Shown here: positions 1 through 64,000 of the stretch, piece by piece | Layout of the letters: every line of letters starts with the position of its first letter | How positions within the stretch are numbered: position 1 is the first letter of the stretch | NCBI GenBank assembly: GCA_963716985.1 | Contig: OY970323.1 | Location: 1,457,942 to 1,521,941, forward strand | Direction: 5' to 3' | From: an uncultured bacterium | GTDB lineage: Bacteria > Chlamydiota > Chlamydiia > Chlamydiales > SM23-39 | Length of the DNA stretch: 64,000 bases | The notes under the pieces: generated by a model | Databases searched by the model: none | The model's input: the letters and a program-made list of their open reading frames with translations, nothing else | Told to the model about the DNA's origin: nothing | Program-made: the position numbers and the translations under genes

Positions 1-1216
1 TCTCAAGGAGATTAGACTCACCCATTGCATTCCCCTGTTCTGTAATATCTAAACAACGAATCATCTGCTTGATAAACAAACGGATCTCACTTAAAGCGCC
101 CATCTCTTCCTGCTTTTCACACATGCTGGCAATGAGATCATTAGGCACAGAGCGTTCTGCGCTCCAACGGTAAGAGATTTCATGAATTTTTCTTAAAGAC
201 ACCCCCAAATCCACCAGCTCTTGCCGCCTCAATGGGGTCTTGTGCAAGTCCACCAAAGTACTACGGTAATTCAAATCGTCGGAATCTCCAACCGTACGCA
301 CCCGACTCCACAAGGCATCATAAGATTTAAACCCTTTTTCCGATAACAGCACATCGGGGATCAGGGAAAAGAAAAGCTGCAAATACTGGGCATGCTCTGT
401 ATTATCCATTAACAACCGAACATTTTCGTACGCTGCATTTCGAATGGAAGCTCCTTGCGCAAGTACGGTCTCCAACTCATCAAGAAACAAGATAAGCCCT
501 TTATGGTTGGCCATTTTAAGGAAAACGATCAGAGACTGCAAAAATTGCTTACTATTTGTTTTATTGAGCAGTTCAAAGATATGAAACCTCTTGAGGTCTT
601 TCTTAGCGACTTTTTTTCCTTCAAACCATTGGTATAATACTTCTTCGGGGGCCTCCATTTCGGGGGCCTCCATTTCACTTTCACTTTTTTCGTCAGAAGG
701 TGAAGAATGGACTTGCAACAGCCCAATAAGTGCATTGGCAAAGTCAATCCCCAAACCCGGGATTTCACGCAATGAAGTAGAAAGCGCCCCAAGATCTTGT
801 TCGTCTATTTTTTGTTCCTTGATCCAATGTTTGATCGCGGCTCGAATCCCTACTCCCTCAAAATTGCCGCGCAGTTGTGATACAATCTCTTGGTACACAA
901 CTTCGAATTTGTGAATCGGGACATCCCGTGTCAAAACGACAAAAGAAGAGGCAAATTTTTTTTGAAGAGCAAGTTGCTGAATAACGGACATAAAGTGCGT
1001 TTTTCCATCCCCGTAATCTCCGTTGATAAAACGAACCTTTCCTCCTCCATTCGCAATAAAACAATCCAAATCCTCTTCAACAAATTGTAACCAATTTTGG
1101 CGTCCTACAGTGAAAAATGAAACATATTCTGTGGGGACAATTCCTTTTCTTAATCCTTCTATGATCGCTCTTGCTTGAAAAGGTTTGAGTTGTTCGATAT
1201 CTTCTCGCGTAATCAT
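1..1216 (-). CDS. P-loop ATPase of the DUF2791 / BREX BrxD / Shango SngB type; 3' end runs off the window
   Basis: Not in the ORF track because it has no stop in the window. Hand translation from ATG at 1216 (RBS AAAGGA upstream) is open to the edge: MITREDIEQLKPFQARAIIEGLRKGIVP...; Walker A GDYGDGKT, Walker B LILFLDELE, then AYENVRLLMDN. Confidence 0.75.
   Translation of the reverse strand, partial: MITREDIEQLKPFQARAIIEGLRKGIVPTEYVSFFTVGRQNWLQFVEEDLDCFIANGGGKVRFINGDYGDGKTHFMSVIQQLALQKKFASSFVVLTRDVPIHKFEVVYQEIVSQLRGNFEGVGIRAAIKHWIKEQKIDEQDLGALSTSLREIPGLGIDFANALIGLLQVHSSPSDEKSESEMEAPEMEAPEEVLYQWFEGKKVAKKDLKRFHIFELLNKTNSKQFLQSLIVFLKMANHKGLILFLDELETVLAQGASIRNAAYENVRLLMDNTEHAQYLQLFFSLIPDVLLSEKGFKSYDALWSRVRTVGDSDDLNYRSTLVDLHKTPLRRQELVDLGVSLRKIHEISYRWSAERSVPNDLIASMCEKQEEMGALSEIRLFIKQMIRCLDITEQGNAMGESNLLE
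644..673. repeat. Perfect 15-bp tandem duplication (TTCGGGGGCCTCCAT x2) encoding MEAPE-MEAPE in the ATPase
   Basis: Read directly; in frame. Confidence 0.9.
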
Positions 1217-1592
1217 AGCTTATGATCCTTTAATTTTTTACAAATAATACGTGTGTGATTTGTCGTTTTTCACCGCCTTGATCAATCAACCAAAACGATT
1301 TTCCTCGTCCGGAATTCAATCTAATGCGGTACCCACCTTCTGCAGCAGGCACAGGAGACTTGAAAAATCGCCAAAGATCTACGGCAAACTGCTCTATGGA
1401 GTATCCTTTAAATTTCCCTTTATCCATACTTTGAAAAAATGCCTTGCTTTGCAGCGACCATACATAGTCAGTATAAAATTGGTGAATGGGCACCGCATCG
1501 CTCGCTCCACGACCTTCTTTTTTTAAAATCTCTTTGTAACACTGTAATAATGAATCAATAAACGTTTGTGGCTCAAATGCAGTGTCATAAAG

Positions 1593-2977
1593 CTGATCCT
1601 TATACACAAGTCAACATCCACAACCTAAAAGCGCTCCCATTAACATGTCTTGCAATCGTTTATAACCCTTCCAAATTGTTTGCCACCCAGGCTCCCCATC
1701 TGATTTGCGCCCTATAAAACCCCCCATACGAGCCAGAGAACGCCAGAAATCTTTCACCGTTTTCAATTTCACCATCAGATGCCTTTCTATGAGCGTAATC
1801 CAAGGCTTGGGCACTTTTTCCTCGACCGGTGTTTCCGGAGACAACCGACATCGTTCTCTCATCGATAAAAGTTGCGTCGCTATCACCCCAATCATTCCAA
1901 ATAGTGCAAGAATTCGGCTCGCCTGTTTAAGCTGATTATCTTCGATTCGAAAGCCCGTTTTGACCGCCTTATGATAATCCTCTATAAGCCAGCGTCGGCG
2001 GTAGATTCTGACGATTCTTAGGGAGTCTTCTTGATTGTTGACAGGAAGATTCGTAACCAATAGCCATTCTAACCTGGGCCTATCGGGACACCACACTCGA
2101 ATATACGTCACTTCTTCACCTGCTGAACCCCCATTTCCTGGAGGAAACAATTTCGCTTTGACCCAAGTTATTTCCAGTGTCACTTCACCACCAAATTCTT
2201 CGCCTTTTGCTTTCACATACAGCGTGGATGTACACTTGGCTGTCTGTTGACGAATCCATGAAAAAAGACGTGTCTTCTCGCCATCAATCTCGACTTTGCG
2301 ATCATGTCGCGCCCGCACTACACATTTCCACCCCAGCCTATTTGCATTATTCAAAAAATCATAAATATCATTGGCGCGATCGCCAACGCTCACCCAGTTC
2401 TCCTGGGGACGTCCCATTTTCTCTAACGTCCTCAGCCACACCTCAGATTCTTTCGAATCACTCGCCGATTTTTCTTCGGGACGCACCCAAGCCTCCTGGT
2501 AACCAAGTCCCAAAATTTCGGTTTCTTCAGATTCATGATATTTGGCGACCAGGCATGAGTGAAACATGAGTCCATTTCCGTTACTGTCCGCGGTTGGTCC
2601 AAGTCCATGTGTCCATGGATGGGAATTGAACAAAAGCTCTGAACCATCTTGAATAAATAGAACAAGCTGTTCCGACCAGCGCGCCTTTTCTAAGACTTGA
2701 TCGTAATGGGGTTGTTGAAGCGCCTGATGTGTAATTTTAGGATTATTAAAAAAGCGGTAAGTTCCCTGGAGATCTGCCCATTTATCAAAGCGTCCTGCCA
2801 GGGACTCTTCAGGATGTTCTGCGCAACCTATAGCAACGTCAACGGCCCTCTTTTGCAGGCGGGCATCTCCTACATCGATAGTAGAAAATTGTTCATAAAT
2901 CCATTGTTCTTTCATGATACCGCTCCTTTTAAAAAAGGAACAGTATACTAAATTTTAGACTTGTGTGTAAGGATCAG
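1593..2977 (-). mobile_element. IS4-family (IS50/Tn5-like) insertion sequence, 1385 bp
   Basis: 20-bp TIRs CTGATCCTTATACACAAGTC / CTGATCCTTACACACAAGTC (1 mismatch). 9-bp TSD GTCATAAAG at 1584-1592 and 2978-2986. Confidence 0.95.
1611..2915 (-). CDS. IS4/IS50-type DDE transposase, 434 aa
   Basis: Motifs IQDGSEL, VGDRANDIYDF and the YREK signature YRRRWLIEDYHKAVKTG. Confidence 0.93.
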   Translation of the reverse strand: MKEQWIYEQFSTIDVGDARLQKRAVDVAIGCAEHPEESLAGRFDKWADLQGTYRFFNNPKITHQALQQPHYDQVLEKARWSEQLVLFIQDGSELLFNSHPWTHGLGPTADSNGNGLMFHSCLVAKYHESEETEILGLGYQEAWVRPEEKSASDSKESEVWLRTLEKMGRPQENWVSVGDRANDIYDFLNNANRLGWKCVVRARHDRKVEIDGEKTRLFSWIRQQTAKCTSTLYVKAKGEEFGGEVTLEITWVKAKLFPPGNGGSAGEEVTYIRVWCPDRPRLEWLLVTNLPVNNQEDSLRIVRIYRRRWLIEDYHKAVKTGFRIEDNQLKQASRILALFGMIGVIATQLLSMRERCRLSPETPVEEKVPKPWITLIERHLMVKLKTVKDFWRSLARMGGFIGRKSDGEPGWQTIWKGYKRLQDMLMGALLGCGC

Positions 2978-3450
2978 GTCATAAAGATTACGTTTTAATT
3001 TAACAGCTATTGAAATAATCCGTTTTGGATCCATCGACCTTAGAGTGATCTGATTGATGGTTGTACTTCTGGTTGAGAAATCCAAGGATCCTTCGATTCC
3101 TTTTAATACGGAAAATCGCGGAAAATCCACTTCCAAAGGAAGGCCGGCTTCCTGTGCTAGCTGGAGCAAAGTGTCTTTAAATTTTACCCGATAATTATCT
3201 ACCTGAGTCTCTGCAAATTTTCGCAGTTGGTTAAAAATAGAGTCGCATGATTGAAAGTGAGAATCTTCCAGAACGTCATGAACCTGCTTGCTTCTTAAAA
3301 GTTCGTCTAGTTGAAAAAAATCATTTTTTTCAATGCATCGGACGCATTTTGCTAGAAAATCAGATTTTTTTTGACGCTGATTTTGCTCTTGTTGATAGGG
3401 TTTGATGATTCCTTGCAATTGGTCTTTAAAACATTCTACTTCTTTCGGCT

Positions 3451-3743
3451 CTAACTGTTCCATGAAAAGGCTCTCTTTTTTAAGGTTTCGGTTATGCTGA
3501 GAGTTTGTAGCTGTTGTTCTGCTTTTTCTGCATCGATGAAGCCGACTAGCCACGCGCGGACGTCGTTCGAATCAGATGGCGTTTGCTCTAATGAAGGACT
3601 CGGGCTTGACGCCGCCTCAATCAGATCGTGCACACGCAAAAAGTCTGTCAAGCGACCGGGGCCGGACAACGCAATTCGTCCATTTCTTTGTCAGCCAGAC
3701 AGTGGTCGACAACTTGAAACTCATCATATTGATATTCGCTCAT
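3451..3743 (-). pseudogene. Internally deleted, frameshifted remnant of a conserved hypothetical gene (N-terminus MSEYQYDEFQVVDHCLADKEMDELR)
   Basis: ATG at 3743. After ~26 codons a frame change leads to LTDFLRVHDLIEAAS...VRAWL. It resembles a widespread MSEYQYYEF-start family from memory only. Confidence 0.45.
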
Positions 3744-4011
3744 AAAAAATCTCATTTTTATGGAAAAAAAATTATAGCGAGAAGGATGATTTCAATCCAT
3801 AGCCATTTTCATCATTTCCGCATTCGCTACCCAATTGTTGCGCTCAAGCCGCTTTGTTTTTTTCGAAAAACCTCTGAGCTGCTGTAGTGCCATCCCCTTG
3901 ACGAGCCACGAAAGAGTTCCTTCAATGACAATTCTTTGGTTGTTGTCCCTGCTCGCTGCAAATCCTGAATAAGCACCGGATCGTTTTTGGCATGTTGAAA
4001 ACTTCTTCATG

Positions 4012-5325
4012 CTAAAAATCCTTTACTTGGAAAAGAGCCGCCTCTTTTTCGAGAAAAGACGGGATCTCAATGTGCAAGAGGACGTGATTTTCCTCATCGT
4101 AATCGCAGGAGATCACCCTGCCTTGGCTCATGAGTTGGGATACGAGGGCATAATGGCTCTGGGGTATTTTGAGCTTCACCTCTTTTCGCAAAAGCGAAAT
4201 CTCCTCAATCATGAGCGCAAAAAGCTGATCAAACCCCTCTTTTGTCAAAGCAGAAATTTCGATCGTTTTTGGATAGTGAAGACGAAAAAAAAGAAGAGAT
4301 GTTCGATCCACACAAAGATCCACCTTGTTGAGGCAGGTAATGATCGGACGGTCTTTCATGGGGCCCAGCTCGGATAAGACCTTCATGGTCGATTCGGCCT
4401 GCTCCTTTGCTTGGCGGTGGCTCACGTCAATGAGATGGATCAAAATATCTGCTTCAAGAGCCTCTTCCAAAGTGCTTTTAAAAGCCGCCACAAGAGAATG
4501 GGGAATCTTTTGAATAAAACCCACCGTATCGATGAGGAGGATTTCCTGCTTATTGGGAAGAGAAAATTTACGCGTCGTGGTATCAAGCGTTGCAAAAAGC
4601 TTGTTCTCCACTAAGACATCTGCGTGGGTGAGAGCATTTAAAAGAGTGGATTTTCCCACATTGGTATAGCCAATGATTGCGAATGTAGGAATCTGCTGTC
4701 TTTTGCGCTTGCTTTTTTGCACCTCTCGATGCTTTTTGACCTCTTCGAGCTCTTTTTGAAGCTCGGCAATTTTTCTCTTCACAATGCGCTTGTCAATTTC
4801 AATCTGCTTCTCGCCCTCTCCTTTGAGCTGCCCGCCCTTCCCTCCTCCCGTTTTCTGACGACTCAAGTGAGTCCAAAGCCTCGTCAGTCGAGGAAGCTGA
4901 TACCGGCACTGGGCAAGCTCTACCTGGATCTTGGCCTCTCGCGTTCGGGCCCTTTGGGCAAAAACACCCAGGATCAGCTCCGTTCGATCGATCACCGACC
5001 TGCCCAAAATTTTTTCCAAATTGCGCTGCTGGTGGGGATAAATCTCCTCGTCAAAAATCACGACATCGGCCAAAAGCTCTTCGCCAAAAGATCCGATCTC
5101 TTTGCATTTTCCTTTGCCAAGATAGGTGGAAGATTCAAAATGATGGAGAGGGACCGGAATTTTTTTCACCACTTCCAGACCATAGGTATCGCAAAGAGCT
5201 GCGAGCTCATGCAAACTCTCTTCGCAAACCTCTTTTTCTTTCGAAGAGAAAAAAACCCCCACCAGAATGGCCCTGTTTTTCTTTTCGTCGAGATGATGGA
5301 GGCGCCCCTTTGGACTTTTCGTCAT
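4012..5325 (-). CDS. hflX: Ribosome-splitting GTPase HflX
   Basis: GYTNVGKSTLLN, LFATLDTTTR, DTVGFI, NKVD motifs. Confidence 0.96.
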   Translation of the reverse strand: MTKSPKGRLHHLDEKKNRAILVGVFFSSKEKEVCEESLHELAALCDTYGLEVVKKIPVPLHHFESSTYLGKGKCKEIGSFGEELLADVVIFDEEIYPHQQRNLEKILGRSVIDRTELILGVFAQRARTREAKIQVELAQCRYQLPRLTRLWTHLSRQKTGGGKGGQLKGEGEKQIEIDKRIVKRKIAELQKELEEVKKHREVQKSKRKRQQIPTFAIIGYTNVGKSTLLNALTHADVLVENKLFATLDTTTRKFSLPNKQEILLIDTVGFIQKIPHSLVAAFKSTLEEALEADILIHLIDVSHRQAKEQAESTMKVLSELGPMKDRPIITCLNKVDLCVDRTSLLFFRLHYPKTIEISALTKEGFDQLFALMIEEISLLRKEVKLKIPQSHYALVSQLMSQGRVISCDYDEENHVLLHIEIPSFLEKEAALFQVKDF

Positions 5326-5328
5326 AGA

Positions 5329-6102
5329 TCACTCATAGGTAAAAGAAAGTTCTAACCCATCATAGGCCAAAAAATACCGCTCAGGTAGAGCCTTGCTTAG
5401 CGCATCATGATCAATCTCATGCGAAAGATGGGTAAAATAGACCTTTTTAGCGCCCACTTTTTTTGCAATATGCATCATCTCTTCAAGGCCCAAATGCTGC
5501 GCTGTTGTCTGATGACGAAGAACGCTCAATACAAGCGTATCGACACCGGTTAAATGCTCAATCATTTTTTCTTCATATTGGCCCATGTCGGTCAGATAGG
5601 CAAAATCCCCGATTCGATATCCCGTCACCTGCACCTCCCCTTGATAATAGGTAAGATAGGAAAGATCTACCCCCTCAAATCGAACATCCCCAAACTTCCC
5701 CTTCGTTTCCCTCAAGTCAAAATAGGGAGCTGCATGCTTCCCCTTGAATAGGTAGAGAAAGCGCCGCATCACCTCTTTTTTCGTTTTTCGAGAAAGAAGA
5801 CAGGGCAAGCTTTTTTGATGCGCGTAATAAAGAGACCTCATCTCCTCTAATCCCGCAATGTGGTCTGCATGAAGATGGGTCAAGAGAATTCCGTCGAGCC
5901 GATCGATCGAAAATTTTAATGCCTGCGCGCGAAAATCAGGGCCCGCATCGATCAGAAATTGTTGCTCTTGAAGCCTGAGAAGTCCCGATGAGCGCAGCCG
6001 TTTGTTATGAGGGGAAGAAGAGGTGCATACTGAGCATTTGCACGCAAGAAGAGGAACGCCAAGAGAAGACCCCGTTCCCAAAAATAAAAAACGCCCTTTC
6101 AT
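5329..6102 (-). CDS. MBL-fold metallo-hydrolase (PhnP-like)
   Basis: FLGTGSSLGVP, IDAGPD, THLHADH. Start moved to MKGRF at 6102, which forms a TGATG overlap with the upstream gene. Confidence 0.88.
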   Translation of the reverse strand: MKGRFLFLGTGSSLGVPLLACKCSVCTSSSPHNKRLRSSGLLRLQEQQFLIDAGPDFRAQALKFSIDRLDGILLTHLHADHIAGLEEMRSLYYAHQKSLPCLLSRKTKKEVMRRFLYLFKGKHAAPYFDLRETKGKFGDVRFEGVDLSYLTYYQGEVQVTGYRIGDFAYLTDMGQYEEKMIEHLTGVDTLVLSVLRHQTTAQHLGLEEMMHIAKKVGAKKVYFTHLSHEIDHDALSKALPERYFLAYDGLELSFTYE

Positions 6103-6923
6103 CAAGATTCTTTTCGTTTGATTTCGAGAAGATTGTAACTCTCCGCTGCAAAGTTGAAAAAGAAAACAATTGCAGGGGTTAAACAGGCGCAAAAAGGAAG
6201 CATGATAAAAAACCATTGCAAGGCCAATGACAGGGTTGCCTGCGCAACAAGATAATGAAGTTCGGTCAAAATCGCCGCCAAAGAAAGGAGCCCTACGACA
6301 AACGCAGTTGGGAAAACAGCGACAACAAAGAAAAGCAGATTCGAAAAGAGCCTGGTGCGAAATCTTCGAATCAACCCTAAATCAAAATGCAATTTTTCCA
6401 CGGGCCTCAAACCAACGGCCGGACTGACAAAGAAAAGCAAAAAGAGGTTCACTAAAACCAGCAAAAGAGAGCTCAAAATGATCAAAAAGGGAGCAAAGGT
6501 CACAATCACTCCTATAAAAGGTCCGATTTGAGGAATTTCTTTTAAAAAAACAAAAATGCCGAAAATGACCCATAAAAAAAGATAGATCAAAATGGGGGGG
6601 ACCGAAAGGTAGGATGTGCCGATGATCAATCGCCAAGAATGTTTTAAAATTTCCCGATACCTTCCTTTCAACCCTTTGACCTCATGGTAATAAATGCGAA
6701 TCAAAAAAACACCTAAGGAAAGGAGGATTCCCGAAGAGAGAAAAATCGGCAAAAAAATGAGGCTCATTGCCACCCAGCCCATGGCATCCAAAGCAAGGGC
6801 CCTGCAAAAGACAACAAGGATCCCGCAAAGAACTAAAACAGGAAAGACAAGAAATAGTTTTTTTCTCGAAAAAGAAAGAAAGAAAGCACGGTTAAAGCAG
6901 GTTTCTAAATCGTCCCATCGCAT
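6102..6923 (-). CDS. Polytopic membrane protein, 273 aa, unknown function
   Basis: About six hydrophobic segments; translationally coupled to the MBL gene. Confidence 0.75.
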   Translation of the reverse strand: MRWDDLETCFNRAFFLSFSRKKLFLVFPVLVLCGILVVFCRALALDAMGWVAMSLIFLPIFLSSGILLSLGVFLIRIYYHEVKGLKGRYREILKHSWRLIIGTSYLSVPPILIYLFLWVIFGIFVFLKEIPQIGPFIGVIVTFAPFLIILSSLLLVLVNLFLLFFVSPAVGLRPVEKLHFDLGLIRRFRTRLFSNLLFFVVAVFPTAFVVGLLSLAAILTELHYLVAQATLSLALQWFFIMLPFCACLTPAIVFFFNFAAESYNLLEIKRKES

Positions 6924-7004
6924 AAAGGCGCCTCGTGGTCTTAAAACAATTTGAAGATACTCCTCTCATGAGGAAAAGACAATGAGAAAAATCGATCGAT
7001 CGCT

Positions 7005-7508
7005 TTATCTTTTTACTTCTCGTATCTTCCCCAAAAAACAAAAAAACTTTCCTAAAAATATTCCCGAGATCGTTCCCGAAATCAAAAGATCGCTGCCAAA
7101 AATCAACAAGCGATCTTTTGCGCCCACTGCCACAGCGTGCAGATATCCAAAAGAATATTTTGATAGAAAAAGCAAAAGGGACAAAACAAGAACCGACCAT
7201 GTTCCCGGAATGGTGATGCGTTTTTTCTGACGGTCGATCGCGAGATGAAGCGGCCGGTGGAGCTTCCAGCCGATCGACGTTCCCAAAGCGATGGCAAAAA
7301 GCCAAACGCTCAACGTAGAAAAGGAAATGCCATATTTCTCAAGCAAATATCCAAAAGACCAGGTAAGAAAAAGGAAGGGAAGCAAAAGCAGCCTCTGAAA
7401 AGAAACCGCCCTGGATTTTCTAGATCTGATCCCAAGATAAACGCAGCAAAGAAAGATCAAATAGACCCAGAGAGGCGTCGATTGAAAGACTGTATAAAAA
7501 TAGCGCAT
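7005..7508 (-). CDS. Small membrane protein (DUF6622/CcdC-like)
   Basis: TPLWVYLIF start, several TM segments, PGTWSVLVL motif; starts 1 nt after the preceding stop. Confidence 0.6.
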   Translation of the reverse strand: MRYFYTVFQSTPLWVYLIFLCCVYLGIRSRKSRAVSFQRLLLLPFLFLTWSFGYLLEKYGISFSTLSVWLFAIALGTSIGWKLHRPLHLAIDRQKKRITIPGTWSVLVLSLLLFLSKYSFGYLHAVAVGAKDRLLIFGSDLLISGTISGIFLGKFFCFLGKIREVKR

Positions 7509-7509
7509 C

Positions 7510-8661
7510 TCACCTCAAGCGATAGAAATAATGGGGATGGACAAGATTCAATCGATCGCGATGGGTTGTTTCATGCAGAATTTGAATCACTATCCCCACA
7601 GATCTAGCCATGGCAAATAGCAACGGATAATAGCGGGCTTGGGTAAATCCGACCGCCTGCAACAAGGCTCCCGATATCGCATGCACGTTGGCAAACGGGC
7701 GGGAGATGTTGGGAAAAAAAGCAGATAAAACTCTAGGAGCTTCATAGCGCAAATGAAGAGCGATTTTGACCAGAGGATGGTCGGAATAATGATTCCTTGC
7801 AAAATGATAAAGAAGAGTCGCCCTTGTGTCTTCCACGCAAAGAGAGGGATGTCCAAAACCATAAAGCAGTTCTTTTTTTTCGAGCTTTGCAATCAAAATC
7901 CTTTCAACATCCTCCCTCGCCAAGACGCCCTGCGTCTGTTCTTCAATCTGCTGGAGTAGGTCCAGCCCTCCGAGACAGGAAGATCCCGCAAGATTCCCTG
8001 AAAATGCAACCATTGCAGCAGATAGGCTTTTATAAAGATCCACATGGGCGGAAGCAACGCTCTTGCCCACAAAAGCATCGATCGCGCCTCCTTCATCATC
8101 ATAAAAAAGAATTTGCAATAGCGGAAAAAGTTCTGAAAACTTTTCTTTTTGTTTGGAAGAAAGCGGAAGCATTTCGATAAAATTTTCAAGAACGCCAAGA
8201 TCATTTTGCATTTCCGATAACGCAGACCCACCCTCATACAAATGGACCAAGTGAGCAATGATTTGGGGAAGTTTTGCAATGATGTTCAAGCAGTCTTCTT
8301 TAGGGTCATTTTTGTTTTCGAAAGAGCCAAGCAGCAGCAGGGCCATAGAAAAAGAAGAAAGAGGGTCCACCCTTGTCGTTAATTTTTTCAATTCCGTCAA
8401 AAACTCTTCGGACAAAGCCGCCCTCTTTTCGATTTCTGCTGCAAAAAAACGCGCTTCTGCTTCGCTCGGCTCCCGCCCATGCAAAAGAAGATAAACCACT
8501 TCCATAGGATTTCGTAAAATGAGCTCAAAAAGAGATCTTCCCACATAGAACACGCCTTTTTCGGGATCGACGTAAGAAGTAGAAGAATATCCCACCGGGA
8601 TATCTCTTAATCCTTTTTGCAGATGCTCCTTGGTAATCTCGAAGATCACGCTATCTCTCAT
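7510..8661 (-). CDS. Citrate-synthase-fold protein with degenerate active site
   Basis: Overall citrate synthase layout (STSYVDPEKG, YGFGH, VEDTR, NVxAISG, FAMARSVG), but key catalytic motifs are altered. Confidence 0.8.
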   Translation of the reverse strand: MRDSVIFEITKEHLQKGLRDIPVGYSSTSYVDPEKGVFYVGRSLFELILRNPMEVVYLLLHGREPSEAEARFFAAEIEKRAALSEEFLTELKKLTTRVDPLSSFSMALLLLGSFENKNDPKEDCLNIIAKLPQIIAHLVHLYEGGSALSEMQNDLGVLENFIEMLPLSSKQKEKFSELFPLLQILFYDDEGGAIDAFVGKSVASAHVDLYKSLSAAMVAFSGNLAGSSCLGGLDLLQQIEEQTQGVLAREDVERILIAKLEKKELLYGFGHPSLCVEDTRATLLYHFARNHYSDHPLVKIALHLRYEAPRVLSAFFPNISRPFANVHAISGALLQAVGFTQARYYPLLFAMARSVGIVIQILHETTHRDRLNLVHPHYFYRLR

Positions 8662-8721
8662 ACGCAGACTCCCTGTTTTACTTCTTAAATAATGCTTTAG
8701 AAAAAAATTGTCGATTGAATT

Positions 8722-9843
8722 TTAGATTTGATCGGAGAAGATTTTTTGACGGACCTCTTTCATAAGATCGACCATGGAGTGCAAGTTATGAAGAGTTGCT
8801 AAAGTAAATGCTGCAAGTTCTCTTGCTTTGAAAAGATGGTGCAGATAGGCGCGGGTATAATGCCGGCATGTCCAACAAGTGCATCCCTCATCTATCGGGC
8901 GAAAACAGGTCGCGTTTTCTTTTTTAAGAATTTTGATATTTTCTTTTTTGGAAAGCAAAAGGCCATGGCGCGCTGCTTTTGTGGGATAGGAGCTGTCGAA
9001 GGTATCGATTCCGAGCGGTACGATCTGTTGCAACGATTGGAGGTCTCCGATCCCCAGCAGATGGCGCGATTTTTCTTCCGGGATATGCAGGAGCGTCGCT
9101 TGCAGCATGTGACACATTTCTTCTTTACTTTTCCCGACGCTTCCTCCCACTGCATAGCCATCAAAGCCAAGAGAGGTTAAAATCCGACAGCTTTCTTTGC
9201 GAAGATCGGGGTCTACTCCCCCATGAATGACTCCCCAGATCTGTTGATGTCTCGGATCTTTTTGATGAGCTTCCAATGAACGGCCCTCCCAACGATGGGT
9301 CCTTGCAAAGGATTTTTGAAGATTTTCTTTTGGCATATGATAGGGAGGAAGCTCGTCGAATGGAATGATGATGTCGGCGCCGAGCTTTTTTTGCGCTTCA
9401 ATCGACGTCTCCGGCGTTAAAAAAATCTTGGACCCATCGCGATAGGAGCGAAAGAGAACACCCTCCTCGTTGATCTTTAAAACGAGCGTTTCGCTCTTCT
9501 TTTTTCCCGAACTTTTCAACTCTTCCGCAACAGAGCCGTAAGCTAAAGAAAAAACCTGAAATCCCCCTGAGTCCGTAATGATGGGAAGATCGCGCTTCAT
9601 AAAACCATGAAGGCCGCCTGCCTTCTCTATCACGTCAACACCCGGTTGTAAAAGAAGATGGTAGGTGTTGCAAAAAAGCAGCTGCAGGCCGATGTCCGTT
9701 ACCATTTGCGTATCGAGAGCTTTGATCGTGCCATTGGTTCCGACCGCCACAAAATTGGGAGTCTCGATAATCCCATGCGCCGTATGGATCCTTCCGACTC
9801 GTGCTTTGGAGATTTTCGATCGATGAAGAATTTCAAAGTTCAT
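8722..9843 (-). CDS. tgt: tRNA-guanine transglycosylase (chlamydial queuine-inserting type)
   Basis: CNTYHL, TDSGGFQVFSL, DTFDSSYPT, CxCxxC...H zinc site. Start moved to MNFEILH at 9843. Confidence 0.95.
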   Translation of the reverse strand: MNFEILHRSKISKARVGRIHTAHGIIETPNFVAVGTNGTIKALDTQMVTDIGLQLLFCNTYHLLLQPGVDVIEKAGGLHGFMKRDLPIITDSGGFQVFSLAYGSVAEELKSSGKKKSETLVLKINEEGVLFRSYRDGSKIFLTPETSIEAQKKLGADIIIPFDELPPYHMPKENLQKSFARTHRWEGRSLEAHQKDPRHQQIWGVIHGGVDPDLRKESCRILTSLGFDGYAVGGSVGKSKEEMCHMLQATLLHIPEEKSRHLLGIGDLQSLQQIVPLGIDTFDSSYPTKAARHGLLLSKKENIKILKKENATCFRPIDEGCTCWTCRHYTRAYLHHLFKARELAAFTLATLHNLHSMVDLMKEVRQKIFSDQI

Positions 9844-10504
9844 CTTGCGCCTGCCCGATGAAAGATTGCGCAAAGGGAAGAAAAAGAGCATATAAAATAA
9901 TCACAATCGCCTTGATGGCAAAGCTTATGACGATCACATCCAGAACAGAGGCCACCACCTTCCAAAGGCCCAAGACCGTAAACAAAACGGTATCGAGCAG
10001 CTGCGAACAAAGAAGAGAACTATTCATCCGAAGGAAAAAGTTTTTTTCTTTTCGCTTTTTCAAATAGCCGTACAACCAGCCGTCGAATCTTTGTACCACA
10101 TAAAAAACACACAAAGAGGCCATGACAATCCTCGGCGTTGCGGAAAAAATTTTGGAAAAAGCGAGATGGGTCTCGTCAAAAGAATTAGGAAGATAGAAAA
10201 CATGCATCTTGCTCATGCAGAGAAAAAAAAAGAGAGAAAAAAAGGAAAGGGCAATGGCCCTTTGCATCGCCTTGGCTCCGTAAATTTCTCGTATCAGATT
10301 GAGGCCCAAAAGAGCTCCCACAGCATAGACGTCGCTGCAGGTGACGTCTAATCCAAAAAGATGCATTTGTTTGACAAGGAAAAGGTTGGCAAAAAGAACC
10401 TGCAGCGCGACAAATAAATAAAGGGCATGGATCCCTCTTTTCAAAGAGAGCCATAAAAAACCCAGCACAAAAAAAAGATGTAAAAAGAAGATGCACTCGT
10501 TCAT
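9833..10504 (-). CDS. yhhQ: Queuosine-precursor transporter (YhhQ/VUT family)
   Basis: ANLFLVKQ, SDVYAVG, SQLLDTVLF; overlaps the tgt start. Start moved to MNECIFF at 10504. Confidence 0.85.
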   Translation of the reverse strand: MNECIFFLHLFFVLGFLWLSLKRGIHALYLFVALQVLFANLFLVKQMHLFGLDVTCSDVYAVGALLGLNLIREIYGAKAMQRAIALSFFSLFFFLCMSKMHVFYLPNSFDETHLAFSKIFSATPRIVMASLCVFYVVQRFDGWLYGYLKKRKEKNFFLRMNSSLLCSQLLDTVLFTVLGLWKVVASVLDVIVISFAIKAIVIILYALFLPFAQSFIGQAQDEL

Positions 10505-11098
10505 AAAACACTCATTAAGAATAACATCTTCTAGCTTATCTCGAAAGAAATAAAAAGAGAAAAACGGCCGGAGAAAATTCCTCTCCAACCGTTTTGAATA
10601 ATCGTTATGATCTGACGAACAGCCCCTCCATTCCGCCATTTGTGAAAAAAATATTCGAAAACTCCGCATTGTTTGGGGTTGGCGCTCGAGAAGGAGCTAT
10701 CTGCAGGAGAGGAGAAATGCTCGGAGCGCGAATGGACTGCTTCATCCAAAGCCCCCCCTCGCGCTCTTGAAGAGGGCCAGAAAATAAGCGTGTAGGAGTG
10801 TCAGAGAGTCTCCACCGGATCTTCTTCATTCTTGAAAAAAAAAGGAGAGGGACAAACATAGGGAGGAGGAACAAAACATCTACAAGCAAAGCAATAACGC
10901 TCGAGAGGAAAAGAGCATTTTTTTTCTAACCCTCAGGTAATGCTCCCTTCCGCCAAGGAGATGATGGGTGAAAAGCTGCACGATGGATTGACATAGAAAC
11001 AAACTTTTAATTTTTTATGATCATACATTTTAAACATTTCCATTCAATCTATTCACCAACTTTTCAAAACATCTCCTTTGAAGCCTACACAGATTCCT

Positions 11099-11665
11099 TC
11101 ATACTAAGCTATGTAGCTTTTTGCACGATGGCCAAACAGAACTTCCAAACTCATCTAAAACAGCCCCTGAAACTTCACTTGTGGGTTCATCGCAGCGCTC
11201 TCTTTTTTTGCTTTCTAAGCTTTCGGCCTTTGTCCCAATTTCCACATGCTGTTGTTTTTTGCATGCTGGCCAATCAAAACTTTCAACCTCAGCTGAAACG
11301 GCCTTTGAAACTTCACTTGCGGATTCACCATCTAATATCAACGGAGTAAAGGATCGAGTTGGGGGAGAACTTACTTTAAGACCAAGACATTCAAAGCACA
11401 CTGTTATTTTTTCAACCTCATCCTCCTGATCTTCTTCATCAGAATCTGGTTCCGTCTCTTTACGACACTCTGTTTCCTTCGCTCCAGGAACAAGAGCAGA
11501 CATCTCCACAATGTCTCTTCTCGAAAGAAACAAGCACGACGAGGGTTGAGGATTAAGAGGACGAGCACGATTTAAGAGAGAAGCGCAATTCTCTTTTTCT
11601 TTTTGAACTTGTGGAGCTTCTCCAACGCTCCTAAAAGGGCTCAGCCCATGGATTTTAAAACTCAT
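11099..11665 (-). CDS. Low-complexity hypothetical protein with an internal imperfect repeat; candidate secreted effector
   Basis: RBS-like AAGGTGG before ATG at 11665; acidic stretch; repeat SEVSKAV...WPACKK / SEVSGAV...WPSCKK. Confidence 0.6.
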   Translation of the reverse strand: MSFKIHGLSPFRSVGEAPQVQKEKENCASLLNRARPLNPQPSSCLFLSRRDIVEMSALVPGAKETECRKETEPDSDEEDQEDEVEKITVCFECLGLKVSSPPTRSFTPLILDGESASEVSKAVSAEVESFDWPACKKQQHVEIGTKAESLESKKRERCDEPTSEVSGAVLDEFGSSVWPSCKKLHSLV

Positions 11666-11817
11666 AAAAACCACCTTTTTAGTTATAAAATTTTTTAAAA
11701 TAATTATTTAACTTTTAAAGTTTATTATTAACAGACGTATTATAATCGATACTATTATTGCAAATTCGACATTATCGGGGTAAAAAAATCGTGCTCAATA
11801 ATAAATCACTAAGCAGC

Positions 11818-13038
11818 TTAACTTTGGAAGTCTGAAAAAAATGCAGTCGCTGACTCCCCAAGTTTTTCCCTGATCCGCTCGATTAAGGCTCGAGCAAATC
11901 GTCGGGACAGACTGTCCCAAGTAGTAACCCTATCGTCCACTTTCTTCAAGGAGCCTCTCAGAAGAGGATAGACCTCATCTTTCTCCGCCTCTTCCTCTCT
12001 AAAATCGATCAGAACCACCGCTCCATCCTCTCGAACCCGAAGATTGTCAGGCTGTAGATCCAGCGCCATGTCCTTCTGGGCCGCCTGAACAAAAATATTA
12101 GCAATACTCTCGACATAGGGTTCTATTTGCTCTTTTTGTTCGGTGGTAAAAGGTTGCTCTTGATTTCCCGTGATAAAAGGAAGTTTTTCCTGAATAGAAA
12201 AAGGAACATACTCCTCTTTGAAATAACCCTCTTCCAAAGGGTCGTTGTCAAGTTTGGCGCAAGGGATTTTAGCAGCTTCGCATTCCTCTCGTTGCTCAAG
12301 GGCATTTCGAGTCAATACTTGCAGGTTTTCTGTAAGAGTGCATTCAGGTTTATAAACTTTTATTACATGTGGCCCCTGCCGAAAAACATCTTTGTAATGA
12401 CCTCTAGAACTTAGAGAAATTAACTCATCTTTCAAGACGCGCTCCCTAGCTTCACAATAAAGTTTATTCCTCTGCGTCATCGCCGCGCTGGTGCGACGTT
12501 TCACGGGAGTTGGAGGACAAAGAGGTCCGCAAGCGCCAGAAAGAGCAGCTCGATCCATTCTCTCATCATCATCAAACCCATCTAGTGAAGGCATAGGTAG
12601 TGCTCGACGCTTGGGTGTTCCGGAAACAGCACGTGGCGCCGCAGGAGGAGTATGAGCCGCATCATCTACCTCCATACCCACAAACCCTTCAAGTGATGGT
12701 AGAGGCATGCGGCTGGGCGAAATAACAACTCCTGCTTGTTGTGCAGACGCAGCCGCCTTGGCCGCAGGAGAAGTAAAAGATTGCACCACTTTTGTAGGAG
12801 TTGCGGAAGATGCTGCAACCTGTTTCGTTCGTCTACGCAAAGGGGGAGAAGAGGGTTGTGGAGGAAAACTCCCTTTCCCCGCAAATCCTGTGGGGGAAAA
12901 AGGTGACAGAGAAACACCCACCTTCTGAGCGGTCTCTTCAGAAACTGATTTGCCCTTTCCTTTTTTGACAGGACGTTTCGGTGTTAAATCTTGTGGTGAC
13001 CCCAGTAAAGCATCGGCAACCGCGCCTATCCATTGCAT
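11818..13038 (-). CDS. 406-aa protein: disordered N-terminus plus C-terminal protein-kinase-like domain
   Basis: SRGHYKDVF loop, VIKV lysine, DLQPDN catalytic loop, LIDF. Confidence 0.7.
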   Translation of the reverse strand: MQWIGAVADALLGSPQDLTPKRPVKKGKGKSVSEETAQKVGVSLSPFSPTGFAGKGSFPPQPSSPPLRRRTKQVAASSATPTKVVQSFTSPAAKAAASAQQAGVVISPSRMPLPSLEGFVGMEVDDAAHTPPAAPRAVSGTPKRRALPMPSLDGFDDDERMDRAALSGACGPLCPPTPVKRRTSAAMTQRNKLYCEARERVLKDELISLSSRGHYKDVFRQGPHVIKVYKPECTLTENLQVLTRNALEQREECEAAKIPCAKLDNDPLEEGYFKEEYVPFSIQEKLPFITGNQEQPFTTEQKEQIEPYVESIANIFVQAAQKDMALDLQPDNLRVREDGAVVLIDFREEEAEKDEVYPLLRGSLKKVDDRVTTWDSLSRRFARALIERIREKLGESATAFFSDFQS

Positions 13039-13264
13039 AAAAAAACCCCATTTTTAAAAAATTATTTAATTAATTATAATATTTTAAAACATTTTCTTCA
13101 AGTTTATTCGCTTTTTATGTTCAAAAAATAAATTGTTGTTAAAATAATGTTTTACAACAAAAAAAAATTTTAATTTTCAAGTCCCCGGAGAAAAACAGGC
13201 TGAAAAACAGCAATTTTTTGAGAAAAAACCGAGGCATTTTACTCTAAAAAAAGAAAAAAACAAT

Positions 13265-15199
13265 CTATTTACCCAACGAAATATTTTCGATCGCAATTGG
13301 CTCGACCATTTCGGGAAGAGCAAGTGCGAAAATTTGGGAATAAAAATACTCTTCTGCCTCAAGACAACGTTTCATGTTCGCAGCATCGCAAAAACCATGC
13401 CCTTCATGATCAAAGAGAAGAAAAGCAGTGGCAATCCCTCTTTTCTTCAAAGACTCGAACATCTTTTGGGATTGCGCAGGAGGAACAATTTTATCTTCAG
13501 ACCCCTGGAAAAAAAGGATCGGGGCAGAAATCTTCTGCGTGAAATTGATGGGAGAGAGCTGTTCATAAAGATCTTTTTTTTCCGGATAGGGGCCCACCAG
13601 TCGATCGCCATAATGGGATTCGAATTTATGGGTCTCTTTGACAAGAGCTTCCAAATCGCTTACCCCATAGTAACTCACACCCGCTTGAAAAACGTCAAAA
13701 AAGGCAAGAGCTGCGAGAACCGTATATCCTCCGGCACTTCCCCCTTTAATGATCAGACGCCTTTCATCAACCAGGCCTTTGTTCGCTAAATAGCGGGCCA
13801 CAGCAATGCAGTCTTCTGCACTATACAACATGTGTCCAAAAATCTTTTCTCTGAACTGACGGCCATATCCCGTGCTTCCGCGATAATTCACATCCACCAC
13901 GGCAAATCCGCGATTGGTCCAAAACTGCACCCCTAAGCTCAATAAGGGGAAAACTTGCGCAGTGGGCCCGCCATGTGCGAGAACGATCAAAGGAGGCTTT
14001 TCTCCTTTTAATGGCTTTTGAGAGGAATTTTTTGGGGGATAATAAAAGCCGTAAGCAATCTCCTCTCCGCTGATTTCAAATTCGATCTGTTGGGGAATCG
14101 ATATTTCTTTCCTATCCAACTGCAGCTTTTTGGACTGTTTTAAAACTTTGAAGGTTTCCTCTTTTACATCCATCTGGACAATCGAAGGAAAGTCTACCGG
14201 AGAGGCGGCGATGAAAAAGGCGTGCTCGCTATCCGCAATCAGGCTGCTAAAATAGGTGAACGGTGTTTTGATTTTCCTATACGCATGAGACTCTACATCC
14301 AAAAGCAACAAATGGCCGATCCCCTTTTGGATATAGGAGCAAAGAATTTGATATCCTTTTTCTTTTGGGATCAAAGCATAAGTAGAAAGTCCATCGATCC
14401 ATTGAGGAACACCAAATTCCGCCTCAAAGGAAAGCATGGGCTCTATTTTCTTGTCCTGATAGCAATACAGATTCCAAAAACCGCTGATTTCATAGACAAA
14501 AAAGAGTTTTCCGTCAGGCGCCCACTGGGGTTGAAAAACCGAAGAGCCCCCTTCTCCCGCAACCACTTCTCCATCTCCCAATGAACCATCCTCTTTGATT
14601 GGACAAAGGGTCAGCTGCGCCCCATCCCATGGCATATTGGGATGGTCCCAACAGAGATAGGCCAGTTCAGATCCATTAGGACTTAGAGAAAGAGATGCGT
14701 AAAAATCTCTGCCTTGAGCCAACGCCTTTTTTTCTCTTGTCCGAAGATCGATGCTCACGATCGAATGGCGGCGCTCCCCCTTACCCTCTTCTTGGACGCA
14801 GATCAAACGATTTCTTTTTTGATCAAAGAGAATAGCTCCATAGCGAACGCTCTCTTTGTCAGTGAGGCGATGGATTTTTCTTTTAGAATCGATCCTGTAA
14901 ATACACTGGTCATTTTGATTGCAGAAGAAAATCAGGTCACCTGCAAGACAATAGGACTTTCCTCCATATTCATTGATTTTTGTTCGTGCGCTATAAGAAT
15001 CCGGCAAAAGATCCTCCTGCCCTTTCCCCGAAAGGGCAACTAGCATCACTTGCCCCTTTTTTGAAGGGTTCATCTCTTCAAAAAAAAGCTTGTTTCCGTG
15101 CAAAGAAAGATGGTTGAGACGAAGGTTATCTTCCACCACGATTTCAGAAGAAATTTTTGAAGCCCATGAGCCCGCCGGGGCTTCGCTCAGCTCAATCAT
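13265..15199 (-). CDS. S9 family peptidase (dipeptidyl aminopeptidase / acylaminoacyl peptidase)
   Basis: HGGPT, GGSAGG nucleophile motif, QGSEDKIVP, EGHGF. Confidence 0.92.
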   Translation of the reverse strand: MIELSEAPAGSWASKISSEIVVEDNLRLNHLSLHGNKLFFEEMNPSKKGQVMLVALSGKGQEDLLPDSYSARTKINEYGGKSYCLAGDLIFFCNQNDQCIYRIDSKRKIHRLTDKESVRYGAILFDQKRNRLICVQEEGKGERRHSIVSIDLRTREKKALAQGRDFYASLSLSPNGSELAYLCWDHPNMPWDGAQLTLCPIKEDGSLGDGEVVAGEGGSSVFQPQWAPDGKLFFVYEISGFWNLYCYQDKKIEPMLSFEAEFGVPQWIDGLSTYALIPKEKGYQILCSYIQKGIGHLLLLDVESHAYRKIKTPFTYFSSLIADSEHAFFIAASPVDFPSIVQMDVKEETFKVLKQSKKLQLDRKEISIPQQIEFEISGEEIAYGFYYPPKNSSQKPLKGEKPPLIVLAHGGPTAQVFPLLSLGVQFWTNRGFAVVDVNYRGSTGYGRQFREKIFGHMLYSAEDCIAVARYLANKGLVDERRLIIKGGSAGGYTVLAALAFFDVFQAGVSYYGVSDLEALVKETHKFESHYGDRLVGPYPEKKDLYEQLSPINFTQKISAPILFFQGSEDKIVPPAQSQKMFESLKKRGIATAFLLFDHEGHGFCDAANMKRCLEAEEYFYSQIFALALPEMVEPIAIENISLGK

Positions 15200-15247
15200 G
15201 AAAAACTCCTAAAAAAAAATTTAATATCTTAAAAAAATAAAAACTTC

Positions 15248-17002
15248 GCAAGTGCTCATAAAACTGAGGTAAAAAACTTTAAGTTTCTTTGAGCCGCGAG
15301 GGAGCTCGCGACACGATTACTTGCGACAACCTGGGAATTTTACACAACCCGTTGATTCTGTCTTCAAGATATCCGAAAAAAGTGATTCCAAGCTTACAGC
15401 AAGTCTTTTTTAGGCTTACAAAAGTATCTCGACATTTTTGACCTTCTTCACTACGAGTCCCTCCGGATACTTTCCGCTTAACCACCATCTCTCGAGCATC
15501 GGTTTCGGTTCCATTATTGTGAAGGGGGGTGTCTGGTTTCTCTAATACCCTGAGCAATTCGTCCTTTTTTTCATAAGTTTTTGCCAGCTGTTTGTTTAGG
15601 GTGGGACTGATGGTTTTCTTTTTTGAGAATAAATTGTCAAAATTCTGCTCGAGAATCAATTTTAGGCTTTCAGAGGGCGCGAGTTTGTATTCCTGCAGCC
15701 CCTTGTATAAATCCCAAATTTCTCCCCGGACTTGCTCGATTGCTTTGCGTGTTGCTTCGTCAAAGGGAATGAGTTTTCGATAATGCCTCTCCTCATGGAT
15801 CCAACATAAAGATCGAACGAAGACATTGAATTGCCCTGCATCATCTCCATGCACTCCAAGATCTCTTGGTATGCCATTTTCTATCAGGCTCGCGAATAGG
15901 GCGGCCTCGGTTACAAGTTTTATGTCGCTTTCTGACTTGATGTTTATTGCGAGTAAAAATTTCTCCCATTCTATTTGATTCATGGATCGATATCGGGCCT
16001 GCAAAAGGAGGTATCCTCCTAACCAACTCGAGGGTTTTAGGGTCTCAATGTAGTCTGCAGTGTCTTCATTGATAAGATATCGAGGAGCCGTCCCATGCAA
16101 TATCTTGAGAAAATTTATGCGACTTTTGCTTTCTGTCGACACAATGTAGGTAAAATATTCGTTCCCTATGATCGTCGAGTAGCCATTATGCCCTCGGTGG
16201 CGAGCGCCGGTGTCGTCTACTTTTACTTGTCCTGTAGCTGCTATCCCCGCGGACAATAGCTCGTTCTTTTCCTGATGGAAGGCTTCCTTTCCTTGGATCA
16301 AAATATTGCTCAACTGTCCTTCGGAGATCAATACGCCAATTTCTTTCAACTGTGCAAACAGCAGAGGTTCTGTAATACGACAGCCATAATATTGGTGCAA
16401 AACGTAGCTGATCAATTGAGGGCCATAATGTCCCTGGATATTTTGCGGCAATTTACCTGTTAAGTAAGTGCCATCAGGCAATTGCCATCGCTCGAGTTCG
16501 TATATGGTATTGTAAGGCTGAAGAATGATGTCCTGTACGGTAAATTTCTGACATCCTTTGAAGGTAGCTCCTTCGGGAACTGATTCGGGCTTAATGCGAC
16601 TTCTGGTATGTATCTCAAGTTTTTTGGTTTTTTTACGTCGAGGATGCATCCCCCTGGAGAGTTTATTTTTGTCGTTTTGCTTATCTTTGCTTTGTTGCCC
16701 CTCTAAAGTGCTGGGAGGAATCTTTGGACGGGGCTTTTGTCCCTTGAGAATTGCAATCTCATCTTTTAGTCGTTGGATTTCTTCGTGCTGAAATGAAATG
16801 GTGTTCAAAGCAATGTCGAGGCGATCTCTTAGGCGTCGATCTTCTTCAGCGAGCTGGGTATTTTGCTCTAAAATTCGTTGAATGAGGTCATTGTTATTCT
16901 GCATAAGCAAGTAAATTTACGATGACGAACGATTAAAGAAAAGATTTATATTTTTTTAGGATCTAAGAATGAGGTATTTACCTCAACTTTTTGAGCACTT
17001 GC
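15248..17002 (-). mobile_element. IS66-family single-ORF IS, copy 1, 1755 bp
   Basis: TIRs GCAAGTGCTCA...GAGGTAAA (23/26). 8-bp TSD AAAACTTC at 15240-15247 and 17003-17010. Confidence 0.93.
15279..16910 (-). CDS. IS66-family transposase, 543 aa
   Basis: N-terminal coiled coil; DDTGARH, LCWIHEERH, LHNNGTETDAR...KRKVSGGTRS. Confidence 0.9.
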   Translation of the reverse strand: MLMQNNNDLIQRILEQNTQLAEEDRRLRDRLDIALNTISFQHEEIQRLKDEIAILKGQKPRPKIPPSTLEGQQSKDKQNDKNKLSRGMHPRRKKTKKLEIHTRSRIKPESVPEGATFKGCQKFTVQDIILQPYNTIYELERWQLPDGTYLTGKLPQNIQGHYGPQLISYVLHQYYGCRITEPLLFAQLKEIGVLISEGQLSNILIQGKEAFHQEKNELLSAGIAATGQVKVDDTGARHRGHNGYSTIIGNEYFTYIVSTESKSRINFLKILHGTAPRYLINEDTADYIETLKPSSWLGGYLLLQARYRSMNQIEWEKFLLAINIKSESDIKLVTEAALFASLIENGIPRDLGVHGDDAGQFNVFVRSLCWIHEERHYRKLIPFDEATRKAIEQVRGEIWDLYKGLQEYKLAPSESLKLILEQNFDNLFSKKKTISPTLNKQLAKTYEKKDELLRVLEKPDTPLHNNGTETDAREMVVKRKVSGGTRSEEGQKCRDTFVSLKKTCCKLGITFFGYLEDRINGLCKIPRLSQVIVSRAPSRLKET

Positions 17003-17074
17003 AAAACTTCTCTTTCGTTGACCTAAATAATTTCACAAAGGTAAAATTTAGTTCTTCTAAATAAAAGGACCCGC

Positions 17075-18034
17075 ATGTCGGTTTTCTTAATACTTTTTAC
17101 TTATGCCGCTTGGACAACCATGTTTTCTCTAGCTAAGCAAACACTGCAGCTCTGTCCCCCCATTTTTCTAACCGGCGTCCGCATGATCTTGGCGGGAGTT
17201 CTTCTTTTAGCCTATCTGGCTATTTTTAAAAGAAACCTTTTAAAAATACAAAAGAAAGATCTATTGCCCCTCATTCTTTTGGCCCTTTTAAGCATGTACC
17301 TGACCAACGTCTTTGAATTTTGGGGACTCCAGCACCTCTCCGCTGCAAAAACATGCTTTATCTATAGCCTTTCTCCCTTTTTTGCGGCCTTCTTTTCCTA
17401 TTTGCACTTCAAAGAAAAAATGAATATGCGCAAATGGATGGGAATGCTCATTGGCTTTTTCGGAGTGGTCTCTTCCTTCTTTTTTCAGTCAGATTCGGAA
17501 AAATCTTTGGGCGGCATCGGCTTTATCTCCTGGCCGGAACTTGCCTTAGTGGCAGCAGCGCTTTGCTCCGTTTATGGATGGGTACTTTTGCGCATTCTCG
17601 TCAAAGACACCGACAATACAAAGAAACCCCTCTCCCCTCTTTTTGTCAATGGGTCCACCATGCTCATGGGCGGTTTTTTTGCGCTGATCCACTCTTTTTT
17701 TGTCGATTCTTGGAATCCCTCTCCCGTTCCGCAAGAGCACATAGGGGCATTTGTCAAAGAAATATTACTCATGACCTTTATCTCGAACATACTCTGCTAC
17801 AATCTCTACGGCCTTCTCTTAAAAAAATTTACAGCTACTATCCTTTCCTTCTTTGGCCTCTTAAGCCCCTTCTTTACTACCCTGACCAGCTGGTTCATCC
17901 TGGGTGAAAAGCCCTCCCTTGCGATCTGTCTTTCCAGTTGCATCGTTCTTTTTGGCCTTTGGATCGTCTATCGCGAAGAGCTTCGTCTAGGGTATATGCA
18001 AAAAATTCCCGAAAAGGAAGAAGTTGCTTCATAA
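17075..18034 (+). CDS. DMT/EamA-family transporter
   Basis: About ten TM segments in two EamA repeats; YSLSPFF and LSPFFT motifs. Confidence 0.9.
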   Translation: MSVFLILFTYAAWTTMFSLAKQTLQLCPPIFLTGVRMILAGVLLLAYLAIFKRNLLKIQKKDLLPLILLALLSMYLTNVFEFWGLQHLSAAKTCFIYSLSPFFAAFFSYLHFKEKMNMRKWMGMLIGFFGVVSSFFFQSDSEKSLGGIGFISWPELALVAAALCSVYGWVLLRILVKDTDNTKKPLSPLFVNGSTMLMGGFFALIHSFFVDSWNPSPVPQEHIGAFVKEILLMTFISNILCYNLYGLLLKKFTATILSFFGLLSPFFTTLTSWFILGEKPSLAICLSSCIVLFGLWIVYREELRLGYMQKIPEKEEVAS

Positions 18035-18048
18035 CTCCAACCGACTGG

Positions 18049-18077
18049 TTGATTTTTATTAAAAATGTTAGTAAAAT
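18049..18077 (+). promoter_or_regulatory. Sigma66/70-type promoter of the first M48 paralog
   Basis: TTGATT-17 nt-TAAAAT; near copy of 20847-20875. Confidence 0.6.
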
Positions 18078-18260
18078 ATGTTAAAAGTTTTAACTTTTGA
18101 TACAATTTAAAACAAAGTTTATTAAGAACTCTACCGTGTCTGTAAAATTTGAATTTGACTCGGGGATCAGTTGGTATACAAAATACCGTGTTCGCCATAT
18201 GGCTGAAAAAATGCATGTGAAAAGCTGGCGAACATTTCATGTGACTTTGGGCAAACCCTG

Positions 18261-19978
18261 GTAAGTTCTCAAAAACGTCTGGGAAAAACTAAAAACTTGC
18301 CGGCGATGCCTGTGATTTTTGTTCAATAAGATCTTTCATCCGGGGAATTTTTTTTGCATTTACAAGCCTGTCTTTCAAATAGTCACAAAAACTGATGCCT
18401 AATTTCATGCAGGTTTTCTTGAGACTTGCAAAAGTGTCTCTGGCTTTGCGGCCAGCTTCGCTTCGTGTGCCTCCAGAGATCTTTCTCCGCTTTGCATATT
18501 CACGGATATCTCTTTCGCAGTCATTGTTATGAAGAGGAATAAATGGATACTTAAGGACGAGCAAGAGCCCGTCTTTTCTTGACCGGGTATTCGCAAGAAG
18601 TGAATTTATGGCTGCACTTTTGTATGCTTTGCCGAAAATCTGATCGAATCGATCTTCAAGAGTTTTCTGCAGGACAAGAGTCGGTTTTTTCTTGTATTCT
18701 TTCAGCGCTTCATAAAAATCCCAAATATCTGAACGAACCATTTCAAGCTCTATTTTTTCAACATCTGATAGAGGAATCAGTTTTCGATAATGACGTTCTT
18801 CATGGACCCAACAAAGCCCATTTAGAAAAATTGCAAACTGTCTTGCAGCATCACTTATCGTAATCAGAAATGGGTTGACTCCTTTTTCCAAAGCCCCGCC
18901 TAAAAGAGCCGCTTCAGTAGCAATTCTACGATCTTTTTCAGATTCGATTTTTTGTTTTTTAAGGAAATTTTCCCAGAAAGCGCTTTCTTGAAATTGTTTA
19001 CCTTTATGCCTCTCCAGGGCTGCAAGAGATTTTTCTCCAATCCCATGCTCGAAAGCATAATTTAAGCTCTCTTCCGTTAGAGCATACAATTCTTCTTTGC
19101 CCTGCAAGATTTTTAAAAAATTGATTCGACTTTTAGAACCTGTGCTTTCAAAGTAAGTAAACAAGGGACTGCCTATGGCCGTGCAGTATCCGTTCTTCCC
19201 GTCGTGTCTTGCACCTGTATCATCTGCATTAAGAAATTTACTGAAAACCAGGCCGGCTTTGAGGATCTCTTCTTTTTCTTGGTGAAAGCTTTCTTTGTTC
19301 TGAATCAGAATATTGCTGAGTTGAGCCGGGGAAATGTCGATTCCCATTTCATAAAGCTGTTCTAACAAAAGAGGCTCTGTCACATGACACTGGTGATACT
19401 GCGAGAGGCAATAAGCAATCAGTTCAGCCCCAAAATGACCTTGTTGATATTCCGGGGGAAGTTCTCCACGAATACGTGACCCGTCAGGACTCAAATAGAC
19501 GCAAGGCGAAATTGTATTTCAAGAGACTCTATGCGGAGATCTTGAACGTTGTAGGTATCATAGCCCTTAAAAATCGATCCGGCAGGAATATTGTTGGGCA
19601 AAACTGTCTTTTGCTCTTTTTTTCTTTGTCTGCGAGAAGAAGAACGATGAATATCAGAGTTTTTGGGAGGCGGCTTATTTTTTGCATCATCAGCAGTTCT
19701 TGAAGGGGATAATTTTGGCCGTGGTTTTTGACCTTTAAGTTTTGCAATTTCATCTTTGAGATGAGCGTTTTCTTCCGTCAATTCCTGAATGATCCTAAGG
19801 CAAACCTGAAGCAATTCGACCAACTTGTTGATGGTTGGATCTAGAACAAGATTCTCGGGAATTTCAGGAATTTGCAGTTTCATTCCTGAAATCATATATG
19901 GAAATAGCCTTAAAGACAAAATAAAAATTTAAGTTTACTTGAGGCGTTATGCTTTACCAAGGGTTTTTGAGAACTTAC
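18261..19978 (-). mobile_element. Divergent IS66-family element, 1718 bp
   Basis: 16-bp perfect TIR GTAAGTTCTCAAAAAC. 8-bp TSD AAACCCTG at 18253-18260 and 19979-19986. Confidence 0.93.
18289..19883 (-). pseudogene. IS66 transposase split by a one-base frameshift near 19500
   Basis: ORFs 19491-19919 and 18289-19494 together align with the intact 543-aa transposase (DDTGARH, CWVHEERH, HNNDCERD). Confidence 0.85.
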
Positions 19979-20021
19979 AAACCCTGGGGTTACGATCTAC
20001 TCATTAATCGAATTTACATCC

Positions 20022-20221
20022 CTAGTGCTCTGTCATAGTTAAAATTTAGGATTATAAGTTTGGCAACGGTCGGCATAAACTCAAGTCAATTTATCCTAAA
20101 ATTAAAGAATGGCAGAGCACTAGTGCTCTGTCATAGTTAAAATTTAGGATTATAAGTTTGGCAACGGTCGGCATAAACTCAAGTCAATTTATCCTAAAAT
20201 TAAAGGGTGACAGAGCACTAG
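20022..20221. mobile_element. Head-to-tail doublet of a 98-bp MITE-like element with ~30-bp imperfect TIRs, bounded by CTAG
   Basis: CTAG at 20022, 20120 and 20218; ends TAGTGCTCTGTCA...TG(G/A)CAGAGCACTA; removal restores the M48 reading frame. Confidence 0.85.
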
Positions 20222-20846
20222 CAACTTTTCTTGGCTTCTTACATTAGCAGGCGATGATTTTTTCTTGGCTCACGAGTTTTCGCATTGCTAAGACAAAAAA
20301 CTCAAATGGCTTCAGCTTGGTTATTTGGGAATGATGGGGATGATGGGGGTAGGCATTTGGCAACGTGATAAAATAAGCCAGATAGACAGCCGGATAGATA
20401 AGGCTATTTTGACCATAGCGGGCCCAACCACCCGAGTATTCATGGAGGTGGGTGCTGCATTCTGCGCCGGGATGGCTTTTATCCTTGCTGATACAGCTCT
20501 TGACCGAAACAGAGAAGGATTTGCAGATAAAAATGCCTTAAAGTATGTATCCACTCTGGAAAAGGTCAAAGGCATTGTTACCTTCACCTATTTCCAAAAA
20601 AAAGGACATGGACTAGGAGGCATGTTATCCACTCACCCATCTCACAAAAAGCGAATCGAATGGATTAGAGAAAGCATTGGACGGGAAAATCTATTTCTTC
20701 GCGTCTATGCAAAAGTTCTTTTGGGTTTTTTCATGACTGCCTTGCGTATAAAGCTTTTTTTCGAAAACGCATCATGCTTGCGGCCTGCTGGCCGAGCTGT
20801 CGCGCCTTAAAACATTTCTTATTTCCACAATTATTTCCACAAAGCC

Positions 20847-20875
20847 TTGACTTTTATTTAAAATGTTAGTAAAAT
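20847..20875 (+). promoter_or_regulatory. Sigma66/70-type promoter of the M48 peptidase gene
   Basis: TTGACT-17 nt-TAAAAT, followed by an AAAGGA RBS before ATG 20933. Confidence 0.7.
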
Positions 20876-20932
20876 ATATTAAACGATTTAGTTTTTAATT
20901 TATTTTAAAACATAATTTATAAAAGGATTATT

Positions 20933-21616
20933 ATGTCTGTAAAATTTGAATTTGGTCCGGGGATCAGTTGGTATACAAAATACCGCGTTCGCCATATGGC
21001 TGAAAAAATGCATGTGAAAAGTTCACGGCCCATTCAAGTAATGCTGCGGCATGACTGGAGTTCTTCACAATCTCTTAATCGGATTTACATTCCCTATAAC
21101 TTTTTCTGGATCGTAGATGAAGCGGATGATTTCAGCCTCGCTCACGAATTTTCGCACCTTCAAGATAAAACCATCCTGCCGAAAAGCTTATGGTCTCAAA
21201 TAGGCGTCTGCTCGTGCGTGCTAGCCATTTTAGGACTAGGTTTCGGTTGGGGATCGGAAGGTCTATGGAAGGCAAAAGCACTGAAAGCAAGCGCAGTTGT
21301 AAGCTGTTTTTGCATAACAAACCTACTGCTCCGCTTATCAACGCTTGCTCATTTTCGACGAAAAGAAGAACGTGCGGACAAGAATGCGCTACAATACATA
21401 TCCACGAAGGAAAAAGTCAAAGCCATCGTTGATTTTTCTTATCTCCAGCGAGACACTCCTCCTTCAGGGGGCCTATTTTCCACCCACCCCTCCGACGAAA
21501 AGCGAATCGAATGGATCAAAGAGAGCATCAGACGGGAACATGTATTTCTTCGCCTCTATGCAAAAACTCTTTTGTTTTTCTACATATGCGGATCCGGCTT
21601 AAAAGTATCCCTTTGA
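20933..21616 (+). CDS. M48 (HtpX/Ste24-like) zinc metallopeptidase, 227 aa
   Basis: HEFSH (HExxH), two TM helices, EERAD, STHPSDEKRI. The stop codon overlaps the end of the TnpB relic. Confidence 0.75.
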   Translation: MSVKFEFGPGISWYTKYRVRHMAEKMHVKSSRPIQVMLRHDWSSSQSLNRIYIPYNFFWIVDEADDFSLAHEFSHLQDKTILPKSLWSQIGVCSCVLAILGLGFGWGSEGLWKAKALKASAVVSCFCITNLLLRLSTLAHFRRKEERADKNALQYISTKEKVKAIVDFSYLQRDTPPSGGLFSTHPSDEKRIEWIKESIRREHVFLRLYAKTLLFFYICGSGLKVSL

Positions 21617-22105
21617 ACCTCCCTCGCCTAAAGGCGAAGGATTCCTGCTTCACAGCTCCCGGCAACCCGGGCAGCTCCACAGGCTTTAGACCGACGCACC
21701 GACAGCCCAATTTTTTATATTGATTGCAGCATTCAAATCTCTGTCTATCCTTTGTCCGCATGCGCAGATATATTCTCTTTGTCCCAGGTCCATTTTTTGT
21801 CTGCGACCACATTTTGAACAAAGACGTGTGCTTCCTAAGAGACTTGAAACTTCGTATAGTGTTTTGCCATATTCAAGAGCTTTGTTTTTAAGACACTCTA
21901 AAAACATTCCCCATCCAACATCAAGGACAAGCTCGTTACTTTGATCAAAGAGAGAGAGCTGTTTCTCTTCTCTTTTTCCCAAGCCTCTTTTTTTTGAGCC
22001 AAACCCCAATTGAAGATCCATCTCTTGGCTCCGGCAAACTGAGCAAAAAAAATCTCACTCGTTTTTTGGGGCAACAGAAGGACTGAAAAATTTCGTGCAA
22101 TTTCC
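21613..22105 (-). mobile_element. tnpB: IS200/IS605 relic: internally deleted, frameshifted tnpB with intact right-end hairpin and omegaRNA region
   Basis: N-terminal HTH (FAQFAGAKRWIFNWGLAQKKEAWEKE) fused to the C-terminal part (GWGMF, CSKC, CACG...DRDLNAAINI). Right end GAAGCAGGAATCCTTCGCCTTTAGGCGAGGGAGGTTCAA. Confidence 0.85.
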
Positions 22106-22107
22106 CT

Positions 22108-22230
22108 GGGAAGTATAAGAAGATGAGAGGACATTTTAGAAGAGCCATATACTGGCTGGGAAGAATTGCGAAGAGCAATCCTCAGCTGTATGAGCACTGG
22201 AGAATGGTTAAACCTAAAAACGGCAGTTGA
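22108..22230 (+). pseudogene. 40-codon scrap of the C-terminus of a group II intron RT/maturase
   Basis: Translates as GKYKKMRGHFRRAIYWLGRIAKSNPQLYEHWRMVKPKNGS*, resembling the maturase tail KYKKLRGH..RA..WL.RIA...P.LF.HW. No domain V found. Confidence 0.6.
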
Positions 22231-22406
22231 ACCGCTCCGCACAATCAAAACTTTCGCGATTCTCCTCTAAAAATCAATGTTATTGCTCAAATTTATCCAC
22301 TCACCTATTGGGTGGGCGTGAAAGTTCAAGATAGAATTTATTTCTGAGAGAGAAATTTACAATTTTCAGGTCATGCAGAGCGGTTCAACTGCCGTTTTTA
22401 GGTTTA
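22209..22406. repeat. 198-bp non-coding element with 33-bp terminal inverted repeats (MITE-like)
   Basis: 22209-22241 and 22374-22406 are reverse complements with one mismatch (TAAACCTAAAAACGGCAGTTGAACCGCTC...). Confidence 0.8.
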
Positions 22407-22438
22407 AAAGGGAACAAAAACTCTCGAAGAATCAAGCC

Positions 22439-22470
22439 AAAAAAAAAGCCCGAGGAGTTCTTCCTCGGGC
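22439..22470 (-). terminator. Intrinsic terminator of the rRNA operon
   Basis: GCCCGAGGA-AGAAC-TCCTCGGGC hairpin plus a T9 run on the minus strand, just after 5S. Confidence 0.88.
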
Positions 22471-22482
22471 ATATATTAAAAA

Positions 22483-22597
22483 ACTGGCAGCGACCTACTC
22501 TCCCATACTCTTGTGCATAGTACCATCGGCGAAAAAAGGCTTAACTTCTGAGTTCGAAATGGGTTCAGGTGTTTCCCTCTTTCCATGACCACCAGCA
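22483..22597 (-). rRNA. rrf: 5S rRNA (ends approximate)
   Basis: Reverse complement of CTGGCAGCGACCTACTCTCCC...GTACCATCGGCG...GAGTTCGAAATGGG. Confidence 0.93.
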
Positions 22598-22644
22598 AAG
22601 CTTTTTCATTGAATCAAGTTGGTGTTTGAGCCGTTAAAAAAATA

Positions 22645-25585
<2,941 letters not shown>

Positions 25586-25782
25586 TCTTTACTTTTTCGC
25601 CGTCTCAAACACCAGCTCGGTTCAATGAACTTTTATTCTTAAACTTTGCTTTGCTTTGTTTTGTTTCTATTCTTGCTGATCATTCGACTTTCAAGGTTTT
25701 GACAATGGAAGGGAAGAGACGAGAAGAAAGTTTGCATCCCAACCTAGGATCTGGATAAACGTGGGTCTATCCATTTCGTCCT

Positions 25783-27336
<1,554 letters not shown>

Positions 27337-27726
27337 GAATAAGATCTTTATTTAAACTTTTTGACGGAGAAGAGAGTTCCCTCTCTTCTCACACAAACTT
27401 CACTTTCGTCTCTTCTCTTCCACTGTCAAAAACGCATAAGCAGTCTTGCTGCTCTTTTTCTTAAAGAAGCTGTTTGCCTTCAAAAGAATAGAGTAAACAT
27501 ACTCGGGTCTTTGATTTTCACGCAAGCACTAATGAAAAAAAATCACCAACCCGTCTCGTTTCCCTATGAAAACATTCTCTCTGCTGCAAACATTTCCCTT
27601 TCGATCGCACGCATGCAACAAGCGTTGCCAGAATGCATCAAAAACAATTTATAATTAAAATTTTGATTTTTAATTAGCATTTTTGATAGAGATCGAATTA
27701 AGGATTAACTTTGGAGGAAATCCAAA

Positions 27727-28110
27727 ATGGCATATTCAATTTTTTTAGGTCAATTTCTTGGCATAGGCTTCATCATCATGAGCCTGGCTTTTTTACTCAA
27801 CACAAAGCACCATGAAAAAGCGTGCAATGAGATCGCTGAAAGCTCCACTCTCTGGATACTTGTCAGCAGCCTGATGTTTTTCTTCGGGATGATTATCGTC
27901 TTCACGCATAATCTTTGGGTTCGCGACTGGCGGGTTTTAACAACCGTGATCGGCTGGGTATTTTTGATCTCGGGAGTATTACGCCTGCTCTTCCAAAATC
28001 GCACGATGAGCTTGTGCAAAAAAGCAAATATGAAAAAACTCCCCCATCGATTCTGCTGGATTACTCTAATCTTAGGAGCAATCCTTCTCTACGCAAGCAT
28101 CTATTTTTAA
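27727..28110 (+). CDS. Small 4-TM membrane protein, 127 aa
   Basis: GGAGG RBS; four hydrophobic segments; HNLWVRDWRVL. Confidence 0.7.
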   Translation: MAYSIFLGQFLGIGFIIMSLAFLLNTKHHEKACNEIAESSTLWILVSSLMFFFGMIIVFTHNLWVRDWRVLTTVIGWVFLISGVLRLLFQNRTMSLCKKANMKKLPHRFCWITLILGAILLYASIYF

Positions 28111-28163
28111 TACGTAAAAGAAAGACAAACGAAAAGCCTGCTTTCTTCAAGTCGGCTTTTCGC

Positions 28164-29396
28164 TTATTCGTCTCTTTCTTCTTCGATATGCAACGCTTTT
28201 CTCACATCTTTCATGATAAAAAAACTGCCGCAAACTAAAAGAAGTTCTTTTTTCTGAGAAGAAAGGGAAAAACCATTGCGAACGCCTTCCGTCAAATTTT
28301 TTTCGACGGAAATCTCTTCAAAAGCAGACTTTTTGAGCAATTGTGCAATGTCTTTTGGAAAAGCTAGGCGCTTGTGATCCGCTCTTACAAGATGAACGTG
28401 AGATGCCATTTTTGCAAGCACTTGCATGCATCGGTCGATATCTTTGTCTTTTGACATTCCACAGATCACCCGCGGCTTTTGGTCCGAGTAGAAATAACGC
28501 CACGTTTTCAAAAGAGATCGAAACCCATCGGGATTATGGGCCACATCAAAAACGATCGCTTTGGGAAAGTGGGGGAAATTTTTCGCAAAAGGCGCGCTTT
28601 CATTTACAACCTCAAAACGGCATTTCGGCCGCATGTTCAGGCCGCTTTGGATATGCTCCTCTTCAAGGGAAAAGCGCTTTTGCAACTCTTTGAGAGCCGA
28701 CAGAGCAATCCGTCTGTCTTCTTCATCAAAATAAGGGCCCTCTTCAGAAACGAAAATCATTGGGCTTTCGAGCCTCTGCGCCTGTTTCCGGATAATCTTC
28801 TGATGGGCTTTAGGCCCTAAAATCAAGGGAACTCTTCGCTTGATAATGCCCGCTTTTTCCTTGGCAATTTGATCGATTCGATTGCCTAAAAGCTCCGTAT
28901 GATCCAAGCGCACGGAAGTAATTACGCTCAAAATCGGAAAGATCACGTTGGTCGCATCCAACCTTCCTCCCAATCCCACCTCGATTACGGCAACATCCAC
29001 CTTCACTCGTGCGAAATATTCGAAGCAAAGAAGAGTCATGAGTTCAAAAAAAGAAAGGGTTAGCCCAAGACTTTTCGAAAGAGAGAGCAATTTTTCCATC
29101 CCCAAAACCATCTCTTCCTTTGCAATCATTGCGCCATCGACGCAAATCCTTTCTCTAAAAGACGAGACATGGGGAGAAGTATAAAGCCCCGTGCACAGAC
29201 CGGACAAACGCAGCGCCTCTGCAATTTTCGTTGCCACAGATCCCTTCCCATTGGTTCCGGCAACGTGAACAGATAAAAAAGAGCGATCGGGGAAACCCAG
29301 TGCTTTTTGCAGCAGCTGCATGTTCCGAAGATGATATTTTTCCCGAATGGGGGGATGGTCAACCAACTCTTTCAAAAGCTCATGATAGCGATCCAT
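28164..29396 (-). CDS. folC: Folylpolyglutamate synthase / dihydrofolate synthase
   Basis: HVAGTNGKGSV, YTSPH, EVGLGGRLDATN, DVAHN. Confidence 0.95.
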   Translation of the reverse strand: MDRYHELLKELVDHPPIREKYHLRNMQLLQKALGFPDRSFLSVHVAGTNGKGSVATKIAEALRLSGLCTGLYTSPHVSSFRERICVDGAMIAKEEMVLGMEKLLSLSKSLGLTLSFFELMTLLCFEYFARVKVDVAVIEVGLGGRLDATNVIFPILSVITSVRLDHTELLGNRIDQIAKEKAGIIKRRVPLILGPKAHQKIIRKQAQRLESPMIFVSEEGPYFDEEDRRIALSALKELQKRFSLEEEHIQSGLNMRPKCRFEVVNESAPFAKNFPHFPKAIVFDVAHNPDGFRSLLKTWRYFYSDQKPRVICGMSKDKDIDRCMQVLAKMASHVHLVRADHKRLAFPKDIAQLLKKSAFEEISVEKNLTEGVRNGFSLSSQKKELLLVCGSFFIMKDVRKALHIEEERDE

Positions 29397-30222
29397 GTTT
29401 TAACCTGTCGAAAACATCTTTAGCCACCCAGGCGCTTCCGAGAGAATGAGAAGTTCTTTCAGGACCATGAAAATCCGATCCCCCTGTCACAACCCACCCC
29501 TTTTGTTTCGAAAGAGAGTTCCACTTCTTTTCATCTTGAGGCAAAAGCCGCGGATAGCGCCCCTCAATTCCGTCAAATGGGAGCTCAAACAAGCTATGTA
29601 ATACGCTTTTATGAACGATCTGATAGGGATGTGCAATGATCGCCCTTCCATTGCTTTCATGAATTTTTTGAATCACTTCTAAGGAAGAATACTTTTCCGC
29701 CTGCACATAGCAGCTGCCGCCATCTTTTAAATAAAGCTGAAAGGCCTGCATGTAAGAGGTGACATATCCCTTTTGCAGTAAAAGGGCGGCGATGTGGGGC
29801 CGTCCGATCGATGATAGGCGCCCCCGATTGCATTTCTGAGCAAAATCCACAAGCTCTTCTTTCTGTAGCAGCATTCCCTTTTGGCCAAGCTTTTTTACAA
29901 TTTCCAGATTCCTTTTCCAGCGTCTTTGTTGAATGTCCGCTAAAAAACTCCTCAGCCATTTCGAGTCGAGGGCAAATCCATAGCCCAAGATATGCACATT
30001 CTCTTCTCTCCATTGAGATGAAATTTCCACTCCGGCAAGAAGTTCGATTTCCAAAGATTTGGCCAGGGCAAACAACTCATCCGAATAGCCATCAATCGTA
30101 TCATGGTCCGTAATCGAAATGCCCTGCAGTCCGATTTCTTTCGCCAAATGAAGAATCTCTTCCGGGGCCAATGTTCCGTCAGAATAGCTGCTATGGCAAT
30201 GCAAATCAGCACGAAAGCTCAT
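29380..30222 (-). CDS. PHP-domain phosphoesterase
   Basis: DLHCHSSYSDG, ITDHDT, AHP, GGSDFHG. Start moved to 30222. Confidence 0.9.
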   Translation of the reverse strand: MSFRADLHCHSSYSDGTLAPEEILHLAKEIGLQGISITDHDTIDGYSDELFALAKSLEIELLAGVEISSQWREENVHILGYGFALDSKWLRSFLADIQQRRWKRNLEIVKKLGQKGMLLQKEELVDFAQKCNRGRLSSIGRPHIAALLLQKGYVTSYMQAFQLYLKDGGSCYVQAEKYSSLEVIQKIHESNGRAIIAHPYQIVHKSVLHSLFELPFDGIEGRYPRLLPQDEKKWNSLSKQKGWVVTGGSDFHGPERTSHSLGSAWVAKDVFDRLKHGSLS

Positions 30223-31097
30223 TGGGTATCTCCGTAAGGAAGGAAGCGAACCTCTTTTTCTAAGCGAATGCCAAATTTTTCCCAAACGCGCGATTGGATC
30301 AGCGAAATAAGTTCCAAAACGTCCCTGCAGGTAGCTCCCCCTTCATTCACAATGAAATTTGCATGAAGATCGGAAACCTTGGCGCCCCCCAACACAAATC
30401 CTTTCAGACCGCTCTTTTCGATCAAAGCGCCTGCGGAAATCTCCCCGCTTGGGTTGCGAAAGATGCAACCTGCGCTTTTTTTATCCAAAGGTTGCGTTTT
30501 TTTCCGATAGGCTAAATAAAATTTTTCCCTTTCCCTCGCTTCTTGGGATGAATGCAAAGAGAAAAGAGCGCTCGCAATCGCACCCTTCATCTCTTGAAAA
30601 GGAGAATATCGATATCCAAATCTTAATTCGGAAGAGAGAAAATTCTTCTCCTCCCCCCGGTCAGTAATGAAAAGCACTTCTTTTAGAACGAATGCGATCT
30701 CCTTCCCGTGCGCTGAAGCATTCATATAAATCGCGCCGCCCACGGTTCCCGGGATGCCGGAGGCAAATTCCAACCCGGCAAGGGAGTTGCGAACACTCCA
30801 TGCGCCCAATTGGGAAAAACCCGCACCGCTCCCCACTCGTATCGTCTCTTTTTCATGTGCGAAAAAATCAATCTGATTGTGAATCACCAAACCCCGGTAT
30901 CCCTGATCGTCAAAAAGACAATTGGAGCCCTTCCCGAGGATAAAAAAAGGAAGTTGCTTCAAGGCAGCAAATTGAAGAGCTTCTTTCATCTCTTCCCTAT
31001 CTCTTACTGCAAGGTAATAGGAAGCACTGCCTCCGACTCCCATCGTTGAAAGCGTTTTTAAGGAGCGGTTTGTCTCGATTCTCTCTTGGATTTGCAT
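30219..31097 (-). CDS. murB: UDP-N-acetylenolpyruvoylglucosamine reductase
   Basis: LGKGSNCL, GIPGTVGGAIYMNA, SAGCIFRNP, HANFIVN. Confidence 0.95.
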   Translation of the reverse strand: MQIQERIETNRSLKTLSTMGVGGSASYYLAVRDREEMKEALQFAALKQLPFFILGKGSNCLFDDQGYRGLVIHNQIDFFAHEKETIRVGSGAGFSQLGAWSVRNSLAGLEFASGIPGTVGGAIYMNASAHGKEIAFVLKEVLFITDRGEEKNFLSSELRFGYRYSPFQEMKGAIASALFSLHSSQEAREREKFYLAYRKKTQPLDKKSAGCIFRNPSGEISAGALIEKSGLKGFVLGGAKVSDLHANFIVNEGGATCRDVLELISLIQSRVWEKFGIRLEKEVRFLPYGDTQ

Positions 31098-31522
31098 GAT
31101 GAACCGATCGTTAAAGCCTCATCTTTTTTAAACAAAGTGCTTAAAAGCGCATTGATAAAACGTGCACTTTCGGGAGTCCCAAACTTCCGGCAAAGACGTA
31201 TTCCTTCCGCAAAAACAACTTTTGTCGGAACCTCTTTGACAAAAAAAAGCTCAAAAATCGCAAGCCGCAAGACATTGAGCTCCACGGGAGAAATTCGATC
31301 AAATTCATAAGCAACAGAAAGTTCCTTAATCTTTTGATCTAAAAACTCCTTCTTTTCACAGATCGCATGAACGAAATCGTAGGCTTCTTTCGCTTTTCTC
31401 TTAGTTGTTTTGATCTGCTCCATAGCAAATTCTAAGACAGGCCCCTCTTCGCCGCAAGAGAAATCCTCACCGTAAAGAAGTTGCACAATGAGCTCACGAA
31501 ACTTCTGCTTAGGCAATGCCAT
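31058..31522 (-). CDS. nusB: Transcription antitermination factor NusB
   Basis: ALPKQKFRE, VLRLAIFE, EGIRLCRKFG...FINALL. Confidence 0.9.
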   Translation of the reverse strand: MALPKQKFRELIVQLLYGEDFSCGEEGPVLEFAMEQIKTTKRKAKEAYDFVHAICEKKEFLDQKIKELSVAYEFDRISPVELNVLRLAIFELFFVKEVPTKVVFAEGIRLCRKFGTPESARFINALLSTLFKKDEALTIGSSCKSKRESRQTAP

Positions 31523-31823
31523 AAATAATACCTATTTGTTTTAAGCCTCTTTCCGGAGGAACCCCACCCACTTTCGAGACAACTTGTTGCAAGATAGCAA
31601 CTATCGCACAGCGAAAAAACACTTTAAACCATTCCAACTTTTACAAGAAGGAATTCTTTGCTTCCACTCGCTTACTTATGCTTAATGGAAGGGAAAAGAT
31701 TTTTTTAGAAATTTCCACATCCGCCTATCAATCAATAAGTTGTGTTTTTTTAAAAAAAAATTTATCAATTCCTTCTTGCGAAAATTCCAAAGTTCGGTAT
31801 CTTTTTCTATCTGGACACACGAG

Positions 31824-32456
31824 ATGTTGCCCATGTTTGGAATTTTTTTAGATTCGGAAACCAATGGACTGAACCCTAAAAATCATAGGCTTTTGGAAAT
31901 TGCTTATAAAATCGTTGATCTTTCCTCCGGAAAGCTAACGGAAAGCTATCATGCCATTCTCCTACAGCCAGCGGAGGTTTGGCAGAAGAGCGACCCTTCC
32001 AGCCTTCAAATTAATGGTTTTACTCAAGAGCTCCTTCAACAGAGGGGAAGTGCCGAAGAGAACGTAAAAAAGGAGATCCTTCGCTCCTTTCAAAAGATTC
32101 CCATCGGCCGAAAAAATGCCGTTTTCATCTGCCAAAACCCCTCTTTTGACCGTGCCTTTTTCTCCCAACTGATCGATCCGGATCTTCAAGAAAGCCTTTC
32201 CTGGCCCTATCATTGGCTGGATTTGGCTTCGATGTTTTGGGCCATTCGGATGGCTCGAGTCAAAAGAGACAAAAAAGAAAAATATCCCTGGGACATCGGT
32301 CTTTCTAAAGATCAAATTGCTACCTTTTACCATCTTCCCAAAGAAGCCTCTCCCCACCGCGCCATGAATGGCGTCGATCATCTGTTGTCTTGCTACCTGG
32401 CAATTGTTGGGTTTCCGGATCTCCCGGATAGACTGCAATCTTTCAAATCAACATAA
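31824..32456 (+). CDS. DEDDh 3'-5' exonuclease
   Basis: FLDSETNG, QNPSFDRAF, HRAMNGVD. Start probably 31824 or 31833 rather than 31740. Confidence 0.8.
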   Translation: MLPMFGIFLDSETNGLNPKNHRLLEIAYKIVDLSSGKLTESYHAILLQPAEVWQKSDPSSLQINGFTQELLQQRGSAEENVKKEILRSFQKIPIGRKNAVFICQNPSFDRAFFSQLIDPDLQESLSWPYHWLDLASMFWAIRMARVKRDKKEKYPWDIGLSKDQIATFYHLPKEASPHRAMNGVDHLLSCYLAIVGFPDLPDRLQSFKST

Positions 32457-32582
32457 GAAGCGGCCGCCTCCTCTTCCCTCTAATGGATTTCTGCGCTGTC
32501 AATAAAGTGGGAGGTTCTCTTTTGCCGCTCCATAAATTCCCATTGGCTCTCATGGGAAGAGCGAAAAAGAAAAAGCGATCCT

Positions 32583-32611
32583 TTGCATTAAAGTTTCTCT
32601 ATTTATATGAT
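32583..32611 (+). promoter_or_regulatory. Sigma66/70-type promoter for the cdaA operon
   Basis: TTGCAT-17 nt-TATGAT, 24 nt before the ATG. Confidence 0.65.
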
Positions 32612-32635
32612 AGGATGAGAAATGAGTAATTTTTC

Positions 32636-33442
32636 ATGAGCTTTTTTCAACTAATCGTTCCCTTTATAGAAATTGCGATTATCTCTATTGCCTTGAACTA
32701 TCTATTGTCTTTTTTTTGGCATACCAAGTCAATGGATCTCGTTTGGGGATTTTTTGCCTTCATCCTACTTTTTGCCCTCTCCGGATGGCTCCACTTGCCC
32801 GTTCTGCATAAGATCATGTTTTTAATTGCCAACACGGCAATGATTGCCGTGCTTATCATCTTTCAGCCCGAACTCCGCGTTGCCCTCTCTAAGCTTTCCT
32901 TGAAAGGCAAACGCTACAAAGAAATCACCGAGTTTGACAAATTTCTCGATAGCCTTGCCAACTCTACTTATCGTTTGGCTGAAAAAAAAACCGGAGCATT
33001 GATTGTTCTAGAAAATGAAGACTCCTTAGAAGAATATGCGCAAAAAGCAGTGATGCTTCATGCGGTTTTTTCTTCGGAATTATTAGAAACTATCTTTGCC
33101 TCCAACACTCCTCTCCATGACGGAGCTTTGATCATCCGAGAAAACATGGTTTTAGCTGCGGCTGTCATTCTGCCCCTGGCAGAAGATAGTTCACAGCTAA
33201 GCAAATCCATGGGCACACGCCATCGGGCAGCGCTGGGATTGAGCCATGCGACCGATGCTCTCGTGATCGTCATCTCCGAAGAAACGGGAAAGGTATCGAT
33301 CGCACGCGACGGAATTATAACTCGGGGTATAAAAATCGATCGATTTAAAGGCATTATTCGCAGCATTTTCAATCCACCGAATCGCGTACAAACAAAATTT
33401 CATTTGCGTGAATGGTTTCAACAGTCAACCGCCCCTCCCTAA
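32636..33442 (+). CDS. dacA: Diadenylate cyclase CdaA/DacA; last codons supplied by the inserted omegaRNA element
   Basis: Three TM helices; FQPELR, PLHDGA, GTRHRAALG, SEETG. Confidence 0.95.
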   Translation: MSFFQLIVPFIEIAIISIALNYLLSFFWHTKSMDLVWGFFAFILLFALSGWLHLPVLHKIMFLIANTAMIAVLIIFQPELRVALSKLSLKGKRYKEITEFDKFLDSLANSTYRLAEKKTGALIVLENEDSLEEYAQKAVMLHAVFSSELLETIFASNTPLHDGALIIRENMVLAAAVILPLAEDSSQLSKSMGTRHRAALGLSHATDALVIVISEETGKVSIARDGIITRGIKIDRFKGIIRSIFNPPNRVQTKFHLREWFQQSTAPP

Positions 33443-33705
33443 AGGGAGAGGTAGAATTAAGCCTGAAGTTGACCAGCTTTAGTCTTAAGGCAACTTGAGA
33501 CTACGTTAGGAGCGAATAGAATATATAGGCACCTTGGAATGCCGCCTCAGTTCCAAGCTCTGCGGTTAGCAGTTAAACCAAGCGTACAGGTTAAACCAGT
33601 GCTGTTAACATGGTAAACCGCTCCATAACTTTGGCGAGGGGAACGTTACCCGGGAAACCGGAGATTGCAGGTAACTGGTAGGGGGGAGCAATCCCCCCGC
33701 TTTTA
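33424..33705 (+). ncRNA. HEARO / IscB omegaRNA scaffold (3' end approximate; the guide would be the flanking ~33404-33423)
   Basis: Conserved blocks in order: GTCAAC..GTTGACCAG, ACTACGTT, GGCAC-TTGGAATGC...AGTTCCAAG-CTCTGCGG, TTAAAC, CAGTG, AAACC, TAACTTTGGCGAGG..AC.TTAC. Confidence 0.85.
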
Positions 33706-33776
33706 AGTTTAACAATAAAGGAGCAGCGCTTCCCCCCACCCCTAAAGGGATGGGTTTTTCGCGCTGTTAAAATAGG
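33424..33776 (+). mobile_element. Non-autonomous IscB-type IS200/605 element (omegaRNA only, no iscB ORF), 353 bp
   Basis: Starts GTCAACCGCCCCTCCCTAAAGGGAGAGG; second end hairpin CCCACCCCTAAAGGGATGGG; no TSD. Excision restores CAA-TGA/ATG overlap of cdaA and cdaR. Confidence 0.88.
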
Positions 33777-34991
33777 ATGAAAGATCTTCTCAAAAGAGTC
33801 TTTTTTGAACATTGGCAAAGGAAAACCATTTCTCTCTTCTTGGCTGTGATTACGTGGTTTCTCGTCCATCATTCTATGACATCGACCAAAACATTGACCG
33901 AGATCCAGGTGAAAGTCATCAATCTGCCCCCAAACAAAACAATTGAAGGGCTGAGCCAAAGTAATATCATGAACAATCGCATCTCCCTCACCTTGATGGG
34001 CAGCAAAAATGCGATCGATGAACTAACTGCCAAGGATCTGGAGGTCATTATTGACGCTTCGAATAAAGGAGAAGAATGGATTGCGTCCATCTCTAAGAAA
34101 AATCTCATTTGCTTCAATCCCGATATTGACATCATGCAGAGTATTCATCGAGTGGACCATGAAGATTTCTTCATCAAACTCTCGCCGCTCGCAACATCTA
34201 AGATCCCCGTCTATCTCACACCGCCAGAAGGAGAACCACCGCTGGGATATGAATTTTTGAATGTTTGGCCAAACGAGCTCTTTATCACCCTTAGCGGTCC
34301 GGAAAAAACCATCCAAGAACTAAAAAATCTAGGGATTTCTTTGGCCTTCAATTTGGATAATGTGTCCAGGCAAGAATTGAACGCTCTTCGCAAGGATAAT
34401 CCCCACGAAGTCATCAGCTATTCGGTCCCCGCTTCCTGGAAACTTATCGATATCCATTCCATTTCACCGACCCCCCTCCCAATCGACGATCCCAATAGCT
34501 CGCAACTTCGCATCAATTTTGTTCAAAAGGAGATGTTTCCCCTTGGCGTTCCTCTTCCGATCCATCTTTTTTGCGCCGCCACAACTCTTTCTTCTTCCGA
34601 TTCCCCCATAAATCTTAGCGAAAACAAAGGCGTGGTCGAAGAAAAAAATGGTGTCTTTTTCTACACCGCTCCACTTTTTGTCCGCGGCGTGAACCGTTCT
34701 CTTCTCGAGTTCATTAAAAATCGACTCGAACTTATTATTTTTCCCTCCTCCGGAACGTTTCGTTGGAGCATCGAACTGCAAGGCATCGAAGAGCTTGCGG
34801 AAGAGTATGCCGGGCAAGAAGAAAAAAAGCAGCTCCCTAACAATGCCTGTCCGGAAGAGTATTATATAGACCAATTTCAAAAATATTTGCGCCTGATCCG
34901 CTTCTACCAATCCGATGAGGAAGAATTACAACTGCGAATCGAATGCAAAGACAAAAAGATTCTCGTCACTCCTAAAAAAGCACATTCCTAA
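33777..34991 (+). CDS. CdaR/YbbR-like membrane-anchored protein
   Basis: N-terminal WQRKTISLFLAVITW anchor, YbbR-like beta repeats, position after cdaA. Confidence 0.75.
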   Translation: MKDLLKRVFFEHWQRKTISLFLAVITWFLVHHSMTSTKTLTEIQVKVINLPPNKTIEGLSQSNIMNNRISLTLMGSKNAIDELTAKDLEVIIDASNKGEEWIASISKKNLICFNPDIDIMQSIHRVDHEDFFIKLSPLATSKIPVYLTPPEGEPPLGYEFLNVWPNELFITLSGPEKTIQELKNLGISLAFNLDNVSRQELNALRKDNPHEVISYSVPASWKLIDIHSISPTPLPIDDPNSSQLRINFVQKEMFPLGVPLPIHLFCAATTLSSSDSPINLSENKGVVEEKNGVFFYTAPLFVRGVNRSLLEFIKNRLELIIFPSSGTFRWSIELQGIEELAEEYAGQEEKKQLPNNACPEEYYIDQFQKYLRLIRFYQSDEEELQLRIECKDKKILVTPKKAHS

Positions 34992-36134
34992 ATGGCCAAT
35001 CATATTGTTCTTTTAAAGAGCAACTTTCACAAAAAAGGCGGACTCGAAAAATATTCTTGGAGAACTGCCAAAGCCTTTGCGGCAAAAGGAATGATTGTCG
35101 ACATTCTCACCACAGGGAAGAAAGAAGAATTTCCTTCGGATGAGCAGATCTCCTTCCATGCCTTTCAAACATGCCGCTGGCCGGGGTTTCGGCGCATAGA
35201 ACAATATGATCGATTTTGCAAGAAATGGATTCATGACCACCCCTCCTCTCTGATCTTTGGCATGGACCGCAACCGCATGCAAACCCATCTGCGGGCCGGC
35301 AATGGAGTGCACATCTCCTATCTCCGCCATCGATACCAGTTTGAAGGTCCTTGGAAAAAGCTAAGCATCTCCTTAAATCCTTTGCATAGAACCATTTTAA
35401 AAATTGAAAAAGAGTCTTTTGAAAACCCGTGCCTACAAAAACTCATTACGAACTCTTCCATGGTGAAGGAAGAGATCTTACGCTATTATTCTATCGACGA
35501 AAAAAAAATCTTCGTCATTCATAACGGAGTGGAATGGCTTGAGAAAGAGAAGGATTTTCTTCAGTGGCCAGACAAAAAAAAACTCGTAGCCCAAAAGCTG
35601 CAACTCGACCCGGATGTCTTTCATTTTCTATTCATCGGCCACGGATATCTTCGAAAAGGATTAAAACCGCTCCTCCTCGCTCTTTCTCTACTGCCTCGAC
35701 GGGATTTTCATTTATCCATCATCGGGAAAGAAAAAAAAATAAAGGATTTCATTGCGCTTGCAAAAAAACTCCATCTGGAAAAAAACGTGAGTTTTTTTGG
35801 TCCGTTAGAAGAAATTCTGCCTTTTTATCAGCTCGCCGACTGTCTGATAATCCCTTCTTTTTATGATCCTTTTGCCAACGTCACCGTGGAAGCTCTTTCT
35901 ATGGGAATATTCGTCGTCTCCTCTAAAACCAACGGAGGCCATGAAATCCTGACTCCAGAAAATGGCATCGTTATCGACGACAATTTCGACCCATACTCCA
36001 TAAAAAAATCTCTTCTTTTAGCAATGGATCGTCCAAAAACGCAAAAGAGGGCTGCAGACATTCGCTTGTCAATCCAACACCTCGATTTTTCAAAACAGCT
36101 CGAACTTTTGATACAAACGACGCTAACTTCATGA
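34992..36134 (+). CDS. GT4 glycosyltransferase (WaaG/RfaG-like)
   Basis: GGLEKY, IHNGV, PSFYDPFANVTVEALSMG. Confidence 0.88.
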   Translation: MANHIVLLKSNFHKKGGLEKYSWRTAKAFAAKGMIVDILTTGKKEEFPSDEQISFHAFQTCRWPGFRRIEQYDRFCKKWIHDHPSSLIFGMDRNRMQTHLRAGNGVHISYLRHRYQFEGPWKKLSISLNPLHRTILKIEKESFENPCLQKLITNSSMVKEEILRYYSIDEKKIFVIHNGVEWLEKEKDFLQWPDKKKLVAQKLQLDPDVFHFLFIGHGYLRKGLKPLLLALSLLPRRDFHLSIIGKEKKIKDFIALAKKLHLEKNVSFFGPLEEILPFYQLADCLIIPSFYDPFANVTVEALSMGIFVVSSKTNGGHEILTPENGIVIDDNFDPYSIKKSLLLAMDRPKTQKRAADIRLSIQHLDFSKQLELLIQTTLTS

Positions 36135-37441
36135 ACCGAGACCTTTTTTTCTATTCTCTCACTCGCATTCTTACGTTCCCCATTCGATGGATGCCCTACT
36201 CCTTCATCCATCTTCTCGGCAGGTGGGTAGGAATGCTTGCCTTTTACTTTCTTAAGAGCTATCGGAAACGTGCGCTTAGCAATCTTGCTCTGGCCACCGA
36301 TCTTCATTTGAAAACAGAGGAGCTATTTTCTATTGCAAAAGGATCCTTTCAAAATCTGGCGATCAACGTTCTTGAATATCCCCGCTTGGCAAGAGAAAAA
36401 AAATTTTCTCGGATCGTTCAATGTGAAAATCCGCATATGGCCGACGATCTTTATCGAAAGGGGCAGGGCATCATTTTTTTCTGCGGACATCAATCTAATT
36501 GGGAAGTTCTTTTTTTAGACGGGACGACGCGAATGAAGGGAATTGCCATCGGAAAACCCATCAAAAACAAAAAGCTTTATCAATGGATCGTGGATATTCG
36601 CGAAAAGAACGGCGGAAGGATCATCGTTCCCCGCAATGCACTGCGCGAAGGGCTTCGCTCTCTCAGAAAGGGAATTTTTATGGGCATTGTCGGAGATCAG
36701 GGAATGCCCGACAGCGGATACTCTTTCCCTTTCTTGGGAAGAAGAGCCTGGACCTCTACCGCACCGGCGCTTCTTTCCTATAAAACAAACTCCCCTATTA
36801 TCGTTGCAACTACCCGCAGAACTAAGGAGGGCTATCGCATCAATTACAGCAACCCCATCTTTCCGGAGCTCTCGGTGCCTATGGAAGAAGAGATCATCCG
36901 TCTCATGAATCATTCCCTCTCTCTCTTGCAAGAAAGCATCAAAAAAAGCCCTGAAGAATGGCTCTGGCAACACAATCGCTGGAAACAGCAGACCCCCAAA
37001 ATCCTTTATAAAAAATTTCGCCATGATTGTATCGCAATGATCCTTCCTCCTCAAAAAGAGGATGTAGAAAAGATCTTGCCCCATCTAAAAACCCTGAAAA
37101 AAATCTATCCGCAAGATTTTATCTTCCTCATGATTCCGGAGTCGCTCAAAAACACTCCCTTGATCGAAGCAGATGAAACCTTTACCTATCGCGACATCGA
37201 AGAGACGCTGCGTTTTGACTATCGCTTCAAGATGGTTTTCAATTTCACCTCTTACAAAAAAGTGAAAAAGCATTATAAAAAGCTCAGTGCGTTTGAAGTG
37301 CTCTCTTTAGAAGATTTTCAAAGGCTCGCTCGCCCCTATTTAGGAGCAGAAAAACCCTTTGATCTTTCGGAGGTTTTTATCTATGCCCTATGCCGTCCGG
37401 CCGCGATCCCGATATTGAAGGAATCTCTTTATGCCCCATGA
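36131..37441 (+). CDS. Lipid A late acyltransferase (LpxL/HtrB family) with C-terminal extension
   Basis: GHQSNWE (H-x4-E), VGDQ, PEEWLWQHNRWK, then ~130 extra residues. Confidence 0.85.
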   Translation: MNRDLFFYSLTRILTFPIRWMPYSFIHLLGRWVGMLAFYFLKSYRKRALSNLALATDLHLKTEELFSIAKGSFQNLAINVLEYPRLAREKKFSRIVQCENPHMADDLYRKGQGIIFFCGHQSNWEVLFLDGTTRMKGIAIGKPIKNKKLYQWIVDIREKNGGRIIVPRNALREGLRSLRKGIFMGIVGDQGMPDSGYSFPFLGRRAWTSTAPALLSYKTNSPIIVATTRRTKEGYRINYSNPIFPELSVPMEEEIIRLMNHSLSLLQESIKKSPEEWLWQHNRWKQQTPKILYKKFRHDCIAMILPPQKEDVEKILPHLKTLKKIYPQDFIFLMIPESLKNTPLIEADETFTYRDIEETLRFDYRFKMVFNFTSYKKVKKHYKKLSAFEVLSLEDFQRLARPYLGAEKPFDLSEVFIYALCRPAAIPILKESLYAP

Positions 37442-38150
37442 TCGTTTTTTTTCCGAAGAGAGTCTCAGGGTCCACCAAACGATCACCCTATCCGGCAGCG
37501 AGCTGCACCATCTGCAGCATGTCATGAGAAAAAAAACAAACGACCTGGTTGAAATGATCAACGGAAGAGGAGAGCTTGCGAAAGCCAAGGTGCGCTCCAT
37601 TGCATCCAAAGAAGCCCTTTTAGACATACTCGATGTTGCAACTGAGCAAAAGCCGCCCCCATCTCTTTATCTGGCCCAAAGCTGGATCCACCCGACAAGG
37701 CTCGATTGGGTCTTGGAAAAGGGATGCGAGCTTGGGGTCACAGCGTTTTTCCTCCTCTCCACCGACAATTCCACAGCGCCTCATCTGAATGAATCCAAAC
37801 AAGAACGCATGAGAACTCTTCTCATCTCCGCACTCAAACAATGCGGACGGCTTGATCTGCCCCGAATTTCCATTCAAACAAACCTATCTTTTCTCTCTTC
37901 TCTGTCAGCCACCCTTCTCTTTGGAGATATTCGAGAAAATGCCCATCTTTTGAAGGATTACCTCTCCTCCCACCCCTTAGAAAGACCGCCCTGTCTCCTC
38001 ATCGGCCCCGAAAAGGGCTTTTCATCCAATGAGATCGCCTTATTAGAAGAAAAGATGCATGCAACCGGCGTCCGCCTTCACTCCAACATTCTTCGCAGTG
38101 AAACGGCTGCCCTTATGGGCCTTTCTCTACTCGCACACCAGCTCGCTTAA
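37431..38150 (+). CDS. rsmE: 16S rRNA m3U1498 methyltransferase
   Basis: HHLQHVMRK, EKGCELGV, KQCGR, IGPEKGFS, ILRSETAA. Confidence 0.93.
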   Translation: MPHDRFFSEESLRVHQTITLSGSELHHLQHVMRKKTNDLVEMINGRGELAKAKVRSIASKEALLDILDVATEQKPPPSLYLAQSWIHPTRLDWVLEKGCELGVTAFFLLSTDNSTAPHLNESKQERMRTLLISALKQCGRLDLPRISIQTNLSFLSSLSATLLFGDIRENAHLLKDYLSSHPLERPPCLLIGPEKGFSSNEIALLEEKMHATGVRLHSNILRSETAALMGLSLLAHQLA

Positions 38151-38213
38151 GAATTCTTTATCTCGGCAAGACGTGATTAGAGATTCCTTAAGAACTTGGG
38201 TCAGCCAAAAGGA

Positions 38214-39320
38214 TTAAAAATCAAACCCCAAGCCGAAATTTGCTCCGTAAAGAATCCAGGCTTCAGAGAAAATAGAACCAGCCCCGAAAGCGCCTGCCAA
38301 CCCATCATCCGTCTGATCCCACCAATAATTTGCTTCCCAAGAGACGTCCAAAGAAACGGCTCTTTTGTCATGATCAAACCATTTCTTCCACTGAAGGCCC
38401 AAAAGCAGCTGCAAAGAAGTTTTGAGATCGTAGAAAGCATCTCTGAATTCAAAATTGAAGGCAGGGCCTGTTTGGGTAGTAGAGAAAGTGACGTTTTGAC
38501 CCACGTCCTGCTTCAAACTCACTCTTCCACATAAAAGCGATGCGGCAAGAGTGCCAAACAGATCAAGGCCGCTTTTTCCCAATCGAAAATAGGCAGTCGA
38601 TCCGACAAGAGGACCCAAACCCCAAAAATGATGGTGAATCACATTGGTAGCATCGGGAGAAATTCCGCTCATTCCAACAGGCAAACCGCCGTCCAAGTGA
38701 TTTCGGTATCCATTTCTGAGCAGCAGGCATCGAGCTGCTATAAAAGGCTTGTATGTGAAGTAATTGAGCAGGCTGAGATTGGTTGAGAGCTCCAGATCCA
38801 AAGTGTTGTAATTGATATGGGACGCAGAAGAATAGGTTGTGCCGAAAAGGTCAAAAAACGGATCTTCTATCCCTGCCTGCTTTGCAATGGCAGAGGTTGA
38901 TCTGTTATGATAATAGGTCCACAGAAAACTTATGTTCCAATCCAAAGGAGTTGAAAATCCCACTTCCATGCGGATGCCGGGTTTCCATTTAGGTTCCCCT
39001 CGAACTCCCTTAATTCCCACATTTCTTGGATTCGACATGATATCGTCTACACCAGCAAATCCCCAATCATTGCCTTGCCCTCTCCAACAGAGAAAGTCTA
39101 CGTTCAAATAGCCGCAATGAGAGTTTCTCGTTCCTCGACTCTTTTTCAATTCTTGAATCGCGTCTTCCGCCTTTCGAAGACGCGTTGAAGTAGAAAGCGT
39201 CATTCCAAGCGATGCTTTTTCATCGGATTGGAACATCGAAATTTCCCTCATCTCTTCCGAGGAAAAAAGTTCTCCCGACAAACTCAAAGCAATCAGTAAT
39301 AAACATGCAAAAAACTTCAT
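38214..39320 (-). CDS. MOMP-like / Lpg1974-family outer-membrane porin
   Basis: Signal peptide, WKPGIRMEVG, FWGLGPLVG, WEANYWWDQ, terminal GFDF. Confidence 0.75.
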   Translation of the reverse strand: MKFFACLLLIALSLSGELFSSEEMREISMFQSDEKASLGMTLSTSTRLRKAEDAIQELKKSRGTRNSHCGYLNVDFLCWRGQGNDWGFAGVDDIMSNPRNVGIKGVRGEPKWKPGIRMEVGFSTPLDWNISFLWTYYHNRSTSAIAKQAGIEDPFFDLFGTTYSSASHINYNTLDLELSTNLSLLNYFTYKPFIAARCLLLRNGYRNHLDGGLPVGMSGISPDATNVIHHHFWGLGPLVGSTAYFRLGKSGLDLFGTLAASLLCGRVSLKQDVGQNVTFSTTQTGPAFNFEFRDAFYDLKTSLQLLLGLQWKKWFDHDKRAVSLDVSWEANYWWDQTDDGLAGAFGAGSIFSEAWILYGANFGLGFDF

Positions 39321-39566
39321 AGAATTTTTCCTTCAGTTTTAGGAATCCGCATTTTTCAAATAACTCTTTCACTTCATACATCCAAAAACAAGATAAAATC
39401 TACAAAAAAAAAGATCCGCTTCAAAAACATGCTGCCATGAACACGAGTGAAAAACCTGATCATTTTGCTGCACAAGTTTTCAACCATTTAATGTTGGGAC
39501 ACGTAACAAAAATGTGGGTAACGATCAGGCGAAAAACAGTGCGATATGGCCCATTATGTTTGGAAG

Positions 39567-41218
39567 TGTTAGCGTTTTATTGAAATGTCCTCTTTTTGCG
39601 TTTTATTGAAATGTCCGCATTTAGAGGAATAGCAACATTGTTACTTCTTTATAAGAATAATTTTAACATTTCTTTATTAAAAAATCCAGGTCTTTTCAAG
39701 GGGAGAGCGCGAGAGGGTTTCCCTCTCGCCTCCCTCTTTAAATGATTATCTAGAGCCCAACCGAAGGGCGGGAGCAAAGGTGCTCGGCAATTTCCCCTCC
39801 TCCCTTATTCAAACTGAGGGACTCTTTTAGCAAGCGAGCTTATGTTTATTTGAAAAGCCTCTGGGTCCTCGCTTCCAAGGATGTCGACGACTTGGGCGAT
39901 AACGGCAGCGCTCTTTTCGTTCAGCCAACTTCACTATCAATTCTTTTGCACTAACCACTTCTGTTTGTGCTTGCATTTTGTGGTGTGGTACTGCTGTGAG
40001 TTGTTTACCTCGATATTCGATGAAAACAACTCCGTCTTTTGTCTCCAAAACGGTAACCTCGGCATTTCTCAGAACGTATTCGTGACAAGGTGCTATCACT
40101 TGATAAATCACATTGTCGTATTGTAGAGTTAGATTTTTGGACAATCTGCGATTGGCCTTGAGGCAAAATATCTTGTCTAGGTTGTATGAGGGTAATAAGG
40201 GTTTATGCGCGTTGCTCGGATCTTTCGGTGCTTTGGCGAATTTTTGATTAAACTTGAGTAGAAATGATGGTAAAAATGCATTTGCAGCCTCGATGTCGCA
40301 GATCTTGGCTATACGCATCGCTTTGATCAATCGATTCTGAAAGTCCCGATTGCGCCTTTCAACGCGCCCTTTTGCCTGTGGTGAATTGGCGCAGATCAGT
40401 GTTATGTCCAGCTCTTCCATGGCTCTGCCGAATTGAGTTCTTCCATCTCCAGTTAAAGCGCCTTCATGGTTCACTCGAAAAACACTATGTTTGTCCGGAT
40501 AAAACGCCTCTGGTCTACCATGCTTTTCAATGTATTCTCGGGTTGCCTGGAAGTAGTCAAATGTATTTTCAGATTTCACAAATTTCAAATGCATTGTCTT
40601 ACTCGTTGCATCATCGATGAATACCAGGAGAGTGCATCGCGGTCCCCGGCCTTCGAACCAGTCGTGCTCCGAGCCGTCGAGCTGAATGAGCTCGCCCATT
40701 TTTGATCGTCTCTGTCTCAATGGATGTACTTTCAATTCCCGGATTTCATTTGGATGCCACAGGCCATTTTCGATCATCACTCTACGCACTGCGCTAACCG
40801 AAAATTTCGCCGCTCCGCTTTCAATCAAATACTCATGGGCCAGGGTGGGACCAAAATCGCGATGGTCTTCCTGCTTGAAGAACTCTAAAATTTGAGCCTT
40901 TTTTTCTTGAGAAAGCCGGCGATTGCCTGGAACTCCCACTTTCCTGGAAACGATCCCTTTTGGGCCTTCAACCCTCAATCTCTTCAATAAACGCCTAAAC
41001 TGCCTGGGACTTATTCCTAAACTCCGGGCGCCTTTTGATTGCTTTAACCGGCCTTCTTTGACAGCTGTAAAAACTTCTAATCTCGTTAATTCCCTGAAAC
41101 TCATTGACATACGCTCCTCCATTTGATCGCCTCCTCATTGGTAATCAACAACTTGTGATTACCAGAAAGAGGACATTTCTAAAAAACGGAAAGCGGACAT
41201 TTTAAAAAAACGCTAATA
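39567..41218 (-). mobile_element. IS1202-family (formerly ISNCY) element, 1652 bp, with a long target duplication
   Basis: 24-bp TIRs TGTTAGCGTTTTATTGAAATGTCC / TATTAGCGTTTTTTTAAAATGTCC; subterminal repeats at both ends. 15-bp direct repeat CATTATGTTTGGAAG at 39552-39566 and 41219-41233. Confidence 0.85.
39827..41122 (-). CDS. IS1202/ISNCY DDE transposase, 431 aa
   Basis: GELIQLDGSEHDWFEGR, IDDATS, YPDKHSVF, SPQAKGRVER. Confidence 0.92.
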   Translation of the reverse strand: MEERMSMSFRELTRLEVFTAVKEGRLKQSKGARSLGISPRQFRRLLKRLRVEGPKGIVSRKVGVPGNRRLSQEKKAQILEFFKQEDHRDFGPTLAHEYLIESGAAKFSVSAVRRVMIENGLWHPNEIRELKVHPLRQRRSKMGELIQLDGSEHDWFEGRGPRCTLLVFIDDATSKTMHLKFVKSENTFDYFQATREYIEKHGRPEAFYPDKHSVFRVNHEGALTGDGRTQFGRAMEELDITLICANSPQAKGRVERRNRDFQNRLIKAMRIAKICDIEAANAFLPSFLLKFNQKFAKAPKDPSNAHKPLLPSYNLDKIFCLKANRRLSKNLTLQYDNVIYQVIAPCHEYVLRNAEVTVLETKDGVVFIEYRGKQLTAVPHHKMQAQTEVVSAKELIVKLAERKERCRYRPSRRHPWKRGPRGFSNKHKLAC

Positions 41219-41285
41219 CATTATGTTTGGAAGTGACAAGAAATCAAAAAAAAAGTTATACGGGAAAGAGATCGCGAAGTTGCTT

Positions 41286-50496: not shown

Positions 50497-52251
50497 GCAA
50501 GTGCTCATAAAACTGAGGTAAAAAACTTTAAGTTTCTTTGAGCCGCGAGGGAGCTCGCGACACGATTACTTGCGACAACCTGGGAATTTTACACAACCCG
50601 TTGATTCTGTCTTCAAGATATCCGAAAAAAGTGATTCCAAGCTTACAGCAAGTCTTTTTTAGGCTTACAAAAGTATCTCGACATTTTTGACCTTCTTCAC
50701 TACGAGTCCCTCCGGATACTTTCCGCTTAACCACCATCTCTCGAGCATCGGTTTCGGTTCCATTATTGTGAAGGGGGGTGTCTGGTTTCTCTAATACCCT
50801 GAGCAATTCGTCCTTTTTTTCATAAGTTTTTGCCAGCTGTTTGTTTAGGGTGGGACTGATGGTTTTCTTTTTTGAGAATAAATTGTCAAAATTCTGCTCG
50901 AGAATCAATTTTAGGCTTTCAGAGGGCGCGAGTTTGTATTCCTGCAGCCCCTTGTATAAATCCCAAATTTCTCCCCGGACTTGCTCGATTGCTTTGCGTG
51001 TTGCTTCGTCAAAGGGAATGAGTTTTCGATAATGCCTCTCCTCATGGATCCAACATAAAGATCGAACGAAGACATTGAATTGCCCTGCATCATCTCCATG
51101 CACTCCAAGATCTCTTGGTATGCCATTTTCTATCAGGCTCGCGAATAGGGCGGCCTCGGTTACAAGTTTTATGTCGCTTTCTGACTTGATGTTTATTGCG
51201 AGTAAAAATTTCTCCCATTCTATTTGATTCATGGATCGATATCGGGCCTGCAAAAGGAGGTATCCTCCTAACCAACTCGAGGGTTTTAGGGTCTCAATGT
51301 AGTCTGCAGTGTCTTCATTGATAAGATATCGAGGAGCCGTCCCATGCAATATCTTGAGAAAATTTATGCGACTTTTGCTTTCTGTCGACACAATGTAGGT
51401 AAAATATTCGTTCCCTATGATCGTCGAGTAGCCATTATGCCCTCGGTGGCGAGCGCCGGTGTCGTCTACTTTTACTTGTCCTGTAGCTGCTATCCCCGCG
51501 GACAATAGCTCGTTCTTTTCCTGATGGAAGGCTTCCTTTCCTTGGATCAAAATATTGCTCAACTGTCCTTCGGAGATCAATACGCCAATTTCTTTCAACT
51601 GTGCAAACAGCAGAGGTTCTGTAATACGACAGCCATAATATTGGTGCAAAACGTAGCTGATCAATTGAGGGCCATAATGTCCCTGGATATTTTGCGGCAA
51701 TTTACCTGTTAAGTAAGTGCCATCAGGCAATTGCCATCGCTCGAGTTCGTATATGGTATTGTAAGGCTGAAGAATGATGTCCTGTACGGTAAATTTCTGA
51801 CATCCTTTGAAGGTAGCTCCTTCGGGAACTGATTCGGGCTTAATGCGACTTCTGGTATGTATCTCAAGTTTTTTGGTTTTTTTACGTCGAGGATGCATCC
51901 CCCTGGAGAGTTTATTTTTGTCGTTTTGCTTATCTTTGCTTTGTTGCCCCTCTAAAGTGCTGGGAGGAATCTTTGGACGGGGCTTTTGTCCCTTGAGAAT
52001 TGCAATCTCATCTTTTAGTCGTTGGATTTCTTCGTGCTGAAATGAAATGGTGTTCAAAGCAATGTCGAGGCGATCTCTTAGGCGTCGATCTTCTTCAGCG
52101 AGCTGGGTATTTTGCTCTAAAATTCGTTGAATGAGGTCATTGTTATTCTGCATAAGCAAGTAAATTTACGATGACGAACGATTAAAGAAAAGATTTATAT
52201 TTTTTTAGGATCTAAGAATGAGGTATTTACCTCAACTTTTTGAGCACTTGC
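50497..52251 (-). mobile_element. IS66-family IS, copy 2, 1755 bp
   Basis: Same TIRs and length as copy 1. 8-bp TSD AAAAAGCA at 50489-50496 and 52252-52259. Confidence 0.93.
50528..52159 (-). CDS. IS66-family transposase, same translation as 15279-16910
   Basis: ORF track translation identical; constant offset 35249. Confidence 0.9.
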   Translation of the reverse strand: MLMQNNNDLIQRILEQNTQLAEEDRRLRDRLDIALNTISFQHEEIQRLKDEIAILKGQKPRPKIPPSTLEGQQSKDKQNDKNKLSRGMHPRRKKTKKLEIHTRSRIKPESVPEGATFKGCQKFTVQDIILQPYNTIYELERWQLPDGTYLTGKLPQNIQGHYGPQLISYVLHQYYGCRITEPLLFAQLKEIGVLISEGQLSNILIQGKEAFHQEKNELLSAGIAATGQVKVDDTGARHRGHNGYSTIIGNEYFTYIVSTESKSRINFLKILHGTAPRYLINEDTADYIETLKPSSWLGGYLLLQARYRSMNQIEWEKFLLAINIKSESDIKLVTEAALFASLIENGIPRDLGVHGDDAGQFNVFVRSLCWIHEERHYRKLIPFDEATRKAIEQVRGEIWDLYKGLQEYKLAPSESLKLILEQNFDNLFSKKKTISPTLNKQLAKTYEKKDELLRVLEKPDTPLHNNGTETDAREMVVKRKVSGGTRSEEGQKCRDTFVSLKKTCCKLGITFFGYLEDRINGLCKIPRLSQVIVSRAPSRLKET

Positions 52252-52611
52252 AAAAAGCAGACAAACATTAAACATTCTTGTCTAGCAAATCTTCTTGTAC
52301 ATTAGCCGAGGCATCTTATGAAAAACAGAAACTAAATAATCAGCTCTGAGAATGTCTATGGAGGAAAATTTTTGATCCCAATCATACTCAAAAAAGAATT
52401 CCTCCACCGAATTTTCTGACCCGAAAAAAGATCTAGCGAGAATGAAAAAAACAGCAAAATCGCAATTTAATGAAATTTTTAATATACTAACCACATTAAT
52501 AAAAACATATTTATTTGTTAATATAAATGTATTTCATTGATTTTTAACATCTATTGTTATAAGCTTTATACAGACAAACAAGATATCAAAAAAACACTAC
52601 AAGAAAACAAC

Positions 52612-53538
52612 ATGATTCATTTATTCGGCCGCTCGCGCCAACCCGCTTCTTTCTTTCCTGCTTGGGTTTCACCTTTTAAGGCGTGCTCGATCGTCAACAG
52701 ATCCGCTCGAACCATTTTTTCAGGAATTGGCCACCTCTTCCAACTCTCCTCCAAGGGAGTCTTTAAAATCCTGAAAGACTGCGTTCATCGCCCCAGTGGT
52801 TTTTTTTATACCCTCGTAAAAATCGCCGCCGGTTCCTGGCTTTGCCACTTATGCGTTACCAGTCCACAATTCCACGAACTGAATCTTGGGGCCCAAACGG
52901 GAATGTTTATCGCCGGATGGATCTCCTATCTTGTCATCGACGCCGTTCTCCATTGGTCAAAAGATACTTTGGGCATTAAAAACCTTCTGCAAAGCGAAAA
53001 AAAACCTCTGACAAGGGCCTTTCTTTCCCTTGCGGCGAACGGCTCTATCATGTACGCCCTACAGATGCCGGGGGGAAATTATGCTTCGATGCTCTTTCAA
53101 GGGATCTATACCTATCTACAGACGGCCAACCTTTCCGAAACCTTCATGCAAATGATCGACAAAGCAAGATCGACCAACGACATGTTAACGCCCATTACCA
53201 CACTGCTGCACCACCCATTAACGTTTTTCTGCACGCTTGGCAATTTTATGAAAGATACGATCATCAATCCTAAGAGAGCGGCTCTCAATTTCCATCAAGG
53301 ATTAAGCGCGCTTTTTGAAAAATTCATCAATGCCTACAAAGATAGAAATTGGCGGGAACTCTTGGCAAGGGCCATGGCCATTCTCCTGCCCACCATTCTG
53401 GCGGCTTCCATCATCCTTTCGATGGCGCTCACCGCAGGCATCTCGACCGCAATGATTATTGTAGCCGCTACTTTGGGCCTTTTATGCGCCTATATTTTAA
53501 CGCAAGCGTGTAACGAACATTGGCCGCGGGATGATTAA
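52612..53538 (+). CDS. Hypothetical membrane protein with a long C-terminal hydrophobic hairpin (Inc-like candidate)
   Basis: About 50-aa uncharged stretch AMAILLPTILAAS...GLLCAYILTQA. Start uncertain (52537 or 52612). Confidence 0.6.
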   Translation: MIHLFGRSRQPASFFPAWVSPFKACSIVNRSARTIFSGIGHLFQLSSKGVFKILKDCVHRPSGFFYTLVKIAAGSWLCHLCVTSPQFHELNLGAQTGMFIAGWISYLVIDAVLHWSKDTLGIKNLLQSEKKPLTRAFLSLAANGSIMYALQMPGGNYASMLFQGIYTYLQTANLSETFMQMIDKARSTNDMLTPITTLLHHPLTFFCTLGNFMKDTIINPKRAALNFHQGLSALFEKFINAYKDRNWRELLARAMAILLPTILAASIILSMALTAGISTAMIIVAATLGLLCAYILTQACNEHWPRDD

Positions 53539-55322
53539 GTTTTCTCTCCCACGCATTCTTTGTAGCTAGCATCTGCTTTATAAACGAGTCCCTTTTCCGG
53601 ATCCAGAATCACAAACTCTTTCTCTTTGAGAAGGCTCATCGCATGGTCCGCGCGTACGATCAGGGAAATATGCAAACTTTTCGCCGCTGCAAGGGCATAT
53701 TTTTCCGAAGAGGTATCTCCCATATGGTTCTGTAAGATCACGCCGCTTGCGCTGCACATTAAGGGAACATAACTTTCATCGCATCGGGGAATGACGAGTA
53801 TTTTCCCACTGACGTTTTTCACGCTTTTCTTTTCTGCAAATCCACACATGGCCACTCTTCCCTTCACAGGAGTGCCCACTCCCAAGTAGCCGCGCACGAG
53901 AACATGCCCAATGCTCTCCACCATCATCAAATTCGTCGATCCTTTTTTATTAAAAGGAACGCCTGCGGTCATCACCACGAGATCGCCAAAAGAGACCAAT
54001 CCTTTTTGCAAAGCAAACTGGCTCATCAAAGCAAACGCCTCATCGGCATTCTTGCATTTTTTAGAGAGAAGAGAGCTCACTCCCCATAAATAGGAAAGCT
54101 GATGGTAGATCTTTGCGCTCGTCGTGAGCGCGATGATGGGAACTTGCGGGCGGAAACGAGAAACAAGCCGGGCAGTAAAGCCGCTATGGGTAAAAACAAA
54201 GATCGCTTTTGCCCGCGAGCTATAGGCCGTTTTTACCGCAGCGATCGCAACGGAGGAAGAGACGTCATAATAATCTCCTTTCGCTTCCCTTTCAAAAAAG
54301 GAGAGGTAGTCGAAATCCCCTTCCGTTTCCTGAATGATTTTTCGCATCTGAAGAACGGACTCAACAGGATATTTGCCCACCGAAGTTTCCGCAGAAAGCA
54401 TGACCGAAGAGGCGCTATCGTAGATCGCATTGGCAACATCGGAAGCTTCGGCGCGGGTGGGCCTTGGATTTTGAATCATCGATTCGAGCATCTGGGTAGC
54501 GATCACTACGGGCTTGCAGCCCATCGTACTCTTTCGAATCATCATCTTTTGAAGTTTCGGAACAAGGCTCAAATCAATCTCCACGCCAAGATCCCCTCGG
54601 GCCACCATGATCCCATCCGCCACCTCGACAATGGAATCAAAATTTTTGATTCCTTCTTTATTTTCGATTTTGGCAATCACGGGAATTTCGTAAGAACACT
54701 CCTTTTCGAGAAAATTTTTAATCATCAGAACATGTTCTGCCGAACGCACGAAAGACGCGGCCACTAAGTCAATGCCGTGTTTACATCCAAATTTAAGATC
54801 TTCCATGTCTTTTTCCGACAGGGCCGGCAGATTCAAAATAGCATCGGGAATATTGACCTTTTTTCCGCTTTTGAGCGCTCCCGGATTTTTGATTTCGACA
54901 ACAACGCCCCTCTTTGTTTTTTCAACGACGTGCGATTGAATATATCCATCGTCAAACAGAATGTTCATCCCTTCTTCCACACAGGATAAAACGGAAAAGG
55001 GGTCGATCATCGCCTCATCTGCTTTTCCCGAAAACTTCTCCACAAGAATCAAGCGATCCTTTGGCTTTAGTCGAATCAAATCCTTCTTCACCTTACGGAT
55101 GCGAATTTCAGGACCCTTTGTATCCAAAAGAATGGCCACGGGCTTTTTGTTCTTTTCACGTGCCTTCTTGAGCCTGTTGATGATCTGCAGATGCCAATCA
55201 TAACTCCCATGGCTAAAGTTCAATCGAGCCACATTCATTCCCGCGTCAATCAACGCGATCATCTTCTCCTTGCTGCTGGTCTGAGGGCCCATCGTGCAAA
55301 TGATCTTTGTGCGTAAAAACAT
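53535..55322 (-). CDS. pyk: Pyruvate kinase with C-terminal PEP-utilising swivel-like extension
   Basis: RTKIICTMGP, ARLNFSHG, DTKGPEIR, IAKIEN, MVARGDLG, ATQMLESM. Start moved to 55322. Confidence 0.96.
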   Translation of the reverse strand: MFLRTKIICTMGPQTSSKEKMIALIDAGMNVARLNFSHGSYDWHLQIINRLKKAREKNKKPVAILLDTKGPEIRIRKVKKDLIRLKPKDRLILVEKFSGKADEAMIDPFSVLSCVEEGMNILFDDGYIQSHVVEKTKRGVVVEIKNPGALKSGKKVNIPDAILNLPALSEKDMEDLKFGCKHGIDLVAASFVRSAEHVLMIKNFLEKECSYEIPVIAKIENKEGIKNFDSIVEVADGIMVARGDLGVEIDLSLVPKLQKMMIRKSTMGCKPVVIATQMLESMIQNPRPTRAEASDVANAIYDSASSVMLSAETSVGKYPVESVLQMRKIIQETEGDFDYLSFFEREAKGDYYDVSSSVAIAAVKTAYSSRAKAIFVFTHSGFTARLVSRFRPQVPIIALTTSAKIYHQLSYLWGVSSLLSKKCKNADEAFALMSQFALQKGLVSFGDLVVMTAGVPFNKKGSTNLMMVESIGHVLVRGYLGVGTPVKGRVAMCGFAEKKSVKNVSGKILVIPRCDESYVPLMCSASGVILQNHMGDTSSEKYALAAAKSLHISLIVRADHAMSLLKEKEFVILDPEKGLVYKADASYKECVGEKT

Positions 55323-55456
55323 CCGGTCTTTCTCCTCTTTTTGGCCTTGGATAAGAACATCCTCTTTAAGGAATATTTTATTGTATATCACCTCAGGAGA
55401 TTTTTTTTTAAAAATTCTCTCTCATTTTCTTTTTTACGTCAGATCGGGGAAGAAAA

Positions 55457-55486
55457 TTGATGAGAAATCGCCCGTAGGAATATGAT
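55457..55486 (+). promoter_or_regulatory. Possible sigma66/70 promoter of uvrA
   Basis: TTGATG-18 nt-TATGAT. Confidence 0.45.
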
Positions 55487-55513
55487 AGTTGTGAAATCAA
55501 ACATTTTCTTTTT

Positions 55514-58500
55514 GTGTCCCGGCAGCCCATCATTTTAAAAAAAGTAAAAGTTCACAACCTCAAAGAGGTGTCGCTTCAATTAGATTCCAGAAAGCTCATC
55601 GTCTTCACGGGAGTCTCCGGATCGGGAAAATCTTCTTTGGCATTCGACACCATCTTTGTTGAAGGGCAAAGACGCTATATCGAATCTCTCTCCCACCATG
55701 CACGCCGCTTCTTAAAAGAAATGAACAAGCCCGATGCCGAGCTCATCTCCGGCCTTTCCCCTACCCTTGCCATCGAACAAAAGGGCATACAGAAAAATCC
55801 AAGGTCCACAGTGGGCACAATTACGACGATCTATGATTATCTCCGCGTTCTTTATGCCAGAATCGGCACTCCCCACTGTCCGATAAGCGGAGAGGTGGTC
55901 ATGCCGCAAAGCCGGGAGAAGATCTTGCAAAAGATCGAAAAAAACTTTTGGCATAAAAAAATCTATCTCCTCTGCCCGCTTGCGCGAAAAAAAAAGGGCT
56001 CCTTTCAAGACGAGTTTGCCGATCTCATCAAACGCGGCTTTACCCGAGTAAGAATCGACGGATCGCTCGCCGATCTTACGGAAAAAATAGAGCTCAATAA
56101 AAGCTTTTTTCACGACATCGATCTTGTCATCGACCGACTCTACATCGAGGAGAGTTCGAAAAGCCGGTTTGCAGAATCCACCTTTCTTGCTCTCGAAATG
56201 GGGGGCGGCTCCCTCTCTGTTCTCGATATTGAAAAAGAAGAGGAGGTCTCTTTTTCCGAGCATGCTTTTTCGCAAAAATCCCAACTCTCCTATGGACCAT
56301 TAGAGCCACAAAATTTTTCCTTCAACCATCCCTTTGGCGCTTGCACGAACTGCCAGGGTCTTGGAGAAACCTATGAATTTATCTTAGAAAAAATCATCGA
56401 CCCCAACCTGAGCATTGCCCAAGATTGCTGCATCATCGCCAGCCCCTATCAAACGGTTCGTTTCGGAAACATCTATCGCAACTTAGGGCAGCTTTATGAT
56501 TTCGACGTCCATACACCCTGGAAAAATCTCTCGGAAGAGGCAAAAAAGGTATTCCTTTATGGCACGGGAAAAAAATGGACCCGGATGATCTTCATCCATC
56601 CGGTGACAAAAAAACGGTGGCACCAGTTTGTCTCTTGGAAGGGAGTGGTCCACGAAGCATTGCTCCGTTTTTCAGAAGCGAAAAGCGAACTATTTCGAAA
56701 AAGGATGCAAGAATTCATGGGCCATGGCCTTTGCCCCTCATGCAAAGGAAGCCGTTTAGAGACCTATCCTTCGGCAACGACAATCGGAGGGAAAAAGATC
56801 CATGAGATCACCGCTCTTTCTTTGGAAGAGGCAAAGCAATTCTTCGAAAATCTTTTCCTAGACGAGGAAGAAACAATCATCGCAGGCGATCTGATTCGAG
56901 AAATACAAAAAAGAATTGCGCTTCTCATCGATGTCGGTCTCTCCTACCTTTCTTTAGACCGCTCTTCCCTCTCTTTGAGCGGAGGAGAGGCGCAGAGAGT
57001 CAAGCTCTCGGCACAGATTGGATCGGGCCTGATCGGGACTACCTATGTTTTGGACGAGCCCTCCATCGGGCTTCATCCTGCCGACCACCATCAATTAATC
57101 CAGACACTCTTCACCATGAGAGACAAGGGAAATACCATCCTTGTCGTCGAACATGATCGCGAAACGATCGAAAGCGCCGATATCATTGTAGACGTAGGGC
57201 CGCTGGCGGGTAAAAATGGAGGAGAGATCCTCTCCTGCGGATCTCTTCAAGAATTGATCGAAAATCCCCGATCATTAACGGGCGCCTACCTTTCCGGAAA
57301 AAAGAAGTTCACTCCCCCCAAAAAGAGAAAAAAGCCTCCGAAAGAAGCCCTTTGTCTTTATGGGGCCTCCCTTCATAATCTAAAAAACGTAAATATTCGT
57401 ATACCCTTGCAACTCTTCACCTGCGTCACAGGCGTGTCCGGCTCCGGGAAATCCTCCCTCATCTCCGACACCCTTTTTCCCGCTCTTGCAAACCGACTCC
57501 ATCAGAGCCATCTTCCTTGCGGGAATTTTCAAAAAATCGAAGGACTCGAGCAGATTGAAAAAGTCATCTTCGTCGATCAATCTCCGATTGGGAAAAACAT
57601 TCGGTCCAATCCCGCAACCTATATCAAACTATTCGATGAGATCCGCGATCTTTTTTCCTCTCTTCCCTCAAGTCAAATCCACGGTTTTGGGGCCGGTCAT
57701 TTCAGTTTCAACATTCTCGAAGGATCCTGCCCCTATTGCAAAGGGCTTGGGGCTGTCAAAATCGATATGGACTTCATGGAAGATGTCCTTTCCGAATGCA
57801 TCCAGTGCAAAGGGAAACGCTTCGAAAAAGAGATCCTTTCGGTCGAATATAAGGGCAAAAACATCTTCGACATACTCGAGATGGAGGTCGATACCGCCTT
57901 GGAGTTTTTCGAAGCGATACCCGGCATTCGAAAAAAGCTATCGCTTCTTCAAGAGGTGGGGCTCGGATATCTGCGCTTGAGCCAAAGCTCTCCCACTCTC
58001 TCCGGCGGCGAGGCGCAGCGCATCAAACTGGCCAAAGAACTCTCTCGTCCTTCCCACGGAAAAACCCTCTATATCTTTGACGAGCCCACAACAGGCCTGC
58101 ATTTCTATGATATGGAAAAACTCCTTTCGATCTTTCAAAAGCTTCAGGAAAAGGGAAATACCATTCTCGTCGTCGAGCACAACATGGAACTGGTCCAGAT
58201 GGCCGATTGGATCATTGAAATGGGGCCCGGCGCGAGCCGCTTGGGAGGATCCGTCATCTTTGAAGGAAATCCCGAGAAGCTCGCGCAAACAGACACGCCG
58301 ACCGGGAAAGCCCTTGCCCGCCTCTTCCAAAACAAGAAATTTCAAAAGCCGCCACAAGAAAAACCGGCACTTCCTATCGAGAATATTTCCATTGTCCATG
58401 CACAAACCAACAATCTGCAGCAGATCAATCTTGAAATTCCCCATAACAAAATGACCGTGATCACGGGCCCTTCCGGCTGCGGAAAAAGCTCTTTGGCATT

Positions 58501-61159
58501 TGATACAATTTATGCCGAAGGGCAAAGACGCTACATCGAGGCGCTGCCTCTCTATATCAGACAATCTGTCAAACAGATGCAGAAGCCAAAAGTAGAAAAA
58601 ATCGAAGGGCTCACCCCTTGTATCGCCATTGAACAGAAAAGCCATGGGATCAACCCAAGAAGCACGGCGGGAACATTAACGGAAACCTACGATCTTTTGC
58701 GCCTTCTCTTTGCCCATTTAGGGATCGCTTTTTGTCCCGAGACCAAAGAAAAGATCCAAACAATCTCGAAAGAATTTGTCGCTAAAAAAATTCTCGCCTT
58801 CCCGCTAAAGACAAAGATCCAAATACTCGCCCCTTTAAAAATTTCTAGAGAAGAGAGTTTTGAAGAGTTTCAAGAACGTTTGAAAAAAGAGGGTTTTGTA
58901 CGCGTTCGTTTGAACAAGACCTACTTTGAGCTCGACGACAAAATCCCCTACCAAAAAAATCTCAAAAATGAACTCTTTCTCGTCATTGACCGACTCATCG
59001 TCCAGGAAAAAATCGAAGCAAGAGTTCTTGAAGCGCTCCAGATGGCCGTAAAGATTTCGGGAGGAACTCTTTTAATCGACCATGAGGGCGAAGACCTCTT
59101 TTTCAACCTCTCCTTTGCTGTGGAAAGCACGGGAAAATCCTATCCTTTAATCACCTCGCAAACCTTCTCTTTCAATTCTGAGCAGGGAATGTGCACGGAG
59201 TGTCAAGGCATCGGAACCATCTATGGGAGCATACTTGCCGCGTCCGAAGAATTCACAAGCCTTTCTCTCGATGAGATTTTCGCCACATTCTTTGATTTGC
59301 CGCCACTGGCGCAAAAACTTGCAAAAGAATATTTTTCCGCTTTTAAGATCGATCTTTTCACTCCTTTGTCACAGCTTCCCTCTGAAAAAGTGCAGATCAT
59401 TCTCAACGGATCTTTTGCGGATTATCCCTACAAAAAGCAGAACATTCAATTTCGCTGGCAAGGTCTTGAGGTCATACTGTCCCACATGGCCAAACATGGA
59501 AAGAAAATCTATCGAGAAGCGCTTGTGCCGCTTATGACGGAAAAAACATGTCCCGTCTGCGAGGGAGCTCGCCTGAACCCCTTGGCATGTAACGTCCTGA
59601 TCGAAAATTTTTCCCTCCCCGATCTTTGTTCCCTTTCGATTCAAGAAACTCTTCTCTTTTTTCAAAAACTCTCCCTCCCAAAAGAGAAGGCCTACCTGCA
59701 TGAAACCCTGCAACAGCTCATCTTGCATCTGGAATTTCTCTCTGACATTGGTCTTGACTATCTTTCTTTGAACCGATCGGCCCCTTCCTTGAGCGGCGGA
59801 GAGCTGCAGCGCATCCATATTGCAAGACAGCTCTCTTCCGGCCTGACCTCTTGCACCTACATTCTCGATGAACCGACCAGAGGCCTCCATCCGGCCGATA
59901 ATAGCCTCCTTAATCAGGCGTTGAAAAAACTTAAAAACCTTGAAAACACCATCCTTCTTGTCGAACATGACCCTCTCACGGTTCAAGAAGCAGATCGAAT
60001 CGTCGACCTTGGGCCCTATGCCGGAAAAGAGGGGGGAAAAATCATGGCGATCGGATCTTTAGAAGAAATCAAAAAAGATCCGCACTCTTTGACGGGCGCC
60101 TATCTTTCCGGAAGAAAAAAAATTCCTCTGCCAAAACAAAGAAGAAAGGCCACTTCCTTCATCGAAATCAAACGCGCCACCCTCCATAATCTGAAGAACA
60201 TCTCCCTTTCCCTCCCCAAAGGAGTGATCACCTGCATCACCGGAGTTTCGGGCTGCGGAAAGTCCACGCTAATCGAAGACATCTTAAAAAAATCTGCGCT
60301 CGAATCTCTGCAAAAGAAAACCGACTCTCTCTCCTATGCTTATGCAGAGATTTCAGGCCTTTCTTCTTTCGACAGCGTGATTTCTCTCGATCAAACGTCG
60401 AGCCACCTTTCCGTCCGCTCCGACGTCGCCTCTTTTAGCGAAATACTCCCTCTCATCCGCTCCCACTATGCCTCATTAAAACTTGCTCAGGCCAAAGGAT
60501 TAAAACCCGGCCATTTCAGTTATAACCATCCTCGAGGCGCTTGCAGGGCTTGTTTTGGACTGGGGGTTAAAACCACCCATCTGCAATTTTTACCGCCCGT
60601 GCAAACCACTTGCGAGCTTTGCCATGGATATAAACTCAACCCCTTAAGCCTTGAAATAGAGTATCTCGGAAAACATTTGGGACAAGCGCTCGAAATGAGC
60701 GTTGCTACAGCGGCAGAATTTTTCTCAAAAATTCCCCGTATTTTTAAAAGAATCAACATTCTTTTATCCACAGGACTTGGCTATCTAAAGCTCGGTCAAG
60801 AGCTCCCCTCCCTTTCCGGAGGAGAGGTCCAGCGATTGCGCCTGGCCCGCGAGCTCATGAAATCGACCAAAGGCAAAGCCCTTTATCTCTTTGACGAGCC
60901 GACCATCGGTCTTCACAGTGAAGATATTTTGCACCTCCTTCCCATCTTCCATCGGTTGGCCGACAAGGGCCATACGGTGATCATCATCGAACACAACCTG
61001 GATATGATTGCCCAGGCAGACTTTGTAATCGACCTTGGCCCCAAGGGCGGTCTTCATGGAGGAGAAGTCGTAGCCATCGGCACTCCGGAAGAGCTCGCAC
61101 AAAGCCCAAATTCCAAAACGGGCCGATACTTAGCACCTCTCTTCTCCTTGCCAAAATAA
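55514..61159 (+). CDS. uvrA: Excinuclease ABC subunit A, chlamydial double-length form (1881 aa)
   Basis: Four GxSGxGKS Walker A motifs, four LSGGE signatures, zinc fingers. Confidence 0.96.
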   Translation: MSRQPIILKKVKVHNLKEVSLQLDSRKLIVFTGVSGSGKSSLAFDTIFVEGQRRYIESLSHHARRFLKEMNKPDAELISGLSPTLAIEQKGIQKNPRSTVGTITTIYDYLRVLYARIGTPHCPISGEVVMPQSREKILQKIEKNFWHKKIYLLCPLARKKKGSFQDEFADLIKRGFTRVRIDGSLADLTEKIELNKSFFHDIDLVIDRLYIEESSKSRFAESTFLALEMGGGSLSVLDIEKEEEVSFSEHAFSQKSQLSYGPLEPQNFSFNHPFGACTNCQGLGETYEFILEKIIDPNLSIAQDCCIIASPYQTVRFGNIYRNLGQLYDFDVHTPWKNLSEEAKKVFLYGTGKKWTRMIFIHPVTKKRWHQFVSWKGVVHEALLRFSEAKSELFRKRMQEFMGHGLCPSCKGSRLETYPSATTIGGKKIHEITALSLEEAKQFFENLFLDEEETIIAGDLIREIQKRIALLIDVGLSYLSLDRSSLSLSGGEAQRVKLSAQIGSGLIGTTYVLDEPSIGLHPADHHQLIQTLFTMRDKGNTILVVEHDRETIESADIIVDVGPLAGKNGGEILSCGSLQELIENPRSLTGAYLSGKKKFTPPKKRKKPPKEALCLYGASLHNLKNVNIRIPLQLFTCVTGVSGSGKSSLISDTLFPALANRLHQSHLPCGNFQKIEGLEQIEKVIFVDQSPIGKNIRSNPATYIKLFDEIRDLFSSLPSSQIHGFGAGHFSFNILEGSCPYCKGLGAVKIDMDFMEDVLSECIQCKGKRFEKEILSVEYKGKNIFDILEMEVDTALEFFEAIPGIRKKLSLLQEVGLGYLRLSQSSPTLSGGEAQRIKLAKELSRPSHGKTLYIFDEPTTGLHFYDMEKLLSIFQKLQEKGNTILVVEHNMELVQMADWIIEMGPGASRLGGSVIFEGNPEKLAQTDTPTGKALARLFQNKKFQKPPQEKPALPIENISIVHAQTNNLQQINLEIPHNKMTVITGPSGCGKSSLAFDTIYAEGQRRYIEALPLYIRQSVKQMQKPKVEKIEGLTPCIAIEQKSHGINPRSTAGTLTETYDLLRLLFAHLGIAFCPETKEKIQTISKEFVAKKILAFPLKTKIQILAPLKISREESFEEFQERLKKEGFVRVRLNKTYFELDDKIPYQKNLKNELFLVIDRLIVQEKIEARVLEALQMAVKISGGTLLIDHEGEDLFFNLSFAVESTGKSYPLITSQTFSFNSEQGMCTECQGIGTIYGSILAASEEFTSLSLDEIFATFFDLPPLAQKLAKEYFSAFKIDLFTPLSQLPSEKVQIILNGSFADYPYKKQNIQFRWQGLEVILSHMAKHGKKIYREALVPLMTEKTCPVCEGARLNPLACNVLIENFSLPDLCSLSIQETLLFFQKLSLPKEKAYLHETLQQLILHLEFLSDIGLDYLSLNRSAPSLSGGELQRIHIARQLSSGLTSCTYILDEPTRGLHPADNSLLNQALKKLKNLENTILLVEHDPLTVQEADRIVDLGPYAGKEGGKIMAIGSLEEIKKDPHSLTGAYLSGRKKIPLPKQRRKATSFIEIKRATLHNLKNISLSLPKGVITCITGVSGCGKSTLIEDILKKSALESLQKKTDSLSYAYAEISGLSSFDSVISLDQTSSHLSVRSDVASFSEILPLIRSHYASLKLAQAKGLKPGHFSYNHPRGACRACFGLGVKTTHLQFLPPVQTTCELCHGYKLNPLSLEIEYLGKHLGQALEMSVATAAEFFSKIPRIFKRINILLSTGLGYLKLGQELPSLSGGEVQRLRLARELMKSTKGKALYLFDEPTIGLHSEDILHLLPIFHRLADKGHTVIIIEHNLDMIAQADFVIDLGPKGGLHGGEVVAIGTPEELAQSPNSKTGRYLAPLFSLPK

Positions 61160-61195
61160 AAAATATTCTTACAATGGCAAAAAAGGAGTTTTTTT

Positions 61196-61510
61196 ATGAC
61201 GCCTCCCCTGCCCCAAAAAAAAGCCCGGGCCTATTCCCTTGCTTTTATGCTTCTCATTCTCGCCATCATTACCTATTGGAATGTTTGGTGGCCGGGCGTA
61301 CTTCTTGCCATCGGCCTTCCTTCCGCCTTAAAACAAGGCTTGATGAAGAAATACGCCGATATGAGCGTTTCTCTCATCGTCTTCGTCGGAAGCTTCATCG
61401 CGGTGCAGTTTGGCATGGGCGGAAAAATCATTGCCGCCATCCTGCTGTTTTCCGGCTCTCTTTACGTTTTTATTAAAGAGCTGATGGCAGAAAAGAAAAA
61501 AGAGCTTTAA
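61196..61510 (+). CDS. Small membrane protein, 104 aa
   Basis: GGAG RBS; four short hydrophobic segments; WWPGVLLAIG. Confidence 0.65.
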   Translation: MTPPLPQKKARAYSLAFMLLILAIITYWNVWWPGVLLAIGLPSALKQGLMKKYADMSVSLIVFVGSFIAVQFGMGGKIIAAILLFSGSLYVFIKELMAEKKKEL

Positions 61511-61551
61511 GACTTCCCAAAAAGAGAAGGTCGCAATCCCCCTCTCTTTTT

Positions 61552-64000: not shown

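Follow-up and report, generated by a model that had tools for sequence, protein, structure and literature searches.

The left end of the window, by which we mean the whole 64,000-nt stretch of DNA that was analysed, raises the question of what kind of operon was broken by an insertion sequence (IS) within positions 1–3463, and whether that operon belongs to a defence system. An earlier sequence-only reading had taken the locus for a possible variant defence operon consisting of a 279-aa gene and a BrxD/SngB-like ATPase gene; this view is supported by the present analysis, and an anti-phage function is what we infer from it. Beyond that reading, the operon is a four-gene unit with a giant helicase-nuclease-helicase effector, the nuclease part of which is putative. 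On our explanation, positions 1–3463 would hold the first two genes of this cassette, with ATPase B and the giant protein lying to the left of the window. The features concerned are listed below.

2–1216, minus strand: ATPase A, a BrxD-like ORC/Cdc6-type AAA+ protein, gene 2 of the cassette (ORF start 1216, open to base 2)
1217–1229, minus strand: spacer of 13 nt from the lead-gene stop to the ATPase A start
1230–1592, minus strand: lead ("orphan") gene, 3' part, codons 160–279 and stop, with the complete C-terminal winged-helix-like domain
1584–1592: target-site duplication, left copy, 9 bp, GTCATAAAG, covering lead-gene codons L160-Y161-D162
1593–2977, minus strand: IS50-like (IS4-family) element of 1,385 bp, recognised by its terminal repeats and transposase domains
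1611–2915, minus strand: transposase, 434 aa, the sole ORF of the IS
2978–2986: target-site duplication, right copy, direct, GTCATAAAG
2987–3463, minus strand: lead gene, 5' part, codons 1–159, with the helical hairpin and small beta domain
3307–3310: CTAG at lead-gene codons 52/53, uninterrupted in the window, where a different 1,977-bp IS is inserted in two near-identical contigs (L064 and L069)

Interruption of the lead gene by an IS50-like element

When the two flanks of the element were joined with one copy of the duplication removed, a single open frame of 279 codons was obtained on the minus strand, running from 3463 to 2987 and then from 1592 to 1233, with its stop at 1232–1230; the insertion is therefore as clean as had been claimed for it. 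In the broken state, the frame of the 5' part continues through the duplication and nine IS-encoded codons to a stop at 2948–2950, and a GTG within the IS end (1607) gives a possible 125-aa fusion ORF with the 3' part of the lead gene. The sequence-only reading had placed an ATPase ORF running off the left edge 14 nt downstream of this gene; the ORF is there, and only the distance was off by one, the spacer of 13 nt being repeated in intact homologues (10852 to 10866 in L002 and 10840 to 10854 in L004). Our scan for promoters and terminators gave nothing usefully above chance. We also considered gene scraps upstream of the lead gene (3464–4010) as a fifth component, and rejected them because, in other loci, only their last ~16 codons, immediately before the lead-gene start, are conserved beside the cassette.

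A Tn5-type DDE transposase, terminal inverted repeats of ~19 bp and the 9-bp duplication place the element in the IS4 family as an IS50-like member. The transposase carries the Pfam domains Tnp_DNA_bind (6.7e-16), DDE_Tnp_1 (1.1e-07) and Dimer_Tnp_Tn5 (1.4e-07), and the terminal repeats of 20 nt are CTGATCCTTATACACAAGTC at 1593–1612 and its reverse complement with one mismatch at 2958–2977. The terminal repeat agrees at 17 of 19 positions with CTGACTCTTATACACAAGT, which we take to be the outside end of Tn5. The element thus shares with IS50/Tn5 the DNA-binding, DDE and dimerisation domains and the 9-bp duplication, but differs in being a single IS without a composite transposon and without resistance cargo. 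It has the same orientation as the operon. In the Logan contigs of four metagenomes, which are fragmentary, the word depth of the IS is roughly 2–6 times that of its flanks, and loose ends show other flanks; in the source populations the IS seems to be present in several copies, and it is evidently active.

Comparison with the contigs L064 and L069, obtained from other samples, dates the event. These contigs are 100% identical to the window over positions 1–1592 and 99.7–99.8% identical beyond; in them CTTTATGAC occurs once, as the empty site of the window IS. Because a near-identical strain has this empty site, the insertion is recent, as had been supposed, and polymorphic. The lead gene is thus interrupted by different IS elements in two strains whose compared flanks are 99.8–100% identical. 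In L064/L069, furthermore, the helicase ORF ends at codon 373 and gives way to unlike sequence. With the IS50-like element at lead-gene codons 160–162, the copy of the cassette in the window genome is dead.

ATPases A and B and the giant helicase protein

The first 405 of the 428 codons of ATPase A are in the window and the rest lies off the left edge, so that the 428-aa sequence was taken from L064, which is 100% identical and also supplies ATPase B and the beginning of the helicase gene; the region left of the window was read via the near-identical contigs L064, L068 and L069. The sequence-only reading had pointed to this side for a second DUF2791 ATPase or a helicase, and both are present, as read in the L064/L069 contigs. 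ATPase A has the Walker A motif GDYGDGKT and the Walker B motif ILFLDE, and matches PF10923 (BrxC_BrxD/DUF2791) with 182.6 bits and an E-value of 1.6e-53 over profile positions 5–405 of 414, where the gathering score is 22.2 bits. Its PADLOC matches include BrxD (2.9e-41) and SngB (1.4e-30, or 1.2e-35 with an intact homologue), and its early assignment to the PF10923/BrxD group therefore stands. Its score of 141.7 bits against BREX_BrxD of NCBIfam (NF033438) is below the cut-off of 350, which places it outside the BrxD equivalog. Walker A and Walker B motifs are intact in 52/53 and 50/53 sequences of ATPase A and in 44/44 and 41/44 of ATPase B; activity is predicted for A as well as for B.

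The giant protein of ~1,780 aa combines a BrxHI/SngC-like SF2 helicase, a putative nuclease region and an MkoA/Upf1-type SF1 helicase. Residues 1–684 match the PADLOC models BrxHI (5e-94) and SngC (2.5e-78), and residues about 1370–1760 match MkoA (3.7e-48) and the Pfam families AAA_11 and AAA_12.

Family and predicted fold of the lead protein

The 279-aa protein, searched both as its pieces and in the joined form, had no match in Pfam or PADLOC at E ≤ 1 and noise only in NCBIfam, and the profile search of the PDB gave nothing below E 0.7. The family is nevertheless strongly conserved, with 39 positions invariant across phyla and many more nearly so, and the identity of the lead protein and ATPase A across phyla is 47–61%. 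Its profile matches 301 clusters at 50% identity, and a word-indexed search with the alignment of distant relatives returned two proteins; the family marks a much wider set of cassettes with a BrxD pair.

Predicted models are confident (pLDDT 92–93; 93.1 with pTM 0.86 for the C-terminal piece by AlphaFold2) and present a coiled helical hairpin of roughly 100 residues, a small beta domain and a C-terminal winged-helix-like domain. Foldseek gave no match at E ≤ 0.001 when the full model was compared with the PDB and BFVD and the C-terminal domain with the PDB. The only structural neighbours, non-significant ones, are mostly winged-helix domains (ORC1, Cdt1, Stn1, TubR and RctB; E > 0.5, TM ≤ 0.48), and the term winged helix is therefore to be read at the level of topology. 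We rejected an identity with TerB/SngA on the grounds that there was no significant Foldseek match and no TerB structure among the matches listed; SngA and TerB models are also absent from the top-25 family tallies of 104 distant relatives. The impression that the partner of the ATPase lacks TerB and Pgl features accordingly holds for both sequence and predicted fold, and features of SngA are likewise absent.

Distribution and genomic context of the cassette

The gene order orphan, A, B and giant helicase is found in L002, L004 and L006, and across 57 species-level loci those of the genes that a locus has always keep to it. In essentially all loci of sufficient length, two BrxD-like ATPase genes come after the lead gene, with the giant helicase usually next, and the window together with L064 fits this unnamed cassette, having a ~280-aa orphan, two PF10923 paralogues directly after it and a helicase in the same operon. 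Four distant relatives could be viewed with their context: a BrxD-like ATPase follows in all four and the pair is seen in two, a helicase is upstream in one, and none is in view in another; the two orphans compared are about 23–24% identical. In distant cassettes with different helicases, the lead gene and the ATPase are a few nt apart or overlapping. The linkage of homologues of the 279-aa gene to such ATPases, on which the sequence-only reading depended, is thus found in all loci long enough and in these four relatives as well.

The cassette was found in at least 57 of about 185,579 species genomes by a pattern-based scan, and is rare and patchy, occurring in Chlamydiota, Legionellaceae, Latescibacterota and Desulfobacterota. 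The tree of ATPase A has two Legionellaceae MAGs at separate places within the chlamydial clade; Latescibacterota form one clade, and the placements of Legionellaceae and Acidobacteria conflict with phylogeny. The cassette is, as judged from sequence comparison, horizontally acquired. No copy of it was found in the plasmid and phage sequence collections, and its genomic context differs even among Chlamydiota.

In both L004 and L006 the cassette adjoins integrase genes. In L025, B is followed by genes for an RM methylase, GmrSD and a RelA/SpoT-domain protein, and in L040 three ORFs that equal these in size separate B from the helicase. Scattered matches among the flank ORFs concern SspH, AbiLi, DpdF-like, MTase_II and PDC candidate models. 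Defence-type models match roughly a tenth of 160 flank ORFs, some of these models being generic. Because most flanking genes are housekeeping ones (ABC transporters, Mur ligases, S1 and RlmL), the association with defence and mobility genes is only weak to moderate, and the linkage to defence islands that had been expected is seen in part, through some integrases, the RM methylase, GmrSD and the SspH, AbiLi and PDC candidates.

The ORFs of the cassette are intact in most non-chlamydial loci, and shattered copies are present in several Chlamydiota, in agreement with the decay in intracellular lineages that had been suggested. A different IS in the lead gene of each of the two strains, together with the shattered copies in related endosymbionts, therefore indicates that this lineage is now shedding the module.

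Interpretation and alternative explanations

In our view, the cassette is most probably an as yet unnamed defence module of ATPases and a helicase. The explanation as a whole, namely a four-gene defence cassette that was acquired horizontally and was inactivated here by an IS, has in our estimation a probability of roughly 0.6. The lead protein, with its coiled helical hairpin and winged-helix-like C-terminus, would work with the A/B ATPase pair; the three proteins may together detect DNA that is foreign or aberrant, and would load or license the helicase-nuclease for its degradation. A role in defence, a complex of the proteins and their action as a loader are what we infer.

Speaking against defence are the mostly housekeeping flanks, the lack of copies in the plasmid and phage collections and the conservation of the lead protein and ATPase A, which is atypical of fast-evolving immune sensors. 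This strong conservation across phyla would suit a host machine for DNA repair or recombination whose loss in endosymbionts would be ordinary genome reduction, namely a one-chain end processor resembling AddAB/RecBCD or Dna2 and served by an AAA+ loader of its own; the helicase-nuclease-helicase architecture of the giant protein (with the nuclease putative), the mostly housekeeping flanks and the single clade of Latescibacterota in the ATPase A tree agree with it too. We consider such a machine unlikely in view of the small number of carriers (only the 57 genomes mentioned above, a lower bound), the tree positions of Legionellaceae and Acidobacteria in conflict with phylogeny, the context varying even within Chlamydiota, the integrases or RM genes adjoining some loci, and the nearest profiles, which are those of defence components (BrxD, SngB, BrxHI, SngC and MkoA). 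The two insertions might also be viewed as selection against a system costly or toxic to its own bearer in an intracellular niche, with the lead gene as the preferred target since its loss disarms the system. Two near-identical strains having different IS in the same 840-bp gene, the L064/L069 helicase ORF that also stops at codon 373, and the shattered copies in several other Chlamydiota speak for this; but the IS is multicopy and evidently active, the remaining genes become neutral targets after the first break, and two alleles are too few for statistics, so that we hold it to be quite improbable.

Least probable to us is that the lead protein is only a winged-helix repressor of the operon and not a working subunit, its disruption deregulating the ATPases and helicase. 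The lead gene is indeed first in the operon, the C-terminal domain is winged-helix-like in topology, and read-through from the IS into the ATPase gene is conceivable because the IS is co-oriented with the operon. A protein of 279 aa with a hairpin of roughly 100 residues and an extra beta domain is, however, far above the typical size of a repressor, and 39 positions are invariant across phyla. The spacing, 13 nt in close homologues and a few nt or an overlap in distant cassettes with different helicases, moreover suggests that the lead protein is a stoichiometric partner of the ATPases.

The reading of the cassette as a defence module may be extended, which we do tentatively and with more doubt than belief: the 279-aa family and the BrxD-like ATPase pair might form a self-contained and widespread "licensing" triad that loads interchangeable motor-nuclease effectors onto invading DNA, as a bacterial counterpart of ORC/Cdc6 with a Cdt1-like winged-helix adaptor. 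The effector would be the one-chain SF2-nuclease-SF1 machine in this clade, and elsewhere may be an Lhr-like helicase, or there may be none in view, with PLD and HerA-like genes nearby. If true, immune systems built on the triad would make up a large family that has no name yet, and the triad would account for the role of BrxD in BREX type 2 and that of SngB in Shango.

Comparison with known systems

BrxD of BREX type 2 and SngB of Shango are ATPases of validated defence systems. Shango, with its TerB-like protein, ATPase and DEAD helicase, protects against phages, modestly (10.1101/2022.11.11.516204), and BrxD, an AAA+ protein of the ORC/Cdc6 type, shows tight linkage to BrxHI and has been proposed as its loader (PMC12839542). 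The new BREX-related systems in the latter work are centred on DUF499 and are distinct from the cassette, and no description of the cassette was found in the literature on DUF2791, PF10923, SngB, BrxD/BrxHI and Shango. The mechanism proposed here was drawn by analogy with BrxD–BrxHI of BREX type 2 and SngB–SngC of Shango.

By its predicted gene content, the cassette is neither BREX nor Shango, because it has no BREX core gene and no TerB/SngA partner. PglZ, PglX, BrxC/PglY and PglW are absent from the called genes of L002, L004, L006 and L064 and from the 25 most frequent families of the 160 flank ORFs. The cassette shares with Shango the order of a small lead protein, a PF10923 ATPase (SngB) and an SF2 helicase (SngC, DEAD/DEAH Lhr-like), and the SngB and SngC models match it (1.4e-30 and 2.5e-78), more weakly than BrxD and BrxHI do; its lead protein, in contrast, matches neither SngA nor TerB by sequence or fold, it has two paralogous ATPases instead of one, and its fusion protein has ~1,780 aa as against about 700 aa of SngC. 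The C-terminal two thirds of the giant protein can be likened to MkoA of Mokosh and other Upf1-Dna2-like SF1 helicases and to Cas4/AddB-type nucleases, the nuclease being putative, with the difference from MkoA that here the SF1 part and a preceding BrxHI-like helicase form one polypeptide.

The best profile matches are to the BrxD-BrxHI dyad of BREX type 2 (Pgl), which likewise has an adjacent and co-oriented ATPase and helicase (2.9e-41 and 5e-94); the cassette differs from it in the duplicated ATPase, the dedicated lead protein and the fusion of the helicase to a putative nuclease and an SF1 motor. It may thus be regarded as the same ATPase-helicase pairing stripped down, without a methylase or PglZ, and with a duplicated ATPase, a built-in putative nuclease effector and a dedicated, highly conserved partner protein that is described in no database. 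An intact member, such as L002/L016, L009 or a Desulfobacterota copy, would offer a simple system for studying how an ORC/Cdc6-like ATPase controls a defence helicase.

Interruption of the lead gene

The left end of the window carries the 5' end of an undescribed four-gene cassette, inactivated by an IS and related to the ATPase-helicase modules of Shango and BREX type 2. The cassette encodes, in order, a 279-aa lead protein, two paralogous BrxD-like ATPases (A and B) and a giant helicase of ~1,780 aa.

Features of the insertion and of neighboring cassette genes (window positions unless a contig is named)
1593-2977: IS50-like element, 1,385 bp, interrupting the minus-strand frame of the lead gene
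1593-1612 and 2958-2977: 20-nt terminal inverted repeats of the element, CTGATCCTTATACACAAGTC at the first and its reverse complement, differing at one position, at the second
1584-1592 and 2978-2986: direct 9-bp duplication GTCATAAAG
1611-2915, minus: transposase, sole ORF of the element, 434 aa, Tnp_DNA_bind + DDE_Tnp_1 + Dimer_Tnp_Tn5
1216 (start) to base 2 (still open), minus: ATPase A, 405 aa within the window
L064:7883-9859: different insertion element of the sister strain, 1,977 bp, at lead-gene codons 52/53 (window 3307-3310)
L069:4261-4287 and end of L064: stop of the sister-strain helicase ORF, the sequence going on as AACCGTCTAATCTACCC...

A domain search found three Tn5-transposase domains in the 434-aa ORF. 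When the flanks are joined minus one duplication copy, a 279-codon frame is open on the minus strand (3463 to 2987 plus 1592 to 1233), in confirmation of the sequence-only reading, whose observations need only one correction: the spacer between the lead-gene stop and the ATPase A start is 13 nt (1217-1229) and not 14 nt. The broken 5' piece runs through the duplication and nine IS-encoded codons to a stop at 2948-2950, and a GTG at 1607, within the IS end, opens a possible 125-aa ORF containing the entire C-terminal domain of the lead protein.

That reading also regarded the hit as recent, and a near-identical sister strain confirms this. Its contig L064 (another sample, ENA), traced via the fragment-sized lead-protein homologue P0116, is 100% identical to window 1-1592 and 99.77% identical to window 3307-11189, and represents the empty site because it has a single CTTTATGAC copy and lacks an IS where the window has its insertion. 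The IS50 site is also empty in L069, a Logan contig from another run, which opens with the final 25 nt of the 1,977-bp element. The IS50-like insertion is thus recent and polymorphic. The inverted ends of the 1,977-bp element (CCCGACTTTCCTAGTTA) are 17-18 nt long, the duplication is CTAG, and the 575-aa ORF had no match in Pfam or PADLOC and may represent a transposase family absent from both. The IS50-like element is probably multicopy, because its word depth in four metagenomes (soil, peat and sediment) is ~2-6x that of its flanks and it also occurs with other flanking sequences; the metagenome contig X3 (1396-1607) spans the window's left IS junction.

Between hflX and the lead gene (3464-4010) are an ORF of 72 aa and the frameshifted remnant of a gene ('MSEYQYDEFQ...'). 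Other loci have neither of them beside the cassette; what recurs, in close chlamydial relatives, is just the final ~16 codons upstream of the lead-gene start. Beside hflX lies a metallo-beta-lactamase-fold gene (5329-6216, minus), whose identical counterpart in L064 matches Lactamase_B and PF23023 (Anti-Pycsar Apyc1); it is probably a housekeeping MBL hydrolase.

ATPases and giant helicase

ATPase A matches PF10923 (BrxC_BrxD) with an E-value of 1.6e-53 (5-405 of the 414 profile positions), and the PADLOC models BrxD at 2.9e-41 and SngB at 1.4e-30, in agreement with its earlier assignment to the DUF2791/BrxD type. Since its score against the NCBIfam BrxD equivalog (141.7 bits) is under the cut-off of 350, it counts as BrxD-like rather than as true BrxD. 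Its full length, known from L064, is 428 aa, with 23 codons beyond the window edge, and both Walker motifs are intact (A, GDYGDGKT; B, ILFLDE). At window 647-676, its acidic linker contains an in-frame 15-nt tandem duplication (EMEAP-EMEAP), which a terminator scan also flagged as a hairpin; intact homologues have a shorter, different acidic stretch there.

A second DUF2791 ATPase and a helicase, both suspected to the left of the window, were found in the 100%-identical contigs L064, L068 and L069: ATPase B (379 aa) overlaps A by 8 nt and is likewise a PF10923 match with both Walker motifs (A, GSYGQGKS; B, LLFFDE), and the beginning of a DEAD/ResIII/Helicase_C protein comes after it. Across the clade, Walker A and B are kept in 52/53 and 50/53 A sequences and in 44/44 and 41/44 B sequences, respectively. 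In Ca. Electrothrix sp. YB6 (L033:12100-13344), B is present as two ORFs (194 + 204 aa), without a giant helicase within 7 kb.

Residues 1-684 of the giant protein match PADLOC BrxHI (5e-94) and SngC (2.5e-78), and its C-terminal region (residues about 1370-1770) matches the Mokosh helicase model MkoA (3.7e-48) and Pfam AAA_11 and AAA_12. The helicase ORF of L064/L069 ends at codon 373 (VEKW*) and is then unlike intact homologues, which suggests a further break in the sister strain.

Conservation of the cassette and of the lead protein

A search with the joined 279-aa protein yielded 305 proteins, the best 120 of which are 61-89% identical (the fragment P0116 excepted), nearly all ~279 aa long, and free of any Pfam domain. 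In the loci L002, L004 and L006, the lead gene, A (~420 aa), B (~380 aa) and a gene for a 1,772-1,782-aa protein are intact and co-oriented. A scan of one genome per species gave 57 loci, in which this order is constant wherever the genes occur, and most non-chlamydial loci have intact ORFs. Some Electrothrix and other Desulfobacterota loci show the first three genes alone. In the Electrothrix locus L025 (6716-10410), ORFs downstream of B code for a methylase of Eco57I type, a protein with a GmrSD N-domain and one with a RelA/SpoT domain; L040 (about 12574-16271) has three ORFs of the same sizes, placed between B and the helicase gene, and judging from these sizes, this would be a defence islet within the cassette.

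A profile search of 1.84 billion representatives extended the lead-protein family to 301 clusters at 50% identity, many of them full-length (~265-295 aa; E 1e-25 to 1e-6). Four distant relatives could be placed in genomic context: P0251 has two PF10923 genes after it inside an RM/Vsr/PLD/DUF87 island, without a giant helicase downstream; P0155 is followed by two PF10923 genes and P0140 by an A-like ATPase; P0143 lies downstream of a BrxHI-like helicase and upstream of an A-like ATPase. The constant feature in these four contexts is the lead gene with a BrxD-like ATPase after it, while the motor or effector varies; the ATPase pair is visible in the two longer contexts.

AlphaFold2 gave a confident model for a full-length homologue (pLDDT 92.2, pTM 0.77) and for the window's own C-terminal 120 aa (93.1 and 0.86). 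In the predicted fold, a long helical hairpin (about 2-107) precedes a five-strand beta unit (113-143), and residues 148-280 form a helical domain with a four-strand sheet at its end. Nothing in PDB or among the viral structures matched these models at E <= 0.001; the weak matches (E 0.6-5, TM <= 0.48) are mostly winged-helix domains (ORC1, Cdc6/OCCM, Cdt1, Stn1, TubR, RctB, TFIIE, MukE/F), and thus the predicted topology reads as winged-helix-like, with uncertain ancestry. The earlier impression that the lead protein lacks TerB features holds, because no TerB structure is among these PDB and viral matches and neither an SngA nor a TerB model is in the top family tallies of 104 distant relatives, which show scattered low-level matches only.

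Distribution, transfer and decay

The hosts include Chlamydiota, Legionellaceae, an Acidobacteria MAG, Latescibacterota, many Desulfobacterota, a gammaproteobacterial symbiont and one 'Promethearchaeota' contig that is probably mis-binned. In the ATPase A tree, two Legionellaceae MAGs fall inside the chlamydial-type clade (100/100), each at its own well-supported position, and the Acidobacteria row, also inside this clade, groups as sister to Simkania; provided that the bins are correct, these positions indicate horizontal transfer. The 'Promethearchaeota' contig (L035) is nearly identical to a Thermodesulfobacteriota one (L032), and the 'Acidobacteria' contig (L017) is sister to that of Simkania (L014); in both cases, a binning error or a very recent transfer is the likely explanation.

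Cassette flanks vary even within Chlamydiota. Among 160 flank ORFs within <=4.5 kb of the cassette, the majority are housekeeping genes, and the others include 3 integrases, 2 DDE transposases, 5 AAA_14/DUF4143 (PDC-S01), 4 AAA_21, two matches to DpdF models and single matches to MTase_II, SspH, AbiLi, PDC-M38 and PDC-S68; this amounts to a genuine but modest defence-island signal. The cassette was not found in the plasmid or phage collections searched.

The suspected decay is supported: degraded copies are concentrated in Chlamydiota, and the two IS alleles (window and L064/L069) are two additional broken copies.

Degraded copies
L001/L007: A, B and helicase shattered
L015, L060: frameshifts
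L061: remnant
L013: helicase ORF of 726 aa only

In the last of these, a Chlamydiae MAG (L013:4502-6631), this short ORF, the SF2 part, follows two ATPases, and either the gene is truncated or the cassette has a natural variant with a short helicase.

Comparison with named systems

The window's copy of the cassette is dead, and its interest is chiefly as a record of ongoing cassette loss. No paper found in the searchable literature names the cassette, and the cautious proposal of an uncharacterised variant defence operon stands, with a probability of roughly 0.6 for the putative defence function.

BrxD, described as an AAA+ protein of the ORC/Cdc6 type, is tightly paired with BrxHI and may act as its loader (PMC12839542), and Shango is a TerB-ATPase-helicase system with modest anti-phage activity, whose mechanism is not known (10.1101/2022.11.11.516204). 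The cassette is not BREX, because PglZ, PglX, BrxC and PglW are absent from the called genes of L002, L004, L006 and L064 and ATPase A scores below the BrxD equivalog cut-off; nor is it Shango, because it has two ATPases and a fused effector and lacks a TerB/SngA partner. Shango and the BrxD-BrxHI dyad of BREX type 2 are nevertheless its nearest named systems.

Follow-up and report, generated by a model that had tools for sequence, protein, structure and literature searches.

A probable protein-less ISC/IscB-type mini-element between cdaA and cdaR of an environmental chlamydia

The cdaA and cdaR genes of an environmental chlamydia are separated by a 353-bp insert that very probably belongs to the IS200/IS605 superfamily, as a non-autonomous element of the ISC/IscB type that encodes no protein, carries an omegaRNA and resembles the PATEs. 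It is a clean but ordinary example of a mode of insertion already known for the family. All coordinates refer to the window, a stretch of 64,000 nt of the host genome, and are collected in Table 1.

Table 1. Features of the insert and its flanking genes (positions in the window)
Feature	Position	Strand	Basis and remarks
cdaA (diadenylate cyclase)	32636..33442	+	Pfam DAC 1.4e-41; runs 19 nt into the element; 5 extra residues, Ser-Thr-Ala-Pro-Pro
Putative omegaRNA guide flank, TTGCGTGAATGGTTTCAACA	33404..33423	+	Last 20 nt of the original cdaA frame; directly 5' of HEARO position 1
Protein-less ISC/IscB-type mini-element (probable)	33424..33776	+	5'-GTCAAC ... AAATAGG-3'; empty sites in relatives; sibling mini copies alike in layout
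omegaRNA core (HEARO, RF02033)	33424..33649	+	119.6 bits; pairing kept by compensatory changes in 7 protein-less copies
Subterminal imperfect hairpin, CCCCTCCC-TAAA-GGGAGAGG	33432..33451	+	omegaRNA end (RE in TnpA terms); helix 2 covaries
Pair of small conserved hairpins beyond the 3' end of the Rfam model	33650..33677	+	CCGGGAAACCGG at 33650-33661; CAG-GTAA-CTG at 33668-33677; extend the omegaRNA
Intrinsic-terminator-like GC hairpin and T-run, GGGGGGAGCAATCCCCCC GCTTTT	33681..33704	+	Terminator scan; stem 33681-33698
3'-terminal module	33705..33776	+	iscB C-terminal codon remnant (AAAGGAG, 33717-33723), outer stem, hairpin 33735-33754, terminal AAAATAGG
Subterminal imperfect hairpin, CCCACCCC-TAAA-GGGATGGG	33735..33754	+	Far end of the element
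Target/TAM, ATGA(A)	33777..33781	+	Provides the cdaR start (ATG) and, in the empty allele, the cdaA stop (TGA)
cdaR (YbbR-domain protein)	33777..34991	+	Pfam YbbR; synteny in relatives

The HEARO match spanned the whole RF02033 model (positions 1 to 211) with an E-value of 3.9e-24, and its score lay above the gathering score of 83. It is full length and shows no difference in kind from HEARO RNA (Weinberg et al. 2009; now the IscB omegaRNA). No plus-strand ORF of at least 40 aa was found within 33443–33776, hence there is no iscB directly 3' of the omegaRNA. These results uphold the proposal of an earlier note on this DNA that the segment is an IscB omegaRNA element lacking iscB. The position upstream of cdaR is the one feature that would suit another kind of structured RNA (a riboswitch or cdaR leader, for instance) or a resemblance by chance. 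We put the probability of this close to nil, since it is ruled out by the E-value of the full-model match, by the absence of the segment in relatives and by homologous copies that do contain iscB.

Empty sites in relatives set the boundaries at exactly 33424 and 33776, as the earlier note had placed them. The junction reads GAATGGTTCAAACAATGAAAGATCT in locus L004 (CdaA 90% identical) and AAGCAATGAGAACC in locus L005 (78% identical); neither locus gave a HEARO match. In all, four close relatives have the two genes meeting as ...CA|ATGA, without any intervening sequence. In a third relative (P0002, CdaA 86% identical), the coordinates of cdaA and cdaR overlap by 4 nt. The three closest CdaA proteins (90–92% identical) all terminate in ...REWFKQ, without the STAPP tail, and the proteins P0122 and P0123 support the empty site. 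Removal of the insert yields ...GAATGGTTTCAACA|ATGAAAGATCT, the precise excision product being CAACAATGA. This restores the overlap of the cdaA stop and the cdaR start in ATGA, as had been predicted, and gives the junction seen in L004 and L005. In the occupied allele, cdaA terminates at a TAA (33440–33442) within the loop of the first hairpin, a new stop that had also been foreseen, and the cdaR ATG lies 335 nt downstream of it. Two ENA assemblies, independent of each other, contain the identical insertion (100% over 353 nt). A further contig, assembled from a Logan run, covers the first 85 nt of the element before it breaks off and shows no difference up to that point. An exact 25-mer of the left end had no match in metagenome contigs.

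The ends are those of the ISC group. The element has a 5'-GTCA terminus, lacks terminal inverted repeats and a target-site duplication, and abuts the 5' side of ATGA, an insertion specific for the N|ATGA target. ISC elements have been described with a 5'-GT(CA) terminus, an N|ATGA target, no target-site duplication and mobilization in trans by Y1 transposases (Kapitonov, Makarova & Koonin 2016, PMC4810608). The window element agrees with them in its GTCA terminus, its subterminal hairpins, the lack of inverted repeats and duplication, and its place 5' of ATGA; it differs in lacking IscB and in its environmental chlamydial host, whereas the published ATGA families are cyanobacterial or proteobacterial. 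The two hairpins, both of which had been recognized earlier, are 79% direct repeats of each other and covary among copies. Their distances to the nearest terminus, 8 nt on the omegaRNA side and 22 nt on the other, fit IS200/605 geometry.

The arrangement of guide and TAM is also as expected. Work on IS605-family elements, ISGst5 among them, has located the IscB omegaRNA at one end of the transposon and its guide in the flank, 5' of the scaffold; it gives TTCAT as the TAM of GstIscB and describes PATEs as well as a co-orientation of the elements with the gene upstream (Meers et al. 2023, bioRxiv 10.1101/2023.03.14.532601). Here the guide flank is 5' of the scaffold and the TAM 3', and guide plus TAM make up the empty site (...GTGAATGGTTTCAACA-ATGAAA), as in the OMEGA geometry of IscB and as the earlier note had read it; TTCAT is ATGAA on the omegaRNA strand. 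Whereas the earlier note cited AwaIscB for an ATGA TAM, the reading given here relies on the TTCAT of GstIscB and the published N|ATGA target. The flank at 33404–33423 would be transcribed as the omegaRNA guide. The window element shares with the PATEs and ISGst5 a protein-less body with transposon ends, an omegaRNA at one end, the same TAM and co-orientation with the upstream gene. In contrast to them, the chlamydial mini lineage has kept an entire omegaRNA and gained a terminator-like hairpin of its own.

When a genome collection was scanned for a degenerate version of the left end, 82 loci sharing the 5' motif were obtained, none of them 100% identical to the window copy. Siblings within the Chlamydiota are 69–76% identical, with about a dozen copies, protein-less as well as iscB-bearing, in other Chlamydiota MAGs. 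The protein-less siblings are 344–361 bp long and consist of the same parts as the window element, while the full-length copies (L052, L044, L017, L053 and L065) are about 1.6 kb and contain an ORF of 429–448 aa; our crude separation of full-length from mini copies mixed host genes with iscB and is used only qualitatively. A Pfam scan of one full-length ORF detected RRXRR (8.5e-68) and HNH. The earlier note had asked how many other copies adjoin ATGA: of 13 copies of the chlamydial family, 12 are followed by it on the 3' side, as are most proteobacterial relatives.

Could the element have landed here as a full-length copy and lost iscB later, by internal deletion, as the earlier note implied? 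Both ends and the omegaRNA are retained and the ORF is missing, as such a deletion would leave them. The same deletion architecture, however, recurs in other genomes at unrelated sites: an extra GC hairpin with a T-run, a AACAATTTAAC-like junction and the last ~75 nt are common to the mini copies. One MAG (JAZKAC01) contains three identical mini copies at three different sites, and the extra hairpin is absent from full-length relatives, in which the last omegaRNA hairpin is followed directly by the RBS and ATG of iscB. Since mini copies transpose as such, iscB was probably not lost in place, and we consider that course of events very unlikely. The motif AAAGGAG had been taken as the orphaned RBS of a deleted iscB. 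It is instead homologous to the last iscB codons of the full-length relatives: the 3' module aligns to the final ~75 nt of all five (nhmmer E 3.7e-12), where the C-terminal residues of IscB (...KEEQRFLPPLKEGVS) are encoded and the end hairpin lies.

The protein-less copies have a common RNA structure that runs to about 33704, beyond the end of the Rfam model at 33649; RF02033 is without downstream structural elements (Meers et al. 2023, bioRxiv 10.1101/2023.03.14.532601). Over seven protein-less copies, 92.8% of the cells were paired, vs 81.3% in shuffles and 35–44% in slid controls, and 44 of 90 pairs were changed on both sides, vs 20.5 in shuffles, with none of 500 shuffles reaching either observed value; the consensus structure was drawn from the same seven-copy alignment on which it was tested. 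In the two small hairpins beyond the model (helices 14 and 16), 3/3 pairs each were changed on both sides. The GC hairpin at 33681–33704 (helix 17) covaries as well, with double changes in 4/7 pairs, and is followed by a run of 4–8 T in six of seven mini copies; hairpin and T-run are specific to the protein-less lineage. Helices 18 and 19 of the 3' module covary, and its outer stem pairs CAGCGC (33724–33729) with GCGCTG (33761–33766). As a group, the protein-less copies keep the omegaRNA fold by compensatory changes, a pattern that implies that the RNA is under selection.

The window copy itself may be an inert fossil, no longer mobile or guide-competent in a genome without working IscB and TnpA, that persists only through its near-neutral site; we give this appreciable, if less than even, weight. 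The earlier note had proposed looking for an intact iscB; none is present in the 64-kb window, where the sole iscB-like sequence is a decayed fragment of ~65 aa at 48037–48240. No tnpA lies in the element and none was noticed in the window. A second HEARO match was likewise absent from the 64 kb, even at E ≤ 0.1, making the element a single copy there, and it has the lowest HEARO score among 14 copies (119.6 vs 134–168), most of its second hairpin having been lost. Against decay, the copy retains 80 of 90 consensus pairs and its TAM and both end hairpins are intact; the selection implied by the compensatory changes across protein-less copies also speaks against a fossil.

The terminator-like hairpin bears on a further reading, in which the element has been co-opted as an attenuator or uncoupler that lowers cdaR-GT4-lpxL-rsmE relative to cdaA, through termination and lost translational coupling. 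This is consistent with the conservation of hairpin and T-run in the mini lineage, with the distance now separating the cdaA stop from the cdaR ATG, and with a promoter-like site (10/12 matches) at 33495–33522 that uses a 5-nt insertion unique to the window copy. Sibling copies bear the same terminator in front of unrelated genes, though (dxs, a parA-like gene and genes for a TM2 protein, an OMP and a solute-binding protein), so that the terminator belongs to the element as such and is nothing peculiar to the cdaA-cdaR operon; moreover, the closest relatives do without the insert. We consider co-option distinctly improbable. The earlier note had assigned the terminator role to the last hairpin and its TTTTT; the conserved structure is the one at 33681–33704, and the TTTTT is peculiar to the window copy.

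Three other candidate features near cdaR were dropped. A promoter in the last 20 nt feeding cdaR (TGTTAAAAT, 33764–33772) is not conserved in siblings and gave no hit in the scan. Within the 3' module, a short ORF that might have provided coupling (from an ATG at 33751) meets a TAA stop before the cdaR ATG. Finally, the terminal bases, read earlier as an AGG leader and considered here as a Shine-Dalgarno sequence, abut the ATG and vary between copies (TAGG, TTGG, TATG, CAGG, ATCA); the leader is therefore not a conserved feature.

We propose that the element arrived by single-strand 'peel-and-paste' transposition, with a Y1 TnpA acting in trans that would recognize the hairpins and the target TCAT, which is ATGA on the element's strand. 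It would have moved as a mini-element rather than by losing iscB in place. Read-through from cdaA would give an omegaRNA with the end of cdaA as its 5' guide; with IscB supplied in trans, this guide RNA would cut the empty allele (guide plus ATGA) and drive re-copying of the element. ATGA at start codons and overlaps would offer sites that are transcribed and where insertion does not disrupt genes: cdaA is lengthened by no more than its five residues, with the hairpin loop providing the stop, and the cdaR ATG is kept. As side effects, translational coupling of cdaA and cdaR would likely be lost and some transcription termination at 33681–33704 is likely.

The location of other copies fits such sites. 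The earlier note had suggested that ATGA steers elements into stop/start junctions, and this holds in a broader form: 9 of 33 insertions of the subfamily sit on a stop/start overlap, and 22 of the 33 immediately precede a gene in the same orientation, whose start codon they abut. Of non-disruptive ATGA sites, about 1.5% are overlaps and 9.5% start codons, and the observed numbers are far above chance. Several full-length copies have an IscB reading frame whose stop falls within or spans the TGA of the TAM, recreating a coupled stop/start with the downstream gene. We did not find the bias for start codons and stop/start overlaps stated in the literature examined, and it is the one modest new point here. 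It suggests why a TAM holding both ATG and TGA pays off: the sites are transcribed yet harmless. One could go further and regard ATGA targeting not as a mere quirk of TnpA but as a 'safe-harbour' strategy that is adaptive for this IscB subfamily, in which start codons and overlaps give the guide RNA host transcription at minimal disturbance, the upstream gene stopping in the hairpin loop; the protein-less lineage with its own terminator would then be a mobile operon attenuator, uncoupling CdaA, the c-di-AMP synthase, from CdaR. We think this larger view unlikely to be correct.

Less about the element is new than was first supposed: protein-less derivatives have been published before, as have the 5'-GT terminus and the N|ATGA target. 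ORF-less copies are an accepted part of the HEARO family. Weinberg and colleagues reportedly noted such copies as early as 2009, together with a bias for insertion 5' of ATGA or GTGA. Stand-alone omegaRNA loci that act with IscB in trans were reportedly described by Altae-Tran and colleagues in 2021; the present locus shares with them an omegaRNA without adjacent iscB, and no IscB was found in the window. HEARO is not mentioned in Weinberg 2010.

For transposon and OMEGA biology, the locus provides a textbook-clean natural example: the empty site is exact, the omegaRNA is intact, guide and TAM are defined, and a nuclease gene is missing. With it, the range of the ATGA-targeting ISC group comes to include the Chlamydiota. 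For the host, the insert splits the cdaA-cdaR (dacA-ybbR) pair. Barker and colleagues reportedly found in 2013 that, in Chlamydia trachomatis, these two genes are expressed together and that c-di-AMP synthesis needs both. A comparison of strains that carry the insert with strains that lack it would therefore be a natural test of this coupling.

Relatives carry the cdaA–cdaR junction without an insert. The window belongs to a member of the Chlamydiota; the closest CdaA proteins were labelled Chlamydiota, Chlamydiales, Parachlamydiales or Simkaniaceae. Two loci from other genomes, L004 (CdaA 90% identical) and L005 (78%), read GAATGGTTCAAACAATGAAAGATCT and AAGCAATGAGAACC, respectively, at the junction, and neither contained a HEARO match. 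For another homologue (P0002, CdaA 86% identical) the two gene calls share a 4-nt overlap, again without insert, and the other members of the 90% cluster of the window CdaA end in ...REWFKQ (3/3). Deletion of the mini-element from the window gives GAATGGTTTCAACA joined directly to ATGAAAGATCT, which equals the relatives' junction, with no duplicated bases. Because the deletion reproduces this junction, the insert is exactly 353 bp long, starts with 5'-GTCAAC and directly precedes ATGA. An earlier note, made from the sequence alone, had claimed that this excision restores the cdaA/cdaR ATGA overlap, which matches the L004 and L005 junctions; the flanking genes that it named were recovered by ORF and domain analysis. 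Two independent ENA assemblies contain the 353-nt insert at 100% identity; a further contig, from a Logan run, breaks off after 85 nt of the element, with no differences up to there.

Positions of the features discussed, in the window or in loci from other genomes
Feature	Sequence	Position	Strand
Right-end-like match	window	32459-32505	+
Diadenylate cyclase (DAC domain), cdaA	window	32636-33442	
Mini-element	window	33424-33776	+
HEARO match	window	33424-33649	+
First end hairpin	window	33432-33451	
Promoter-like site	window	33495-33522	+
GC hairpin and T-run	window	33681-33704	
Second end hairpin	window	33735-33754	
YbbR/CdaR-type protein	window	33777-34991	
GT4 glycosyltransferase	window	34992-36134	
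Lipid A acyltransferase	window	36131-37441	
RsmE	window	37431-38150	
Paralogous gene, upstream	window	47255-47995	
ORF fragment	window	48037-48240	+
Paralogous gene, downstream	window	48551-49306	
Protein-less copy	L033	1835-2178	
Protein-less copy	L080	2496-2839	
Protein-less copy	L082	5363-5706	
Protein-less copy	L051	972-1330	
Second right-end module	L065	6832-6878	-
Interrupted omegaRNA	L058	7548-7650	+

The cdaA frame continues for 19 nt within the element, where the loop of the first hairpin supplies a TAA stop, so that CdaA gains Ser-Thr-Ala-Pro-Pro. The insertion certainly removed the 4-nt cdaA/cdaR overlap. It also placed a terminator-like hairpin between the two genes, and may affect the expression of cdaR and the genes downstream. 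Between an RNase T-like gene and cdaA there is a weak match to the right-end module of the family (nhmmer E 0.084; ...CCTCCTCTTCCCTCTAATGGATTTCTGCGCTGTCAATAAA), not followed by ATGA; perhaps this is a solo end that has degraded, or a chance match.

The HEARO RNA family (RF02033) is currently understood to be the IscB omegaRNA. The search with this model proposed in the earlier note gave a match to the whole model (1-211) at 119.6 bits (E 3.9e-24; gathering score, 83 bits), and no second match was found in the 64-kb window, even at a permissive threshold. Within 33443-33776 there is no + strand ORF of at least 40 aa. Near the ends of the element there are two similar imperfect hairpins with TAAA loops, set 8 nt in from its left boundary and 22 nt in from its right boundary, and the 377-nt stretch folded better than 100/100 shuffles (z = -3.5). 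The anatomy described in the note was accurate. By analogy with IS608, whose geometry these distances would fit, the omegaRNA end would be the 'right end' of TnpA and the ATGA side its 'left end'. A promoter-like site inside the omegaRNA (TTGAGA-16 nt-TAGAAT, 10/12 matches) has its -10 hexamer in a 5-nt insertion, a GAATA duplication present in the window copy only; the site could feed transcription towards cdaR.

The exact left-end 25-mer of the element had no match in the metagenome collection; a degenerate left-end pattern yielded 82 loci in the genome collection. Copies were found in other Chlamydiota MAGs, one Coxiellaceae MAG and one MAG labelled Verrucomicrobiae, mostly 69-76% identical to the window element. 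All sibling copies scanned were full-model HEARO matches (134-168 bits), and they fell into two classes. Full-length copies (L052, L044, L017, L053 and L065; ~1.6 kb) have an ORF of 429-448 aa right after the omegaRNA; the ORF of L053 is IscB, since it contains RRXRR (8.5e-68) and HNH domains (Pfam). Protein-less copies (344-361 bp) match the window copy part for part and comprise L035, L032, L072, L051, the identical L033, L080 and L082, and probably L025. The three identical 344-bp copies, all from one MAG (JAZKAC01), abut the start codons of dxs, a TM2-domain gene and a parA-like gene. Since they are identical before three different genes, mini-elements move as mini-elements.

Simkaniaceae MAG JASJDV01 yielded two partial matches, a second right-end module in L065, followed by a GTGA-like flank instead of ATGA, and an omegaRNA in L058 that breaks into unrelated sequence after ~100 nt. 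These two look like pieces of additional copies. The Coxiellaceae copy, L051, has the mini architecture of the window copy, and its omegaRNA is 73% identical to that of the window overall and 78% over the central ~160 nt; the omegaRNA of L044 (MAG labelled Verrucomicrobiae) is 94% identical to that of L052 (Parachlamydiales MAG). These identities suggest either exchange between unrelated bacteria, possibly in shared hosts, or mis-binned contigs. In an omegaRNA identity matrix of 12 copies, the protein-less copies do not form a single clade: the window copy and L025 cluster with full-length copies (77-83%), and L035, L032, L072 and L082 are a separate group (78-91%). Despite this grouping, the mini-specific terminator and junction are common to all protein-less copies, a pattern pointing to elements that recombined with one another, or to a 3' module captured more than once.

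Covariation was analysed in an alignment of seven distinct protein-less copies against 500 shuffles and slid-partner controls. Standard pairs occupied 92.8% of cells, compared with 81.3% in shuffles and 35-44% for slid partners, the latter contrast being inflated because this alignment also served to predict the structure. Changes on both sides were seen in 44 of 90 pairs (20.5 in shuffles), and no shuffle (0/500) reached either observed value. The compensatory changes in the protein-less copies are real. Helices that covary include the two small hairpins lying 3' of the Rfam model, as well as the terminator-like hairpin and the two stems of the 3' terminal module. Of the 90 consensus pairs, 80 are retained in the window copy, which scores lowest against HEARO in the set and is missing most of the second hairpin.

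Two readings of the 3' part in the earlier note did not hold. AAAGGAG had been taken for an orphan iscB RBS. In a 3'-end alignment, ...AACAATAAAGGAGCAGCGCTTCCCCCC... of the window aligns with ...AAAGAGGAGCAGCGCTTCCTCCCC... of full-length elements, where AAAGAGGAGCAGCGCTTCCTCCCC encodes the IscB C-terminus K-E-E-Q-R-F-L-P-P-L-K-E-G-V-S and the ORF crosses the end hairpin. This places the motif within the conserved ~75 nt at the terminus; the real iscB RBS of full-length copies lies directly 3' of the last omegaRNA hairpin. The TTTTT after the last hairpin, proposed as an attenuator, occurs in the window copy only, the others reading GGTTTCC. The GC hairpin with T-run further upstream is kept with compensatory changes in six of the seven mini copies and is absent from full-length copies.

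As the earlier note had expected of other copies, the right end was followed by ATGA in 12 of 13 chlamydial-family ends, usually as ATGAA (seen: ATGAAAG, ATGAAAA, ATGAATA, ATGAAC, ATGAAG and ATGAG). One right end had a GTGA-like flank and one was not clear-cut; in the right-end profile, ATGA also followed most proteobacterial members. This flank agrees with the target of ISC transposons, which have 5'-GT(CA) termini, insert at N/ATGA without target duplication and move with the help of Y1 transposases acting in trans, their protein-less relatives being PATEs (Kapitonov et al. 2016, PMC4810608). It also agrees with TTCAT (ATGAA when read on the omegaRNA strand), recognised by both GstIscB and its TnpA (Meers et al. 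2023, bioRxiv 10.1101/2023.03.14.532601). The same study places the omegaRNA at the transposon end with the guide outside, reports that IscB elements share the orientation of the upstream gene since their guide has to be transcribed from outside, and records PATEs.

We surveyed 33 insertions with an ATGA flank against two nulls from the same loci, all ATGA sites and non-disruptive ATGA sites, with crude ORF calling, doubtful left/right pairing in some proteobacterial loci and a limited number of distinct MAGs. The ATG opened a co-oriented ORF of at least 100 codons in 22/33 (18% of all ATGA sites; 9.5% of non-disruptive sites, counted as first-start ORF starts, conservative here; binomial p against the non-disruptive null, 2e-15). 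It was also the first start codon in 15/33 (3.2% and 9.5%; p = 9e-8). In 9/33 the TGA also ended an upstream co-oriented frame of at least ~100 codons, a true stop/start overlap (2.8% and 1.5%; p = 1e-9). These counts support the earlier note's proposal that ATGA directs copies into coupled junctions, and extend it more broadly to start codons. As judged from Pfam alignments, the ORF starts next to insertions are genuine N-termini: DXP synthase (residues 3-277, profile 2-274), ParA-like ATPase (2-170, profile 2-170), HypD (12-359, profile 2-351), TM2 (5-52, profile 2-50) and Mrp-type NTPase (Pfam ParA, PF10609; 7-250, profile 4-243). At sites other than that in the window, the element often lies between the Shine-Dalgarno sequence and ATG of a gene, as in L082 (TAAGGGAGCAAAAC-element-ATGAAT), where AAGGGAG is cut off from the ATG of the parA-like gene. 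Retention would need transcription from outside (Meers et al. 2023) and a non-lethal site; the bias would arise because start-codon ATGAs are the main sites offering both.

Among the 13 full-length copies whose ORF ends inside the contig, five (L052, L044, L083, L053 and L010) have an IscB ORF that extends across the end hairpin up to the transposon terminus, with the stop overlapping the target-adjacent motif ATGA. The stop is the TGA of ATGA in L052, L044 and L083 and straddles the junction in L053 (TG/A) and L010 (TA/A); in either case the stop again overlaps the start of the downstream gene. The stop of four other full-length copies lies within the hairpin loop.

No iscB or tnpA gene was found in the 64-kb window. 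An ORF fragment of ~65 aa (MQIPGVIDPGSRTTGIAIV...SGYFNIQ...; MTQTMQIPGVIDPGSRTTGIAIV...SGYFNIQMAFEVVQGVHFKDH) joins a RuvC-I motif to a C-terminal piece of IscB; the match is weak (tblastn E 0.023; Pfam RuvC/RRXRR E ~0.003, below cut-off), and no omegaRNA was recognisable upstream. It appears to be a decayed iscB with an internal deletion. The flanking genes (246/251 aa) are paralogues of each other, and the upstream one had no Pfam match.

In every defining feature tested, the window element is a non-autonomous ISC-type element of the IS200/IS605 superfamily, an adjacent iscB alone being missing. Since this protein-less (PATE-like) state has already been described for the superfamily, the element is of a known type. 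We found no earlier description of such elements in Chlamydiota in the literature consulted. The present analysis makes three modest additions: the bias towards start codons and overlaps, a mini lineage with its own terminator, and IscB ORFs that cross the transposon end.
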